In this document: piece after piece, positions 1 through 36,619 of the stretch
How positions within the stretch are numbered: the first letter of the stretch is position 1
Layout: the number at the start of each line of letters is the position of its first letter
Translations under genes and position numbers: made by a program
From: Dehalococcoidales bacterium
GTDB lineage: Bacteria; Chloroflexota; Dehalococcoidia; Dehalococcoidales; RBG-16-60-22
Assembly (NCBI GenBank): GCA_046760985.1
Contig: JBHIFE010000001.1
Location: 1 to 36,619, forward strand
DNA length: 36,619 nucleotides
Direction: 5' to 3'
Notes under the pieces: generated by a model
The model's input: only the letters and a program-made list of their open reading frames with translations
Told to the model about the DNA's origin: nothing
Databases searched by the model: none

Positions 1-294
1 TTGGTGGATTGAGGAGTCATAAATAATTTCGAAGCCGTCGCCTTTTACCACAGTTGGTGGCGGTGGTGGCGGGCTTGGCGTGGGGACTGCAGGTGGAGTC
101 GGTGCTGGGCTAGGTGTTGGAGCAGGCGCTGGCACTGGGGGAGGTGGAGGAGACGGTCCTGGTACCGGAGCGGGAGACGGAACTGGCGTTGGAGGCGCTG
201 GGCTAGGTTCCGGGGCAGGTGGTGGCGGGGCGCAGCCAACCATAAACGCAAGTAATGCTAAAACAACAAGAATAGTGACCCCTTTCATTTTCAT
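1..294 (-). CDS. Lipoprotein with long proline-rich linker (N-terminal part only; gene runs off the window start)
   Basis: Absent from the ORF track because there is no stop in the window. The reverse strand from ATG at 294-292 reads MKMKGVTILVVLALLAFMVGCAPPPPAPEPSPAPPTPVPSPAPVPGPSPPPPPVPAPAPTPSPAPTPPAVPTPSPPPPPPTVVKGDGFEIIYDSSIHQ and stays open to base 1. It has a signal peptide with a lipobox (MVGC) followed by a Pro/Ser/Ala/Thr linker. Confidence 0.6.
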   Translation of the reverse strand, partial: MKMKGVTILVVLALLAFMVGCAPPPPAPEPSPAPPTPVPSPAPVPGPSPPPPPVPAPAPTPSPAPTPPAVPTPSPPPPPPTVVKGDGFEIIYDSSIHQ

Positions 295-401
295 CTCATC
301 CTAACGCCTAATATTATGCTTTCTTTACATTCTTATGATAATGCAAATCACCGACGGTAGCGGGCAGGCATCTCCCCGGCAACGGAGAGTGGACTGCACC
401 C

Positions 402-809
402 CTATGATTGGACAGGTAAGGTTAGGAGAGTCTGGGTGACACGGCTACGATTCCGTTTTCCCCATTGGAAATAGCGGTCACCACGAAGAGGCGCAAAGAA
501 GGACTCCGCTCGTTCAGCATTCGCTTGTGATATCTCCAAGTTAACCTCGGCATGTATCTTTTGCTCACCTTCAATTGAGACCAAGTCTAGACGATCCCAT
601 TCAGGACCATTAGTAAAAAATGCTGTTCGCAGAGTAGGATAAAAAGGCAGTCGTTTCCGGAACGCTTCTTGCTCTTCTTTCGTGGAACGATGGTAAGGGG
701 CTTTCGTTTCTACTGTGACGGCAGGATGGTCAAACTCATCAAGAAGCAGAATATCAAATCTCTCCCCAGTTTTGATACTCTCATCGGGCCATCCAAGTAC
801 CTCAACCAA
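402..809 (-). CDS. HsdR_N-like / PD-(D/E)xK restriction-endonuclease-fold domain protein, possibly disrupted
   Basis: LVEVLGWPDE...GERFDILLLDE...PAVTVETKAP matches the LGW...D...ExK layout of the N-terminal nuclease-fold domain of type I restriction R subunits. The track ORF starts at a TTG. The same frame continues upstream through an in-frame TAG (837-839) to an ATG at 875-873. Confidence 0.4.
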   Translation of the reverse strand: MVEVLGWPDESIKTGERFDILLLDEFDHPAVTVETKAPYHRSTKEEQEAFRKRLPFYPTLRTAFFTNGPEWDRLDLVSIEGEQKIHAEVNLEISQANAERAESFFAPLRGDRYFQWGKRNRSRVTQTLLTLPVQS

Positions 810-1134
810 TAGTCGCCCCGAGACCTCGGCAATGTTCTACTCCCTTTTATCACGAAGGATTCCAGCCTCGTTCATCGTCCCTTCAAGGCAATGGTAGCAC
901 GTGTATTGGGAGCAATCAACAAAACATCGAAAGGTTACCCGATGGGATGCACGATACGGTGACATTACTAGTTCCCCTTGCACCCTATGCACTTTATTGC
1001 TACAATTATCTTCGATGAGAGCTAGGGATCTAGACGGTCAGATTAAAAGCCAGCTCAAAAGTTCTGCCTATTGTCACCCCAGCTCCACCAAGTTTAGCTA
1101 TATTGCTACTTAAGAGCATCCCCGGTCAGCTTCT

Positions 1135-1353
1135 CTACCTTCTCCTTCTCCGCGCCAGGCCTTGTCCCACAAAGAAAGAGAGCACCCCGCCAACGAAGAG
1201 GAAGCCCAGCACAACTAGTTGGAGGTTGCCAACGAAGCTGCAGGCAATGGGTATAACATATAGAATGAGCGCAGCCACAACCACGCTGAAAACTGCCAAG
1301 AAGGCTCCCCCGATGCGCAGTATACTGATATACGAAGGTCTCTGCGTAACCAT
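1135..1353 (-). CDS. Small two-helix membrane protein, last gene of the respiratory operon
   Basis: 72 aa with two hydrophobic stretches and a C-terminal RRRRR tail. AAGGAGGA lies 7 nt upstream of the ATG, which is 43 nt downstream of the NrfD-like gene. Confidence 0.5.
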   Translation of the reverse strand: MVTQRPSYISILRIGGAFLAVFSVVVAALILYVIPIACSFVGNLQLVVLGFLFVGGVLSFFVGQGLARRRRR

Positions 1354-1396
1354 TGCTCAATCCTCCTTTGCGCTTTTCTTTACTTAAGGTTTCCCT

Positions 1397-2569
1397 TTAA
1401 AAGCCTAACCTTTTCCGCTCCGTTAGCTTAACCTCCTCCTGCCAGGGAGGAATTAAATAGACCAGCACGGCAAAAATCACCAGCGGCATTAGCAGTAACA
1501 CTATGACTACAATTATGCCGTTTAGCCCCAGCAGGGGTGGCGTATAACTAGTGAACCCCCTGAGACTTTTGGAAATTAACTGCCCCCCGATGACCACGTT
1601 CCAGCGCATGGCCAAGACTCCAATGAGAGCAAAACTGGCCGTTAGCGCTCTTATCGGCATCTTGATGTCTTCGCCGAGTCTGCTTAATTCAACGAACCCC
1701 AAAACGAATAACGGCAACACCGAGCCCAGGATAAACTGGACGCCAAAATAGCTGAAGGCAATCTTTTCGGTGATCAGCCGGGAGATGATTCCCCAGCTCT
1801 CTTCGGCCTCATAGAACATGGAGAAGACTTCCAGACCTTCCAAAACTACATTCACGCTTAAGAACCCCCCTAACCACAGAGCCAAGGAATGTAAGCAGGC
1901 GTGGTCCAGGGGTGCTCGTCTGATTTTGGCCACGGCGATGTACATCACAATCAGCAGGGCTATGCCCGAAACTATGGCTGACGTCAGGAAGATGATGGGC
2001 ATAAGTGGTGTTGACCACCAGGGATTAGCCTTAACCGCCCCGAAGATAAAGCCAACATAACCGTGAAGGAGAAAGGCAGCCGGGATGCCAATAAAGGCCA
2101 GTACTTTAATTAGCTTCTTATCAATGGCCACGGATTCTTCTGAAGTATCATAGACGCCCAAGGCTAACACGGAGTAAATGGTTTTCTTGGTGCCTTCGCT
2201 CGATTTGGCGTATCTCACGATGTTTGGCCTAAAAATGAGCCAGACTTCTAGAAGTACCAGCAGCAGGTAGAAAAACCATATGTAGCCAAAAGCCGCCATG
2301 GCCGAGGTAAGATTCGGCGTCAGGAACATTTCCAGTGCTCTTTCGGGTCGTCCCAGATGGATAATTAACGGTAGGGGTGTAATCACCAGAAAAGCCAACG
2401 CCACAACCAGGGAAAAGCGGGCCACCGGCTTAAGTACCTTTAGCCCGAACACGTGGTGAAGTGATGAGACAACAAAGGCACCAGCCACCAGTCCGGTGAT
2501 AAAGGGGTAAATAAAAATGAGCAAATCCCACTGTATCACGGTTTCGTTAGGAAAGACGAATCCAGACAC
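1397..2569 (-). CDS. NrfD/PsrC/ActC/DsrP-family polytopic membrane subunit (quinone-interacting)
   Basis: 390 aa, about 8-10 predicted TM helices and no heme motifs. GTG start lies 3 nt after the stop of the NrfC-like gene. Size and position directly after a TAT 4-cluster ferredoxin are typical of NrfD-family partners. Confidence 0.8.
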   Translation of the reverse strand: MSGFVFPNETVIQWDLLIFIYPFITGLVAGAFVVSSLHHVFGLKVLKPVARFSLVVALAFLVITPLPLIIHLGRPERALEMFLTPNLTSAMAAFGYIWFFYLLLVLLEVWLIFRPNIVRYAKSSEGTKKTIYSVLALGVYDTSEESVAIDKKLIKVLAFIGIPAAFLLHGYVGFIFGAVKANPWWSTPLMPIIFLTSAIVSGIALLIVMYIAVAKIRRAPLDHACLHSLALWLGGFLSVNVVLEGLEVFSMFYEAEESWGIISRLITEKIAFSYFGVQFILGSVLPLFVLGFVELSRLGEDIKMPIRALTASFALIGVLAMRWNVVIGGQLISKSLRGFTSYTPPLLGLNGIIVVIVLLLMPLVIFAVLVYLIPPWQEEVKLTERKRLGF

Positions 2570-2572
2570 GGT

Positions 2573-3358
2573 TTAATGCACCCCCTTTTCGAAGCCAATG
2601 TAATAGACCTTCGGCTCGGTTCCCAAGTCCGGTTTCAAAACGTAGACGTGCCTCTCTCTAAGTATTTTGGTCACCTGCCCCTCAGGGTCATGCAGATCAC
2701 CAAAAACTCTTGCCCCTACCGGACACACTTCCATGCAGGCAGGGACCAGTCCATGGGTAATTCGGTGGTAACACCAGGTGCATTTATCGACCACCCCTTT
2801 CTCGGGGAGGAAAAATCTAGCCCCATAGGGGCATGCCTGAATGCAGTACCGGCAGCCAATGCAGCGGTCCTGGTCAATTAGGATAACACCGTCATCCGTC
2901 TGATAGGTGGCGCCAACCGGACAAACCGTGACGCACGGGGGATTATCGCACTGGTTGCATAGTTTGGGCACAAAAAAGCTTTTCCAGACCTCGAGACCCT
3001 GGTACTTAGCGGTGAATCCGTCTCGGCCGGCATTTGGAGAGTCCACGAAGATTTCCCCATCGGCAGTGATGACGTATCTCTCTACCCAGGTTCGGTTGTA
3101 TTCAGGCTTCCAGGGCACCTTGTTTTCTAACTTACAGGCGACGACGCACCTACCACAGCCGATGCATTTCTCGTTATCACAGACAAATCCCCAGTAATGT
3201 TTCTCCAAATCGTATTGGCTATAGTTCGCTGCTGCCGCCGGCTGGCTAAATTCGCCCTGCATAAACTGGCGCAGCAGAGGCGGCATGTTGTAAACAAGCA
3301 TCCCCCCCAGCAAACCCTTGGCCCCCATTTTGATAAAATCCCGTCGGGAAATCTTCAT
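2573..3358 (-). CDS. TAT-exported NrfC/PsrB/DsrO-like ferredoxin with four [4Fe-4S] motifs
   Basis: Start moved to MKISRRDFIKMGAKG (twin-arginine signal), with AAGGAGAG SD, 2 nt after the decaheme stop. Cluster motifs: CIGCGRCVVAC, CNQCDNPPCVTVCP, CIGCRYCIQACP, CTWC...CMEVCP. Confidence 0.85.
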   Translation of the reverse strand: MKISRRDFIKMGAKGLLGGMLVYNMPPLLRQFMQGEFSQPAAAANYSQYDLEKHYWGFVCDNEKCIGCGRCVVACKLENKVPWKPEYNRTWVERYVITADGEIFVDSPNAGRDGFTAKYQGLEVWKSFFVPKLCNQCDNPPCVTVCPVGATYQTDDGVILIDQDRCIGCRYCIQACPYGARFFLPEKGVVDKCTWCYHRITHGLVPACMEVCPVGARVFGDLHDPEGQVTKILRERHVYVLKPDLGTEPKVYYIGFEKGVH

Positions 3359-3360
3359 TT

Positions 3361-4305
3361 CTAACGCTCTCCTTGCCCAGTCCGATGACAATTCAAGCAG
3401 ACGTCGCTAGTGAGCCCAGCATGCTCGACAGAAACGGCAATGGCGCCACTGGCATGGCACATCAGGCAGTCATCGTGTCCTTCCAGGGCGTGTGGTATTA
3501 TGGGCGGTGCACTGACGGGCGCGGGAGTTGGTAGTAGTGCCGATGCCGAGGTTGATGCTTCGGCTAGCTGATGGCAGGTGGTGCAAGTAATGCTGGTGCG
3601 CCCGACGTGGTCTTCCGGGACAGGCTTGATGGCACCGGTATTATGGCACGTCAGGCAATCGGTGCGCCCCTCTAAGGTATGTGGAATTCGAGGTAGTGTT
3701 GCTCCTCTGAATTCCTTGGGACCGTGGCACGACAGACACTTAGTGCGTCCCTCTAGGGTATGGGGAATCTCAGGGGGCGGTTCAGTCCAAGGCTCATGAG
3801 GCCCATGGCACAACTGGCATTCAGTGCGTCCCTCTAATGTATGTGGCACCTGGGGTGGCATCCCGGCTCTGGGTTCATGCGGGTCATGGCAGGTAACACA
3901 CTCGGCATTTCCCCCCATCTCTTCTATATCCACCTGGGGGAAGTTGCTAGGCCGGGAAACAAGCTTGGCATGGCATAATCCGCAGAGCTCTCTCGAGGTA
4001 TTCAGGGCAAGAGGTGCTCCAGTTTTGGCATGGGTCATTGCTGGGCCATGGCAATTCTCGCAGCTAATTGTCCGATGGTTGCCCTTCTCCCACATATCAT
4101 GTTTGTCTGGGTGGCAATCAACGCATACCGAGGAGCTGATATATTGGACGGGCAGGCTTGCCCACTGCTCCCGGTTCCCCTCGTTATCCCTGGGGCGAAA
4201 GCCGTATTCAGTAAGGAACTCGGGAGCCGGTATCACTCTCAGCCCAATGAAAATAAATATGAGTACCACTGATAATAATGCTCCGGCCCTTTTCAAATGG
4301 ATCAT
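3361..4305 (-). CDS. Membrane-anchored decaheme c-type cytochrome
   Basis: N-terminal hydrophobic anchor (ALLSVVLIFIFIGL) and ten CxxCH motifs: CVDCH, CENCH, CGLCH, CVTCH, CQLCH, CLSCH, CLTCH, CTTCH, CLMCH, CLNCH. The motif PH(T/A)LEG(R/H)xxCxxCH occurs four times. Confidence 0.85.
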   Translation of the reverse strand: MIHLKRAGALLSVVLIFIFIGLRVIPAPEFLTEYGFRPRDNEGNREQWASLPVQYISSSVCVDCHPDKHDMWEKGNHRTISCENCHGPAMTHAKTGAPLALNTSRELCGLCHAKLVSRPSNFPQVDIEEMGGNAECVTCHDPHEPRAGMPPQVPHTLEGRTECQLCHGPHEPWTEPPPEIPHTLEGRTKCLSCHGPKEFRGATLPRIPHTLEGRTDCLTCHNTGAIKPVPEDHVGRTSITCTTCHQLAEASTSASALLPTPAPVSAPPIIPHALEGHDDCLMCHASGAIAVSVEHAGLTSDVCLNCHRTGQGER

Positions 4306-4370
4306 TTTTGGTCTTTCCCCACCACTGCTTTGTAGTTAAAACTTACCCTGTTCATATCCTTTTACTCAGT

Positions 4371-5249
4371 TTAGTGGCAGTTCAGGCACAAATCGTTACC
4401 GCGGCCACTGTGATCAGAAGGAACCTTGGGCACGCCCCCGATGCCAGTTTCATGACAAAGCAAACAGGAGAGGCGTCCCTCTAGGGAATGCGGCACCTGA
4501 GGAGGGGTGGTTGGCGCCGGTGGCGCTGGTGCTGCTTCCTCGGGGGTCTGGGGTACCTCGGCTGAGGTTTTCTTCAGAGTTGTGAGATACAGCGAGATGC
4601 TCTCTATTTCCTCGTGAGTCAATGCCCCTAGGTAACCGGGCATGGCTGAGTTTGGATTAATCACCAGAGGGTCTTCCAAGTATTTGTGAATCCAGCTCAG
4701 GGTTCGCCGCTCCGTCAGCCCGGCAAGGTCAGGACCAATGGTTCCGCCTACTCCATTTATGGCATGGCAACTGGCGCAATCCTGCTCATGATATAATTTG
4801 TCCCCTAATTCAATATAGGCGGAGCGGGAAGACATTGAGGGTGGTGCTGCAGCTATCCCCTGAACGGTCAAAAAAATGATGGTCGCGATGACAAAAAGAC
4901 CAATCCCGGAGGCTAACGGTCGCCGGAAGGGTCTCATTATCGGACTTCGGTCAAAAAAGGGTAATAAAAGTAAGGCTAGGATGGCTAATGCCGGCACAAT
5001 AACGGCACCAACAAACTCCAGTTCGCCGGGGAAGAATTCGAGTAGTTTGAAGAGGAACAGAAAGTACCATTCCGGTCGGGGGATGTAGCTTGTGTCCATT
5101 GGTCGGGCTACGCTTTCATGTGCTGGCGGGAAAAACACAACTATTAGCACCAGCACCAGGAAAACTACAAGCATCACTATTGCCCCCATAAAGGCATGGT
5201 CGGGCCAGAATGTCTCACGCTTCTCTTGGGGTTTACGTCTTTCTAGCAC
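4371..5249 (-). CDS. qcrC: Cytochrome b subunit IV fused to c-type cytochrome domain (QcrC-like), with an extra C-terminal diheme module (3 CxxCH in total)
   Basis: Start moved to GTG at 5249 (AAGGGAGGGG SD, 25 nt after the cytochrome b stop). The track's longer ORF overlaps cytochrome b by 98 nt. PEWYFLFLF is the Qo-site motif and three TM helices are present. A monoheme domain follows (CASCH...NSAMPGY), then VPHSLEGRLSCLLCH...SDHSGRGNDLCLNCH. Confidence 0.8.
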   Translation of the reverse strand: MLERRKPQEKRETFWPDHAFMGAIVMLVVFLVLVLIVVFFPPAHESVARPMDTSYIPRPEWYFLFLFKLLEFFPGELEFVGAVIVPALAILALLLLPFFDRSPIMRPFRRPLASGIGLFVIATIIFLTVQGIAAAPPSMSSRSAYIELGDKLYHEQDCASCHAINGVGGTIGPDLAGLTERRTLSWIHKYLEDPLVINPNSAMPGYLGALTHEEIESISLYLTTLKKTSAEVPQTPEEAAPAPPAPTTPPQVPHSLEGRLSCLLCHETGIGGVPKVPSDHSGRGNDLCLNCH

Positions 5250-5274
5250 CTTTTCCCCTCCCTTTGGCTTATCT

Positions 5275-5946
5275 TCACAAGGGACGAGAGATTCCTTGCC
5301 TTCGCACCATAAAGAAGTGCAAACCAAGTAAGAACAGGAGTATCGCCGGCAAAAACCCGATATGGATGGCATAGAAGCGAACTAAAGTCACAGCACCAAC
5401 CTCAGCTCCTCCCCTCACCAGCTTAAGGAGATAGTCGCCAATGAAAGGCACCAAGCTAATCATGCTGGTACCTACCGAGGTTGCCCAGTAGGACCTTTGA
5501 TTCCACGGGAGAAGGTAACCGGTGAAACTGAAACCCAGGACGATTAAAAGAAGCAGCACGCCAACCACCCAGTTCAACTCTCTTGGATTCTTGTATGCTC
5601 CGTGAAAGTAGACACGCAGTGTGTGGAGCACCACCATGACTATTATGGCACTGGCACCCCAGTAGTGAATGCCACGGACCAACCAACCCAAAGTAACATT
5701 ATTCATTATGTATTGTACCGAGTCATAGGCATGGTCGGGGGAGGGGACATAATAGATAATCAGAAAAAGTCCGGTCAGGAACATCAGCAGGATGATGAAA
5801 GCAGCGATGCCGCCAAAGCAATAAACGAAGGCACTAGGGTGCTTGAGGGGATTCGCATGCTCCGGTACCGGATGGTCTAACTGGTTATCAATCGCCTTCT
5901 TGATATTGAGGCGTTTATCTATTACATCGTAGATTCGTCCTAGCAC
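5275..5946 (-). CDS. qcrB: Cytochrome b6-type subunit (N-terminal four-helix half of cytochrome b)
   Basis: 223 aa. Helix B has H-x13-H (HYWGASAIIVMVVLH) and helix D has H-x14-H (HIGFLPAILLFLLGLH), the b6/Firmicutes-type spacing. VYCFGG carries the conserved Cys (codon 5818-5820) that binds heme ci in b6f and Bacillus-type complexes. Confidence 0.9.
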   Translation of the reverse strand: MLGRIYDVIDKRLNIKKAIDNQLDHPVPEHANPLKHPSAFVYCFGGIAAFIILLMFLTGLFLIIYYVPSPDHAYDSVQYIMNNVTLGWLVRGIHYWGASAIIVMVVLHTLRVYFHGAYKNPRELNWVVGVLLLLIVLGFSFTGYLLPWNQRSYWATSVGTSMISLVPFIGDYLLKLVRGGAEVGAVTLVRFYAIHIGFLPAILLFLLGLHFFMVRRQGISRPL

Positions 5947-5966
5947 TTGCCCTCTTTCCCATAAAC

Positions 5967-6587
5967 TTAGAGTTCAATCTTCTCGGCGATACCGGCTCGG
6001 AAATCCTTATAGATGGTGAAAAGTTTGCCATCTTCTACTTTCACAGAAAGGGTATCCAGGGGGCGGGGTGGCGGACCACCCAGCACCGTGCCATCAATGT
6101 CAAATATGCCATCATGGCACGGGCAAAAGAAGTGGTCTTTATCAGGCATGGCTGAGCCATAGGCGGTTTGATGTGGTTCTCCTTTCAGTTTCCAGCTGTA
6201 AGCGCAACTCAGATGAGTGCACCTTGGGTTAAACACGGTGAAGTTCTCCTCATCTTGCTTTACCACCCAAACTGCTCTGGGCGCTGTTTCCATAACCCAG
6301 CCATCTATTTTGGCGGTGGTCCACTGCACCATGGTTGGTCGCCCCACCTCAAAATCCTCTATCTTGCCCAACTCTACCCACCCCGACCATCCCCTTTTTT
6401 TGTGTAAGACTGGTGAAATTAGGCTCCCGATAAGGGGAATCCCCATCAAAGCGGTAATCACCGCTCCTATCCCAATAGTTGCATAGCCCAAGAATCTTCT
6501 TCTGGATATAGGTTCACCTTCAAATTTGGATTTAGGTTTAGCTTCCCCCCTTGATAAAGATTTATCTTTCCAATCAAAGCTCACCAC
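5967..6587 (-). CDS. qcrA: Rieske [2Fe-2S] subunit with TAT signal
   Basis: SRRRFLGYATIG twin-arginine/anchor segment. Cluster boxes are CTHLSC and CPCHDG. GTG start with GAGG SD. Confidence 0.9.
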   Translation of the reverse strand: MVSFDWKDKSLSRGEAKPKSKFEGEPISRRRFLGYATIGIGAVITALMGIPLIGSLISPVLHKKRGWSGWVELGKIEDFEVGRPTMVQWTTAKIDGWVMETAPRAVWVVKQDEENFTVFNPRCTHLSCAYSWKLKGEPHQTAYGSAMPDKDHFFCPCHDGIFDIDGTVLGGPPPRPLDTLSVKVEDGKLFTIYKDFRAGIAEKIEL

Positions 6588-6640
6588 TTGCTACCTCGCA
6601 TCGTCATAGTTCACCTTGCTAAGATTGCTTTGGTTCCCGT

Positions 6641-7402
6641 CTACTCTTTGGACGGGGTTGCCCTGTTGGACAAGGCGCCAAGGATATCCACTGTCAGCGG
6701 AATGACGGTGCTATTTCTCTCGCCGGCCATCTCGACCAAGGTTTGGAGGTAGCGTAGCTGCAATGCTATCGGCTGCGTTTGGATAATCTTAGCCGCTTCC
6801 GCTAAGGTTTCCGCAGCTAGCCGTTCACCTTGGGCATGGATAACTTTGCCTCGCTTTTCCCGCTCTGCCTCAGCCTGCCGGGCCATCGCCCGCTGCATCG
6901 CCTCGGGAAGGAGAACATCCTTAACCTCCACCAGCGTGGCACTGACCCCCCATGGCTCCTCACTTTCTTTGTCAATAATCTGCCGCAGTCTCAAGTTTAT
7001 CTGGTCACGGTGGGCAAGCAGTTCGTCCAGCTCTGACTGTCCCAGAACGCTCCTGAGGGTGGTTAGGGCGAGCTGAATGATAGCTTCTCGGTAGTTCTCA
7101 ACATTAATCGCCGCTTTCACTGGGTCAACCACCATAAAGTAGACCACGGCATCGACCTTGACGGTTACATTGTCCCTGGTTATCACCTCTTGCGGTTCCA
7201 GGACATAGGGGACAATACGGAGGCTAATCTTGGTCATGCGGTCAACAAAGGGGATAATCACGTTGAAGCCGGGGTTCCTGACTCCGACCAGTCGCCCGAA
7301 GCGAAGCACCACCCCGCGCTCATACTGTTTCACAATCTTGATAGCCGCCGCCAGTATCACCAATGCAGCTACAATGATAAGAAAGATAATCCACGCATTC
7401 AT
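6641..7402 (-). CDS. SPFH/band-7 (stomatin/slipin-like) membrane scaffold protein
   Basis: N-terminal TM (AWIIFLIIVAALVILAAAI), then IVKQYERGVVLRFGR...VITRDNVTVKVDAVVYF and a coiled-coil ARQAEAEREKR, all typical of SPFH proteins. Start set to ATG 7402 (GGAGGA 7 nt upstream). Confidence 0.9.
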   Translation of the reverse strand: MNAWIIFLIIVAALVILAAAIKIVKQYERGVVLRFGRLVGVRNPGFNVIIPFVDRMTKISLRIVPYVLEPQEVITRDNVTVKVDAVVYFMVVDPVKAAINVENYREAIIQLALTTLRSVLGQSELDELLAHRDQINLRLRQIIDKESEEPWGVSATLVEVKDVLLPEAMQRAMARQAEAEREKRGKVIHAQGERLAAETLAEAAKIIQTQPIALQLRYLQTLVEMAGERNSTVIPLTVDILGALSNRATPSKE

Positions 7403-7514
7403 ACTCAATTCCTCCTTTTTGTTTTTAACCTGATGTTTCTCTATTTATCACTTGGTGTCTCTCATGGGCACCTCCATCACGTAACTTGGCCAACCACGCC
7501 TTAATTGGCGCTCT

Positions 7515-7898
7515 TCAGCGGATAACCTTTCGCACCCGCATCAGTAGGTCACGCATATCAAAGGGTTTTTGAATATAGTCATCAGGCTTGAGCTTCTCTA
7601 TCAAAGCTACGTCCGGCGGTTCCACCGTGACCACAATTACCGGTATGTGACGCAGCGGTTCGGTCAGTCTGAGGAGGCTCAGGATACCCCAGCCGTTGAA
7701 GTCGGGCAAGGTGAGGTCTAAAAGAATAAGGTCGACCTGCGTATCATGAATTATTCTGATGCAGTCAAAGCCACTGGCTGCTTCCACAACCCGAATGTCT
7801 CCGCCTTCCAGATTGCGCCTGATCAGTTTGCTTATCTTCTGGTCGTCATCAACGACCAGAACTGAGAGACGCTTTACACCTTGAAACTTGGCTGGCAT
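7515..7898 (-). CDS. Stand-alone CheY-like receiver domain protein
   Basis: 127 aa with VLVVDDD...LILLDLTLPDFNG...KPF receiver signature and no output domain. AAGGTGAG SD. Confidence 0.85.
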   Translation of the reverse strand: MPAKFQGVKRLSVLVVDDDQKISKLIRRNLEGGDIRVVEAASGFDCIRIIHDTQVDLILLDLTLPDFNGWGILSLLRLTEPLRHIPVIVVTVEPPDVALIEKLKPDDYIQKPFDMRDLLMRVRKVIR

Positions 7899-7952
7899 AT
7901 CTCACCTTGATTTCCTGTGGATTCTACTTGCTCGGAAATGAAAAAAACATAA

Positions 7953-7989
7953 AATATAGGGCACAAAAAGTGAAAAATTCGTGAAAAAT
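7953..7989 (-). promoter_or_regulatory. Candidate promoter with tandem direct repeat (possible OmpR-family binding site) upstream of the receiver/SPFH/respiratory unit
   Basis: Perfect 9-bp direct repeat GTGAAAAAT at 7970-7978 and 7981-7989 (11-bp period). On the minus strand a TATATT -10-like hexamer lies at 7958-7953, so the proximal repeat overlaps the -35 position. The site is immediately downstream of the terminator of the regulator gene. Confidence 0.3.
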
Positions 7990-8006
7990 CTCAGGCAAAC
8001 GGGCAA

Positions 8007-8037
8007 ATAAAAAGCGCCTCCTTACTAATGGAGGCAC
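8007..8037 (-). terminator. Rho-independent terminator after the OmpR-type regulator gene
   Basis: The minus strand reads GUGCCUCC-AUUAGUAA-GGAGGCGC followed by UUUUUAUUU: an 8-bp stem whose 5'-most pair is a G-C or G-U wobble, then a U-run, starting 27 nt after the stop codon. Confidence 0.5.
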
Positions 8038-8063
8038 CTTTCTAAAAGGCGGCTGGCGGAACT

Positions 8064-8762
8064 CTACGCTGGGGAGACAAACATGTAGCCAATGCCGGGT
8101 TTGGAAAGGATATATTTGGGCTGGTGTGGATTTTCCTCTATCTTTTGTCGCAGATGGCGAATATAAGCTCTGAGGTACTCCAGCTCATCCTGATATTCGG
8201 CTCCCCACACTCTGGTCAGCAGCTCATGATGCAGCATCACCCGCCCGGCATTGCTCACCAGCTGGCACAAGAGCTTATACTCGGTGAGCGTCAATGCTAC
8301 CTCCTGCCCCTGCACCGTCACTCTACGTTGTGCGAAATCAACGCAAACATCGCCACAGGTGAAGGTAGGAGGCACTTTGGCTTCTTCCGAGGACCCGGTG
8401 CGCCGTAGCACTGCTTCTATCCTGGCGAGCAGCTCCTGAACGCTAAACGGCTTGGTCAGGTAGTCGTCAGCGCCTAATTTCAGCCCCCTCACCTTGTCAG
8501 TATCTTCTACTTTGGCGGTGAGCATGATGATTGGTGTAGCTGAGAACTCTCTGATTCGCTGACAGAGCTCATATCCGTCTATCTCCGGCAACATGATATC
8601 CAAGATAATCATGTCCGGCATCTCTATTTCGGCAAGCTTAAGGGCGGAACAAGCGTCCATGGCTATCAAAACCCGGTAGCCCACCGATTCCAGGTTGGCG
8701 CGCACCAACCTGATTAGCTGAGGGTCATCATCAACCAATAGAACCGAGGTTTTTTCCCCCAT
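8064..8762 (-). CDS. OmpR/PhoB-family response regulator (receiver + winged-helix DNA-binding domain)
   Basis: VLLVDDD...MIILDIMLPEIDG...KPF receiver plus LTLTEYKLLCQL...YLRAYIRHLRQKIE...GIGYMF winged-helix output. It lies 22 nt downstream of the kinase gene. Confidence 0.9.
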   Translation of the reverse strand: MGEKTSVLLVDDDPQLIRLVRANLESVGYRVLIAMDACSALKLAEIEMPDMIILDIMLPEIDGYELCQRIREFSATPIIMLTAKVEDTDKVRGLKLGADDYLTKPFSVQELLARIEAVLRRTGSSEEAKVPPTFTCGDVCVDFAQRRVTVQGQEVALTLTEYKLLCQLVSNAGRVMLHHELLTRVWGAEYQDELEYLRAYIRHLRQKIEENPHQPKYILSKPGIGYMFVSPA

Positions 8763-8784
8763 CTAATGCCTTCCCTTCTGATTT

Positions 8785-11133
8785 TTATTCGCTGTCTTCG
8801 ACTTTGTCCAAGGGCAAGCTAAAACAAAATTTGCTTCCCTTACCGACGGTACTTTCCAGCCAGACTTCGCCACCATGAGCCTCAACGTGACCTTTGGCAA
8901 TGGAGAGTCCGAGTCCGCTACCGGGGGTGCTATGGGTTACCCAGCTATCGACCCGGTAGAATCGCTCGAAAACCTTATCTTGGTGTTCTGGGGGGATGCC
9001 TATCCCCTGATCACTGACACTGACCACGACTTTACCATCTCTGGTCTCACCAGCTATGGTAACCTCACCACCCTCTGGCGAGTATTTTACCGCGTTTTCT
9101 GTCAGGTTGCGCAATACCTGTTCCATACACCGAACATCAGCCTCAATCACAGGGAAAGAAGGCGAAAATTGCAGGGTGAACTTATGATTCTTGGCTCGTG
9201 GGGCAATCTCATCCACAACCTTCTGGGCAAGTCGGGGGATCAGTACCGGCTCCTTTTCCAGTTTGAGGGCTCCGGCTTCTAGTTTGGCTGATTGCAGGAG
9301 CTTGTCAATCAGGTCGCGCAGTTCATCAGTCTTCTCATTGATAATCTGGAGGAACTCTCGCTGGGTTTCCTCTTCCCAAGAGGCATCTTGACGAAGCAAT
9401 GAGGTGGAATAGCCCTTGATGAGAGTAAGCGGGGTCCGTAGCTCATGGGAGACTGAGGAAATAATCTGAGACCTTAATCGGTCCGCCTCATGCAGAGCTC
9501 TTGCCTCCTCCGCCTCATTGGTCAGCTGGTCCCTTTCAATGGCTATGGCGATATAATCGGCTATAGCCTGGACAAGACGACGATCCGACTCAGAGAAGGC
9601 TTGAGTATCCCGAAAGCTTATCATAACAAGGCTTCCAATATGCCGGCCCTGATGGCATACCTGACCACAAATATGGCTCTGCGCTTTCGGGCGTAAAGCA
9701 TCAGACTGAAGAAACGCAGTAACTGCCGCTTTGACCCTATCTTGGCTATCATCATCTGTCGGCTCCGAAATCGAGCCTGATGAAAGCTCATTACCGCTAA
9801 ATATAAACTGAGAATGAGTTCCTTTGTCCAGCCCAACCGCAGACTGCACCACTAGACCACTTTGGTCGGCACCTTGGAGAAGCAACGCTCCACCATCTGC
9901 CCCAGAGATAATCTCCACCGCTTTAACCACCACCGCATCTAGAAGACGGGATAAATCAAGAGTGGAGGTTAGAATCTCCGACACCGAGAGTAGCGAAGAG
10001 AGCTCTTTCGTCCTTTGCTCTAGCTCACCATAAGAGGTCTTCAGTTTGGTCCGCATGTCGTCAAAAGTCTGGGCTAGTATGCCGACTTCGTCTTTACCTA
10101 AGGTGGTAACCGGGCTGCTTAAGTCCCCTTCGGCTATCCTTTGGGAAGCGGTGGTAAGCATCCTAATACGGCTGCCGATATCTCGTGTGGTTACTGCCAC
10201 AAACAGGAGACTAACAACGACCAATCCTACTCCGAAGAGAAGCAGATTTTGATACAATTCACGAGTGGGGGCGAGTGCTTCTTCCTCTGACTGCCGGATG
10301 ACAACACCCCAGTTGGCCTTGGAGAGGGGAACGAAGGCCAGCACATCCTTCCTGTCCACCTTTTGCCCTGGTTCATGACAGGTATGACACACCCCGCGGG
10401 TCGGCTCTCCAGCACTAATCAGCCTGGCAAAGCGACCACTATGGTCGCTTTTCTCAAAAGGAGCCAGCTTAGGCCCAGGCTCAGTTCTGGCGACGACAAT
10501 CCCGTTCTGGTCTACAATCTCGACATAGCCTGTCTCTCCCAGTCTTATGGGGCGGACGAAGCCGCCGATACTCGATTGAGCTAGGTCAATAGCCACCACG
10601 AGCACACTTTTGCTCCCTTGTTGTCCCTGTTTAGTGAGACTAGTAAGAAAAACCACCGGGGTATCAGTCACCGGCAATGAAGTAAGCCCAGAGATACTGG
10701 GCTCACCACTACTTATAGCTTGGCTGATGCTAGGATAGGAGGAAATATCAATATCTGCTATCCCCAAATCCTCTGGCTCACTCCATATAACCTGCCCTCT
10801 TTCATTGAGGAGATAGATGCTATGAGTATAAATGGACAACCGGGAATAGGTGTCCTCAAGTTCTTCTATCTGTGGTTCAAAGTTATCCTTTGCCCCGTCA
10901 CTTTCTATCATCTGGGCAGTGTTTTTCAGCTCAACGAGAGCACGCCCCAGCGCTTCGTCCAGGTAGTCGGCTACCAGGCGGGCAGTAGTCAGCCGGTCTT
11001 GAAGCATGGTTTCGGTAGCCTTGTTCACCGCTCCCATGCCCAAAGAGCTAAATACTCCAATGCCCAGTAGCAGCCCTAGCGTAGTCAGGAGAGTAATCTT
11101 TTTCCCCAGAGTTAGGTTTGTCAGTAATTTCAC
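8785..11133 (-). CDS. Sensor histidine kinase: TM, Cache-like extracytoplasmic domain with CxxCH, TM, HAMP, GAF, HisKA, HATPase
   Basis: TM helices at about aa 14-35 and 297-314. The intervening region has Cache-like YLLNERGQVIW and GYVEIVDQNGIVV strands and CHTCH at aa 249-253. H-box SHELRTPL, N-box NLTENAVKYS, G-boxes DQGIGI and GSGLGLSI. GTG start. Confidence 0.9.
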   Translation of the reverse strand: MKLLTNLTLGKKITLLTTLGLLLGIGVFSSLGMGAVNKATETMLQDRLTTARLVADYLDEALGRALVELKNTAQMIESDGAKDNFEPQIEELEDTYSRLSIYTHSIYLLNERGQVIWSEPEDLGIADIDISSYPSISQAISSGEPSISGLTSLPVTDTPVVFLTSLTKQGQQGSKSVLVVAIDLAQSSIGGFVRPIRLGETGYVEIVDQNGIVVARTEPGPKLAPFEKSDHSGRFARLISAGEPTRGVCHTCHEPGQKVDRKDVLAFVPLSKANWGVVIRQSEEEALAPTRELYQNLLLFGVGLVVVSLLFVAVTTRDIGSRIRMLTTASQRIAEGDLSSPVTTLGKDEVGILAQTFDDMRTKLKTSYGELEQRTKELSSLLSVSEILTSTLDLSRLLDAVVVKAVEIISGADGGALLLQGADQSGLVVQSAVGLDKGTHSQFIFSGNELSSGSISEPTDDDSQDRVKAAVTAFLQSDALRPKAQSHICGQVCHQGRHIGSLVMISFRDTQAFSESDRRLVQAIADYIAIAIERDQLTNEAEEARALHEADRLRSQIISSVSHELRTPLTLIKGYSTSLLRQDASWEEETQREFLQIINEKTDELRDLIDKLLQSAKLEAGALKLEKEPVLIPRLAQKVVDEIAPRAKNHKFTLQFSPSFPVIEADVRCMEQVLRNLTENAVKYSPEGGEVTIAGETRDGKVVVSVSDQGIGIPPEHQDKVFERFYRVDSWVTHSTPGSGLGLSIAKGHVEAHGGEVWLESTVGKGSKFCFSLPLDKVEDSE

Positions 11134-11390
11134 CGTTCACGCCTCATTACGGGAAACATCCTTGCCAGGACGCTTACTCAGATTCGGTATTTACTATTAG
11201 ATGCCGGATCGTGAAGTATCGCATACCTGATTATCTAGAGCTTATAGTAAAATTATACATCATTAAACCCTCGGTGTTCCATCTTGGGGCAGTAACCTCC
11301 GATACTGGACAATTCATCAAATAATCTGAAGTAAACTCCAAACAGACAATTCAAGAGCAGCTTATAGTCCTTCGCTTATTTTCTCGAGTT

Positions 11391-11421
11391 GGCCTCCTAG
11401 TCGTGGAGGTCTTTTCTTTTT
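11391..11421 (+). terminator. Orphan terminator-like hairpin on the plus strand in a 725-bp non-coding gap
   Basis: GGCCUCC-UAGUCGU-GGAGGUC (7-bp stem including one G-U) followed by UUUUCUUUUU. No convincing plus-strand gene lies upstream. Confidence 0.3.
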
Positions 11422-11858
11422 GTCAGGCTTTTGAGCATGCCAGAGAGTATGAAGGATGCAATTGCTTCCTCTAATTTTACAAAATAGGCTTTTGTGCAAT
11501 AGTGAAACTGACAAACACAAAAGCACCTTAACAACCGAATACACACAAAGCCCAAGCTGAACGCTTGCCCCAGTCTCTGGGCAAATAAAATACCCTAGAC
11601 TAGCTGACACTAGCCAGGGCAAGTCTAACAAAGCGGAGTGACCACAATGCTAGACTGGGGAAAGTATATTACTGTTTCTTTTATCGTTTCACCTGTTGTC
11701 GGGTTTATTGCTTTAATCACCATGTTTTTTGCTCCCCATCTAGTGTGATTTTCACCTAGGTCATCAGCAGTAACCGGCTCATTAACTATTTCCGCTAAAG
11801 CATTCTCTTTGAACTAGATGTCGCCAGAGCAACTTCTTCTATTCTCTCTAGGATAGTA

Positions 11859-13859
11859 TCACTCACTTTGAAGGTCAGGAACAATGCTTTCGTAATAATC
11901 CAATGACTTCGGATTAACTAGAGCATCCCTATTTACGACTACCCTACCATGTATTATGTTCGTGACCGCGATTTCCACTTTCTTCATGTTGAGCGTATAA
12001 GGGATGTCCGACACTTCAATAATTCTAGCCGGAACATGCCGCGGAGAGGCATTTTCACGAAGGGTTTTTCTAATTTTATTCTGCAAATCGTCTGTTAAGT
12101 TGTATCCCGTAGCGAGTTTAACAAAGAGGATAATACGCTGGTCGCCTTTCCACTCCTGTCCAATAGCCAGGCTATCGGCAACCTCCTCTAGCTTCTCTAC
12201 TTGGTTATATATTTCAGCGGTGCCAATGCGAACTCCTGAGGGTTTTAAGACAGCGTCAGAGCGACCAAAAAAGGTTATTCCCCTAGTATCACTATGAATC
12301 ATGATGTAATCTCCGTGACGCCATACCCTCGGGTAAATACTAAAGTAAGCCTCTTTATATCTCTCGCCATTCGGATCATTCCAGAAATAAAGTGGCATGG
12401 AGGGGGCAGGAGCTTCACAGACAAGCTCTCCCATTTGGTCAAGTACTGGGCTACCTTTTTCATCATAACAATTCACCTTCATTCCCAAAGCTGCCCTCTG
12501 TAATTCACCAGCATACACAGCGAGAGTAGGACTCCCGATAGCAAAACAGCCATTGATATCTGTGCCGCCAGAAATAGAATTAAAGTGTAGGTCTGCTTTA
12601 ATGGCTTTATATATGTATTCAAAACCCTCAGCCGAAAGAACTGAACCGGTTTGGGATATTTCCCGCAGTGATGACAAATCATAATCCTTTCCAGGCTCAA
12701 GCCCCTCAGTTCTAAGATAGTTGATGTAACTGGCACTGGTACCGAAAATTGTTATCTTCTCATCCTGTATCAGTTTCCACATGGCACCCGGATCAGGATA
12801 ATTGGGGTTACCATCATATAATACTATGGTAGCTCCTATGGCTAAGGAACTAAGCAGCCAGTTCCACATCATCCAACTGCAAGTGGTTATGTAGAAGATT
12901 GTATCCTCTCGCTTTAAGTCGGTATGAAGTATCAACTCCTTTAAATGATTGATGAGGACTCCGCCAGCTCCCTGAACCATGCACTTTGGCTTACCAGTTG
13001 TTCCTGAGGAAAACATGATAAATAGAGGGTGATCAGAAGGTAACTGCTCAAATTGAATTTCAGGTTGCTCTTCCCCAGCTATGAATTGATCATAATACAC
13101 AGAGTTAGGAATATGACTGATATCAGTTTTTTCTCCCGTATAACGAACCACGATAACTTTTTCCAAAGAGGGTATTCCCCTGACAATCTCGCCAGCGTTA
13201 GCTAAGGAATTAAAGGTCTTCCCCTTATAAAAATAGCCATCGGCCGTGAATAGAACCTTTGGTTTAATTTGACCAAGACGCTCCAGAGTTGCCTGCGCAC
13301 CGAGATCAGTAGCACAAGAAGACCATACCGCGCCAATACTGGTAGTAGCCAGCATAGCAGTAGCGGTCTCTATTAAATTAGGCATATAAGCCACTACCCT
13401 GTCTCCAGGCTTAACCCCTACATTGCGCAGAGATTTGGCAAGACGAGCCACGGAATCATAAAGTTCGGCATAGCTCATCCTGGCAGATTTCTGAGTTTCT
13501 CCTTTGAATATGAAAGCGAGATGGTCGTCTCTGTATCTCAACAGGTTCTCAGCAAAATTCAATCTGGCACCACCAAACCACTTAGCACCGGGAAACTTAC
13601 TTAAGTCGTCAACCACCTCGTCATACTGGCGAGAGGCTTTGATTGGGGCAAATTCCCACATAGCCGCCCAAAAGTCAGGTATCTTCTCAACTGACCAGTC
13701 ATATAGCTCATCATACGAGTCAATCGTAAGACCATATTTTTCATTGACAAAGCTAGTGAACCAGGTCAGGTTAGCTTGTTTCTTAATTTCCTCGGAGGGC
13801 TCCCAAATGGGCACCTTCACAGCACTCACTCCTTTAGCGTTTGGCTTTAACTCACTCAA
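11859..13859 (-). CDS. aacS: Acetoacetate-CoA ligase (acetoacetyl-CoA synthetase)
   Basis: 666 aa. The N-terminus IWEPSEE...YDELYDWSVEKIPDFWAAMWEF is characteristic of AacS. The AMP-binding motif is MFSSGTTGKPK. It lies 8 nt downstream of the BKACE gene. Confidence 0.85.
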   Translation of the reverse strand: MSELKPNAKGVSAVKVPIWEPSEEIKKQANLTWFTSFVNEKYGLTIDSYDELYDWSVEKIPDFWAAMWEFAPIKASRQYDEVVDDLSKFPGAKWFGGARLNFAENLLRYRDDHLAFIFKGETQKSARMSYAELYDSVARLAKSLRNVGVKPGDRVVAYMPNLIETATAMLATTSIGAVWSSCATDLGAQATLERLGQIKPKVLFTADGYFYKGKTFNSLANAGEIVRGIPSLEKVIVVRYTGEKTDISHIPNSVYYDQFIAGEEQPEIQFEQLPSDHPLFIMFSSGTTGKPKCMVQGAGGVLINHLKELILHTDLKREDTIFYITTCSWMMWNWLLSSLAIGATIVLYDGNPNYPDPGAMWKLIQDEKITIFGTSASYINYLRTEGLEPGKDYDLSSLREISQTGSVLSAEGFEYIYKAIKADLHFNSISGGTDINGCFAIGSPTLAVYAGELQRAALGMKVNCYDEKGSPVLDQMGELVCEAPAPSMPLYFWNDPNGERYKEAYFSIYPRVWRHGDYIMIHSDTRGITFFGRSDAVLKPSGVRIGTAEIYNQVEKLEEVADSLAIGQEWKGDQRIILFVKLATGYNLTDDLQNKIRKTLRENASPRHVPARIIEVSDIPYTLNMKKVEIAVTNIIHGRVVVNRDALVNPKSLDYYESIVPDLQSE

Positions 13860-13867
13860 GCCTACCT

Positions 13868-14791
13868 TTAGAAGTTTACTTTATCTAATCCTTTAAGACC
13901 TAGAATTTCTCTTGCCTCATCGGGTGTAGCTGGTTCCAAGCTTAACTCCCGAGCTATCCTCACAATCTTTTCTACCTGTTCAGCATTACTCTTAGCTTTG
14001 ACTCCCTTACCAACGTAAAGGCTATCCTCCATACCAACTCGGGCATTACCACCCATAATCAGTGACATGGTGCACATTGGCATCTGAGTCCGACCAGCGG
14101 CACAAACTGACCAAACAAAGTCGCCGATTGCTTCACGAGCAGTATTATAAAGGAATACCAGATTACTTGCTGACGGTTGAATGGATCCTAGAATGCCTAG
14201 GACAAATTGAAGATAAACAGGTTTTTTAATAGGATGCCCCTTCTCGAGCATGTAGGCTAGGTTATAAATCATGCCGGTATCGTATATTTCTATTTCCGGC
14301 TTTGTCCCATTTTCGGCAAAAGTTTTCAAATACTGCTCCAGTGACTTAAATGTATTAGGAAAGATAAGGTCTTTTGTCATCTCTAAATATTTCGGTTCCC
14401 AATCATACTTAAAGGTGTCTACTATTTCCGTACCTCGGGATATATTAAAATTTATCGACCCAAAATTACATGAGGCAAGCTCGGGCTTGAGGAGAGGTAT
14501 CGGCCTGAGCCGCTCCTCGACAGTCATCCCGAGACCCCCACCTGTGGTTACGCAAATAACCATATTACATCTGCTTTTTATATTGCCAACTATTTCCCTC
14601 ATTAATTCCACATCAGAACTAGGTTGTCCCGTTTCCGGATTACGGGCATGAATATGAGCCACTGCAGCTCCAGCCTCATAAGCTCGCACTGCCTCATCGG
14701 CAATTTGCTTTGGCGTGATGGGTAAGTATGGGCTCATGCTCGGAGTATGTATGCTACCAGTTATCGCTGCTGAAATAATAGCTTTTGCCAA
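13868..14791 (-). CDS. Beta-keto acid cleavage enzyme (BKACE/DUF849 family); candidate triacetate acetoacetate-lyase
   Basis: 307 aa. IISAAITGSIHTPSMSPYLPITPKQIADEAVRAYEAGAAVAHIHARNPETG is the typical BKACE N-terminus. TTG start with AAAGGAGGTGG SD 7 nt upstream. Confidence 0.85.
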   Translation of the reverse strand: MAKAIISAAITGSIHTPSMSPYLPITPKQIADEAVRAYEAGAAVAHIHARNPETGQPSSDVELMREIVGNIKSRCNMVICVTTGGGLGMTVEERLRPIPLLKPELASCNFGSINFNISRGTEIVDTFKYDWEPKYLEMTKDLIFPNTFKSLEQYLKTFAENGTKPEIEIYDTGMIYNLAYMLEKGHPIKKPVYLQFVLGILGSIQPSASNLVFLYNTAREAIGDFVWSVCAAGRTQMPMCTMSLIMGGNARVGMEDSLYVGKGVKAKSNAEQVEKIVRIARELSLEPATPDEAREILGLKGLDKVNF

Positions 14792-14830
14792 TTCTATTCC
14801 ACCTCCTTTCTATTCTGGGGGGCAGCATGA

Positions 14831-15445
14831 TTATCCCTTTTTCCTTTCCTTGGGAGCCCCGCGGTCATCCGGAACCTCGGATACCATATATGGAGTCCCA
14901 CCCTGACAGGCACGGCAGACTTCCCCATCATCAACCGGATAGGCTTCTCTACACAGGGGACAAATGGTTAATCCACCCCGGCGCTGTTTTTTCCTGAAAG
15001 GGGGGTTAACCTTAACCCGTTGGATGCCGCAGATATTTGATCCAGCTTCTCTGATCTGTTCTATAAGGAGCTTTGAGTCCTGTTCTTTTTTAGACTTTAG
15101 CTTGAAAAACCAGCTTTTGATCTCGGACCATACTTCTACCTTGGTCGGATCCAGAAAAACCCGTATCCCTTCACCCTGGTATTTCTCATAAATGGTTAAG
15201 GCAAAACGACCCATATTGATGACTTTGAGCCATCCGTTCCCTATGGTGCACGGGGTGAGAAGCTGTATTGCGTCAGGGAGACAGACGGGGGTTTCGCATA
15301 TGGCATCAAACAGTCCGTCTTTAGGAAGGTGCTTGAACGCCAGATCTACCATAAACCCCCCTATGACCACGCCCGGGGCAGCGTATCCGTGAAAGGATTT
15401 AACCAGATTTACATATTCTTCAAACGTATAGGAACAAATATTCAT
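14831..15445 (-). CDS. FmdE-family protein with C-terminal zinc ribbon
   Basis: HGYAAPGVVIGGFMVD...LPDAIQLLTPCTIGNGWLKV resembles the FmdE domain. The C-terminal CPLCREAYPV...CRACQ is a zinc ribbon. Confidence 0.7.
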   Translation of the reverse strand: MNICSYTFEEYVNLVKSFHGYAAPGVVIGGFMVDLAFKHLPKDGLFDAICETPVCLPDAIQLLTPCTIGNGWLKVINMGRFALTIYEKYQGEGIRVFLDPTKVEVWSEIKSWFFKLKSKKEQDSKLLIEQIREAGSNICGIQRVKVNPPFRKKQRRGGLTICPLCREAYPVDDGEVCRACQGGTPYMVSEVPDDRGAPKERKKG

Positions 15446-15611
15446 AAGTCACACAGTCAAATTTTCTGATTAAGAATTAAATAAAAGCCTTAAATCAGAC
15501 CTCGTTAATTTATTATAAAATTTCCAAAATGCGAGGTTTACAAATAACCTGAAGATACCAACAGTGCCCTTTCGCTTCATCGCAAAAGGCGCGCAACACT
15601 TTTACCTAAAA

Positions 15612-16454
15612 CTATAGAAAGATTGTCCCTACATTAAGACTCGTCTTCAAGTCAACCTCAAGCGTTTTCTTTTCATAGCCCGGATAAACAATTTCGAGTG
15701 TGTACTTGCCGCTATTTTCTTCAAGGTCATCAAACTTAAAATCACCATAGTTATCGGTCACAAACTCAGCAATTTTCTCATTTGAGGCGCCGACCAAAGT
15801 TACCTTGGCGCCTTCGGCACATTCATTTTTACTATCTACCTGAACCGCAACACTACCTCCAATGAAACATTTGGTAAACCGATACAGATTCTTGTAATAT
15901 ACACGTGGCTTTGTTTTGTATTTTGGCTCATAAGCTTCCAACTTCTCAGCTTTGATGATGTCCTGCATTTCAGAATCCTCGACATAACGCATGCATAACG
16001 CTCCAGTAGGGCAAGCCTGAACACACCGGGGCTCTTTCCATCCCTCATCCAGCAGGTGGGCGCAAAAGGTGCATTTTTGCGGTACATTACTCTCTTCGTT
16101 CCACCAGATGACCCCGTAAGGGCACGAATCGACAATATTTGTCTGTCCCTTTGCCTTATCTGGGTCAATGATGACGATGCCATCGTCCCTCTTATATATG
16201 GCTCCGTCCCCTGCTGTCTTGATACAGGGGGCATCATCGCAATGCAGGCACGGGACAGGTAGATAGGCGACATCAATAATAGGATATTGTCCCCTTTCCT
16301 TCCTCATGATATTCATCCACCTATGCCCAAGCCTGGGTTGTGACACCGAGTATCCCGGCCAATCATTGTCCACATGTTCATCCTTGCAGGCAAGGAAACA
16401 GTTATTACAGTCTTCGCATTTTTCCACATCAATGATCATGTGCCATTTTTTCAT
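15612..16454 (-). CDS. Transhydroxylase-type beta subunit 1 (three [4Fe-4S] motifs + C-terminal beta-sandwich domain)
   Basis: Start moved to [27 protein letters not shown]. Its ATG overlaps the alpha-1 TGA (ATGA). Cys clusters: [28 protein letters not shown]...CVQACP. The C-terminal KVTLVG...[10 protein letters not shown]...YTLEI is carboxypeptidase-regulatory-like. The layout matches my recollection of the small subunit of Pelobacter pyrogallol-phloroglucinol transhydroxylase. Confidence 0.85.
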
Positions 16455-19400
16455 TTTATACTCTCCGACCCCGTCCATTTTTCTATTTGCACAAGGCATG
16501 AATTTGCTGCCATACTGTGTGATTTTTTGATCATCATTCGGCTCGGAGTCAATTGATTAATACATCCGCCACGGTCTGCTGAATATCCCGGTTCACCCAC
16601 TGGGTCATAGATTGCCGAAGATTCGTACGAGTGAACAATTCCGGGAGGAACACGTTCGGTCACCTGTGCCGCACAAATTACGGCTCCCCTGTCATTGAAC
16701 ACCTTGACCAGATCATTCTCTTTGATTCCCCGGTCAGCAGCATCCTTCGAGTTGATTCTGACAATCCAGTAGTAATAACCGTCAATCAGGACTCGATGGT
16801 CCTTGATCTCGTTGATCCAGCTCTCCTTAGCATCGCCCATGGTGTGGAAGCTGAACCGGGGATGCGGGGTTATCAACTGTAACGGGTACTTTTCATAGAG
16901 CTCCGTGGTATGATGACCTTCCCAGGCGGGAATATATTTAGTCATGGTCGGTCTCTCCGGGTCATCTGGATCAAACCTTTTTAGGCTTGAACAAACAAAC
17001 TCTATCTTGCCCGATTGCGTCTGAAGCCCTTTCCCAAACTTCTCGGTATAGTCTGCCGGTAACGGTGCTATCTCCGGTGTGTCTTTTAGTCTATCCTCGG
17101 CAAACCATCTAAAGGATACCGGCGCCCGTAACTCCTCCTTGGGTGCGGGGATAACATAGTAACCCTTCTTAAGGAATTTCTTCCATGAAATGACCTTGGG
17201 GAGATCAGTGCCATCAAATAGTCGCTTGCACCAGTCAAATTCAGTCGCGCCCTCGGAAAATGGTGCTGAAAGCCCCAGCTTTTTTGTAATCTCAAGGAAA
17301 ATCTGAAAGTCTGATTTTGATTCACCCAGAGGTTCGATACACTTGTGTTGCATGATGGCGACACGGTGGTTACACTGGGTGAAGCTATGTTGGACATACC
17401 CGCCACAGTTGGCAAATTCACTAATATCCCAACGCTCAAAACTGGTGCAGGCGGGCAACAGGATATCAGCAAACTTGGCCTCGCCTTCAAACCAGATGGA
17501 CTGATTCACCACAAATTGCAGGTTGTCGGAGCGATAAGCCTTCACGTAGCGGTTCGTCTCGCTCATGGTGCCGAAATGAGAGCCGCCGTATTTGTAATAC
17601 ATCCGGATTGGTGCACTGCCTGGTGCCGGATACTCAAATTTTTGGAACTGACCTTCAATACTCTTGGTGTCAGTCGGATAACCGGACGTATGACTCTCCA
17701 GAATTGCTTCAGGAATATTCAGCCTTGGTACCCTCTGATAGACCGTATTTACGGTGGGGAGCTGAGGCATCCGCTGATACATACTGACAGCCAGCGCTGT
17801 AGCTTGTAGGTCGCCGGACAGACCCCCCTCTGCATAACCCGGAAAGAAAAATCCGGCGTCTACTGGTGCCCCTTGTTGCATACAACCCATATTCACACCG
17901 GGTTTGCCCAGACCCTGCATAGCCATGAGGCAGACCATGGAACGAGCCCACTCATTTCCAGTGGCACAGCGGCAGGCGCCGCCAAAACCGCTCAAGCCCC
18001 CGGCTGCCAGGTAAGTCTTTTTGGTTCCCCATTCTCTTGCCAAAGCCCGGACATCTTTTGCCGGAATTCCTGCTTCATTTTCCTGCCATTCGGGGGTTTT
18101 GGGTATGCCGTCTTCCTTGCCCAGGATGTAGTCTTTCCACTCGTCAAACCCGGTAGTCCGCTTGGCGACATACTCTTTGTCGTAGAGGTCTTCAGTGATC
18201 CAGACATAGGCAATGGCAAGGGCAAGAGCATTGCCTGTTGCCGGCCTGGGGGCAAACCACTTGCCGCCAAGCAGGGCAGCCGTGTGATTATAGAATGGAT
18301 CGATGTGTACCATTTTGATACCTAACTCTTTCAGCCATTGACGACGAACGGTTCCTTCAAACGCAGCGTAGATTCCGCTGGTGGCTTCCGGATCACTCGA
18401 CCAGAACACCACCATTTCACATTCTTTAAGACAATCTTCAACCGTGCCATAGGTCTCTGGAGCACCAAGCCGCATACTGTATCCCCAATGGTGCATGGCT
18501 CCCCAGTACCACCCCTCCCAACTATCCGGATTATGGACAACGGGGGTAAAACCGATCGAGTTAAAGAACCTGAGTCTGGCGCTTAACCAGTAGCCTAATA
18601 TTCCCCAGGTATGGTGGGATCCACTGCCGTTCAGGATGGCACCCGGACCATAATCTCTCTTAACTCGCTTGATCTCATTGGCAACAATATCTGTCGCCTC
18701 ATCCCAGCTGATCCGTTCATAGCCTGATATCCCTCTGTTCTGGCAATTCCGTTCGCCGTTTGGATCAAAATCAACCCGTTTCATGGGGTATAATAGCCTG
18801 TCCGGTGAATAGACCATCGATTTCCATGCTAACGTATGGGGTGAGATGGTCGTCTTTCGCGGAGGGGTAAACGTTTTGCCTCTGGCCTTAATGGTCCAGG
18901 GCGCTGCATCGCTGTCATCAAAGTCAATGGGCGTGATTCGCATTATTTTACCGTCCTTCACGTAAACAAAGACCGGCCCGCCATTGGTATTACTGGTATA
19001 TCTGGTTACGCCATTACCAACATTCGTTCCATATTTCGTGCCGACTGTCAGAGCTTGACTCAGTGTCTCCATAAACCAATATGTCAACTCATCAGGTCCT
19101 TCTAACCCTAATTGAAAGTTCTTCATGGCATTGATCATGGACAACTGATCCTTGGGTGGCATGAGAAATTCCACGCCCAAACGGGCACTTGTGAAGGTCA
19201 TACAAACATCAGGGCTGGAATGGATTCCTCTTCTTGAAATAATCTTACCGTCACTGAAGGTAAAATACCTACCCACTGAATTATCTTTAACTTTTATTTG
19301 TGCGGTTAAATTTTTTTCTTTGAGGCGGTTCTTGAACGACGGATGCATTATTGCTGCCCGTCTTAACGATAGCTTAAGTCCAAGAAGTACTATTGAGAGG

Positions 19401-19468
19401 GTCATATTTGCTATTATCAATGATTTTGATAATATCTTATCTACTATTATTGATTTCATATTTTCCAC
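16451..19468 (-). CDS. Transhydroxylase-type molybdopterin (MGD) alpha subunit 1, with a roughly 138-aa N-terminal SCP2-like extension
   Basis: From aa 163 onward ([23 protein letters not shown]...[13 protein letters not shown]...VFWSSDPE...[14 protein letters not shown]...[11 protein letters not shown]) it resembles the transhydroxylase large subunit as I remember it. It has no TAT signal and no N-terminal Fe-S Cys motif. The start is uncertain (GTG 19468, ATG 19459 or ATG 19348). Confidence 0.8.
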
Positions 19469-19540
19469 TCACTGGTTGTCTTGAGGCTACCTCGTTTCAG
19501 TCCCATTGGCAGCAGAACCGCTCAGACTGAGAAGACCAAT

Positions 19541-19873
19541 CTAATAGTTAATAACTACCAGCATACTCGCTGGCTTGTTGGTCTTATTGATTATCTCTCT
19601 CCCTTCATTGGGAGCGATGTAAACTGAATCCCACGGACCAAGAGTAACTTCTTCCTTCTTGGTCTTAACCGTGATTTCTCCGTTGAGGACGAAGTAGAAC
19701 TTCTCTGCTGGCGTTGCGCCGAATTCGGCTCCACCCCCGGGAAGAAAATGGGAAAGACCTACCCAGAACTTCTCAGCTCCTGTTTCCTCTTTACCGCTCA
19801 GCCTGAGAGCAACCATATTGAAATGCCCGGGGGCTTCATAGGGCTTAACCTGATCCAATTTAATCTTTTTCAT
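19541..19873 (-). CDS. Cupin-domain protein
   Basis: Start moved to MKKIKLDQVKPYEAPGHF (AGGAGG SD). The track's longer ORF overlaps the cyclase gene. GGGAEFGATPAEKFYFVLNGEITV...VYIAPNEGREIIN is a single cupin barrel. Confidence 0.7.
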   Translation of the reverse strand: MKKIKLDQVKPYEAPGHFNMVALRLSGKEETGAEKFWVGLSHFLPGGGAEFGATPAEKFYFVLNGEITVKTKKEEVTLGPWDSVYIAPNEGREIINKTNKPASMLVVINY

Positions 19874-19919
19874 AAATCGTCTCCTCCTGACATTGATATG
19901 ACAGCTCAGACAGCGGGGG

Positions 19920-20681
19920 CTACTGGTCGCCCTCATCCACGATAGCTACCAATCTCACGATAGACCCATCGCCTTTCACCCACCGGATAGGGAAGCCAGC
20001 AATGGTGACTCTCTTGCCCACGACTTGGTCAATGTCACCACCTACGTTTTCCCATCCCATAATGCCGTTGCGCAATATCAGGTTATGGCAGGGCTCCCAC
20101 TCAGGAAAGTCCTCCAGCACATCGTGTCCGGTTTCCCTCTTATACTCTTCACAAATGTCCGGTCGTAGTGGGCCCGGTCCATGTGGACCAATAGCTGTAG
20201 CCAGCGGATGATCCAGTGCTTGCTGGTCAACCCCGACCGCCTTCACTCCCTTTTCAACGAACCATTCGCCTGCCTCCTTGTACAGTCCGGGCGAATAGCA
20301 AAAGTACTCCACACTATCTGAGTATTTGGCATGCCAGTGGGTGTGGACAATGACAATATCGTTTTTTTCAATTTTAGGTCTTGCCTTCTCTAGATCCTCT
20401 GGGGTAATCACTTCCCACTTCTTCTTCGGGATGTCCACAATTACTCCAGTACCGTAGTACTTTTCCAGAGGAATCTCATCGGTAAACATTCCTCCCTCAA
20501 ACACATGTGCCGGCGAATCGGCGTGAGTGGTGCAGTGCATAGTAGTTGTAATTACCTGGGAGAGCACTCCAGATTTGGCATGATAATGCATACGCTCAAT
20601 CTTGACATCGGCAAAATACGGCCACAAAGGCACTTTGTCACCAAAAGGGTGACTCAAATCAACCAGCTTTACTTTTCCCAC
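19920..20681 (-). CDS. Cyclase-family (kynurenine formamidase/isatin hydrolase-like) metal hydrolase; candidate dihydrophloroglucinol cyclohydrolase
   Basis: MHCTTHADSPAH matches the HxGTHxDxPxH cyclase-family metal motif. 253 aa. GTG start with AAGGAGG SD. Confidence 0.8.
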   Translation of the reverse strand: MGKVKLVDLSHPFGDKVPLWPYFADVKIERMHYHAKSGVLSQVITTTMHCTTHADSPAHVFEGGMFTDEIPLEKYYGTGVIVDIPKKKWEVITPEDLEKARPKIEKNDIVIVHTHWHAKYSDSVEYFCYSPGLYKEAGEWFVEKGVKAVGVDQQALDHPLATAIGPHGPGPLRPDICEEYKRETGHDVLEDFPEWEPCHNLILRNGIMGWENVGGDIDQVVGKRVTIAGFPIRWVKGDGSIVRLVAIVDEGDQ

Positions 20682-20722
20682 AATAGAAACCTCCTTGAAT
20701 TTTTTGACTGCTTAATATACTA

Positions 20723-21487
20723 CTACCAGGTAGTCACACCGCCATCTACATAGAGGATTTGCCCAGTAACGAAATCCGACGCCTTTGAGGCAAGAAATAT
20801 GGTAGGACCGACAATATCCTCCGGCATTCCCCAGCGACCAAGTGGAATACGAGACCTCATCCTCTTGGCATACTCAGGGTCGGCTAAGGCGGGACGGGTA
20901 AGGTCAGTCTCCACAATAGTGGGCGCCACCGCATTTACCAGCACATTATGCTTCGCCCACTCGCAAGCCAGCGTTCGCGTCAGAGTGTCAACCGCTCCTT
21001 TACTGGCACAATAAGCGGCATAGTCTGCGGGGAGACCATATCTACCCCTCACCGATGATAAGTTTATGATCTTACCGCCACCCTGTTTTATCATCTCCCG
21101 TCCAACTGCCTGGCAGCAGAGAAAGGTCCCGCGGGTGTTAATATCCATGACCTGTTGCCACTCATTAATTGGGAAAGTGTCGGCAGGTTTGCGAATCGCC
21201 AAACCGGCAGCATTCACTAGAATATCAATGCGGGGAAATACCTCCAAAATTTTCTTCACCATATCCGCCACTGATTGCTCCTGAGTAACATCTACGGTAA
21301 CCGCCAGCGCTTTCCTGCCTTTATTGCGTATCTCCTCGGCTACCTTCTCTAAGTGCTCAAGTCGACGGCTTGCTACGATGACATCCGCGCCGTAATCAGC
21401 TAATCCCAGAGCTAGAGCGTGACCAATCCCGCCGGCACCACCAACCACTAAAGCGACCTTGCCCCTCAAATCAAATAAATCGGTCAT
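20723..21487 (-). CDS. Classical short-chain dehydrogenase/reductase, probably NADP(H)-preferring; candidate phloroglucinol reductase
   Basis: GGAGGIG cofactor motif, NAAG, and catalytic S...YxxxK (SSVRG...YCASK). The basic pair SRR after beta-2 suggests NADP(H). This is the first gene of the long minus-strand operon. Confidence 0.85.
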   Translation of the reverse strand: MTDLFDLRGKVALVVGGAGGIGHALALGLADYGADVIVASRRLEHLEKVAEEIRNKGRKALAVTVDVTQEQSVADMVKKILEVFPRIDILVNAAGLAIRKPADTFPINEWQQVMDINTRGTFLCCQAVGREMIKQGGGKIINLSSVRGRYGLPADYAAYCASKGAVDTLTRTLACEWAKHNVLVNAVAPTIVETDLTRPALADPEYAKRMRSRIPLGRWGMPEDIVGPTIFLASKASDFVTGQILYVDGGVTTW

Positions 21488-21648
21488 ATTAAACTCCTTT
21501 TCTAAAATTTCCTGCGGTTATCGTAACTATCGGTTATATTATAATAACTTTTGCCTATACTGCAACACAGAATTCTCAGTATAAATAGATTCATTGCTCT
21601 TTGCTTACCATAGGTCTTGGGTAAGATTGTATTCTGAAACTGGGGCTG

Positions 21649-21678
21649 TTGACATCAAAATGAGAGGTTGTTTATATT
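21649..21678 (+). promoter_or_regulatory. Sigma-70-like promoter for the universal stress protein gene
   Basis: TTGACA (21649-21654), an 18-nt spacer, then TATATT (21673-21678), about 45 nt upstream of the coding start. Confidence 0.35.
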
Positions 21679-21723
21679 GTTTATTATTAAAGCTGAATAG
21701 GAGGAGAAATTTTTAAAAATATT

Positions 21724-22179
21724 TTGGTTCCATTAGACGGCTCCAAGCTGGCGGAGTGTGTTCTTCCCTACGTAGAAGCCCTAGCAACGGGCTGCACGGC
21801 GGAGGAGGTTATCTTGGTCAGCGTCACAGAACGCATCAAGGGCTATAGAGTTATATCTGATTACAGTCAGCCACTTGGGGAGCGTTTAGTACCTGAGGCA
21901 GTGGGTAAGAAAGAAAGACAAGCCCAAAAATATCTTAACAGAGTAGCCCAGGGACTTAAAGACAAAGGCATTAACGTGCAAACACTAGTACTCCTTGGGA
22001 ATCCTGCTGAGGAGATCGTCTTCTATGCAGATACCAAGCATTGTGACCTTATTGTTATGGCTAGTCATGGACGGTCTGGCCCTAGCCGGTGGGTTCATGG
22101 TAGTGTTGCTGATAAAGTCTTCAGAGCTAGTTGCGTACCGGTTCTGATGGTGCGAGCGCCGGGCTGTATAACTGTATAA
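21724..22179 (+). CDS. Universal stress protein (UspA family)
   Basis: VPLDGSKLAE...DLIVMASHGRSGPSRWVHGSVADKVFRASCVPVLMV is the USP signature. The track start is a TTG and the true start is unclear (the frame is open from 21697). Confidence 0.8.
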   Translation: MVPLDGSKLAECVLPYVEALATGCTAEEVILVSVTERIKGYRVISDYSQPLGERLVPEAVGKKERQAQKYLNRVAQGLKDKGINVQTLVLLGNPAEEIVFYADTKHCDLIVMASHGRSGPSRWVHGSVADKVFRASCVPVLMVRAPGCITV

Positions 22180-22233
22180 TTAGTACTTGATTCCCGAGCC
22201 AAAAAGGGGCACCGAAGAGATAATGAATAAGGT

Positions 22234-23187
22234 CTATGTCGATTTGCCCCGTTCCTTTTGTGCCCAGTCCAGGAGGTAATCTAAGAAGTCTTTCCTAGAC
22301 CTCTCTACTTCTTCGGCAGACCAAGTGTAGAAACCCTGACCCGTTTTGAATCCCAGTTCTCCGTTTTCTACCTTTTTCCTTAAAAGAGGCGAGGGACCCG
22401 GAGAAGAGTCAATATACTTTAGAATGTAATCGTGGATAGCTAAGGTCAGATCAAGTCCCACCATATCGGCGGTCTCCAGCGGCCCCAAAACTGGGAGCCG
22501 AATGCCGAATCCCTTCTTAATCACGTCATCAACGCTGGCCGGGTCAGCAATACCATTTTCCACAATGGAGATAGCCTCTCGCCACAAGGCGTGCTGAAGC
22601 CGGTTACCTATAAACCCTGGTACATCCTTCATGACCTTCACCGGGTGTTTCCCGGCATTCTTCAAGAATCGATAAGTTGTTTCTACAGCTTCCTCAGAAG
22701 TTTCCCTTCCCTTAATTACTTCTACCAGTGGAATTATATAGGGGGGGTTCCAAAAATGAGTCCCTAGAATTCTTTCCCTGTTGTGAGCTTTGGATGCGAT
22801 TTCGGTTATACTCATTACGGATGTATTTGTAGTCAAAATGGTCTCTACAGGACAAAGCTGATCCAAATCCTGAAAAGCCTTCTGCTTTAACTCCAGATTT
22901 TCGGTGATAGCCTCAATAACTAGTTGTGCATCTGAGGTTGCCTGCCCCATATCCGTAGTGGTTTTTATCCTGCTTACGATTGTCTCGATTTCACTCTCCA
23001 ATACAACTCCTTTTCTGGCCATCATGGAGAGGTTTGCTCTGATATTTTCAACAGCCTTTGAGAGCAACCCGTTTTCGATATCCAACAGATAAACATTGTA
23101 GTTCTTAGAGGCAAAAATCTGGGCAATTCCGTGTCCCATCAAACCCGCACCAATCACAGAAATATTCCTAATGTCTTCCGCTTGCAT
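22234..23187 (-). CDS. 3-hydroxyacyl-CoA dehydrogenase-family NAD-dependent dehydrogenase; candidate 3-hydroxy-5-oxohexanoate dehydrogenase
   Basis: ISVIGAGLMGHGIAQIFA Rossmann N-terminus. HFWNPPYIIPLVEVI and GFIGNRL are motifs of the HADH/Hbd/L-carnitine dehydrogenase family. 317 aa. Confidence 0.85.
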   Translation of the reverse strand: MQAEDIRNISVIGAGLMGHGIAQIFASKNYNVYLLDIENGLLSKAVENIRANLSMMARKGVVLESEIETIVSRIKTTTDMGQATSDAQLVIEAITENLELKQKAFQDLDQLCPVETILTTNTSVMSITEIASKAHNRERILGTHFWNPPYIIPLVEVIKGRETSEEAVETTYRFLKNAGKHPVKVMKDVPGFIGNRLQHALWREAISIVENGIADPASVDDVIKKGFGIRLPVLGPLETADMVGLDLTLAIHDYILKYIDSSPGPSPLLRKKVENGELGFKTGQGFYTWSAEEVERSRKDFLDYLLDWAQKERGKST

Positions 23188-23324
23188 AAATACCCTCCTT
23201 TATCCCGTTTTCCTTACTTTTAATGGATGGCACCCCTCATAAAATACTATCGTAAAAGGTATTTAACTTTTATTCTGCCGCCCTTTAAGCCAGCTTCAGA
23301 ACGGGAAACATCTCAAGCTAAGCC

Positions 23325-23663
23325 TCAGAATGTCAGCGGAGCCCAGCCATCCTTTAGCAGTTGAGATATTATTGAGCCGACAAACACGACCTTAATTCCT
23401 GCCTCTTCAAGCATACCTGTTATATTCATTCTATCGGCGTACCATTTGCAAGCTATGATCTCGATGCCAGCCTCCCGTAACTCCTTTAGTTTTTCTTGAA
23501 CCTCGGGACTATAGGCGGCAAGTTTCTCTGATGGCCCAAAGATAATCACTTTAACCTCATCCATCCACTTATTTTTGGCTACGTTCAACGGATATACCAG
23601 TCCACACCCTAATGCCACTTCTTTATCCCCGCTACTCCAAAGAATGAAAGCTTTTGTCGCCAT
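23325..23663 (-). CDS. DsrE/DsrF-like small protein
   Basis: 112 aa. The alternating beta-alpha pattern (AFILWSSGD...VKVIIFGPSEKL...IEIIACKWYADRMNI) resembles the DsrE-like fold. This is a weak call. Confidence 0.5.
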   Translation of the reverse strand: MATKAFILWSSGDKEVALGCGLVYPLNVAKNKWMDEVKVIIFGPSEKLAAYSPEVQEKLKELREAGIEIIACKWYADRMNITGMLEEAGIKVVFVGSIISQLLKDGWAPLTF

Positions 23664-24174
23664 AATCAGTCCTCCTTAACTGCTCGAACACTGTTAGGGT
23701 TTATTATAATAATAGTTTGATATGCGTTCAATACTACAACTCCGGGCTGCACCTGTGGGCGTACGGAATGTAGTTACCACTTCGGAGAAGGAGTTTGGGT
23801 TCACTGGCTGTGGGGTGCTCGTACTTTCCCAGCGATCCCGGAAAACTATATTGACAATCACACCAATAAGAATTATACTCTGGTGCAATAACCTAAAATG
23901 ACATAACTGTAGTATCGGTTTAAGAGGCTTATAGGATGAAAGGGGGTGCTGGAACTGCTTGTTAATACGGCGATGGCTGGTGCCCTTTTCATTTGAACAA
24001 TACTAGGTATACAAAGTATAGTAAAGTCTTTGGGAGGCACAATACTAAAAATACGAATAATCTGGTGAAGGTGGTGAGGAAATAGTGGTCATAGGTGGAA
24101 GGGGGTGATGCCTATACCGATGTGACAAAGCAGCTAGACAAACCTCGGTGTATTAAAGGAAGGAGGAAGTGACA

Positions 24175-25515
24175 ATGAAAAAGTTTCTTTTAATACCACT
24201 GGTGATTGTATTGGTAAGCGTGCCGATTTTCACCGGTTGTCCGGCACCGGCTCCAGAAGAAATTCTTATAGGCACTACTGCGCCAACGACAGGCATGTTT
24301 GCCGGTTTCGGTCAGCAAACATTTGGGATGCAAGCGGCTATCGATGATATCAATGCACTGGGTGGAGTCTATGTGGCAGAGTATGGAAAGAAATTGCCCG
24401 TCAGACTTATAGTCCGCAATAACGAGAGCGACCCGGCAAAGGTAGGACCTCTTACCGAAGACCTGGTTCTCCGCGACAAGGTACACGTCCTTATATCACC
24501 TGATGAACCTTCTACGCTGCACAACGATATATCTCGGGTAGGTAACAAGTATGGGGTCCCACAGATCATTGCTGGTGGTCCATTTGAGCCCTGGTATCAC
24601 GGTATGCGGGCGGAGGTTGAAGGACATTGGCCTTACACTTGGTTTACCGGTTTTGCCATAGCTACCCCAGCTGCACCGCCACGCGATATTCCGGGATTTA
24701 CCCTAGTGGACACGTGGTTTATGTATATGGATAGGGTCGGCGCCCTGGCAAACACTAATGGGATAGCGGGGGTTTTCGCCTCGGATGACCCTGACGGCAT
24801 AGGTTGGTATGCACTATTCCCTGGGCTGCTAGAAGAAAATGGTTACAATGTTATCGGCGAAGAAAAAGAATTAGGCTTGTTTCCTATGGGGACTACGGAC
24901 TTTTCGGCTATAATAGACGAGTGGATGGCTAATAATGTGGAAATACTTTGGGGCAATTGCCCTGGTCCTGATTTTGGCACCTTGTGGAGCCAAGCCTACG
25001 CGAAAGGCTTTAGACCTAAGATAGTTTTGGTTGGAAGAGCAGCTCTTTTCCCAGTAGATGTAATCGCCTGGGGTACAGAGCCACCCCTAGGGTGGGGTGT
25101 CGGGACAGAGGTATGGTGGAGCCCAGCATATCCACCAGAAGACTTCCCCGGTATTGGTGGCAGAACCGCAGCATCGCTCGCTGAGGAATGGTTAGCCACG
25201 GGCAAACCATTGAACCGGGGTATCGGACATGGCTATCTGGCAGTTCAAGTCATGCTTGATGCCATCGAGAGAGCGGGCAGTCTTGACGGAGATGCGATTA
25301 ATAACGCCCTGGCGGAAACCGATATGATGACCATTGATGGCTGGGTGAAGTTTGACCCAGAGTCACACTTCAGCCACATGCCGCTCGCCTTTGGTCAGTG
25401 GTATTATGAGCCTGCTAAAACACCACCGTGGACACTTTATATAACTGCTTCCGCACTAGATTACATACCGGAAGAGGCCGACGTGGTATTCCCCGTTTCT
25501 GAGCTGTATCCATGA
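24175..25515 (+). CDS. ABC transporter substrate-binding lipoprotein (type I periplasmic-binding fold, Leu/Ile/Val-binding-protein family)
   Basis: MKKFLLIPLVIVLVSVPIFTGC is a lipobox signal. ILIGTTAPTTGMFAGFGQQTFGMQAAIDDINALGGV is a typical LIVBP-family N-terminus. Start set to ATG 24175 (AGGAGGA 8 nt upstream). Confidence 0.85.
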   Translation: MKKFLLIPLVIVLVSVPIFTGCPAPAPEEILIGTTAPTTGMFAGFGQQTFGMQAAIDDINALGGVYVAEYGKKLPVRLIVRNNESDPAKVGPLTEDLVLRDKVHVLISPDEPSTLHNDISRVGNKYGVPQIIAGGPFEPWYHGMRAEVEGHWPYTWFTGFAIATPAAPPRDIPGFTLVDTWFMYMDRVGALANTNGIAGVFASDDPDGIGWYALFPGLLEENGYNVIGEEKELGLFPMGTTDFSAIIDEWMANNVEILWGNCPGPDFGTLWSQAYAKGFRPKIVLVGRAALFPVDVIAWGTEPPLGWGVGTEVWWSPAYPPEDFPGIGGRTAASLAEEWLATGKPLNRGIGHGYLAVQVMLDAIERAGSLDGDAINNALAETDMMTIDGWVKFDPESHFSHMPLAFGQWYYEPAKTPPWTLYITASALDYIPEEADVVFPVSELYP

Positions 25516-25549
25516 CCTATAAACCTAAGGTATAGGACAGGCTGAGGAG

Positions 25550-25590
25550 ACCGATATGATGACAATTTGTCATCATATCGGTTTCTTTTA
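25550..25590 (+). terminator. Strong intrinsic terminator/attenuator between the binding-protein gene and the ABC ATPase genes
   Basis: Perfect 15-bp inverted repeat ACCGATATGATGACA (25550-25564) / TGTCATCATATCGGT (25568-25582) with a 3-nt loop, followed by TTCTTTTAT. Confidence 0.7.
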
Positions 25591-25620
25591 TATAATGGGT
25601 GTTAACATTTGGGCGATAAT

Positions 25621-26337
25621 ATGGAAACGCCGGTTCTTTCAGTTGCTGGAGTAAATAAGCATTTCGGGGGAGTAGTTGCTATTAGCGACCTAAGTTTTGA
25701 TGTGCAGGCAGGTGAAGTCTTAGGTTTGATGGGCCCCAACGGTGCTGGCAAGACAACACTAATAAATGTCATATCTGGTGAGTACAAGCCTGACTCTGGA
25801 ACAGTAAAGTTTAAAGGAAATAACATCGTGGGTCTCCCCCCGCATAAAATTTGCCACCTTGGCATTGCTAGAACCTATCAGATTCCTCAGCCCTTTGTCA
25901 ATTTAACGGCTCTGCAGAATATCGCGGTGGCGGCAACATATGGAAGAGGTCTTAGCAAATCTGCTGCTGAGAGGGAAGCTAGCAAACTACTTGATACTGT
26001 AGGCCTTTCAGAAAGGAAAGACATGCTCGCAAAAGATTTGGTAACGGTAACTCTCAAAAGGCTTGAATTAGCTAGAGCCTTAGCCATCAATCCCACACTA
26101 CTGCTGATTGATGAAGTGGCTGCCGGCTTAACCGAAGCGGAAATCCCAAAGATATTAGACCTCCTAAAAGAAATACACGAAGTGGGCATAACAATTATAT
26201 TAATCGAACATGTTATGAAGGTAATGATGGAGGCAGTGGACAGGATTATAGTGATGGATAAAGGCGTGAAAATCGCCGAAGGCACGCCGAATGAGGTAAT
26301 GGAAGATAGGAAAGTAATTGAAGCCTATCTCGGTTAA
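25621..26337 (+). CDS. livG: Branched-chain-type ABC transporter ATP-binding protein (LivG-like)
   Basis: Walker A GPNGAGKTT, signature and Walker B LLLIDEVAAGL, and the LivG-type C-terminus VIEAYLG. Confidence 0.9.
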   Translation: METPVLSVAGVNKHFGGVVAISDLSFDVQAGEVLGLMGPNGAGKTTLINVISGEYKPDSGTVKFKGNNIVGLPPHKICHLGIARTYQIPQPFVNLTALQNIAVAATYGRGLSKSAAEREASKLLDTVGLSERKDMLAKDLVTVTLKRLELARALAINPTLLLIDEVAAGLTEAEIPKILDLLKEIHEVGITIILIEHVMKVMMEAVDRIIVMDKGVKIAEGTPNEVMEDRKVIEAYLG

Positions 26338-26375
26338 TGGTATCAATATCAATAGGTTTATTTTAAGGTGAGGCA

Positions 26376-27095
26376 ATGCCTGAAGAAACGTTGCTGAAAG
26401 TTAGTAACATAGATGTATTTCACGGCAGCTTTCAAGCCCTGTGGGGTGTATCATTAGCAGTTAAACCCGGTGAAATCGTAGCTCTTATTGGCGCCAATGC
26501 ATCAGGTAAATCCACCTTGCTTAATACAATATCGGGCTTACTGCATCCGGCTAAGGGCAGCATTGAATTTGAGGGGAAGGATATCTCTGCATCGGACCCT
26601 TTCCAAATAGTGACTATGGGCATTTCCCAAGTTCCAGAAGGAAGAAGAATTTTCCCTGTCCTGAGCGTGCTAGATAATCTCATCATAGGTTCATACAATC
26701 CTAAGGCGAGGTCCAAGAGAGAACAAAACCTCAAAATGGTTTACGAGCTCTTCCCGATACTAAAGGAGAGGAAGGATCAACTAGCTAAAACACTAAGCGG
26801 AGGAGAGCAACAAATGCTAGCCATTGGGCGGGGCTTAATGTCAGACCCAAAGCTTTTGCTTCTTGATGAAATGTCTCTTGGCCTTGCTCCCATTGTTCTT
26901 AATGACCTGTATAAAGCCTTGAGGGAAATTAGAGAAAGGGGCATTACTATCCTCTTTGTGGAACAGAATGTAAGGCGAAGCCTCGGGGAAGCTGACAGGG
27001 CATATATTATGGAAGTGGGGCGTGTTGTCTTAAGCGGGGATGTAGCCGATCTTCGGGAGGAAGAGGAAGTTAAAAAAGCATACTTTGGTGTATAA
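26376..27095 (+). CDS. livF: Branched-chain-type ABC transporter ATP-binding protein (LivF-like)
   Basis: Walker A GANASGKST, signature LSGGEQQMLAIGRGL, Walker B LLLLDEMSLGLAP, C-terminus KKAYFGV. Confidence 0.9.
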   Translation: MPEETLLKVSNIDVFHGSFQALWGVSLAVKPGEIVALIGANASGKSTLLNTISGLLHPAKGSIEFEGKDISASDPFQIVTMGISQVPEGRRIFPVLSVLDNLIIGSYNPKARSKREQNLKMVYELFPILKERKDQLAKTLSGGEQQMLAIGRGLMSDPKLLLLDEMSLGLAPIVLNDLYKALREIRERGITILFVEQNVRRSLGEADRAYIMEVGRVVLSGDVADLREEEEVKKAYFGV

Positions 27096-27115
27096 AGTCG
27101 CTTAGGGTGCTATAG

Positions 27116-27982
27116 ATGGAAGTTTTAGCTGGCTTACCTACCCCTATAGTGATGGGTATTCTATTAGGTGGGTTATATACGTTAATTGCCTTAGGTCTTT
27201 CGCTAGTTTTCGGGGTTATGAGGCTGATAAACGTAGCTCACGGAGACCTGGTCATATTCGGTAGCTACTTTGCTTATGCAGCAATGACCATGTTGGGGAT
27301 AGACCCCTTTCTAAGCTTAGTCATGGGCATACCCCTATTGTTTGTAATCGGGTTCGGTACCCAAAGATTTCTCCTCAACCGAGCTTTTGCAGTATCATTG
27401 GACGCTGCACTGCTAGTTTGTTTTGGGATCTCCATAATATTTCAAAATTCTATTCAGATCGTCTGGACGCCGTTCTCCAGGGTTTTGAGACCACCTTACG
27501 CCCTTGAAAGTTTTAGCATTGGTGGACTTCATGTCCCACTAGTATATCTGCTGAATTTTATTGCCGCTTTAATTGTGATGCTTTTCCTCCGTGAATTCCT
27601 GAGGAGAACATATTTAGGCAAGGCAATCAATGCCGCCTCTCAGGATAGGAGAGCGGCTCAGCTGATGGGGATAAATCCGGCTCGTGTGTATGCCTTCGCC
27701 TTCGCTATCGCCATGGCCTTTGCTGCTATTGCCGGCGTGTTGCTTGGATTGACTTTCCCCTTTACCCCGGTATCAGGAGTCGCCTTCCTGATTATTGCCT
27801 TTGGCGTGGTTATAGTAGGAGGTTTAGGCAGCATACTGGGGACGTTTATTGGGGGTATGGTCTTTGGGTTAGCCCAAACTCTTGGTGGCTATTTCTTGGG
27901 TGCCGTGGCTCAGATGCTTGTTGCCTATATCCTAGTGTTTGTAATATTAGCCGTGAGACCACAAGGCATATTTGGTCGTTAG
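27116..27982 (+). CDS. livH: Branched-chain-type ABC transporter permease (LivH-like)
   Basis: 288 aa polytopic protein with LINVAHGDLVIFGSY and C-terminal RPQGIFGR motifs of LivH-family permeases. Confidence 0.9.
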   Translation: MEVLAGLPTPIVMGILLGGLYTLIALGLSLVFGVMRLINVAHGDLVIFGSYFAYAAMTMLGIDPFLSLVMGIPLLFVIGFGTQRFLLNRAFAVSLDAALLVCFGISIIFQNSIQIVWTPFSRVLRPPYALESFSIGGLHVPLVYLLNFIAALIVMLFLREFLRRTYLGKAINAASQDRRAAQLMGINPARVYAFAFAIAMAFAAIAGVLLGLTFPFTPVSGVAFLIIAFGVVIVGGLGSILGTFIGGMVFGLAQTLGGYFLGAVAQMLVAYILVFVILAVRPQGIFGR

Positions 27983-27989
27983 GAGGAAT

Positions 27990-28958
27990 ATGAGGGTTAC
28001 CATTCCACGATTGAGAGGAGGATTGATACCGTTTGCAGCGGTCATGGTTCTGCTGGTAGTGCTGCCAGTGGTAGGGGTACCCCGGCAGTGGCTCCTTTAC
28101 CTCTTTCTCTTCTTTATATACCTAGCTCTGGCAAATATGTGGAATTTGCTTGCTGGTTATAGTGGTCTGATAATGCTATGCCCGGCTGCTTTTGTTGGGC
28201 TGGCAGGGTACACCGTAGCAATAGGCACATGGGTCGGTGTGCCTTTTTATCTAGGAATAATAGTTGGAGCTATAGTAGCGGCAGCATTTGCTCTACTCAT
28301 ATCTATCCCTGTCTTTAGGCTGAGAGGCATCTATTTTGCTATCGGGACACTAGTTCTACCTGAAGTACTGAAGGCTTGGTTTTTGCTTTGGAGACCGGTC
28401 GGGGGAGTGATGGTCGGTAGGGGTGCAGGCTACGCAGTAAAAGGTGTAGCCGGGGTTTCCTTGGTGGAGTGGTACTGGGTGGCTCTTGTTCTCGGGATGG
28501 CATCAATTTTCCTTATGCGAATAATCTTGAGTTCAAAACTGGGACTGGGGCTTGCCGCAATTCGCGATAATGATTACACTGCGGCAAGTTCTGGGATAAA
28601 TGTTTTCCAATTAAAGTTGTACTCCTTTCTTATTGCTGCCTTCATAATGGGAATAGCTGGGGCTGTCTTCTATTCTTATGGCGGATATATAGAGCCGGTG
28701 AGTGCCTTCAATATACGGTGGCTACTTTCAGCACTCCTCGCCACCGTCATAGGGGGCGAAGGCACTGAAGAGGGACCGATTGTTGGAACGGGTGTCGTTG
28801 TCTTTTTGCACTTCTTGCTAGCCAGATATGTTGGAATCAGCCTACTTATACAGGGTGCGTTACTAATCATCATAATGTTACTGGCACCGCAAGGTATCAT
28901 GGGCTTCTTACGCACGACCCGAGCTTACCGCTCCCTGGTACAATTAGCTGCCAGGTGA
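27990..28958 (+). CDS. livM: Branched-chain-type ABC transporter permease (LivM-like)
   Basis: Polytopic protein with NLLAGYSGLIMLCPAAFVGLAGY and AIRDNDYTAASSGINV motifs of LivM-family permeases. Start set to ATG 27990, just after AGGAGG. The alternative TTG at 27972 overlaps livH. Confidence 0.85.
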   Translation: MRVTIPRLRGGLIPFAAVMVLLVVLPVVGVPRQWLLYLFLFFIYLALANMWNLLAGYSGLIMLCPAAFVGLAGYTVAIGTWVGVPFYLGIIVGAIVAAAFALLISIPVFRLRGIYFAIGTLVLPEVLKAWFLLWRPVGGVMVGRGAGYAVKGVAGVSLVEWYWVALVLGMASIFLMRIILSSKLGLGLAAIRDNDYTAASSGINVFQLKLYSFLIAAFIMGIAGAVFYSYGGYIEPVSAFNIRWLLSALLATVIGGEGTEEGPIVGTGVVVFLHFLLARYVGISLLIQGALLIIIMLLAPQGIMGFLRTTRAYRSLVQLAAR

Positions 28959-29494
28959 CGAGCTAATGGTAAAAGCCACTTTGCCCGCTTGGATACACTT
29001 GGCGGGAATTGCGACAAATCAGCGATGACCGTAAATTCATACTTGGGGAAATGCCGTTGAAGCGCCTCTCTTAACGAACTTCTTACTATTATGAGCACGT
29101 TGACCATTGAAGCCAGAGCTAATTCGGTTGCAGGCATAAGCCCTTTACCACGCAGTTCCAGAGGACCAACCTCATCAATGATTACCAGGTCACATCTGTT
29201 CTCTACTGCCTTCTCAATAGCACTGCAGGCAAATAATATCCCCTTCCGGCTGATGGTATAGTCACCAACTCTTTCCCCTTCCTTGAAAAACCTATCACGT
29301 GATAGCCGAGCAAAAGGGATCTCTTCGCCGGTGAGGAGGTCAATCGCATTAAAGCCAGCCTGCTCCCCATGCTTGCGAGTCTCCGGACAAAGGACCCCGC
29401 CAATACTTAATCCCTGTCTTCGTAACCAGCTGATGTATTCACTGCACCAACTAGTCTTACCCGAACCTGGCTTACCTAAAATGAGGAGATTCAT
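28925..29494 (-). CDS. THEP1-like P-loop nucleoside triphosphatase
   Basis: Start moved to MNLLILGKPGSGKT (Walker A). The GGVLCPETRKHGEQAGFNAIDLLTGE block and Walker B DLVIIDEVGPLELRGKG follow the THEP1/NTPase_1 layout. Its ATG shares one base with the upstream TGA (TGATG). Confidence 0.7.
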   Translation of the reverse strand: MNLLILGKPGSGKTSWCSEYISWLRRQGLSIGGVLCPETRKHGEQAGFNAIDLLTGEEIPFARLSRDRFFKEGERVGDYTISRKGILFACSAIEKAVENRCDLVIIDEVGPLELRGKGLMPATELALASMVNVLIIVRSSLREALQRHFPKYEFTVIADLSQFPPSVSKRAKWLLPLARHLAANCTRER

Positions 29495-30204
29495 CAAAGA
29501 CCTGATGCAAAGGCAAATGCTGCGATAATCCAGCACAAGACTGTACTAGCTCCAGCACTGGCATAGAAAATCTTTGGCTTGATAGTTCTGAGTTGCAAAA
29601 GCTTAAGCCGAAGATGAGTGCCCACCATGTGTCCCAAGAGCAGCAGTCCAGTGCCTATAATGGCTAAGCCCGTGCCATTTGAAAATGTTGAAATGAGTTT
29701 CTCCATAGGTGCCATGAATGGCCAGTTACCCATGCCCAGCACTGAGGCAAAAACGGCGTAAAGGGTAATGCCCAAGTATCCTGCTGAGACACCAACCGCT
29801 ATGCGCATCTTGATACTACTTTCAAAACCTTTAAACATCAGACTGACTACTAAACTGAGCGCTAATGCCTCCAGAAGGATTGCTGAGGCTGGGTTGATCA
29901 CGAATGGGTCGAAAATGGACCTACCATAGATTAGAGCGCTCAGTGGTTTGAAAAGGGCGGCGACCAGCCCTATCCCAATCACCAGTTTAGGCTGTCTGTA
30001 GGTGGCTACGAATGTCGCCATGATTGACATGCCAATGCCAGCTGTAATTGCCCCTTTGTAGGGGAAGTGGATAAGGTGTAAAAACCCGCCTAGAGTAGCT
30101 TCTAAAAGTCCCCAAATTGAGCCAAAGACCAAAACCCCAATGAAAGCACTCAAAATGCCTTTTGATTCTGAGACTCTCTTTATTTTGCTGAATAATAGTT
30201 GCAT
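29494..30204 (-). CDS. Polytopic membrane protein of unknown family (about 6-7 TM)
   Basis: 236 aa, hydrophobic throughout (FIGVLVFGSIWGLLEATLGGFLHL..., GLAIIGTGLLLLGHMVG...). I recognise no motif. It lies 67 nt downstream of beta-2 and is coupled to the NTPase gene. Confidence 0.6.
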   Translation of the reverse strand: MQLLFSKIKRVSESKGILSAFIGVLVFGSIWGLLEATLGGFLHLIHFPYKGAITAGIGMSIMATFVATYRQPKLVIGIGLVAALFKPLSALIYGRSIFDPFVINPASAILLEALALSLVVSLMFKGFESSIKMRIAVGVSAGYLGITLYAVFASVLGMGNWPFMAPMEKLISTFSNGTGLAIIGTGLLLLGHMVGTHLRLKLLQLRTIKPKIFYASAGASTVLCWIIAAFAFASGL

Positions 30205-30271
30205 TTTTTACACCTCTCCCTCATAGGCTATGTAAATGAGCATCATGTATATAAAGCTAACCGAGTATTGG

Positions 30272-31111
30272 TCAGCGAGATAGGGTTATGGAGCCCAGGT
30301 AGCGGGCAGTTTTCAGGTCAACATCCATCGCCTTTGATGCGTATCCGGCACATTCAAGTTTCACGTGGTACTTTCCCACACTAAGACCATCAAATTCGAA
30401 ATCTCCATAGTTGTTGGTGACGGTGGTTCTTGTTTCTCCGGTCTTTTTATCTTCTAATGTTACTTTAACGTTTTCGGCACACTCATCTGTATCTTTAAAA
30501 ATAACACTCCCGGCTATGAAGTGCTTGGTAATCTTGTAAAGGTCTATATAGTAGATGCTGGGCTTTGTTTTGTATTCAGGGTGGAAGACCTCGGCTTTAC
30601 CTGAATTCAGCAGCTTAGACACCTCGCTCGCCGGGTCATCCAAGTCACCTAATATCATAGCCTGACTTGGACATACTTGCACACACTTGGGAATTTTTCC
30701 CTCTTCAAGCATGTGGGTGCAGAAGGTACACTTTTGGGGGAGCTGTTTTTCCTTGTTCCAAAATATTACCTGGTAGGGGCAGGCATCTACTATTTGTTTT
30801 TGTCCAACAGCCTTCGTCGGGTCTATTATCACTATTCCGTCCGGTCTTTTATATACAGCCCTATTCTTAGCAATCTTAACGCAAGGCGCATCGTCACAGT
30901 TCATGCAGAGAACCGGCATGTAAGCGACTTTTGTACAAGGATATGTTCCACGCTCCTTACTCAAGAGGTTTATCCAGAATTGCCCATGCTTCGGCTGAGC
31001 TACGGAATATGGGGGATAATCATTATCCCAGTATTCATCTTTACAGGCGGCAAAACAGCAATAGCAGGCGGTACATCTTGATACATTGATCACCATACCC
31101 CATTTGGGCAT
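30272..31111 (-). CDS. Transhydroxylase-type beta subunit 2 (three [4Fe-4S] motifs + C-terminal beta-sandwich domain)
   Basis: Start moved to MPKWGMVINVSRCTACYCCFAACKDEY (GGAGGGAG SD, 2 nt after the alpha-2 stop). It appears alignable along its length with beta-1, including the C-terminal KVTLEDKKTGE...NYGDFEFDGL...YHVKLE domain. Confidence 0.85.
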   Translation of the reverse strand: MPKWGMVINVSRCTACYCCFAACKDEYWDNDYPPYSVAQPKHGQFWINLLSKERGTYPCTKVAYMPVLCMNCDDAPCVKIAKNRAVYKRPDGIVIIDPTKAVGQKQIVDACPYQVIFWNKEKQLPQKCTFCTHMLEEGKIPKCVQVCPSQAMILGDLDDPASEVSKLLNSGKAEVFHPEYKTKPSIYYIDLYKITKHFIAGSVIFKDTDECAENVKVTLEDKKTGETRTTVTNNYGDFEFDGLSVGKYHVKLECAGYASKAMDVDLKTARYLGSITLSR

Positions 31112-31113
31112 CT

Positions 31114-33732
31114 TTACTCCCTCCACTTTTCTATTTCAACCAGGCATGAGTTCGGTGCCATCCCACAGGCATTCTTAGATACGAAGCGGTGAGGTGTCAG
31201 CAGGTTAATGCATCCGCCTCTATCTGGCGATTCTCCAGGCTCACCGATTGGCTCGTAATTAGCGGAGGACTCATAAGAATGGACCACTCCGGGTGGAACT
31301 CGTCCCGTAATTTGGGCAGCACATAAAACAGCCCCTCTATCATTGTAGACTTTGACCACGCCGCCGTTTTTAATACCTCTTGCCTCAGCATCCTTCGGGT
31401 TCACCCGAATCACCCAGTAGTAATATCCGTCTTCCTTCTTAACCCTGTGGTCCGGTATTTCATTCATCCAGCTTTCTTTTCCATCATACATGGTGTGGAA
31501 GCTATACTTGGGATGAGGTGAAATGAGCTGTAGAGGATATTTGGACACCAGTTCTTTAGTATGATGACCTTCCCACGATGGTATGTACTTGGGAACAGGC
31601 GGTCTTTCCGGGTCGTCAGGGTCGAAACGTTTGAGGCTCTGCGATTCAAACTCTATTTTCCCCGACTGGGTTGCCAGGTTTCCTTCTCTGTCCGGCAGCC
31701 CTTCTACGGCTCCGCCAACAGGACCCCAGTCCGGTGTATCCCTCCTTCTACCTTCAGCAAACCACCTTAAGGCTGGCGTTGGCTTATAGTTTTTCGGCAG
31801 AGGAATGACAAAATAGCCTTTCTTCTCGAATTCTTCCCATGAAATGTATTTGGGCAGGTCGCTTGCCTCAAACAATCTTTTCACCCAGTCTAACTCACTC
31901 AGACCTCCCTCGGTGAACTTATCGTAGAACCCAAGCCTCTCAGCCACCGTGGCGAATATGTCGTAGTCCGACTTAGATTCTCCAAGAGGCTCAATACATT
32001 TCTTTTGCAGCACTACTATCCGGTGGTTGGTACCATAGGAATTATGAGGTATGTAGCCTGAACAGTGAGCCCACTCGCCAATGTCCCACCTTTCAAAGTT
32101 TGTGCAGGCTGGAAGCACCAGGTCAGCAAACTGAGCCTCTCCCTCCATCCAGATGGACTGGTTAACTACAAATTCCAGCTTGGGGCTTTGATACATCCTG
32201 ACCCATCTGTTGGTGTTGTTCATAGTACCAATGTAGGCACCACCGTACCGCCAGAACATTTTGACTTCTGGATATCCGTCTTCAGGATACTTGTATTTTT
32301 TAAACTGGGTTTCCGTAGAAGCACCACAGAAGCCTTTTCCCCGCCATTCTTGAGGCGGATTTAAGATGCATTCGGGGAGTAGAATCCTCGGCATATGCTG
32401 CCCTCCAGGGTCATTTACAGCAGACCTCACCGGCTTTTTAGTCACTGCTCGGGAGAGCATTTGGTATTGGGCAGCAGTGTTTATCGGGTCACCCGATATT
32501 GCTCCCTCGGTATATCCTGGAAATACGAATTCGGTATTATACGGGGCGCCTCCTGTTGTCGACCAGATGTTAATACCCGGTTTACCCAGTCCCTGCATTG
32601 CCTGTAACAGGACCATCATTCTCGCCCATTCCGTTCCGTAAGCGGTTCGGCAGGCTCCTCCCCAGCCTCCAAGCCCTCCAGCCGCCAGCATGGTTTTCTT
32701 TTTTGCCCACTCCCTGGCTAGGGCTTTAATCTCCCGCCCGGGTATCCCCGTCTCTTCCTCAGCCCATTCCGGAGTCTTAGGAAAACCATCTTCCTTGCCC
32801 AGAATATAGTCTCTCCAGTTTTCAAAGCCGAAGGTACGCTTTTCAACATAGTCTTTATCGTAAAGGTTTTCAGTGAGCCAAACATAGGCGATGGCAGCGG
32901 CTAGAGCCGAATTGGTGTCAGGTCTTGGCGCAAACCATTTGTCAGCAAGGTTTACTGCAGTAAAGTTGTAGTAAGGGTCTATGAAAACCATTTTCACACC
33001 TAACTCTTTCAACCAGAAGCGCCATATGGTTGACTCCTGCCCGGTATATATTCCGCCCGTAGTCTCGGGGTCACTAGACCAGAAAACTATCATTTCACAG
33101 TGTTTCAAGGCATCTTCCAAGAGGTCGTATTGTTCTGGAACTCCCAGCCTCCAGGCAAACCCAAACGTATGCATGGCACCCCAGTGCCAGCCTTCCCAGC
33201 TGTCCGGGTTATGGTCGGCGTAAGTGTAGCCCAGAATATCCATAAACCTGAAGTAGGTGCTATGCCTGTACCCAATATGACCCCAGTTATGGTGCGAAGA
33301 AGGTGTGCTTAAAAGGGCTCCCGGCCCGTAGCTTTTATGGATACGCTTTATTTCATTGGTGAGAATATCTAAAGCCTCATCCCAGCTTACTCGCTCATAG
33401 CCTGATTTACCTCTATTTTCAGGTTTCCTGTCTCCATCAGGATTGAAGTCCACTCTTTTAAGTGGGTAAAGGATTCTGTTAGACGAGTATATTCTTGACC
33501 TTTCGGCTAGAGTATATGAAGATAGCATTGCTCTTCTTGGGGGAGAGAATTTTCTTCCACGTGCCTCGATGACCCAAGACGCAGCATCATCAGAGCCAAG
33601 TTGCAGTGGCTCAAGGCGTGTTATTCTTCCGTTTTTGACATAAACATAAACTGGTCCGCCAACAGTACAATTGGTAAGAACTTGTTCATCTTTTGTGGAA
33701 CAACTCATATTCAACTCCCCTTTATTTGACAT
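31114..33732 (-). CDS. Transhydroxylase-type molybdopterin (MGD) alpha subunit 2 (canonical length)
   Basis: 872 aa. Blocks [76 protein letters not shown] and DRGGCINLLTP match my memory of the Pelobacter transhydroxylase large subunit. No TAT signal. Confidence 0.88.
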   Translation of the reverse strand: MSNKGELNMSCSTKDEQVLTNCTVGGPVYVYVKNGRITRLEPLQLGSDDAASWVIEARGRKFSPPRRAMLSSYTLAERSRIYSSNRILYPLKRVDFNPDGDRKPENRGKSGYERVSWDEALDILTNEIKRIHKSYGPGALLSTPSSHHNWGHIGYRHSTYFRFMDILGYTYADHNPDSWEGWHWGAMHTFGFAWRLGVPEQYDLLEDALKHCEMIVFWSSDPETTGGIYTGQESTIWRFWLKELGVKMVFIDPYYNFTAVNLADKWFAPRPDTNSALAAAIAYVWLTENLYDKDYVEKRTFGFENWRDYILGKEDGFPKTPEWAEEETGIPGREIKALAREWAKKKTMLAAGGLGGWGGACRTAYGTEWARMMVLLQAMQGLGKPGINIWSTTGGAPYNTEFVFPGYTEGAISGDPINTAAQYQMLSRAVTKKPVRSAVNDPGGQHMPRILLPECILNPPQEWRGKGFCGASTETQFKKYKYPEDGYPEVKMFWRYGGAYIGTMNNTNRWVRMYQSPKLEFVVNQSIWMEGEAQFADLVLPACTNFERWDIGEWAHCSGYIPHNSYGTNHRIVVLQKKCIEPLGESKSDYDIFATVAERLGFYDKFTEGGLSELDWVKRLFEASDLPKYISWEEFEKKGYFVIPLPKNYKPTPALRWFAEGRRRDTPDWGPVGGAVEGLPDREGNLATQSGKIEFESQSLKRFDPDDPERPPVPKYIPSWEGHHTKELVSKYPLQLISPHPKYSFHTMYDGKESWMNEIPDHRVKKEDGYYYWVIRVNPKDAEARGIKNGGVVKVYNDRGAVLCAAQITGRVPPGVVHSYESSANYEPIGEPGESPDRGGCINLLTPHRFVSKNACGMAPNSCLVEIEKWRE

Positions 33733-33765
33733 ACTTTATTCCTTAAGCCATGCTGAACGTTCCAG

Positions 33766-34977
33766 TTACCAAGCCCTACTCAGGATACAGACGGCGCTGT
33801 TGCCCGCATACCCGTAGCTTTGGGCAAGTCCTACCTTGGGATTATTCGTGACCTGTCTGCCGCCGGCTTCGCCCCGTAGCTGTATCGCTATTTCGATAAC
33901 TTGCCAGAGACCCTGTGCTACGGTGGCTTCACCAAAGGCTCCGAAGCCACCGCTGGGGCAAACCGGAATCTTACCATCCGGGACATTGAAATCACCCCGC
34001 CGGAACCACTTTTCTGACTCACCATAGTCCAATCCAAGAATTATGTCCAGATATGCGAAGTAATGCCATGAGCTATTGTCTGGCAACTCAATAAGGTTAA
34101 TATCGGTGGGTTGACGCCCAGATTGTTTGTAAGCGCTGGCAATGGCGTTCCTACTTTCGCTCAAGGAAAGAACACCAGGCCTCGGGTATGAACTCAACTG
34201 GGTAAGTATCACCGTGGGGTCACCGAAGGAAGCTGACCCAAGCGAAACTCCCTCGATTAGGAGGGGTTTATCAGTGTACTGCTTAGCTTTCTCCATCGGG
34301 GCTAGGATGATTGCGGCGGCGCCATCACTGGTGGCGCAAATCTCAAAAAGACGTAATGGGTCGCAGACCATTGGTGAGGCGAGGACCTCCTCCTTGGTGA
34401 ATGCTTTCTTATATCTAGCGTTTGGATTATAAACACTACCTTTGCTGGTAATGACTTTAACCATAGCCAAGTCATCTTCAGTGGTGCCCACATCATGCAT
34501 TCTACGCTTGCACTCCATAGCCCAGTAGGCGGGATTAGTCTCACCAGTCATGACGTAGCGCTGGTAATCAGTGTCGAAATTAGTGTCTGTAGATTGAGGT
34601 CGGAAGAAGCCTCCTGCCGATTTATCCGAACCCACAGCGATAACCACATCGTGTTCGCCACTGGCTACGGTGAAATAGGCTTCTCTCAGGATAGACTGCC
34701 CAGAGGCACAAGCATTGACTACATTGGTACAGGGTATGCCTGTTCCTCCCATCATAGAAGCAACTGTAGTGCCTAACAATAATGACGGTACGCCTCCTTG
34801 GTCAGCGACCCACATATAGGCGCCACAGGTCATAGCTTCTATTTCTCTCCAGCTCATTTTGGCATCAGCTAAAGCGTTGGTGATAGCTTCGGTAGCCATT
34901 TCCGCCATGGACTTTTCCCCAAATACACCCCACGGATGGAGCCCCACCCCGACAATAACAACTTCTCTGTGTTTCAT
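33766..34977 (-). CDS. SCP-x/archaeal-type thiolase-domain protein
   Basis: VVIVGVGLHPWG N-terminus, active-site Cys in VVNACASGQ, and C-terminal GLAQSYGYAGNSAVCIL. 403 aa. Confidence 0.88.
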   Translation of the reverse strand: MKHREVVIVGVGLHPWGVFGEKSMAEMATEAITNALADAKMSWREIEAMTCGAYMWVADQGGVPSLLLGTTVASMMGGTGIPCTNVVNACASGQSILREAYFTVASGEHDVVIAVGSDKSAGGFFRPQSTDTNFDTDYQRYVMTGETNPAYWAMECKRRMHDVGTTEDDLAMVKVITSKGSVYNPNARYKKAFTKEEVLASPMVCDPLRLFEICATSDGAAAIILAPMEKAKQYTDKPLLIEGVSLGSASFGDPTVILTQLSSYPRPGVLSLSESRNAIASAYKQSGRQPTDINLIELPDNSSWHYFAYLDIILGLDYGESEKWFRRGDFNVPDGKIPVCPSGGFGAFGEATVAQGLWQVIEIAIQLRGEAGGRQVTNNPKVGLAQSYGYAGNSAVCILSRAW

Positions 34978-34997
34978 TTATCTCTATATCCTCCCGT

Positions 34998-35426
34998 CTA
35001 TCTACCCTGGGCAATTGGTTTCCATGCCCAGGTTAGATATTCGTTTTCTTCATCTTCGAAGAGTTTCTTAGTGGTCATCTCCATTTCCATGCCGAATTCC
35101 ACCTTATCTGTGGTTAGCATGCCCAGTATCCTCAAACCTTCGGGCAGATCCAACATGCCAATAGGGAACGGCTCAAAGGGCTCCATCTTAAACGGAGCTG
35201 GCGGTGGATACATCTGTACCGCCCAGGTGTGGAGCTTTGCCCGGTTGGCTAGCTCAATTACTTCTACCTTTGCCTTATCTTTGACACAGTCAGGATTGGT
35301 ACAATAGGGGGATTTGGGGAAAGCCAACGTGCCGCATTTCTTGCATCTGCTGGCTATTAGTCTTGGCTGGTCAGATGGCCAGGTGAATAGCCCTTCAACC
35401 AAGGGAACTTTATTTTTGCCGGACAC
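34998..35426 (-). CDS. DUF35 zinc-ribbon/OB-fold protein (thiolase partner)
   Basis: CKKCGTLAFPKSPYCTNPDC rubredoxin-like ribbon followed by an OB-fold region. It sits immediately upstream of the thiolase, the pairing seen in BbsA/BbsB and archaeal thiolase/HMG-CoA synthase complexes. Confidence 0.8.
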   Translation of the reverse strand: MSGKNKVPLVEGLFTWPSDQPRLIASRCKKCGTLAFPKSPYCTNPDCVKDKAKVEVIELANRAKLHTWAVQMYPPPAPFKMEPFEPFPIGMLDLPEGLRILGMLTTDKVEFGMEMEMTTKKLFEDEENEYLTWAWKPIAQGR

Positions 35427-35682
35427 TATAAAACCTCCTCAAGCAAACTAGACTTAAGTGATGATAGCTTCCAAACAATACCTCTCGCCTAGTCTACCAA
35501 AATTAGCTTTTACATTCCAGCTATTTTTATGGTTTAAATGTTGTGTTACTATTTGATTGCCTAACCTTGTAGTGGTAGTATCTAGACATTAAAATGTTGT
35601 TAAAAAAGAAGTGTGTCAGATTAGATATATGAGTAGAAGTTCGAGGTGCAAATAACAATAATATATATTTGGAGGAAGTACA

Positions 35683-36619
35683 ATGACTGTTGGTACTATG
35701 GCAGTTGATTTTGAAGAAAGGGTCAATTATGAACGGTTGCGCCAGGAACGTTTGGCAAAGGCAAAAGAACAGCTGAAGGCACATGGCTTGGGTGCCCTCC
35801 TGTGCTACGATTTTGACAACATCCGCTATATTACGGGAACACATGTCGGCGAATGGGCTAGGAATAAAATGCAGCGGTTTACGATTTTGCCAAAGGATGC
35901 AGACCCTCTTCTTTATGACCCGGCAGCTCCGGCAAAGCGGAAGACCGCGCCGTGGATTGCTGATCGGGTTTTCCCCGCTGTCGGTTCGATGAGGGGTGCC
36001 ATCCCCCCGGAGGTTGGGAATGTCGAGGCATTGGCTAAGACAGTCAAAGAAGTCCTTTCGAGATATGGGGTAGCCAATCAACCTATGGGGATTGATATTT
36101 TGGATGTCCCCTTTGCCAAAGCGCTGGAGAAGGAGAAGATAGAGGTGGTAGATGGTCAGCAGGTAATGCTGGATGCTAGGATCATCAAGACCAAAGACGA
36201 AATTGAACTCTTAAAGCTTGCTGCAGCCATGGCGGATGCAGCCTATGAAGATATTGTCAGAAATATTAAACCTGGGGTCAAAGAAAGTGACCTAGTTGCG
36301 ATTGCCAATAGGACACTGTTCACCCTAGGGTCTGATCTGGTGGAGTGCGTGAATTGTGTCTCCGGACCTCGAGCTCAGCCCCATCCCCATACTTTCGGTG
36401 ATAGGATTATTCGGCCAGGAGACATGGTTTTCCTTGATATCATGCATTCATTTAATGGCTATCGGACCTGTTATTATCGCACCTTTATCTGTGGAAAGCC
36501 AACCAGAGCACAGGTTGAGGCTTATGACAAGACCTGGGCATGGTTGAAGAAATCTATCGAGGCAGTTAAGCCCGGAGTGACCACGGCAGATGTGGCTCGC
36601 TGTTGGCCTCCAGCAGAAG
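35683..36619 (+). CDS. M24-family (creatinase/Xaa-Pro peptidase-like) hydrolase, N-terminal 312 aa; runs off the window end
   Basis: Absent from the ORF track (no stop in the window). ATG at 35683 follows GGAGGA. The product reads MTVGTMAVDFEERVNYERLRQERLAKAKEQLKAHGLGALLCYDFDNIRYITG...IKTKDEIELLKLAAAMADAAYEDIV...PGDMVFLDIMHSFNGYRTCYYRTF. That is a creatinase-like N-domain plus the start of a pita-bread fold with Asp metal ligands. Confidence 0.75.
   Translation, partial: MTVGTMAVDFEERVNYERLRQERLAKAKEQLKAHGLGALLCYDFDNIRYITGTHVGEWARNKMQRFTILPKDADPLLYDPAAPAKRKTAPWIADRVFPAVGSMRGAIPPEVGNVEALAKTVKEVLSRYGVANQPMGIDILDVPFAKALEKEKIEVVDGQQVMLDARIIKTKDEIELLKLAAAMADAAYEDIVRNIKPGVKESDLVAIANRTLFTLGSDLVECVNCVSGPRAQPHPHTFGDRIIRPGDMVFLDIMHSFNGYRTCYYRTFICGKPTRAQVEAYDKTWAWLKKSIEAVKPGVTTADVARCWPPAE

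Follow-up and report, generated by a model that had tools for sequence, protein, structure and literature searches.

The locus described here encodes, in the reading that we favour with somewhat better than even confidence, two separable menaquinol-oxidising complexes of one respiratory pathway, both feeding multihaem cytochromes on the membrane's outer face. It lies in the window, i.e., the 36,619-nt stretch of a sediment Dehalococcoidales genome that was analysed, where the genes of a Rieske/cytochrome b complex are followed by those of a decahaem cytochrome and an NrfCD module. This pairing is real and recurrent in other bacteria, and the two modules appear separable, without an obligate hybrid.

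Gene content of the locus

Seven tightly packed open reading frames, all verified on the minus strand, encode in this order a Rieske protein (6587-5967), a cytochrome b6 (5946-5275), a subunit IV fused to a c-type cytochrome (5249-4371; GTG start within a longer ORF), a decahaem cytochrome (4305-3361), an NrfC-like protein (3358-2573; ATG within a longer ORF), an NrfD protein (2569-1397), and a small protein (1353-1135). The gaps between them are 20, 25, 65, 2, 3, and 43 nt; an earlier note on this DNA had the frames and their order right, with 19 nt for the first gap. A motif scan returned 13 CXXCH motifs, three in the subunit IV fusion and 10 in the decahaem, and four Cys-cluster motifs, i.e., 4x[4Fe-4S], are present in the NrfC-like protein, in agreement with the thirteen c-type haems and four Fe-S clusters counted in that note. 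The co-linearity of a bc-type Qo/Qi machinery with a haem-less NrfD-family subunit in one gene run was likewise verified. Because the identical seven-gene order recurs on five other contigs (49-87% amino-acid identity) and pN/pS is 0.21-0.31 across all genes of the set, the arrangement is more than chance.

The first three genes form the Rieske/cytochrome b cassette. The Rieske protein (Pfam Rieske and UCR_Fe-S_N) has the cluster motifs CTHLSC and CPCH, and the TAT motif of its signal/anchor reads ISRRRFLGY. Its box II (CPCHDGIF) lacks the Ser and Tyr of high-potential Rieske proteins, and from the established knowledge of Rieske hydrogen-bonding residues we take it to be of the low-potential, menaquinol type. 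The cytochrome b6 is of the split type (Pfam Cytochrome_B, 3.6e-53); it scores 304.6 bits on the NCBIfam b6 model and 275.3 bits on the ExtP model, each slightly below the model's own cut-off, and alignment to the b6 proteins of 7r0w and 1vf5 shows that it keeps the four haem His and the haem-ci Cys in YC(F/L)GG. The subunit IV fusion (Pfam Cytochrom_B_C and Cytochrom_C) has three transmembrane helices and PEWY at residue 59, and its C-terminal part consists of a class-I cytochrome c domain and then a dihaem module (PHSLEGR..CLLCH..CLNCH), making it a trihaem c overall; homologues of this dihaem module form the C-terminal modules of the decahaem. About 25 homologues of the fusion were found at 60% identity or more. 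Intact cassettes have pN/pS values of 0.22-0.31, equal to those of NrfC and NrfD, and by this measure the intact cassette is functional and under the same purifying selection as NrfCD. It has diverged in step with the genes that flank it, which points to an old co-residence.

The remaining four genes form the core. Its first gene, the decahaem, has orthologues in nearly all related loci; the protein has a single N-terminal transmembrane anchor helix, matches multihaem families in Pfam and NCBIfam, and contains four PH(T/A)LEG(R/H) repeat units, while most of its relatives have eight haems. The NrfC-like protein (261 aa; Pfam Fer4_11, 5.8e-27) carries the TAT motif SRRDFIK, read from the sequence; its best solved relative is PsrB (2vpw_B, 7.6e-48), it also matches ActB (1e-24 to 2e-25), and its NCBIfam scores lie near DsrO and TtrB. 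NrfD (Pfam NrfD, 4.6e-39) is an integral membrane quinone-site subunit of about 10 helices with more than 120 homologues at 69% identity or more. Its AF2 model (pLDDT 77.8, pTM 0.80) resembles ActC in Foldseek (TMq 0.76-0.80, against 0.43 for PsrC), so that an ActC-like fold is predicted; identity to ActC is 16-17%, with no match found at the HMM level. The small protein (72 aa) is hydrophobic, with one clear helix and a second, Gly-rich one; it matched no Pfam family, and it lies directly 3' of NrfD in most sufficiently long loci, with E values down to 1e-24.

A consensus scan found neither a promoter nor a terminator-like site in the 65-nt gap between cassette and core (4306-4370, minus strand), where the earlier note had suggested looking for them. 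The sequence of the gap (ATAT..GGTAAGTTTTA..) is related, as alignment shows, to the sequence preceding the multihaem gene in loci with the cassette, with an alternative module, or with a deletion scar; no conserved RNA structure was found there. Since this conserved element could be an internal promoter, we only infer the co-transcription of cassette and core. The same type of scan places a terminator-like hairpin with a T-rich tail at 925-944 (minus strand), about 190 nt 3' of the last gene.

An SPFH/Band 7 membrane protein (6641-7408; Pfam Band_7, 2.6e-36), a stand-alone receiver-domain response regulator (7515-7898), an OmpR-type response regulator (8064-8762; Pfam Response_reg and Trans_reg_C), and a sensor histidine kinase (8785-11133; Pfam dCache, HAMP, GAF, HisKA, and HATPase) are encoded upstream, also on the minus strand, and both regulators are syntenic in relatives. 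Between the end of the Band 7 gene and the Rieske start lie 53 nt, and the consensus scan found no terminator-like site on the minus strand of this gap; the gene may share a transcript with the seven genes. The extracytoplasmic domain of the kinase bears a CHTCH haem-c motif (about nt 10375-10389), and this CXXCH is kept in all orthologues; the kinase is syntenic in six related loci (L091, L096, L099, L105, L109, and L112).

A variable slot in related loci

The locus was compared with about 23 related Dehalococcoidales contigs, which are metagenomic and of which several come from four sister assemblies. They share a common frame of sensor kinase, two response regulators, Band 7 gene (always directly upstream of the slot), slot, and then the multihaem, NrfC, NrfD, and small-protein genes. 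The slot holds the Rieske/cytochrome b/subunit IV cassette in seven loci, the window included, and a second, divergent multihaem–NrfCD module in nine, among them L164, whose slot contains a second multihaem–NrfC–NrfD–small set; in the other seven it is empty. Locus L162, for instance, has the same flanks and the complete frame, its core headed by a decahaem gene, without Rieske/cytochrome b genes. In L085 the "empty" slot is a deletion scar in which codons of the Rieske TAT signal run directly into the final ~35 of the subunit IV gene, and in L105 a decayed cassette has two internal deletions. The three states are interleaved in an NrfD neighbour-joining tree, which carries no support values. 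The core keeps its four genes and its haem counts, and the kinase keeps its CXXCH, whatever the slot contains. Judged from this comparison, the four-gene unit is a conserved, self-sufficient core, and the slot upstream of it is exchangeable, occupied here by a complete Rieske/cytochrome b6 complex. In L161 and several other loci, TatA-TatA-TatC genes lie 3' of the core.

Outside these close relatives, a distant tetrahaem–NrfCD clade (NrfD 49% identical), widespread in Deltaproteobacteria-type MAGs, lies near unrelated Rieske/cytochrome b genes in other phyla, i.e., in L067 (Gemmatimonadetes), L016 (FCPU426), L146/148, L149, and L158. The two modules are co-linear in the Gemmatimonadetes MAG and otherwise divergent, convergent, or kilobases apart, often inside islands that also encode CbcL-like proteins and cytochromes with 9 to 19 haems. 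Moreover, ACIII/Qrc-like clusters abut Rieske/cytochrome b operons in L041 and L007. Neighbourhood comparison, a check that the earlier note had proposed, thus found the adjacency repeatedly, across several lineages and several phyla.

Relation to described complexes

Our literature search found no published account of a Rieske/cytochrome b–NrfCD pairing, in line with the earlier observation that the gene order matches no described complex. Several known systems share parts of it. Alternative complex III (ActABCDEF; Rhodothermus, Flavobacterium, Chloroflexus, Roseiflexus) likewise has an anchored multihaem cytochrome, a TAT four-cluster Fe-S protein, a ~10-helix NrfD-type quinol subunit, and an extra small membrane protein; however, the core lacks the molybdopterin-like ActB1 domain, the second NrfD-like subunit ActF, and the monohaem ActE, has 8-10 haems instead of five, and adjoins a Rieske/cytochrome b complex, whereas ACIII replaces one. 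Cbc4 of Geobacter sulfurreducens (CbcSTU; GSU0068-0070), a proposed menaquinol:periplasmic cytochrome oxidoreductase (10.1101/2025.04.14.648717), has a similar set of subunits: a multihaem c with a membrane anchor, a protein with 4x[4Fe-4S], and one integral membrane subunit. It has four haems where the core has 10 (or 8), the core adds the conserved small subunit, and no Rieske/cytochrome b partner is described for Cbc4.

In the Geobacter Cbc6/extKLMNOPQS cluster, genes for Rieske, b6-type cytochrome b, and subunit IV-like membrane proteins share an operon with those of 10- and 12-haem cytochromes (PMC5877670). The cytochrome b of the window remains below the ExtP cut-off of 290 bits; its locus lacks the porin, rhodanese, and selenoprotein cytochrome and has subunit IV fused to c haems, and the Geobacter cluster, unlike the window locus, has neither NrfC nor NrfD. 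The cassette is similar to the Firmicute-type b6c complexes (Bacillus QcrABC, heliobacterial PetABCD), which share its split cytochrome b6/subunit IV, haem-ci Cys, and putative low-potential-type Rieske, and its fusion resembles Bacillus QcrC; the added C-terminal dihaem module and the NrfCD complex in the same locus set the window apart. Rieske/cytochrome b genes of anammox bacteria (Kuenenia) cluster with multihaem cytochromes, but the window and its relatives lack HAO-like octahaem and NAD(P)-oxidoreductase subunits, and the anammox-like multi-module complex put forward earlier therefore finds no counterpart here.

The cytochrome b of DsrMKJOP and Hmc is of the NarI type rather than the bc/b6 type, and neither a Rieske partner nor a Q-cycle goes with it. 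Both systems also have cytoplasmic catalytic subunits, which the window locus lacks. DsrMKJOP and HmcABCDEF are characterised complexes of sulfur-metabolising bacteria in which two subunits interact with quinone, one of the NrfD type and the other a dihaem cytochrome b; for Dsr, the two have been proposed to operate a quinone cycle (PMC8076601). Together with the two NrfD-like subunits of ACIII, this makes the view that such modules are always alternatives to each other too strong.

Electron routes and competing readings

The earlier note was correct in recognising two co-linear, recurrent quinone-reactive modules; the physical or functional hybrid that it raised is not supported as an obligate machine. 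In such a supercomplex, Rieske/cytochrome b, 13 c haems, and NrfCD would be one machine with two quinone sites. It could direct electrons either into the Q-cycle or to the NrfD site, divide them between these two routes, or operate as a quinone loop. The tight packing, the gap without consensus terminator, the order conserved on five contigs and co-linear in the Gemmatimonadetes MAG, and the homologous dihaem modules, compatible with direct docking, speak for it, and ACIII, DsrMKJOP, and Hmc offer a precedent, each having two quinone-interacting subunits (PMC8076601). We nonetheless consider it quite unlikely, as the core is constant over the three slot states, including those without the cassette or with a second NrfCD, it stays intact in L085 and L105, and the modules lie in varied arrangements in distant relatives. 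The closest outgroup Rieske/cytochrome b operons stand alone and already bear the same C-terminal dihaem extension, which is thus no adaptation to an NrfCD partnership, and a quinol-to-quinone loop within a single pool would yield no energy. At the other extreme, the cassette might be an ordinary complex III that is being lost from a variable region beside an unrelated NrfCD operon. About two thirds of the related loci lack it, decay is visible in two, the core may have its own promoter in the conserved upstream sequence, and orthologous NrfD genes lie near just 3 of 80 Rieske/cytochrome b loci sampled from species-representative genomes. This reading seems very improbable to us, given the independent co-localisation of this NrfD family with unrelated Rieske/cytochrome b genes in four or more further lineages and in five different arrangements, which would be far above the ~1% that a 20-kb neighbourhood should give by chance when the genome spans a few megabases, the selection on intact cassettes and their divergence in step with the flanks, and a position inside the frame between Band 7 gene and core rather than beside it.

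The direction of electrons through the NrfCD module cannot be read from the sequence, and Qrc, with its multihaem, four-cluster, and NrfD subunits, runs as an electrogenic quinone reductase (PMC13059093). In the same direction, the module here could pass electrons from an extracytoplasmic donor to menaquinone, with Rieske/cytochrome b re-oxidising the quinol; if so, the operon would encode both input and output of the quinone pool and deliver quinol electrons to a higher-potential acceptor. The scores of the NrfC-like protein close to DsrO and TtrB fit such a chain, as does the fact that two thirds of the slot-bearing loci combine two quinone modules of different kinds. We hold it to be unlikely: neither the locus nor its relatives encode a donor enzyme such as a periplasmic hydrogenase or formate dehydrogenase, the top structural match of NrfD is ActC, the quinol-oxidising subunit of ACIII, haem chains for input and for output would be prone to short-circuit when they lie on one face, and the core frequently occurs without any second module.

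According to our preferred reading of two separable complexes, the core would be a minimal ACIII/Cbc4-like quinol:multihaem-cytochrome oxidoreductase, in which quinol is oxidised at the ActC-like NrfD subunit and the four [4Fe-4S] clusters of the NrfC-like protein relay electrons to the 10-haem wire anchored in the membrane. Modules made of multihaem, FeS, and NrfD subunits have been interpreted as quinol:periplasmic-cytochrome reductases in Geobacter Cbc4 (10.1101/2025.04.14.648717) and read in the same way in Melioribacter and MBNT15 (PMC3534657, PMC9386147). No gene near the locus encodes a terminal acceptor or reductase, and the wire would deliver to an extracytoplasmic acceptor encoded elsewhere, e.g., metal oxides, humic quinones, or a partner reductase. 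The cassette, as a complete b6c-type complex whose own three c haems would reach the common outer-face haem pool, would open a second route for quinol oxidation, one whose H+/e- yield is higher owing to the Q-cycle and which is usable if the acceptor potential is high enough. The two complexes would be co-regulated and probably co-transcribed in this monoderm Dehalococcoidales bacterium, with the haem-c-motif sensor kinase probably tuning their expression to the redox conditions outside.

Gene content of the operon and predicted function of its modules

ORF calling recovered the seven minus-strand ORFs at the positions claimed in the earlier note, with intergenic gaps of 20, 25, 65, 2, 3, and 43 nt; the last five are as previously given, and the first had been counted as 19 nt. 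The gene identities proposed there were upheld, every assignment being backed by Pfam and NCBIfam: a Rieske protein with a TAT-signal domain, a split cytochrome b6, and a subunit IV fused to a class-I cytochrome c (together, the cassette), followed downstream by a multihaem cytochrome, a Fer4_11 four-cluster (NrfC-like) protein, an NrfD-family membrane protein, and a 72-aa hydrophobic protein without family (together, the core). Motif counts also agree with the 13 c haems (3 + 10 CXXCH motifs) and the four Fe-S clusters (four Cys-cluster motifs in the Fe-S protein) that had been claimed. A consensus scan located a hairpin with a T-tail about 190 nt past the last operon gene. A 135-aa ORF without Pfam family (402-809, minus strand) lies between the operon and a lipoprotein-like ORF (1-296, minus strand; MKGVTILVVLALLAFMVGC...), which continues into a long Pro-rich linker and runs off the contig end.

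The Rieske protein scores above the Pfam cut-offs for Rieske and UCR_Fe-S_N and carries a TAT signal (TIGR01409, 19.5 bits vs. a cut-off of 16.7), and a motif search located its ligands in CTHLSC (residue 123) and CPCH (residue 155). The Ser and Tyr of box II raise the Rieske potential in ubiquinol and plastoquinol enzymes. Box II of the window protein (CPCHDGIF) is devoid of both residues, which suggests a low-potential, menaquinol-type centre. Cytochrome b6 keeps the four haem His and the haem-ci Cys (YC(F/L)GG) when aligned to b6 of 7r0w and 1vf5; as in the b6 type, b6 and subunit IV are encoded by separate genes. The Qo-site PEWY motif is found in subunit IV (PRPEWYF, residues 57-63) and is invariant across alignment A1. 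From these motifs, the cassette is predicted to encode a complete b6c-type Rieske/cytochrome b complex, i.e., a quinol:cytochrome c oxidoreductase with a Q-cycle. A dihaem unit, PHxLEG(R/H)..CxxCH..CxxCH, is common to subunit IV and the decahaem cytochrome of the core (46% identity over 41 residues).

The NrfC-like protein of the core contains four Cys motifs and a SRRDFIK TAT signal, and its gene ends 3 nt upstream of the NrfD gene. Among solved structures, PsrB from Thermus is the nearest to it (7.6e-48), and it also matches ActB of alternative complex III (ACIII). The NrfD protein matches Pfam PF03916 (135.3 bits vs. a cut-off of 25.8) and has no CXXCH motif. At the sequence level, it did not match any solved structure in the PDB, either with the single sequence or with a profile, and thus a fold comparison was required. 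Subunits of the NrfD/PsrC family are made of two four-helix bundles free of redox cofactor motifs, and the AlphaFold2 model of the window protein (pLDDT 77.8, pTM 0.80) matches ActC, ActF, and PsrC. In Foldseek, the best superposition was on ActC (TMq 0.76-0.80, rmsd 3.1-3.4 Å; 8k9e_C, 6lod_C, 6f0k_C, 6btm_C), ActF came second, and PsrC reached a TMq of only 0.43. ActC is the quinol-oxidising subunit of ACIII. NrfCD, the N-terminally anchored multihaem cytochrome, and the small membrane protein would together make the core a minimal unit that resembles ACIII or Geobacter Cbc4. A sulfite reductase of the SirACD/MccACD type was discarded, since the multihaem protein, a haem wire of 314 aa, does not match any catalytic octahaem family.

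A conserved frame around an exchangeable slot

At ≥69% identity, over 120 homologues of the NrfD protein were counted, against only about 25 at ≥60% for the subunit IV fusion. We compared 80 metagenome loci around NrfD relatives, whose ORFs were scored with the window proteins, their flanking genes, and the second module of locus L164. Close relatives share a frame that consists of a sensor kinase, an OmpR-type regulator, a receiver-only regulator, a Band7 protein, a slot, a multihaem cytochrome (8-10 haems), NrfC, NrfD, and the small protein. A TatA-TatA-TatC group is located 3' of the core in several loci and is absent from the window.

The slot was found in three states. It holds the Rieske/cytochrome b6/subunit IV cassette in seven loci (the window, L081, L087, L109, L124 (=L161), the partial L144, and the decayed L105); a second, divergent 9-haem-NrfC-NrfD-small protein module in nine (L082, L086, L091, L099, L103, L107, L115, L116, and L164); and nothing in another seven (L085, L096 (=L162), L101, L112, L113, L114, and L131). 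L162 has the same flanks and decahaem gene as the window and lacks the cassette. In the second module of L164 (4762-8373), the 9-haem cytochrome is 416 aa long and has both a class-I c domain and a TM helix at its C terminus; its companions are an NrfC-like protein, an NrfD of 440 aa, and a protein of 67 aa. In L113 and L126, the second module is placed downstream of the core and not in the slot. The three states are interleaved on a neighbour-joining NrfD tree without support values. Also 3' of the core, L162 (11935-17780) carries genes for a MerR-type regulator, two radical-SAM proteins, a NirD/L-like protein, sirohaem-synthase domains, and a glutamyl-tRNA reductase, a set that resembles the alternative haem biosynthesis pathway.

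The sensor kinase of the frame (8785-11133, minus strand) contains a CHTCH haem-c motif (CXXCH; about nt 10375-10389) inside its extracytoplasmic dCache domain. This motif is strictly kept in nine orthologous kinases, whatever the slot content, which suggests redox sensing by a putative haem-based sensor. Beyond the frame, the window contains two regions (11859-23187 and 28925-35426) that encode pyrogallol-transhydroxylase-like molybdoenzymes, with AhtL-like large subunits (16451-19468 and 31114-33732) and beta subunits that combine Fer4_11 and CarboxypepD_reg domains. Beside them are genes for a BKACE protein, an SDR, a cyclase, a 3-hydroxyacyl-CoA dehydrogenase, an acetoacetate-CoA-ligase-like enzyme, a thiolase-like protein, a ChsH2-like OB protein, and a branched-chain-type ABC transporter, so that these regions look like a polyphenol/phloroglucinol degradation cluster.

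The cassette is an old resident of the slot and, where intact, appears functional. Its proteins share 70-76% (Rieske), 81-87% (cytochrome b6), and 64-73% (subunit IV) amino acid identity with those of the window, the values for the flanks being 75-79% (NrfC), 69-79% (NrfD), and 82-86% (Band7). Uncorrected pN/pS is 0.21-0.31 across all genes. This divergence and these ratios are those of a long-standing resident kept under purifying selection. A recent horizontal insertion was rejected because the divergence of the cassette follows that of the flanks, and its base composition is unremarkable. Locus L085, scored as empty, bears a deletion scar (400-760), immediately 5' of the core, in which the first ~55 Rieske codons (TAT signal ISRKRFLGY...) run straight into the final ~35 of subunit IV (...DHGGRSNDVCLSCHKSRQ*). 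In the decayed cassette of L105 (7138-8411), Rieske residues 20-136 are joined to cytochrome b residues 179-223, a junction that might be a misassembly, and subunit IV has no dihaem end. The core genes are intact in both loci. The nearest outgroup cassettes, P0034 and P0035 (~40% identity), are stand-alone three-gene operons that already have the C-terminal dihaem extension, which therefore did not evolve in adaptation to the adjacent NrfCD.

The seven genes had been taken as a single transcription unit. No terminator-like or promoter-like site was found on the minus strand in the 65-nt gap between cassette and core (4306-4370), in agreement with that proposal, nor in the 53-nt gap after the Band7 gene, by a consensus scan whose hit counts do not exceed those of shuffled sequence and which is uninformative for Chloroflexota promoters. 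The ~65 nt upstream of the multihaem gene are moderately conserved (ATAT..GGTAAAnTTTA..), whatever gene precedes, in cassette, second-module, and scar loci (window 4306-4370, L087, L109, L124, L085, L164, and L107). An RNA element was discarded, since RNAalifold on nine related intergenic regions gave no conserved structure; Rfam did not match anywhere in the window. An element so conserved across slot states may act as an internal promoter or bind a regulator, and so we only infer the co-transcription of cassette and core.

Pairing in other lineages and comparison with known systems

A tetrahaem-NrfC-NrfD clade (49% NrfD identity) occurs widely, in MAGs labelled Deltaproteobacteria, Anaeromyxobacteraceae, Eisenbacteria, and others, and some of its members are found near unrelated Rieske/cytochrome b genes in varied arrangements. 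In the Gemmatimonadetes MAG of L067 the two modules are co-linear, with a DUF5676 2-TM protein next in line; L016, from an FCPU426 MAG, has them in divergent orientation; they are convergent in L149, 7 kb apart in L146/L148 within an island with NapC-like, CbcL-like, and MtrC-like cytochromes, and 1 kb apart in L158 amid 9-, 11-, and 19-haem proteins. The islands L146:8342-20586 and L158:4411-18783 bring together tetrahaem-NrfCD, Rieske/cytochrome b, NapC-like, CbcL-like (multihaem + cytochrome b561), and 9-19-haem cytochromes. No Rieske/cytochrome b genes were present nearby on three further long contigs of the clade. Conversely, 3 of 80 Rieske/cytochrome b loci from species-representative genomes have the orthologous NrfD within 10 kb, and in another four, NrfC- or NrfCD-type genes of other kinds are close by. 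Two of these four, L041 (1633-10792) and L007 (527-10993), from one Chloroflexota MAG and one deltaproteobacterial MAG, carry ACIII/Qrc-like clusters (pentahaem cytochrome, molybdopterin-like protein with an Fe4S4 domain, four-cluster protein, NrfD, and cytochrome c) directly upstream of, and co-directional with, Rieske-cytochrome b-subunit IV genes. The neighbourhood search proposed in the earlier note therefore yields a mixed answer: the pairing recurs in at least three phyla, but its order and presence vary, and it is facultative.

Each half of the locus is of a known kind, i.e., b6c-type Rieske/cytochrome b complexes and ACIII/Cbc4-like NrfCD modules. The window NrfD model shares the ActC-type fold of the ACIII quinol subunit. 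ActB, however, has a large molybdopterin-like B1 domain, whereas the 261-aa NrfC-like protein has only Fer4 domains and the operon contains no molybdopterin-family gene; ACIII also has two NrfD-like subunits (ActC and ActF) and the monohaem ActE, whereas NrfD is encoded only once in the operon and a separate monohaem gene is missing. Cbc4 (CbcSTU) combines an anchored tetrahaem cytochrome (NapC/NirT-like) with a 4x[4Fe-4S] protein and a membrane subunit; the core is similar in architecture but has 10 haems, and the N-terminal part of its decahaem protein gave only weak NrfH and DmsE-family matches. Units of multihaem, Fe-S, and NrfD proteins have been proposed as quinol:periplasmic-cytochrome reductases in Geobacter (10.1101/2025.04.14.648717), Melioribacter (PMC3534657), and an MBNT15 bacterium (PMC9386147). 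The Geobacter Cbc6/ExtMNOPQS system joins a b6c-type Rieske/cytochrome b complex to 10- and 12-haem cytochromes (PMC5877670); the window cytochrome b reaches 275.3 bits on NCBIfam ExtP, just below the equivalog cut-off of 290, and none of the ExtH-L partners (rhodanese, porin, selenoprotein cytochrome) is encoded in the window. The suggested likeness to the multi-module complexes of anammox bacteria was rejected on gene content, with no HAO-like octahaem or NAD(P)H-oxidoreductase subunits among the operon genes and flanks. Complexes with two quinone-interacting subunits are already known (ACIII, DsrMKJOP, and Hmc; PMC8076601). The gene order had not been recognised as a described complex, and a full-text literature search likewise found no description of a bc-type and NrfCD pairing, of the three-state slot, or of a widespread four-gene minimal ACIII-like core, although the pairing may have been mentioned in Duarte et al. 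2021 (NrfD redox loops).

Possible roles of the two modules

The most economical reading, which we moderately favour, is that cassette and core are two separable menaquinol-oxidising complexes in one regulated pathway. Quinol electrons would pass in the core from an ActC-like site through the four Fe-S clusters to the anchored 8-10-haem wire, on the outer face of a cell without outer membrane; the cassette would add a Q-cycle route, its three c haems reaching the same haem pool. By analogy with Geobacter, where several inner-membrane quinol oxidoreductases are tuned to acceptor potential (10.1101/2025.04.14.648717), the slot may determine the quinol-oxidation route, or routes, open to a lineage.

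A serial chain with NrfCD as the quinone reductase appears improbable; the NrfD model best matches ActC. The quinol-to-quinone loop suggested earlier is ruled out on energetic grounds for a single pool. The obligate hybrid, also suggested earlier, is slightly more doubtful still: the core occurs without the cassette in L162, and the pairing is facultative. An equally doubtful proposal is that cassette and core are joined, through the homologous dihaem modules, in a single supercomplex whose two distinct quinol sites lie on a common haem wire. If such a supercomplex existed, the cell could switch by acceptor potential between the Q-cycle, with its high yield, and the low-yield NrfD route within one assembly, and evolution could use the slot to plug in alternative quinone modules. 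That the adjacency is fortuitous seems the least probable of all. We infer that the pairing is far commoner than random placement would give, since in a genome of a few megabases a 20-kb neighbourhood takes up about 1%.

Complex III and ACIII-type modules are usually regarded as substitutes, but here both types are repeatedly side by side, in at least three phyla, and one Dehalococcoidales lineage has a defined exchangeable slot for them, under a single putative haem-based sensor kinase. A minimal complex of ACIII type (multihaem, NrfC, NrfD, and small subunit), which has neither a solved structure nor an assay, is also suggested to be widespread. The loci offer a natural genotype series (core only, core plus Rieske/cytochrome b, and core plus second NrfCD module) that could show the share of each quinol-oxidising module in the anaerobic or extracellular respiration of an abundant uncultured sediment group, whose cultured members are better known as devoid of cytochromes and quinones.

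Follow-up and report, generated by a model that had tools for sequence, protein, structure and literature searches.

The sensor histidine kinase encoded on the minus strand of the window (the whole 36,619-nucleotide stretch analyzed here, from a Dehalococcoidales bacterium) is, judging from sequence comparison, probably a covalent-haem sensor of redox state or gas. At a rough probability of 0.7, we propose that it bears haem c in a double-Cache domain and, via its OmpR-type regulator, activates the adjacent respiratory unit. The kinase gene and the features of its sensor region are the following.

8785-11133, minus strand: sensor histidine kinase, 782 aa (ORF and translation; GTG start; Pfam domains all above cut-offs)
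11029-11097, minus strand: first transmembrane helix (TM1), about aa 13-35, after K2, K11 and K12 (hydropathy; AF2 helix)
10246-11028, minus strand: extracytoplasmic double-Cache (dCache_1) sensor domain, aa 36-296 (Pfam PF02743, Foldseek, profile)
10579-10908, minus strand: membrane-distal Cache module, aa 76-185, variable among homologues (conservation)
10264-10578, minus strand: membrane-proximal Cache module, aa 186-290, with H231, CHTCH, W275 and R280 (conservation, invariant columns)
10441-10443, minus strand: H231, candidate distal ligand at the N-terminus of helix 232-241 (conservation, AF2)
10375-10389, minus strand: CHTCH, C249-H253, proposed covalent haem c site with H253 as candidate proximal axial ligand (sequence, conservation, AF2)
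10294-10296, minus strand: R280, candidate haem-propionate partner (residue tracking with the motif)
10183-10245, minus strand: second transmembrane helix (TM2), about aa 297-317, then HAMP (Pfam, AF2, hydropathy)

The translated minus-strand reading frame contains TRGVCHTCHEPGQK, and its start codon matches the homologues, whose N-termini read MKFLTNLTLGKKI in the alignment. According to Pfam and hydropathy, the domain order is TM1, dCache_1, TM2, HAMP, GAF, HisKA, and HATPase_c. Just two 19-residue windows exceed a Kyte-Doolittle value of 1.6, with centers at aa 22-28 and 301-311. R317, R322, R324, and the HAMP domain (316-365) lie C-terminal to TM2, and the positive charges fall on the cytoplasmic sides. 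The dCache_1 domain (PF02743) is matched at aa 50-279, with 56.6 bits for the full protein and 60.0 for the domain alone (cut-off 45), and sits between the two helices, outside the cytoplasm. Because CHTCH lies inside the segment between TM1 and TM2, as hydropathy, charges, HAMP, and dCache_1 placement all indicate, we take it to be extracytoplasmic; the earlier note, which had the motif facing outward between two TM helices, agrees with this topology.

The presence of CHTCH in the kinase at 10375-10389 was confirmed from the window sequence and the ORF translation. The bases TGTCATACCTGTCAT occur as a single copy in the window, on the minus strand at these positions, and the codons TGT CAT ACC TGT CAT specify C249-H250-T251-C252-H253. 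Given the genome composition (Cys 1.2%, His 1.9%), about 7e-4 CxxCH and about 1.3e-5 CHxCH motifs are expected by chance in the 261-residue sensor segment. The CxxCH of the sensor domain is not due to chance. When close homologues were analyzed (121 proteins including the kinase; homologues at 63-87% identity), CxxCH was present in 121/121, as CHTCH in 120 and as CHSCH in one. Searching 1.84 billion representatives exhaustively yielded 133 alignable relatives, and 106 of these, down to about 29% identity, carry CxxCH. All 106 keep the C-x-x-C-H spacing without deviation, and 101 have CHxCH. One relative lacking CxxCH has CHSGCH, a CX3CH spacing; CX3CH is a known variant of haem c attachment. 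At least five supported clades of relatives have lost the motif and retained the rest of the domain. Within the kinase sensor, conservation peaks around CHTCH. Every computational check that the earlier note had proposed, CxxCH conservation among homologous kinases included, turned out favorable. A second motif, CGQVCH (CX3CH), is located in the cytoplasmic GAF domain at aa 489-494; it is missing from all 93 long homologues and was considered incidental.

The AF2 model of the kinase, calculated without haem, has a pLDDT of 83 and a pTM of 0.78. A helix at 9-75 is followed by two beta-sheet modules, the tandem PAS-like alpha/beta layout of dCache_1. The best Foldseek matches of the sensor are PscC, PctA/B, rpHK1S-Z16, DctB, and KinD (E 1e-10 to 1e-12), most solved dCache receptors giving target TM-scores of about 0.65-0.76. 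A PDB profile search with the sensor family matched KinD at 2.6e-10, and also PscC and PctA. By HMM, PDB profile, and modeled fold, the kinase sensor is a classical dCache_1. Mean column conservation is 0.87 in the proximal module, the best-conserved part of the sensor, versus 0.63 in the distal one. In the model, CHTCH folds into a short helix (249-252) flanked by strands 245-248 and 263-269, which places it in the beta3-beta4 link of the proximal module. Confidence is low in the loop that follows (251-260; mean pLDDT 60), which might be what modeling a pocket without its haem gives. What the earlier note had described as a Cache-like domain is thus, by AF2 and Foldseek, predicted to be a true Cache fold, with the motif at its pocket-forming link.

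Covalent attachment of haem to the kinase is possible in this host, since the genome encodes a complete Ccm system I: CcmE, CcmF, CcmH, CcmB, and CcmC were detected by Pfam, and CcmA and a small CcmD-like ORF were identified by position and sequence. A Pfam search of the genome found no ResB. Several multihaem cytochromes are also encoded. Directly after ccmABCD, the same genome encodes a paralogous CHTCH kinase, and the order ccm, kinase, NarL recurs in 7 other loci of Dehalococcoidia MAGs (8 genomes with ccm synteny). We considered a conserved non-coding operator between ccmC and this paralogous kinase, but the conserved block is the small CcmD-like ORF. The sensor is present in 33 of the 201 sampled Dehalococcoidia genomes. 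With kinship ignored, a Cytochrom_C_asm gene was found in 32/33 genomes with the sensor versus 127/168 others (p = 0.004), and CcmE in 27/33 versus 67/168 (p = 1.4e-5, kinship again ignored). The base rate of Ccm/Ccs is high across the Dehalococcoidia, which tempers the association. Among the sampled genomes, the complete Dehalococcoides-like ones of the same order lack the sensor, and 3/7 genomes of the Dehalococcoides-like family are also without any cytochrome c assembly gene.

Downstream of the kinase lie the regulator and the unit that it may control.

8064-8762, minus strand: OmpR/PhoB-type response regulator (REC and Trans_reg_C), 22 nt downstream of the kinase (Pfam; synteny)
8005-8043, minus strand: intrinsic terminator ending the kinase-regulator operon (hairpin of -20.7 kcal/mol, z = -5.2, then a U-run)
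7938-7988, minus strand: four direct repeats TTTTTCAY with 11/22/11-bp phasing, candidate OmpR-family operator over the -35 region (conservation)
7921-7926, minus strand: -10-like TAGAAT, 11 nt past the last repeat (A72 and T76 invariant in alignment A3)
1397-7898, minus strand: putative target unit (Pfam; synteny)

A kinase with HisKA and HATPase_c next to a same-strand protein with REC and Trans_reg_C has the make-up of an OmpR/PhoB-type two-component system. The hairpin after the regulator was missed by a simple terminator scan and confirmed by folding; a like hairpin and T-run, judged by eye from the sequence, are seen at the same place in three related loci (L003, L004, L005). The repeats and the -10 box upstream of the respiratory unit are conserved in 8 loci, seven loci of the same synteny carry the repeat operator, and the tandem repeat pair has 2 occurrences in the 1.42-Mb genome versus 0.13 expected. 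We infer that the TTTTTCAY repeats are the operator of the adjacent OmpR-type regulator. The genome's other tandem TTTTCAY pair, on contig C16 at 9744-9761, falls within a coding region and was taken as chance; the operator is effectively unique in this genome.

The putative target unit encodes a single REC protein, SPFH, Rieske, cytochrome b, a subunit IV-cytochrome c fusion, a decahaem cytochrome (10 CxxCH), a 4Fe-4S protein, and NrfD. The earlier note had placed the kinase and its OmpR partner upstream of a cytochrome-rich operon; this order is syntenic in seven other Dehalococcoidia loci (L003, L004, L005, L011, L013, L018, L020), where kinase, OmpR, REC, SPFH, multihaem, FeS, and NrfD follow each other, either whole or up to the contig end. 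The search for related loci used the single sensor domain as query and covers close relatives only. Redox or respiratory operons likewise follow the sensor gene in distant relatives that bear the motif: an Hdr/Mvh-like set, a multihaem and cytochrome b set, and a cytochrome c and reductive dehalogenase set.

We infer that haem is actually attached, that the signal is redox or gas, and that the regulator binds the repeats and activates. In this mechanism, the kinase would insert with its N-terminus in and aa 36-296 out, and Ccm system I would attach haem to C249 and C252, with H253 as the proximal iron ligand. The haem would occupy the beta3-beta4 connector of the proximal module, where a Cache fold normally has its ligand pocket. 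The input could be oxidation or reduction of the haem by an extracytoplasmic or quinone-linked redox pool, or else binding of NO, CO, O2, sulfide, or another small ligand at the distal haem face. A change at the haem would be relayed by TM2 and then HAMP to the GAF-HisKA-HATPase core, where it would set kinase activity. Once phosphorylated, the OmpR-type regulator would bind the four phased TTTTTCAY repeats over the -35 region and thereby activate the REC-SPFH-Rieske/cytochrome b-multihaem-NrfCD respiratory unit.

CHxCH, possibly together with H231, could instead bind a metal (Zn, Cu, or Fe) or act as a thiol-disulfide redox switch. A stretch of about 20 residues holds two Cys along with two or three His that are conserved, and H250 inside the motif is 95% conserved, beyond what haem attachment alone needs. 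Positions 231 and 250 also covary in a few sequences, where H..H becomes Y..Y or Y..F. We nevertheless consider a site without haem improbable, given the exact spacing in all 106 motif-bearing relatives and the CX3CH form of CHSGCH in a relative without CxxCH. The behavior of R280 likewise argues for haem: the residue is Arg in 86% of relatives with the motif and Glu in 70% of those without it, a pattern expected of a haem-propionate partner, which makes it a candidate for that role. The ccm synteny in 8 genomes, the association of the sensor with CcmE, and the absence of the sensor from Dehalococcoides-like genomes, in a family partly devoid of cytochrome c assembly genes, point in the same direction.

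A haem that is real, yet not the primary input, was also considered. It could be structural, modulatory, or involved in electron transfer, while the variable distal module binds a small molecule, as it does in most dCache receptors, or the membrane parts read the respiratory complex or the SPFH scaffold. The motif-lacking relative P0278 (locus L026) retains the synteny of Rieske/cytochrome b, kinase, OmpR, REC, multihaem, FeS, and NrfD; the kinase can thus be tied to that operon without the haem. Consistent with a secondary role are the repeated loss of the motif from an otherwise retained domain, the equal conservation of H231 in relatives with and without the motif, and the amino acids and pyruvate named as binding partners of the solved dCache receptors matched by Foldseek. 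However, the distal module is the least conserved, the strongest constraint falls on the proximal, motif-bearing module, and no positions in the homologue alignment separate the two kinase output classes (regex HisKA/HisKA_3 split, 40/120 unclassified). We regard this possibility as unlikely. That several lineages tolerate loss of the motif would also fit a conserved but functionless relic, or a kinase that is not haem-matured in a monoderm-like host. This is very hard to reconcile with a motif kept over hundreds of sequences, to 29% identity, at the conservation peak of the sensor, and with a genome that encodes both multihaem cytochromes and the full Ccm system.

Beyond the proposed role of the kinase as a haem-c sensor, we tentatively suggest that Chloroflexota may own a separate covalent-haem Cache family, without detectable sequence kinship to sCache_heme, that senses in the proximal rather than the distal dCache_1 module, the two paralogues found here possibly coordinating biogenesis and respiration. 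The ccmABCD-linked paralogue would then report haem delivery, cytochrome c maturation, or extracytoplasmic redox state, the window kinase would switch on the Rieske/cytochrome b-multihaem-NrfCD unit, and both sensors would be Ccm substrates.

No class of bacterial extracellular sensors is larger than the Cache domains, which were long held to be cofactor-free. The kinase family comprises 536 clusters at 50% identity, mostly from Chloroflexota; about 16% of the Dehalococcoidia species sampled have it, with as many as 6 copies in a single genome. Its haem-attachment motif occupies a topological spot like that of sCache_heme, but within a double-Cache scaffold. Our literature search for dCache or double Cache combined with CXXCH or haem brought up only the papers on sCache_heme and unrelated work, and found no description of such a dCache haem sensor. 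If haem binding is true, Cache sensors would have gained haem more than once, and there would be one case in which sensing takes place in the membrane-proximal dCache module, which is little understood. The sensor, regulator, operator, and target operon would then offer a regulatory handle on respiration in uncultured subsurface Dehalococcoidia, one that would extend to relatives with the same type of sensor before a reductive dehalogenase operon.

Class II activation by PhoB/OmpR-type regulators works at tandem direct repeats (pho boxes). Here, similarly, an OmpR-family regulator adjoins four 11-bp-phased repeats, the last over the -35 region, with a conserved -10 box. Unlike pho boxes, TTTTTCAY is specific to this group, and here it is a candidate operator. 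As for the sensor, DcrA of Desulfovibrio vulgaris is a chemoreceptor with a periplasmic c-type haem, thought to sense redox state or oxygen. Like the kinase, it transduces signals at the membrane and has CXXCH in the part that senses outside the cytoplasm; the output of DcrA is that of a chemoreceptor, whereas the window protein is a kinase.

The classical dCache_1 sensors (B. subtilis KinD; P. aeruginosa PctA/B/C, PscC; V. cholerae Mlp24/Mlp37; DctB; rpHK1S-Z16) share with the kinase their Pfam family, fold, and TM-dCache-TM-HAMP architecture. They have no cofactor, and their solved structures hold small ligands, amino acids and pyruvate among them; ligands sit mainly in the distal module. 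In the kinase, by contrast, the proximal module has the conserved haem motif and the strongest constraint, and the distal module is variable.

The sCache_heme (Cache_heme) family, PF11845 or DUF3365/Tll0287-like, carries CXXCH on a short helix that connects beta3 with beta4; members include Geobacter sulfurreducens GSU0582 and GSU0935, Thermosynechococcus Tll0287, and a Cache_heme-HAMP receptor of Pseudomonas azotoformans (bioRxiv 10.64898/2026.02.01.703092, 10.64898/2026.05.25.727664). PF11845 does not match the kinase sensor domain at E up to 10. In a six-frame search of the genome, it gave no match on the kinase gene and a single 14.6-bit match to an unrelated cytochrome ORF, and the PDB profile search with the kinase family did not match the solved sCache_heme chains. 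The Geobacter sensors, which the earlier note had cited as precedent, hence belong to a different sequence family, and the analogy is functional rather than one of family membership. Both groups combine an extracytoplasmic Cache fold and CXXCH with TM, HAMP, and a signaling output, and in both there are close relatives without the motif. The beta3-beta4 short-helix position of the motif (text of the paper versus the AF2 model here) is also alike, which does not imply homology. sCache_heme is a single Cache with CXXCH, whereas the kinase, by HMM and fold, has a double Cache with CHxCH in the membrane-proximal module. A 2026 preprint describes sCache_heme as the earliest Cache domain known to bear a covalent cofactor and, in Chloroflexota, found it to be rare or absent; in contrast, nearly all named members of the kinase family are Chloroflexota.

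The earlier note had reported a CHTCH motif in the sensor part of the kinase, on the minus strand, and translation of the ORF confirmed this proposed haem c attachment site. The kinase has the following features (domains from Pfam, all above cut-off):

8785..11133 (-), sensor kinase ORF, 782 aa, GTG start, from ORF translation
10375-10389 (-), TGT CAT ACC TGT CAT in the sequence, C249-H-T-C-H253 of the kinase
aa 50-279, dCache_1
aa 316-365, HAMP
aa 392-533, GAF
aa 554-621, HisKA
aa 667-776, HATPase_c

Only two segments of the kinase show membrane-spanning hydrophobicity (centred at aa 22-28 and 301-311), with Lys residues ahead of the first and Arg residues and the HAMP domain behind the second. 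Residues 36-296 therefore face outward, as the note had proposed for the motif-bearing segment. Given the Cys and His content of the genome that contains the window, chance expectation in a sensor-sized domain is ~7e-4 for CxxCH and ~1e-5 for CHxCH. A CX3CH sequence (CGQVCH, aa 489-494, 9652-9669 on the minus strand) in the cytoplasmic GAF domain was found in 0 of 93 long homologues and is probably incidental.

CxxCH proved to be conserved among orthologues. A word-indexed search with aa 1-320 of the kinase gave 306 homologues, and the best 120 of these (63-87% identity, from Dehalococcoidales and other Chloroflexota MAGs) were analyzed. They differ in output, with either HisKA or HisKA_3, and GAF is present in some of them only; the motif is at the same position in 121 of 121 sequences, query included (CHTCH in 120, CHSCH in one). 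With the sensor domain alone as query, HMMER run exhaustively against 1.84 billion representatives matched only 536 proteins at E <= 1e-3, so the family is a discrete subfamily as opposed to generic dCache. Among the alignable top hits, 106 of 133 keep CxxCH, down to ~29% identity, and 101 of these 106 have the CHxCH form. Mean column conservation is 0.87 in the membrane-proximal Cache module (aa 186-290) versus 0.63 in the distal one, and the invariant sensor residues include H231, C249, H250, C252, H253, and W275.

When the 106 motif-bearing relatives were compared with 23 motif-lacking ones, R280 and D230 were seen to track motif presence, as do the residues of the motif: 86% of bearers have Arg at position 280, and 70% of non-bearers have Glu there. 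This makes R280 a plausible haem-propionate partner. H231 could be the distal ligand, though it is retained in motif-bearing and motif-lacking relatives alike. Where H250 is replaced by Tyr or Phe (CYRCH, CFGCH, CFRCH), position 231 is Tyr or Ser, not His, in four of five sequences versus 6 of 101 otherwise; this hints that residues 231 and 250 act together, and the sequences concerned may be one clade.

The host of the window, a 1.42-Mb MAG (89.7% complete), encodes several multihaem cytochromes and, on contig C24, a full Ccm system I; ResB was not found in this genome. CcmE, CcmF, CcmH, CcmB, and CcmC were confirmed by Pfam, and CcmA, an ABC ATPase, was assigned by position. A small ORF (MENANYLFAAFAIVWAVIFGYILLLFNSQRRLRREIDSLKEALKKKG...; C24 about 8050-8225, plus strand) with one hydrophobic helix, kept in eight loci between ccmC and a paralogous kinase, is probably CcmD. 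CcmE (C24:1486-1875, plus strand) ends in ...VKCPSKYVPKK and is the Cys-type (CxxxY) haem-binding variant, as opposed to the His-type (HxxxY) of E. coli. The Cys-type variant is known in archaea and some sulfate reducers. ccmABCD is followed immediately by a second two-component system:

C24:8313-10616 (+), paralogous CHTCH double-Cache kinase, 767 aa, HisKA_3 output
C24:10627-11274, NarL-type regulator of the paralogous kinase

The paralogue's sensor is 75% identical to that of the window kinase and has CHTCH at 250. Of 201 Dehalococcoidia species genomes sampled, 33 have the sensor, in up to six copies per genome. By statistics that ignore phylogeny, its presence was associated with a Cytochrom_C_asm gene (32/33 genomes with the sensor versus 127/168 without, p = 0.004) and with CcmE (27/33 versus 67/168, p = 1.4e-5). 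The sensor is absent from complete Dehalococcoides-like genomes of the same order, and three of seven genomes of the Dehalococcoides-like family have no cytochrome c assembly gene.

Synteny was compared at 19 loci, which come from GTDB species genomes and in every case from a Dehalococcoidia MAG, and mainly two arrangements were seen. Type A, that of the window, consists of kinase, OmpR regulator, single REC, SPFH, multihaem cytochrome, FeS protein, and NrfD (L003, L004, L005, L011, L013, L018, and L020, whole or to the contig end); only some type A loci have the Rieske/cytochrome b cassette. Type B consists of ccmEFH..ABC, kinase, and NarL regulator (L006, L007, L009, L015, L016, L017, and L021). 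The putative target operon begins with the stand-alone receiver (7515-7898, minus strand), which is kept in this place in L003, L004, L005, L013, and also L026, and which may serve the same two-component system as a phosphate sink or feedback element. SPFH/Band_7 (6641-7408, minus strand; L024:15136-17401, there with NfeD) accompanies the cytochrome operons putatively under the control of these kinases in close and distant relatives.

Distant motif bearers stand ahead of redox modules of other kinds: an Hdr/Mvh-like set (P0164) or multihaem cytochromes, cytochrome b, and NfeD/SPFH (P0194). Another, P0233 (CHDCH, 29% identity; L025:7276-13240), is accompanied by a NarL regulator and one single REC. 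It stands ahead of genes for a cupredoxin, a small cytochrome c, and a reductive dehalogenase together with its VcrB-like anchor; this arrangement points to organohalide respiration under haem-dCache control in a Chloroflexota MAG.

Between the kinase-regulator operon and the respiratory genes two elements were found:

8005-8043, strong terminator ending the kinase-regulator operon (-20.7 kcal/mol, z = -5.2)
7938-7988, downstream of the terminator, four direct repeats TTTTTCAY with 11/22/11-bp phasing, candidate operator

A TAGAAT -10 box follows 11 nt past the last repeat. Repeats and box are kept in 8/8 type A loci while the flanks diverge. The tandem repeat pair occurs twice in the genome versus 0.13 expected, the second copy being within a coding region. 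Such a layout would be expected for an OmpR/PhoB-type activator, with the last site replacing the -35 element.

The interpretation in the earlier note is supported as far as computation allows. At a probability of about 70%, we propose that the dCache_1 kinase has a covalent haem c seated in its proximal module, where the haem would sense redox state or a small gaseous ligand, and that the kinase, by way of the OmpR-type partner, would drive the respiratory operon next to it. Motif-lacking relatives qualify the role of the haem. On a quick tree built without the motif columns, they form at least five supported clades nested among motif bearers, so the motif looks ancestral and repeatedly lost; a minimum of nine changes is needed, five of them forced by supported branches. 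Motif-lacking P0278 (L026:4920-14533; corresponding segment ...RYVVVEEG...) has the same gene order around it (Rieske, cytochrome b, kinase, OmpR, REC, multihaem, FeS, NrfD), and the haem is therefore dispensable for the link to this operon; signal may also come in through the distal module or at membrane level. L026 is a natural comparison case for the contribution of haem. Two further motif-lacking relatives are in non-respiratory contexts.

An AlphaFold2 model of aa 1-320 (44-sequence alignment; pLDDT 83, pTM 0.78) has TM1 running on into a long helix, then two alpha/beta modules, then TM2. The motif is predicted as a short helix (249-252) in the proximal module, straight after strand 245-248 and ahead of strand 263-269; we read the low confidence of the loop behind it as fitting a pocket whose cofactor is absent from the model. 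In a Foldseek comparison, the nearest solved structures were classical dCache receptors throughout (PscC, PctA/B, rpHK1S-Z16, DctB, KinD, and Mlp24), with no haem protein in the top 50. The family profile matched KinD (2.6e-10), PscC, and PctA in the PDB, and solved sCache_heme chains were unmatched at E <= 10. The PF11845 (Tll0287-like) HMM did not match the sensor domain at E <= 10, nor the kinase gene when all six frames of the genome were searched.

The haem-Cache family known from the literature is sCache_heme (DUF3365/Tll0287, including GSU0582 and GSU0935), described by its authors as the first Cache domain having a covalent cofactor, with CXXCH in an inserted helix between beta3 and beta4, and reported as rare or absent in Chloroflexota (bioRxiv 10.64898/2026.02.01.703092, 10.64898/2026.05.25.727664). 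A literature search for dCache or double Cache with CXXCH or haem returned nothing beyond this family. The kinase motif occupies the same topological position as in sCache_heme, but the module that holds it is the proximal one of a double Cache, and a sequence relationship between the two domains is not detectable. Most likely, judging from sequence and predicted fold, the kinase is a haem-c Cache sensor in a scaffold and sequence family different from the known one.

Follow-up and report, generated by a model that had tools for sequence, protein, structure and literature searches.

Does the contig of a Dehalococcoidales MAG carry a full anaerobic route from trihydroxybenzenes to acetoacetyl-CoA, and which of its genes would perform each step? 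The window, that is, the whole stretch of 36,619 nt analysed here, is the entire contig. We consider it likely that the genes between ~11.9 and 33.7 kb form a catabolic island that serves the anaerobic use of trihydroxybenzenes through phloroglucinol. A known oxygen-free route for plant and algal trihydroxybenzenes would then be gathered in one cluster of an uncultured bacterium.

A putative island and its conservation

The features of the window are:

11859..13859, minus: acetoacetate-CoA ligase, AacS (TIGR01217, NF002937)
13868..14791, minus: BKACE, candidate triacetate (3,5-dioxohexanoate):acetyl-CoA transferase (PF05853, 355 bits)
14831..15445, minus: FmdE-like protein with treble-clef zinc finger (PF02663, PF23475)
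15612..16454, minus: beta1, BthL-like iron-sulfur subunit with C-terminal beta-barrel domain (Fer4_11, CarboxypepD_reg)
16451-19468, minus: AthL-like alpha1 ORF (NCBI call: 1002 aa from 19459)
16451..19039, minus: catalytic core of alpha1, AthL-family Mo-bisPGD subunit
19040..19459, minus: SCP2-fold N-terminal domain of alpha1 (AF2 model and Foldseek)
19541..19873, minus: small cupin, ~110 aa (PF07883)
19920..20681, minus: cyclase-family metal hydrolase, candidate dihydrophloroglucinol cyclohydrolase, DPGC (PF04199)
20723..21487, minus: classical SDR with Arg-Arg NADP(H)-type site, candidate phloroglucinol reductase by position
22234..23187, minus: 3-hydroxyacyl dehydrogenase (3HCDH family) of TfD type, candidate (S)-3-hydroxy-5-oxohexanoate dehydrogenase
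24169..28958, plus: Liv-type ABC transporter (Peripla_BP_6 binding protein, two ATPases, two permeases)
28925..30204, minus: 236-aa ORF and NTPase_1/DUF2478 protein, downstream of alpha2-beta2
30272..31126, minus: beta2, BthL-like iron-sulfur subunit, partner of alpha2 (Fer4_11, CarboxypepD_reg)
31114..33732, minus: alpha2, second AthL-family catalytic subunit, 872 aa (PF21423, PF00384, PF01568)
33766..35426, minus: SCP-x-type thiolase-like protein and DUF35 (OB-fold/zinc-ribbon) protein, upstream of alpha2

Family-model scans recovered every ORF named in the preliminary description, on the minus strand and with the coordinates and families given there. Judged by sequence, all island enzymes clearly belong to their families, and the equivalog status of AacS and the AthL-family membership of both alpha subunits are equally evident. 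Three items had not been part of that description: the second AthL-like alpha/beta pair (30272-33732), the ABC transporter (24169-28958) and the ~140 aa by which alpha1 is extended at its N-terminus.

Conservation was counted in other genomes, over 41 loci that are anchored on the cyclase and span 15 kb or more. Homologs of the SDR occur in 37 of these loci, of the cupin in 33 and of the TfD-type gene (HAD) in 31; 17 have a BKACE and 15 an AthL-like alpha. Because these genes recur across the 41 loci, their co-location is not a matter of chance. The SDR-cyclase-cupin-HAD-BKACE set, with or without an AthL-like alpha/beta pair, is found again in many MAGs of several phyla (labelled Dehalococcoidia, Deltaproteobacteria/Desulfobacterales, Thermoleophilia/Actinomycetota, Acidobacteriota and Moorellaceae), and the synteny of the cluster is evidently kept across phyla.

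The link between cupin and cyclase is nearly as tight as that between SDR and cyclase. Its ORF spans 19541-19936, with a likely true start at 19873, and the canonical HxH...E motif is absent from its sequence. It shares 57.5% identity with the cupin of a Firmicute phloroglucinol cluster (L086) and 37% with the one whose gene lies immediately upstream of athL in the P. acidigallici-like locus L087. This uncharacterised protein belongs to the conserved core of phloroglucinol and transhydroxylase clusters. The families that the preliminary description had mapped one-to-one onto the known chemistry were right, but its mapping had left the cupin out.

A proposed route from phloroglucinol to acetoacetyl-CoA

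The proposed route would start with import of the phenolic substrate, for which the Liv-type ABC transporter is the probable uptake system. Homologs of its binding protein occur in 13 of the 41 cyclase-anchored loci, and transporter components in 14-22 loci (identity up to 82%), often adjoining alpha1 or the cyclase. Pyrogallol-type isomers could then be converted to phloroglucinol through hydroxyl transfer by alpha1/beta1 and/or alpha2/beta2. With NADPH, the SDR would reduce phloroglucinol to dihydrophloroglucinol, the cyclase-family Mn hydrolase would open the ring to give (S)-3-hydroxy-5-oxohexanoate, and the TfD-type dehydrogenase would convert this to triacetate (3,5-dioxohexanoate). BKACE would turn triacetate and acetyl-CoA into acetoacetyl-CoA and acetoacetate, the latter being activated by AacS. 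We infer all of these steps, including the substrate of each Mo enzyme and the source of thiolase activity. In agreement with the preliminary description, no gallate decarboxylase of the UbiD/LpdC type was found among the window ORFs scanned. The route from phloroglucinol to acetoacetate and acetoacetyl-CoA, which is physically linked to AthL-family Mo enzymes as that description had noted, matches the one laid out by Zhou et al. 2023 (PMC10470551).

The SDR had been mapped to the phloroglucinol reductase step, but it is not the ortholog of the characterised phloroglucinol reductases (PGRs). It is 33% identical to PGR 5G4K and 41% identical to a Firmicute PGR, whereas its best solved relative is the gluconate 5-dehydrogenase Gno (1vl8, 41.5% identity). 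Among models and structures, those of gluconate 5-dehydrogenase and KduD give it the highest scores. Its place beside the PGR clade comes only from a neighbour-joining tree that is weak and has two outgroups. SDRs of this type (71-88% identity) adjoin the cyclase in ~25 Dehalococcoidia loci. It is mainly because this adjacency is conserved that we regard the SDR as a candidate phloroglucinol reductase, though not a clear ortholog of characterised PGRs.

The assignments of the next two enzymes were upheld. The cyclase has the diagnostic DPGC residues Trp20-Pro-Tyr22 and H49/H53/D55/H59 (the HxxTHxDxPxH metal motif), as in the published alignment of CsDPGC. It is 39.6% identical to a Firmicute DPGC, and on the arylformamidase model TIGR03035 it reaches only 63 bits (cut-off 223). 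The dehydrogenase is 51% identical to CsTfD (machine-read text) and 53-54% identical to Firmicute TfD, compared with 40% to Hbd 4KUH. It carries the diagnostic TfD residues: equivalents of the CoA-binding Lys56/Asn221 are lacking and Ser/His/Asn are kept, and it shares a C-terminal extension and TfD-specific motifs with TfD. A plus-strand Usp gene (21724-22179) lies between the TfD-type gene and the operon, and the former is therefore a separate transcription unit.

The reading of BKACE as a triacetate lyase survived in part. Its best model is NF053538 (3,5-dioxohexanoate:acetyl-CoA transferase), on which it scores 418.1 bits, 12 bits short of the cut-off of 430, versus 264 bits on the Kce model. 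However, its clade differs from that of the clostridial TAL (CsTAL), and it is 39% identical to a Firmicute TAL. Among PDB entries it scores 371 bits to 3lot, 269 bits to Paracoccus BKACE15 (8rio) and 181 bits to Kce (2y7d); activity of BKACE15 on 3,5-dioxohexanoate has been confirmed experimentally. Ile14 occupies the position of Kce Glu14 and CsTAL Trp16, and in BKACE an Ile replaces the Kce residue responsible for 5-amino group binding. BKACE may provide TAL function from a clade other than that of CsTAL. AacS, the predicted acetoacetyl-CoA synthetase, passes the equivalog TIGR01217 with 873.5 bits (cut-off 520.9) and scores 904.8 bits on NF002937 (cut-off 639); its homologs occur in 8 of the 41 loci.

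An alternative explanation might be that the downstream genes degrade another cyclic 1,3-dione or beta-keto acid, such as a compound of the resorcinol or methylphloroglucinol type or a BKACE substrate of the carnitine/lysine type, with the SDR acting as a sugar-acid or polyol dehydrogenase. The best-scoring models of the SDR, the sub-threshold score of BKACE on its best model and the wide in vitro substrate range of the BKACE clade (PMC11961710) would suit such a substrate, but the published residue signatures in cyclase and HAD, the Ile of BKACE and the identical five families in a Firmicute ortholog of the characterised cluster would not. Moreover, AthL-family enzymes repeatedly adjoin these genes. 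The characterised member of that family makes phloroglucinol, and the established resorcinol/cyclohexanedione route is not known to need a hydroxyacid dehydrogenase step. We consider this alternative very improbable and retain phloroglucinol as the predicted intermediate. It is less improbable, but still unlikely, that the thiolase-like/DUF35 pair is an acetoacetyl-CoA thiolase completing the route, as the preliminary description had proposed. The pair lies directly upstream of alpha2 in the same orientation, is moderately similar to the archaeal DUF35-associated acetyl-CoA acetyltransferase model NF053570 (214 bits, cut-off 600), and the model scan found neither a canonical acetoacetyl-CoA thiolase nor a second thiolase in the window. 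Yet the protein scores far under all thiolase-model cut-offs (36 bits on the canonical model TIGR01930, cut-off 240), its best match is a 'lipid-transfer protein' (PRK06059, 352 bits, cut-off 424), the DUF35 partner weakly resembles BbsA, and a homolog occurs in only 1 of the 41 loci. Genomes normally encode thiolase elsewhere, as a housekeeping function. Membership of this pair in the pathway is doubtful.

Two AthL-family molybdenum enzymes

Among solved structures, AthL and BthL are by a wide margin the closest to alpha1 and beta1: alpha1 scores 1133 bits to AthL (4v4c_A; 57.4% identity), against 254 to DMSO reductase, and beta1 298 bits to BthL (4v4c_B). The alignment of beta1 begins at Met16 of its ORF (15612-16499), the true start, which overlaps the alpha1 stop.

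Even so, alpha1 belongs to a distinct SCP2-fused subfamily and is not a plain AthL. At AthL positions 144/153/154/174/175/176/354/404/560 its signature is H-W-L-D-S-W-F-Y-Y. Arg153-His154 and Trp354 of AthL are replaced (Arg153 by Trp), while His144, Asp174, Ser175, Tyr404 and Tyr560, which we take to be catalytic in AthL, are kept. All 14 sequences of the subfamily have W-L-F at 153/154/354, always with the SCP2 domain, and R153W is one of just five strictly subfamily-discriminating positions in 819 alignment columns. A role of Arg153 and other AthL active-site residues was reportedly described by Messerschmidt et al. in 2004.

Neither P. acidigallici AthL nor alpha2 has the ~140-aa N-terminal extension, but it is present in 14/14 alpha1-type loci and conserved in >100 homologs of 970-1030 aa. 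Pfam SCP2 matches it with an E-value of only 0.17. Searched with Foldseek, its AF2 model (pLDDT 80.9) best matches UbiJ-SCP2 (6h6o, E 2.5e-5), a structure whose deposition names it a ubiquinone synthesis protein. Sterol carrier proteins and the SCP2 domains of alkylsulfatases are also among the top hits. The preliminary description was correct in assigning the in-operon enzyme to the AthL family, but owing to the SCP2 fusion and the replaced residues the pyrogallol-to-phloroglucinol step is not securely assigned to this gene. The gene order alpha1-beta-FmdE is found again in L003, L005, L010, L089 and L091, and in L004 FmdE follows alpha2-beta2. The FmdE-like protein accompanies the alpha/beta pair as a conserved partner and may be a maturation or accessory factor.

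In contrast, alpha2 has an AthL-like architecture, is 58.8% identical to AthL, and its signature H-R-H-D-S-W-W-Y-Y equals that of AthL at all nine positions checked. Its subfamily shows up to 66% identity to AthL; alpha2 and its relatives lack the extension and retain R-H-W at 153/154/354, apart from a few with a change at 154 or 354. Its partner beta2 is 40% identical to BthL of locus L087. Of the two, alpha2 is a better candidate than alpha1 for the classical pyrogallol-phloroglucinol transhydroxylase. The 236-aa ORF, for which the model scan gave no family match, and the NTPase_1/DUF2478 protein also adjoin alpha2 and phloroglucinol genes in L038 and L050; they are a recurrent accessory module.

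Possibly, the two Mo enzymes split the work, with alpha2/beta2 as the true transhydroxylase and alpha1/beta1 serving another phenol or mode; we hold this view tentatively, at somewhat less than an even chance. Alpha1/beta1 might act on hydroxyhydroquinone or on isomers of tetrahydroxybenzene, as happens in the stepwise transhydroxylations of Pelobacter massiliensis. It could also make the tetrahydroxybenzene co-substrate, or perform a net hydroxylation in which electrons pass via the beta-subunit clusters to a quinone that the SCP2 domain would hold. Such a division is consistent with the separation of the two subfamilies, R153W included, and with the structural resemblance of the extra domain, which is closest to a ubiquinone synthesis protein. 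Some genomes (L004, L076, L089, L090) have two or three paralogous pairs next to each other, and alpha1-beta-FmdE lacks nearby phloroglucinol genes in 4 of 7 alpha1-anchored loci, which also argues for it. However, many Desulfobacterota-type loci (L002, L007, L010, L013) have alpha1 without alpha2 inside the phloroglucinol operon, so that alpha1 can be the sole nearby Mo enzyme feeding the pathway, and its remaining presumed catalytic residues are intact. The island as a whole is still best read as a route through phloroglucinol.

Relation to known clusters

Compared to the known route, the in-cluster Mo enzyme is of an undescribed kind, having a lipid-carrier-like domain added to it, and a conserved small cupin accompanies the pathway. 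The Firmicute cluster L086 has the same five families as the island described here, cupin included, and its DPGC is 83% identical to the characterised CsDPGC (machine-read sequence).

Gene organization of the contig

The window is a complete 36,619-bp MAG contig. Its main run (listed from the 5' end), its second run and the genes around them are arranged as follows.

Genes of the window
20723-21487, minus strand: SDR, first gene (5' end) of the main run
19920-20681, minus strand: cyclase, second in the main run
19541-19873, minus strand: cupin, third in the main run, with its start corrected to MKKIKL
16451-19459, minus strand: alpha1, fourth in the main run, with its start corrected to three codons into the ORF
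15612-16454, minus strand: beta1, with its start corrected to Met16 of the ORF; overlaps the alpha1 stop
14831-15445, minus strand: FmdE-like gene, sixth in the main run
13868-14791, minus strand: BKACE, seventh in the main run
11859-13859, minus strand: AacS, last in the main run
22234-23187, minus strand: 3HCDH-family gene (HAD), upstream of the main run, beyond a plus-strand Usp gene
24169-28958, plus strand: Liv-type ABC transporter, from family matches
Second run, minus strand: DUF35, thiolase-like gene, alpha2 (31114-33732), beta2 (30272-31126), an ORF of no family, and an NTPase
7515-11133, minus strand: dCache/HAMP/GAF histidine kinase, OmpR-type response regulator and lone receiver domain, just downstream of AacS

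Because of the intervening plus-strand Usp gene, the HAD gene forms a separate transcription unit. As the preliminary description had pointed out, a gallate decarboxylase is absent: the window has no UbiD-type gene. A scan of the whole window returned no Rfam family at gathering thresholds, so the intergenic gaps are not explained by a Moco or other riboswitch. Predicted promoters and terminators over 11000-24300 did not outnumber those of shuffled sequence, and were therefore not used for operon boundaries. The two-component system at 7515-11133 was considered as the regulator of the cluster but rejected as a conserved part of it, as it has no homologs near the cluster in other genomes.

The GC content is 0.43-0.45 across AacS, BKACE, FmdE and beta1 (11000-17000), versus 0.50-0.53 in 1-10000 and in alpha1 (16000-19000). 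This contrast, together with the 88-92% identity of the cyclase to copies in MAGs labelled as Deltaproteobacteria, Desulfobacterales and Thermoleophilia, suggests that the module recently spread horizontally.

The minus strand of the contig also carries a respiratory-type module (1397-7408), consisting of an NrfD-like membrane subunit, a TAT-signal 4Fe-4S protein, a multihaem cytochrome c, a cytochrome b (C-terminal)/cytochrome c fusion, a cytochrome b (N-terminal) and a Rieske protein, followed by a Band7/SPFH protein. Its make-up suggests a hybrid between parts of alternative complex III and of a bc complex. Upstream of the TfD-like gene, an ORF of 112 aa (23325-23663, minus strand) shows a faint DsrE-like match (E 0.006), and a small ORF near the cluster in a related locus (L090:17297-17500) has a weak one.

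Two subfamilies of AthL-like molybdenum enzymes

Our results show that alpha1 and alpha2 represent two AthL subfamilies, a dichotomy computed by comparing 27 alpha sequences of the window and of related loci at AthL positions 144, 153, 154, 174, 175, 176, 354, 404 and 560. The active-site positions were chosen from the AthL crystal structure that Messerschmidt reportedly described in 2004. We take Ser175 to be the Mo ligand, Asp174, His144, Tyr404 and Tyr560 to be active-site residues, and Arg153-His154 and Trp354 to be residues of the substrate pocket. His144, Asp174, Ser175, Tyr404 and Tyr560 are conserved in both alpha1 and alpha2, with Ser175 in the context NPDSWEG in both. Alpha2 itself is identical to AthL at all nine positions, including the Arg-His pair and the Trp. 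Its type shows the AthL pattern H-R-H-D-S-W-W-Y-Y, with a few exceptions at 154 or 354, lacks an N-terminal extension and is up to 66% identical to AthL. In contrast, the sequences of the alpha1 type (14/14) all show H-W-L-D-S-W-F-Y-Y and are extended at the N-terminus by 133 residues or more. Only five of the 819 aligned columns are constant in each subfamily yet differ between the two, and R153W is one of them.

The Mo enzyme of the main run had been described as a transhydroxylase of the AthL type, converting pyrogallol to phloroglucinol. In the AthL/BthL reaction, the hydroxyl group passed to pyrogallol comes from 1,2,3,5-tetrahydroxybenzene. The relationship to AthL is borne out. Alpha1 scores 1133 bits against 4V4C_A versus 254 against DMSO reductase, and the AthL-specific first domain PF21423 is found in both alpha1 (E 2.8e-32) and alpha2 (E 9.7e-22). 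Identity to AthL is 57.4% for alpha1 and 58.8% for alpha2, and the two are 59% identical to each other. Likewise, beta1 matches 4v4c_B with 298 bits over residues 1-269, and Fer4_11 and CarboxypepD_reg are found in both beta1 and beta2. Each beta subunit comprises a ferredoxin part and, at the C-terminus, a barrel domain. However, the pocket and the architecture of alpha1 depart from those of AthL. With the AthL architecture taken as ~875 aa without added domains, alpha2 (872 aa) fits, whereas alpha1, a protein of 1002 aa annotated as a "molybdopterin-dependent oxidoreductase", does not.

An artefact of ORF calling might produce such an extension, but this explanation was rejected, since both its sequence and its length are conserved and an SCP2 fold is predicted. 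The extension occurs in more than 100 cluster representatives of 970-1030 aa, which are 79-94% identical and come from MAGs labelled as Chloroflexota, Dehalococcoidia, Deltaproteobacteria and other phyla. An AlphaFold2 model of alpha1 residues 1-165 reached a pLDDT of 80.9, and a Foldseek search with the model of the extension retrieved only SCP2-fold proteins (UbiJ-SCP2, SCP2 domains of alkylsulfatases and sterol carrier proteins), with E-values down to 2.5e-5, a probability of 1.0 and a TM-score of ~0.55 on the target. The Pfam SCP2 model matched the extension at an E-value of only 0.17. The predicted fold is the same as in the SCP2 domains of the UbiJ/UbiT type and of alkylsulfatases, at a sequence identity of 12-19%; unlike these, the domain of alpha1 is fused to a Mo-bisPGD enzyme.

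Judged by its residues, alpha2 would be the conservative choice for the pyrogallol-using Mo enzyme of the window. We regard it as possible, rather than probable, that the alpha1 subfamily is a distinct polyphenol Mo enzyme and not a pyrogallol transhydroxylase, and, separately, that the cupin accounts for a missing, overlooked step of the phloroglucinol pathway or assists it. The substrate of alpha1 might be another hydroxybenzene, and its SCP2 domain might hold a quinone or another hydrophobic partner, which would turn hydroxyl transfer into net hydroxylation.

Gene-order maps show that alpha1 or alpha2 pairs directly adjoin the five-gene core in MAGs labelled as Deltaproteobacteria/Desulfobacterales, Dehalococcoidia, Thermoleophilia/Actinomycetota and Moorellaceae. 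When loci were anchored on alpha1 (n=7), phloroglucinol genes were adjacent in 3/7 and the order alpha1-beta-FmdE was found in 4/7; in a fifth, the Desulfobacterota-type cluster L004, FmdE follows a second alpha/beta pair. Another of the seven (L089:2413-14442) has three tandem AthL-like alpha/beta pairs (alpha of 866, 860 and 1000 aa), with a Peripla_BP_6 binding protein in front and FmdE behind, an arrangement reminiscent of the three sequential transhydroxylations of Pelobacter massiliensis. The module alpha2-beta2-orf236-NTPase recurs in two other loci (L038 and L050). RidA/L-PSP genes (Ribonuc_L-PSP) adjoin AthL-like genes at L089:111-554 and L090:3982-4410; the window has none.

A putative route from phloroglucinol to acetyl-CoA

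The enzymes PGR (phloroglucinol reductase), DPGC (dihydrophloroglucinol cyclohydrolase), TfD ((S)-3-hydroxy-5-oxohexanoate dehydrogenase) and TAL (triacetate acetoacetate-lyase) of Clostridium scatologenes (prefix Cs) have been characterised and their diagnostic residues given (Zhou et al., 2023; PMC10470551). Our CsDPGC and CsTfD references are machine-read alignments from the supplement of that study. PGR and TAL were compared via the proteins of a Firmicute phloroglucinol cluster (L086); the DPGC of this cluster and the machine-read CsDPGC share 83% identity.

In the proposed route, a phenolic substrate would be taken up, probably via the ABC system, and an AthL-family enzyme would convert it to phloroglucinol; we infer both steps. 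The SDR would then reduce phloroglucinol with NADPH, the cyclase-family hydrolase would open the ring, and the TfD-type enzyme would oxidise the 3-hydroxy group. The resulting triacetate would be cleaved with acetyl-CoA by the BKACE, yielding acetoacetyl-CoA and acetoacetate, of which the latter would be activated by AacS.

Ring opening by the cyclase is well supported by its sequence signature. The preliminary description proposed a cyclohydrolase, and this agrees with the DPGC signature and with a score of only 63 bits on the arylformamidase model (cut-off 223). The protein belongs to PF04199, has the metal motif H49, H53, D55, H59, and is 39.6% identical to the Firmicute DPGC. Its W20-P21-Y22 aligns with 'RWPY' of CsDPGC in the published alignment; Trp20 and Tyr22 of DPGC stand where isatin hydrolase has Ile32 and Leu34 (PMC10470551). 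The ~50-aa clostridial insert of C. scatologenes DPGC is missing from the window cyclase. Some Dehalococcoidales loci, such as L015 (~8362) and L038 (~7774), have a second, divergent cyclase paralog, 33-40% identical to that of the window, beside the main DPGC-like gene.

Oxidation of the 3-hydroxy group by HAD is likewise well supported, and its earlier assignment as a candidate 3-hydroxy-5-oxohexanoate dehydrogenase fits its sequence: HAD is nearer to TfD than to Hbd and carries the TfD signature. Its identity is 51-54% to TfDs (references partly machine-read from PDF) versus 40% to Hbd 4KUH. The catalytic Ser, His and Asn are retained, Val and Arg occupy the CoA-contact positions Lys56 and Asn221 of Hbd, and the motifs NTS, THFWNPP and GNRLQH as well as a C-terminal extension are common to HAD and TfD.

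The SDR is the weakest link of the proposed pathway. It had been named as the phloroglucinol reductase; its adjacency to the cyclase is conserved, but its nearest characterised relative is not a PGR. The gap between the two genes is 41 bp, and the same SDR type (71-88% identity) lies immediately upstream of the cyclase in ~25 Dehalococcoidia loci. The window SDR shares 33% identity with the solved PGR 5G4K and 41% with the Firmicute PGR, compared with 41.5% for a Thermotoga gluconate 5-dehydrogenase. The top PDB match is gluconate 5-dehydrogenase 1vl8 (209 bits), with 5G4K outside the top 60; for the SDR of the L004 cluster, 5G4K is the best solved match. The NADPH-type site of PGR is a T(G)R(S/N) motif after strand 2 (PMC10470551). 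At this site the window SDR reads A-S-R-R, which keeps the Arg but not the Thr and the Ser/Asn. A small neighbour-joining tree, with two outgroups and no support values, places the window SDR type beside the PGR clade. Since the SDR lacks clear PGR orthology, its assignment to phloroglucinol reduction rests on gene context.

For the BKACE, the proposed function as triacetate lyase is supported by the best family model, but its clade differs from that of CsTAL. It scores 418.1 bits on NF053538 (3,5-dioxohexanoate:acetyl-CoA acetone transferase; cut-off 430), and the next model is Kce with 264. Among solved structures it is related to 3LOT (371 bits) and to Paracoccus denitrificans BKACE15 (8RIO, 269 bits), the latter reported to accept 3,5-dioxohexanoate in vitro. 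The Zn-site motifs HIH and GMED are kept (HIHAR, VGMEDS). Glu14 of Kce contacts the 5-amino group, and its non-acidic replacement was used as a criterion for the BKACE. The window protein reads 'TGSIH', with Ile14 at the position of Kce Glu14 and CsTAL Trp16, and the Firmicute TAL reads 'TGAW'; the Kce sequence there is presumably 'TGAE'. The Firmicute TAL is 39% identical to the window BKACE and scores best on the Kce model (308 bits; NF053538 only 234). Based on this identity and model placement, the window uses another BKACE clade, probably for the same reaction as TAL.

Activation of acetoacetate is also well supported, as the predicted AacS passed the equivalog TIGR01217 (873.5 bits, cut-off 520.9). 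By contrast, the thiolase-like gene (with DUF35 at 33766-35426) is probably not an acetoacetyl-CoA thiolase: it scored 36 bits on TIGR01930 (cut-off 240) and 214 on NF053570 (cut-off 600), and its best match is the lipid-transfer protein PRK06059 (352 bits, cut-off 424). Hence, thiolysis to acetyl-CoA, a step that we infer, would fall to an enzyme without a secure candidate in the window.

The cupin (~110 aa) is 57.5% identical between the window and the Firmicute cluster, above every pathway enzyme (39-54%), and is without the canonical HxH...E metal motif. The only curated model that matches it is NF050094 'beta-D-galactosidase' (86.6 bits, cut-off 175), named after Rv1717 of Mycobacterium tuberculosis. 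Rv1714-Rv1718 may be the same five-gene set. Zhou et al. list M. tuberculosis among the carriers of the phloroglucinol cluster and mention no cupin (PMC10470551); the paper on Rv1717 does not mention the neighbouring genes, and our literature search found no paper linking a cupin with phloroglucinol reductase. In view of its genomic context, the name 'beta-D-galactosidase' may be misleading for this cupin family. A 37%-identical cupin (9098-9442) also lies directly upstream of athL-bthL in L087, a locus whose AthL is 96% identical to that of P. acidigallici. This locus has a gallate-decarboxylase-type set (UbiD/LpdD/UbiX, 20131-22628) 7.5 kb downstream, no PGR, DPGC, TfD or BKACE genes within 10 kb, and no FmdE. 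Its distribution ties the cupin to phloroglucinol itself or to a step common to both modules.

Distribution and comparison with known systems

A scan of species-representative genomes, anchored on a four-sequence alignment of the cyclase, gave 80 loci from several phyla with a cyclase identity of 70-92%. All are from MAGs except one isolate, Alteribacillus sp. (L058), and none is from a characterised organism. Among the 41 of these loci of at least 15 kb, homologs were found of the SDR in 37, the cupin in 33, HAD in 31, the BKACE in 17, the AthL-like alpha in 15, the ABC binding protein in 13, AacS in 8 and the thiolase-like protein in 1.

When tannins, flavonoids and algal phlorotannins are degraded anaerobically, their breakdown is funnelled through phloroglucinol. 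Dehalococcoidia rank among the most abundant bacteria of anoxic sediments, and to our knowledge their carbon sources are poorly known. With this contig, polyphenol mineralisation in the group gains a concrete genetic basis that can be tested. Furthermore, transferring the name "pyrogallol transhydroxylase" by homology to all AthL-like genes lumps together at least two subfamilies that differ in pocket and architecture. The conserved cupin, the FmdE-like protein and the SCP2 domain are cheap, well-defined targets in the search for missing pathway functions.

The chemistry of the pathway has been known since 2023, and the first mention of AthL-like operons in Chloroflexi dates from 2013. Two or three such operons per genome were found in the sediment Chloroflexi/Dehalococcoidia RBG-2, RBG-1351 and DEH-C11, and interpreted as polyphenol use (Hug, 2013, PMC3971608; Wasmund, 2016, PMC4959651). 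Both studies are older than the description of the downstream pathway, and the passages cited here describe no linkage to PGR, DPGC, TfD or BKACE, and no SCP2 fusion, cupin or FmdE. Joint annotation of pgthAB and PGR is now routine in metagenome studies. The published cluster survey lists no Chloroflexi, and the host of the window, Dehalococcoidales, is absent from it (PMC10470551); our literature search found no paper linking Dehalococcoidia with the full phloroglucinol route. Noteworthy are the SCP2-fused alpha1, in which a pocket residue is altered, the conserved cupin, the FmdE-like partner, and the non-orthologous SDR and BKACE.

Compared to the C. scatologenes cluster (PMC10470551), the window has the same four enzyme families, and the order of their reactions is unchanged. 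The two share Trp20/Tyr22 and the metal motif of DPGC, the TfD signature, and a non-acidic residue at the position of Kce Glu14; the cupin gene is also present in L086, a close relative of the C. scatologenes cluster. Yet this environmental version departs from the clostridial model in several respects. Its SDR, 33-41% identical to known PGRs, is not the best-hit ortholog, and its BKACE belongs to the 310-aa NF053538 clade instead of the CsTAL clade. This is the same ~310-aa clade as that of P. denitrificans BKACE15 (8RIO), with the window score 12 bits under the NF053538 cut-off. AacS replaces the CoA transferase CtfAB, and the pathway genes are accompanied by linked genes for Mo transhydroxylases, FmdE and an ABC transporter. 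Compared to AthL/BthL of P. acidigallici (4V4C), alpha1 carries the SCP2-fold domain in addition, and its residues at 153/154/354 are Trp-Leu-Phe. In the P. acidigallici-like locus L087, athL is flanked by the cupin and a UbiD-type gallate decarboxylase, and not by genes of the phloroglucinol pathway.

Follow-up and report, generated by a model that had tools for sequence, protein, structure and literature searches.

Sequence comparison identified alpha-1, one of two pyrogallol-transhydroxylase-like large subunits encoded in a polyphenol-degradation cluster of the window (the whole stretch of 36,619 nucleotides of Dehalococcoidales bacterium DNA that was analysed), as the predicted catalytic subunit of a distinct and widespread branch of pyrogallol-transhydroxylase/resorcinol-hydroxylase-type molybdenum enzymes. 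Homology searches and structural models confirmed that residues 14-138 of its N-terminal extension form a genuine SCP2-fold domain. This SCP2-fused branch is apparently undescribed, its members being annotated at present merely as "molybdopterin-dependent oxidoreductase", "TMAO reductase" or "pyrogallol hydroxytransferase". The initial annotation had stated that no transhydroxylase with a fused SCP2 domain was known, and in the literature searched we likewise found no paper linking SCP2 with transhydroxylases. The gene and its parts, the adjoining small-subunit gene and the paralogue used as comparator are:

16451..19459, minus strand: alpha-1, AthL-like Mo-bisPGD (trans)hydroxylase large subunit with N-terminal SCP2-fold domain (PF21423, PF00384 and PF01568; AthL 4v4c_A)
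19421..19459, minus strand: residues 1-13, a short N-terminal helix of long-form homologues only (helix 2-10 in the AF2 model)
19046..19420, minus strand: residues 14-138, the SCP2-fold domain, "hydrophobic helix" included (AF2, Foldseek, hhalign, Pfam)
19010..19045, minus strand: residues 139-150, a conserved Gly-rich linker of 12 residues into the first AthL-fold strand (AthL residue 4 is alpha-1 residue 151)
15612..16499, minus strand: beta-1, Fe-S small subunit with Fer4_11 and a CarboxypepD_reg-like domain (Pfam)
31114..33732, minus strand: alpha-2, canonical AthL-type paralogue without the extension (872 aa)

The open reading frame of alpha-1 (16451..19468, minus strand) has 1005 open codons counted from a GTG at 19468, and an in-frame TGA lies immediately 5' of this GTG. 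The start was assigned to the ATG at 19459, where close homologues also open with MKS..., giving a protein of 1002 aa with its stop codon at 16451-16453. A start at 19348 (Met38) would remove helix 1 of the domain, including the conserved Leu25 (99%) and Ala36 (90%). In the 1005-codon reading the GGPV block begins at aa 163, as against aa 25 in alpha-2, just as first noted, and the N-terminal extension deduced from this difference is real: about 150 residues are without counterpart in Pelobacter AthL or in alpha-2. Residues 151-998 of alpha-1 were aligned with residues 4-870 of AthL (PDB 4v4c_A; E=0, 1133 bits), and the alignment of alpha-1 with alpha-2, which starts at alpha-1 residue 155 (1002-aa numbering), covers 852 residues at 59% identity. 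Residues 1-13 are poorly conserved and are missing from short-form homologues (MAFEK...) and from free-standing relatives of the domain. The linker is marked by Gly144 (100%) and Gly150 (92%).

The extension has a GC content of 0.39, falling to 0.32 over the first 60 codons, as against 0.50 for the catalytic part. The AT-rich bias of the extension is a family property, since it recurs in 68 of 71 homologues. A search with the extension alone produced 282 protein clusters (E<=0.01); the 120 matches listed of these 282 all have AthL-like_1st and Molybdopterin domains and mostly a length near 1000 aa. Matching loci with the extension numbered 182 in species-representative genomes, which span many phyla, and wherever the contig permits, a single frame runs unbroken through extension and catalytic part. 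That the extension is coding despite its AT-rich 5' part, as had been argued from the open frame, is borne out by this single frame across the loci and clusters, and the suggested survey of homologues has shown the fusion to be widespread. A fusion peculiar to the window is thereby ruled out. A recent foreign origin as the reason for the AT-rich 5' part is also rejected, given the family-wide bias and the ancient fusion.

The AlphaFold (AF2) model of the extension (pLDDT 88, pTM 0.80) has the element order H-H-E-E-E-E-H-H-E-H, made up of helix 14-38, helix 40-46, four strands, two helices, one strand and helix 123-138. This arrangement of N-terminal helices, five-stranded sheet and C-terminal helix is the SCP2 fold. 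When the model was compared with the PDB using Foldseek, the best 38 matches were all SCP2 domains (UbiJ, alkylsulfatase C-termini and sterol carrier proteins), and in a profile search of PDB sequences Aedes SCP2-like 2 ranked first (E=0.07-0.14). Free-standing SCP2-like proteins of 120-130 aa were aligned by hhalign with residues 14-138 (99.95%, E=1e-37); one of them, P0262, scores 24.1 bits, above the Pfam SCP2 cut-off. The Pfam search proposed as a check gave a divided answer: the extension in the window scored 12.6 bits (E=0.17), under the gathering score of 21.3 for SCP2 (PF02036), and 18 of 41 homologues matched at E<=1, the best at 4.4e-5. Six of the 41 matched Alkyl_sulf_C (PF14864). 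In Pfam and NCBIfam the extra carrier-type domain of the alpha-1 clade is not annotated. The full-length AlphaFold model, from a 48-sequence alignment, was confident for the N-domain and poor as a whole (pLDDT 53, pTM 0.45). Taken together, the model, the Foldseek matches and the hhalign link uphold the SCP2-like domain suspected in the initial annotation. The hydrophobic stretch reported ahead of it is present as well, but does not stand apart from the domain: its homology to the first helix of the free-standing proteins, which begin with its counterpart, shows it to be helix 1 of the SCP2 domain.

AthL-type enzymes transfer hydroxyl in the conversion of pyrogallol to phloroglucinol, with 1,2,3,5-tetrahydroxybenzene as co-substrate. 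AthL/BthL of Pelobacter acidigallici (PDB 4V4C-4V4E) is homologous to alpha-1 over the full length with the same three Pfam domains, and shares the adjacent Fe-S beta subunit with the same domains and a C-terminal beta-sandwich domain. Neither AthL/BthL nor alpha-1 has a Tat signal, and both are linked to phloroglucinol catabolism, alpha-1 by gene context. AthL, however, is without the N-terminal domain, and the AthL-like copy in the window is alpha-2, not alpha-1. The architecture of alpha-1 is that of AthL-type large subunits (AhtL-like_1st, Molybdopterin and Molydop_binding, with a Ser Mo ligand), and its active site differs from that of AthL at the first two of the following places:

18584..18589, minus strand: codons of Trp291-Leu292, at the positions of AthL Arg153-His154 (AthL alignment, codons checked)
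17984..17986, minus strand: codon of Phe492, at the position of AthL Trp354 (AthL alignment, codons checked)
18518..18526, minus strand: Asp312-Ser313-Trp314, conserved, corresponding to AthL Asp174, Ser175 (Mo ligand) and Trp176 (AthL alignment)

Five of eight AthL residues (His144, Arg153, His154, Asp174, Trp176, Trp354, Tyr404 and Tyr560) are found in alpha-1, namely His144, Asp174, Trp176, Tyr404 and Tyr560, and the Ser Mo ligand is kept in addition; alpha-2 has all eight and is the same as AthL at all nine active-site positions examined. The three that differ, Arg153, His154 and Trp354, we take to have the active-site roles given in the 2004 structure paper. Among 72 fused homologues the Arg153 position is W, Y, F or P, that of His154 is L, I or S, and that of Trp354, which is W in the AthL-type, is F, H, L, E or Q. 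The set Arg153/His154/Trp354 occurred in none of the 72 fused alphas and in full in AthL, alpha-2 and four other short alphas. By these alignments the fusion always goes with a predicted less polar pocket (Trp/Leu/Phe for Arg153/His154/Trp354 in alpha-1), among loci that were collected through the extension. All 72 fused alphas form one clade (SH-like support 0.987), and the tree indicates that the fusion arose once and was then kept. In line with the initial annotation, alpha-1/beta-1 is no simple duplicate of alpha-2/beta-2, given its separate monophyletic clade and three active-site differences from AthL. The fused branch occurs in Dehalococcoidia, Desulfobacterota, Syntrophorhabdales, Rhodospirillales, Betaproteobacteria, Thermoleophilia, Acidobacteriota and acetogenic Firmicutes; cultured carriers are Sporomusa aerivorans DSM 13326, Neomoorella sulfitireducens and Magnetospirillum sp. 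SS-4.

Of 83 loci, 64 have a beta gene after the fused alpha. [quoted passage not shown] Upstream, the pathway genes span 19541..23187 on the minus strand, and the span also includes a gene that is not of the pathway; the downstream genes span 11859..15445 on the minus strand:

22234-23187, minus strand: 3-hydroxyacyl-CoA-dehydrogenase-family protein, TfD-like (Pfam; upstream)
21724-22179, plus strand: universal stress protein, no pathway gene (inside the upstream span)
20723-21487, minus strand: SDR, PGR-like (Pfam; upstream)
19920-20681, minus strand: cyclase-family protein, DPGC-like (Pfam; upstream)
19541-19936, minus strand: cupin (Pfam; upstream)
14831-15445, minus strand: FmdE-like (Pfam; downstream)
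13868-14791, minus strand: BKACE/TAL-like (Pfam; downstream)
11859-13859, minus strand: acetoacetyl-CoA-synthetase-like (Pfam; downstream)

Among the downstream genes, NCBIfam NF053538 ("3,5-dioxohexanoate:acetyl-CoA acetone transferase") scored 418 bits, below its cut-off of 430. At least three of the four genes PGR, DPGC, TfD and TAL lay within 9 kb in 16 of 42 loci of alpha-1's sub-clade, as against 0 of 30 in other sub-clades (Fisher p=7e-5, for sequences that are not independent). From this gene neighbourhood, alpha-1/beta-1 would feed phloroglucinol into the surrounding PGR, DPGC, TfD and TAL pathway, and its substrate or co-substrate preference is probably unlike that of the AthL-like alpha-2/beta-2.

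Two known systems bear on what the SCP2 domain may do. In the alkylsulfatases SdsA1, Pisa1 and YjcS (metallo-beta-lactamase fold, PF14864) an SCP2-fold domain is fused permanently to the catalytic domain, as in alpha-1, and is thought to recruit the poorly soluble substrate. Their domains matched the extension by Foldseek at E=1.5e-5 to 1e-4 with 12-19% identity, but they are C-terminal and not N-terminal, and the catalytic fold and chemistry are unrelated. The best structural match was the SCP2 domain of E. coli UbiJ (PDB 6H6N/6H6O/6H6P; E=1.5e-5, TM 0.57 on target length). UbiJ and UbiT are accessory SCP2 proteins that hold hydrophobic aromatic (quinone) intermediates for hydroxylases; unlike the alpha-1 fusion, UbiJ is a separate protein, of the Ubi metabolon. 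From the fold and these precedents (SdsA1, UbiJ) we infer that the domain most likely captures a ligand and hands it over, the rival being membrane or quinone docking. In alpha-1 the Gly-rich linker would join a complete domain of predicted small-molecule binding to the N-terminus of the AthL fold, and the tethered domain may hold an aromatic or amphiphilic ligand and pass it to, or keep it near, the active-site funnel. Such a ligand could be the substrate or, more probably, a compound common to the clade, for example a polyhydroxybenzene co-substrate. As a whole, a distinct SCP2-fused branch, with an enzyme that feeds phloroglucinol and bears a tethered ligand carrier, is the best explanation that we can offer, and we hold it with middling confidence.

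An alternative that we consider possible but doubtful is a membrane or quinone adaptor: docked on the cytoplasmic side of the membrane through the hydrophobic helix 1 and its UbiJ-like SCP2 domain, the enzyme would bind a quinone, and electrons from a water-dependent hydroxylation of the resorcinol-hydroxylase kind would leave through the Fe-S clusters of beta without a separate anchor subunit. The rank of UbiJ as top structural match favours this, but its identity to the extension is just 13-15%, and no ubi genes were seen near the fused-alpha loci inspected. Helix 1 of alpha-1 reaches membrane-helix level (Kyte-Doolittle 19-residue maximum 1.99, one charge), and a maximum of at least 1.6 is found in just 20 of 41 homologues; its homology to helix 1 of the free-standing proteins also speaks against a membrane role, as do the three to four charges that it bears in half of the fused homologues, the short forms among them. 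Judged from these sequences, helix 1 is probably not a conserved membrane anchor. Direct reading of alpha-1 gave no Tat or Sec signal (RR 34-35 comes after the hydrophobic stretch), and the protein is probably cytoplasmic and not a conserved integral membrane protein. Further points for docking are that no anchor gene follows beta-1, that the SCP2 residues are alike across the sub-clades, as expected with a common ligand such as quinone, and that fused enzymes are frequent in respiring Rhodospirillales and Betaproteobacteria, with no phloroglucinol genes in their vicinity. The sub-clade of alpha-1, on the other hand, is found in phloroglucinol operons, and a redox-neutral hydroxyl transfer requires no electron acceptor. 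Docking is also favoured by RhL/RhS of Aromatoleum (Azoarcus) anaerobium, the resorcinol hydroxylase, which is of the same enzyme family as alpha-1 and is reported, as cited in PMC10100899, to be membrane-associated and water-dependent; RhL is only a candidate member of the fused clade, and when a fused protein from a betaproteobacterium was used as query, none of the matches bore the name Azoarcus or Aromatoleum.

The conservation within the domain could also be explained if the SCP2 fold had no carrier role and served instead, at the N-terminal face of the catalytic subunit, as a fixed cap, in oligomerisation or in the docking of a maturation factor or partner protein; we regard this as improbable. 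In other DMSO-reductase-family enzymes this face bears an FS0 domain or a Tat/chaperone-binding peptide; the alpha-1 extension has a single Cys and no FS0 cysteine motif. A mean column identity of 51%, very high for an SCP2 domain, the many invariant polar residues (Gln54, Arg64, Ser75 and Lys113 in its strands and helices), the conserved linker and the FmdE-like genes linked in 10 loci are consistent with such a structural or regulatory domain. So is the near-identity of the SCP2 residues across three active-site sub-clades while the active-site pocket varies. E131Q was the sole group-specific change, so substrate-specific tuning by SCP2 residues that track the active-site type is unsupported; this argues against tuning substrate by substrate, and a structural or partner-binding role fits equally well. 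Arg64, Ser75 and Thr52 are invariant in the free-standing proteins too, however, which marks them as a property of the domain and not of an interface with the Mo enzyme. Members of this SCP2 subfamily, moreover, stand alone as well as fused to an unrelated, HIBADH-like dehydrogenase (P0216), a pattern that, with the invariant polar residues, also favours a portable ligand module. The free-standing relatives have unrelated gene contexts, on contigs that are short or have no tie to aromatic metabolism. HIBADH-like genes with 28-36% identity to P0216 adjoin fused alphas in 4 of 19 Y-x-H loci and in two WLF-type loci; this "Rosetta-stone" link is suggestive only.

The lipid-like phenol (an alkylresorcinol or phenolic lipid, its alkyl tail bound by the SCP2 domain) that the initial annotation had suggested as substrate would suit the usual lipid binding of SCP2 domains, the less polar pocket and the alkylsulfatase precedent, but it is very improbable, as the conserved residues of the domain are mostly polar, the window's neighbours point to formation of unsubstituted phloroglucinol, those at an acetogen locus to O-demethylation of methoxylated aromatics and those at other loci to solute-binding-protein importers or O-demethylase systems, and no fatty-acid or alkyl-chain genes recur near the fused-alpha loci.

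Tannins, flavonoids and other polyphenols are broken down anaerobically via phloroglucinol, and Pelobacter AthL/BthL is to our knowledge the sole structurally known enzyme making it from trihydroxybenzenes. The fused alphas are a large sister branch of AthL with a different predicted pocket and an extra carrier-type domain, and the copy linked to the phloroglucinol pathway belongs to one sub-clade of this branch. A bolder proposal, which we think unlikely, is that the SCP2-fused clade and not the textbook AthL type is the main feeder of phloroglucinol catabolism in anoxic sediments and in some acetogens, with the SCP2 domain as a carrier that keeps 1,2,3,5-tetrahydroxybenzene or a quinone beside the molybdenum site. 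If this were true, the two-subunit SCP2-fused enzyme would be self-sufficient, and we know of no precedent in the DMSO-reductase family for such an enzyme with a built-in carrier. Metabolic reconstructions that call all such genes pyrogallol transhydroxylases are probably too coarse, and the fusion offers a testable handle on the source of the co-substrate and on the disposal of electrons by related hydroxylases.

The alpha-1 gene, which encodes the large subunit of an AthL-like molybdenum enzyme, lies on the minus strand in a frame (16451..19468) of 1005 open codons counted from a GTG. The Pfam domains of the protein, which is of the pyrogallol hydroxytransferase large subunit type, start only at residue 164:

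alpha-1 residues 164-218, AhtL-like_1st (Pfam)
alpha-1 residues 224-729, Molybdopterin (Pfam)
alpha-1 residues 863-991, Molydop_binding (Pfam)

The same domains were found from residue 26 in the paralogue alpha-2 (31114..33732, 872 aa). The two proteins share 59% identity over 852 aligned residues, the alignment starting at alpha-1 residue 155. Alpha-1 151-998 aligned to residues 4-870 of AthL, the large subunit of Pelobacter acidigallici pyrogallol-phloroglucinol transhydroxylase (PDB 4v4c; E=0, 1133 bits), and alpha-2 19-870 to AthL 7-867. By these alignments about 150 N-terminal residues of alpha-1 have no counterpart in either protein, and the extra N-terminal region claimed in the initial annotation was thus borne out. 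The start was placed at ATG 19459, because close homologues begin with MKS... at the equivalent position (recorded gene, 1002 aa), an in-frame TGA immediately precedes GTG 19468, and a start at 19348 (Met38) would delete a helix carrying Leu25 (99% conserved) and Ala36 (90%). The residue numbers given below for helices, linker and active site follow this 1002-aa reading.

With residues 1-165 alone as query, 282 protein clusters were retrieved at E<=0.01. AthL-like_1st and Molybdopterin domains are present in each of the 120 matches listed among them, the majority of which have a length of about 1000 aa. When prokaryotes were scanned with a single genome for each species, relatives of the extension were encoded at 182 loci. 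The best 80 of these include Dehalococcoidia, other Chloroflexota, Desulfobacterota, Syntrophorhabdales, Syntrophales, Rhodospirillales (with Magnetospirillum sp. SS-4 and a Phaeospirillum), Betaproteobacteria, Thermoleophilia, Acidobacteriota, Zixibacteria and Firmicutes (with Sporomusa aerivorans DSM 13326 and Neomoorella sulfitireducens). Apart from two apparent frameshifts, extension and catalytic part formed one unbroken frame of about 990-1070 codons at every locus with sufficient contig. Judged by its sequence, the extension is coding and conserved. The two exceptions, both from metagenome-assembled genomes, have the fused gene in two frames (L014 9001-11740, 584+382 aa; L054 9001-11884, 518+618 aa) through a frameshift or an assembly error. 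The GC content of the extension was 0.39 versus 0.50 in the catalytic part, with 0.32 in the first 60 codons, and was below that of the catalytic part in 68 of the 71 homologues compared, with a mean difference of -4.5 points. The lower value is therefore a family trait, and recent acquisition was rejected as its cause.

The extension of alpha-1 is predicted to have an SCP2 fold, on which several independent lines of sequence and model evidence agree. The Pfam SCP2 family was matched by 18 of 41 non-redundant homologous extensions (best 4.4e-5) and Alkyl_sulf_C by six; no other Pfam family was recurrent. Alkyl_sulf_C is the C-terminal domain of alkylsulfatases, and its PDB structures are also among the SCP2-fold matches found by Foldseek. 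A profile of the 41 extensions run against PDB sequences placed three Aedes SCP2-like-2 entries first (E=0.07-0.14). An AlphaFold model built from the 41-sequence alignment (pLDDT 88, pTM 0.80) has, in order, helices 2-10, 14-38 and 40-46, then four strands, a pair of helices, a fifth strand and a last helix at 123-138. Its best 38 Foldseek matches in the PDB were SCP2 domains without exception; besides UbiJ-SCP2 (1.5e-5), they comprise sterol carrier proteins of archaea, insects, yeast and mammals and the C-terminal domains of three alkylsulfatases, SdsA1, Pisa1 and YjcS. Residues 139-150 form a conserved Gly-rich linker (Gly144 100%, Gly150 92%), after which the AthL fold begins with its first strand.

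An exhaustive profile search of 1.84 billion representatives gave 701 matches to the extension, many of them fragments, but including complete free-standing proteins of 118-131 aa. One of these, P0262 (L085 162-524), scored 24.1 bits against Pfam SCP2, above the gathering cut-off, over positions 13-100 of the 101 in the profile; P0263 (L086 8001-8372) is another free-standing member of the subfamily, and in the complete protein P0216 (L084 159-1433) the subfamily is fused N-terminally to a HIBADH-like NAD-binding dehydrogenase (NAD_binding_2 + NAD_binding_11). Profile-profile comparison linked the 41 extensions to eight of the free-standing proteins at 99.95% probability (E=1e-37, alpha-1 residues 14-138). 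The genes around the free-standing relatives showed no tie to aromatic metabolism. The SCP2-like domain proposed earlier stands by fold and by transitive homology, although the sequence of alpha-1 itself stays below the Pfam threshold (12.6 bits, E=0.17, cut-off 21.3). No NCBIfam model covers the extension, and no precomputed SCP2 annotation was present among about 200 homologues listed. That the extension is translated, has the SCP2 fold and marks out a subfamily of its own is very probable. At L002, a Desulfobacterota-type contig, Pfam SCP2 clearly matches the product of a separate 138-aa gene (21678-22094), which sits beside SnoaL_4 and DUF2148 genes, 9 kb downstream from the fused alpha.

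The initial annotation had treated a hydrophobic helix and the SCP2 segment as two elements. Since the free-standing relatives start exactly at this helix (MKFSLLLFGL...), it forms the first helix of the SCP2 domain itself and is no separate element. Its best 19-residue Kyte-Doolittle window in alpha-1 was 1.99; a value of 1.6 was attained by only 20 of 41 homologues, and short-form homologues (MAFEKTQFSIILFGLEK...) have 3-4 charges within the helix. By this calculation, hydrophobicity at the membrane-spanning level is not conserved across the family.

The catalytic parts were compared in an alignment of 72 fused alphas, AthL, alpha-2 and short alphas from the same loci, read at AthL positions 144, 153, 154, 174, 175, 176, 354, 404 and 560. 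Alpha-1 has cofactor, fold and partner subunit in common with AthL but departs from its full active-site set at three positions; alpha-2 is the equivalent of AthL in the window. The nine positions read H-R-H-D-S-W-W-Y-Y in AthL, in alpha-2 and in four further short alphas. His144, Asp174, Ser175 (the Mo ligand), Trp176, Tyr404 and Tyr560 were retained in all but three fused alphas, Ser175 and Trp176 in all 72. In contrast, Arg153 and His154 are missing from all 72, with W/Y/F/P and then L/I/S in their place, and F, H, L, E or Q occupies the position of Trp354. In alpha-1 the three residues are W291, L292 and F492 (codons checked). The less polar pocket always goes with the fusion. When the catalytic parts were placed in a maximum-likelihood tree, all 72 fused alphas fell into a single clade (SH-like support 0.987) adjacent to AthL-type sequences, the latter being an incidental sample because the loci were gathered via the extension. 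On this tree, the SCP2 domain was acquired once and then retained. The clade divides by pocket signature into W-L-F (alpha-1 here), Y-L/I-H (mainly Alpha- and Betaproteobacteria) and Y-L-E/L/Q (Dehalococcoidia, Acidobacteriota and others). Four loci (L006, L020, L031, L082) resemble the genome of the window in carrying a fused W-L-F-type and a short AthL-type (R-H-W) alpha less than 9 kb apart; such pairing may be functional, for example in consecutive hydroxyl transfers.

The anaerobic phloroglucinol pathway comprises four enzymes characterised in Clostridium scatologenes (PMC10470551), and homologues of all four flank alpha-1:

20723-21487, SDR, phloroglucinol reductase-like
19920-20681, cyclase-family protein, dihydrophloroglucinol cyclohydrolase-like
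22234-23187, 3-hydroxyacyl-CoA-dehydrogenase-family (3HCDH) protein
13868-14791, BKACE enzyme, NCBIfam NF053538 (3,5-dioxohexanoate:acetyl-CoA acetone transferase), 418.1 bits versus cut-off 430

The score of the last is just below the cut-off, so an automatic pipeline would give it no name, though the context fits. An acetoacetyl-CoA-synthetase-like ligase, a cupin and an FmdE-like protein are also encoded in the cluster. Three or more of the four pathway genes were present within 9 kb at 16 of 42 W-L-F loci but at none of the 30 loci from the other sub-clades (Fisher p=7e-5; p=0.001 when only loci of 15 kb or more are counted; as the sequences are related, these are not true probabilities). 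In an independent example from a metagenome, the genes run cupin, SDR, 3HCDH, BKACE, alpha, beta. The sub-clade of alpha-1 is thus linked to phloroglucinol catabolism. In Sporomusa aerivorans DSM 13326 (L073, 7896-18137) a LysR regulator and the fused alpha/beta pair are directly followed by Pterin_bind, B12-binding, CobW and RACo reductive activator genes, a corrinoid methyltransferase set, so that an O-demethylase system adjoins the SCP2-fused enzyme in a cultured acetogen; at L002, B12-binding and URO-D genes lie upstream of the fused alpha. These two contexts suggest that hydroxylated rings are supplied through O-demethylation. At four Y-x-H loci (L033 of Magnetospirillum sp. SS-4, 8995-14631; L052; L042; L076) a HIBADH-like dehydrogenase gene comes after the pair, with a cupin gene next in L033 and L052 and 3-5 kb further downstream in L042 and L076; three of the four have a 116-aa ORF without a Pfam family. 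Phloroglucinol-pathway genes were absent near these four pairs, and the Y-x-H sub-clade therefore probably serves a different pathway. The alpha-2 operon (31114-33732; 28925-30204) runs on into genes for a 236-aa protein without a Pfam family and an NTPase_1/THEP1-like protein; as alpha-2 equals AthL at all nine positions, these unexplained companions belong to a canonical-type enzyme and not to the SCP2-fused one.

A fused SCP2 domain aids substrate recruitment in alkylsulfatases, and UbiJ holds quinone intermediates for hydroxylases. By analogy, the SCP2 domain of alpha-1 would bind an aromatic or amphiphilic small molecule and present it to the active-site funnel, a hand-over that, taken alone, we put forward tentatively. 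The SCP2 residues are nearly identical across the three pocket sub-clades, only E131Q differing, which points to a ligand or partner shared by the whole clade (such as a co-substrate or quinone) rather than to the variable substrate. The same constancy fits docking of the enzyme on the membrane or on quinone, an alternative that we regard as unlikely. A structural or partner role is more doubtful still: Arg64, Ser75 and Thr52 are invariant also in the free-standing relatives, which favours an intrinsic property of the domain over a mere interface with the molybdenum enzyme. A lipid-tailed phenol as the substrate of alpha-1 is very improbable. A literature search that covered only a minority of subscription journals found no paper joining SCP2 with transhydroxylases or the DMSO-reductase family; what is new is a domain architecture and a subfamily inside a known enzyme family. 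For alpha-1 as a whole, we give about an even chance to the explanation that, together with ligand presentation by the SCP2 domain, alpha-1/beta-1 would make phloroglucinol or convert a related polyhydroxybenzene, and would differ from alpha-2/beta-2 in its preference for substrate or co-substrate.
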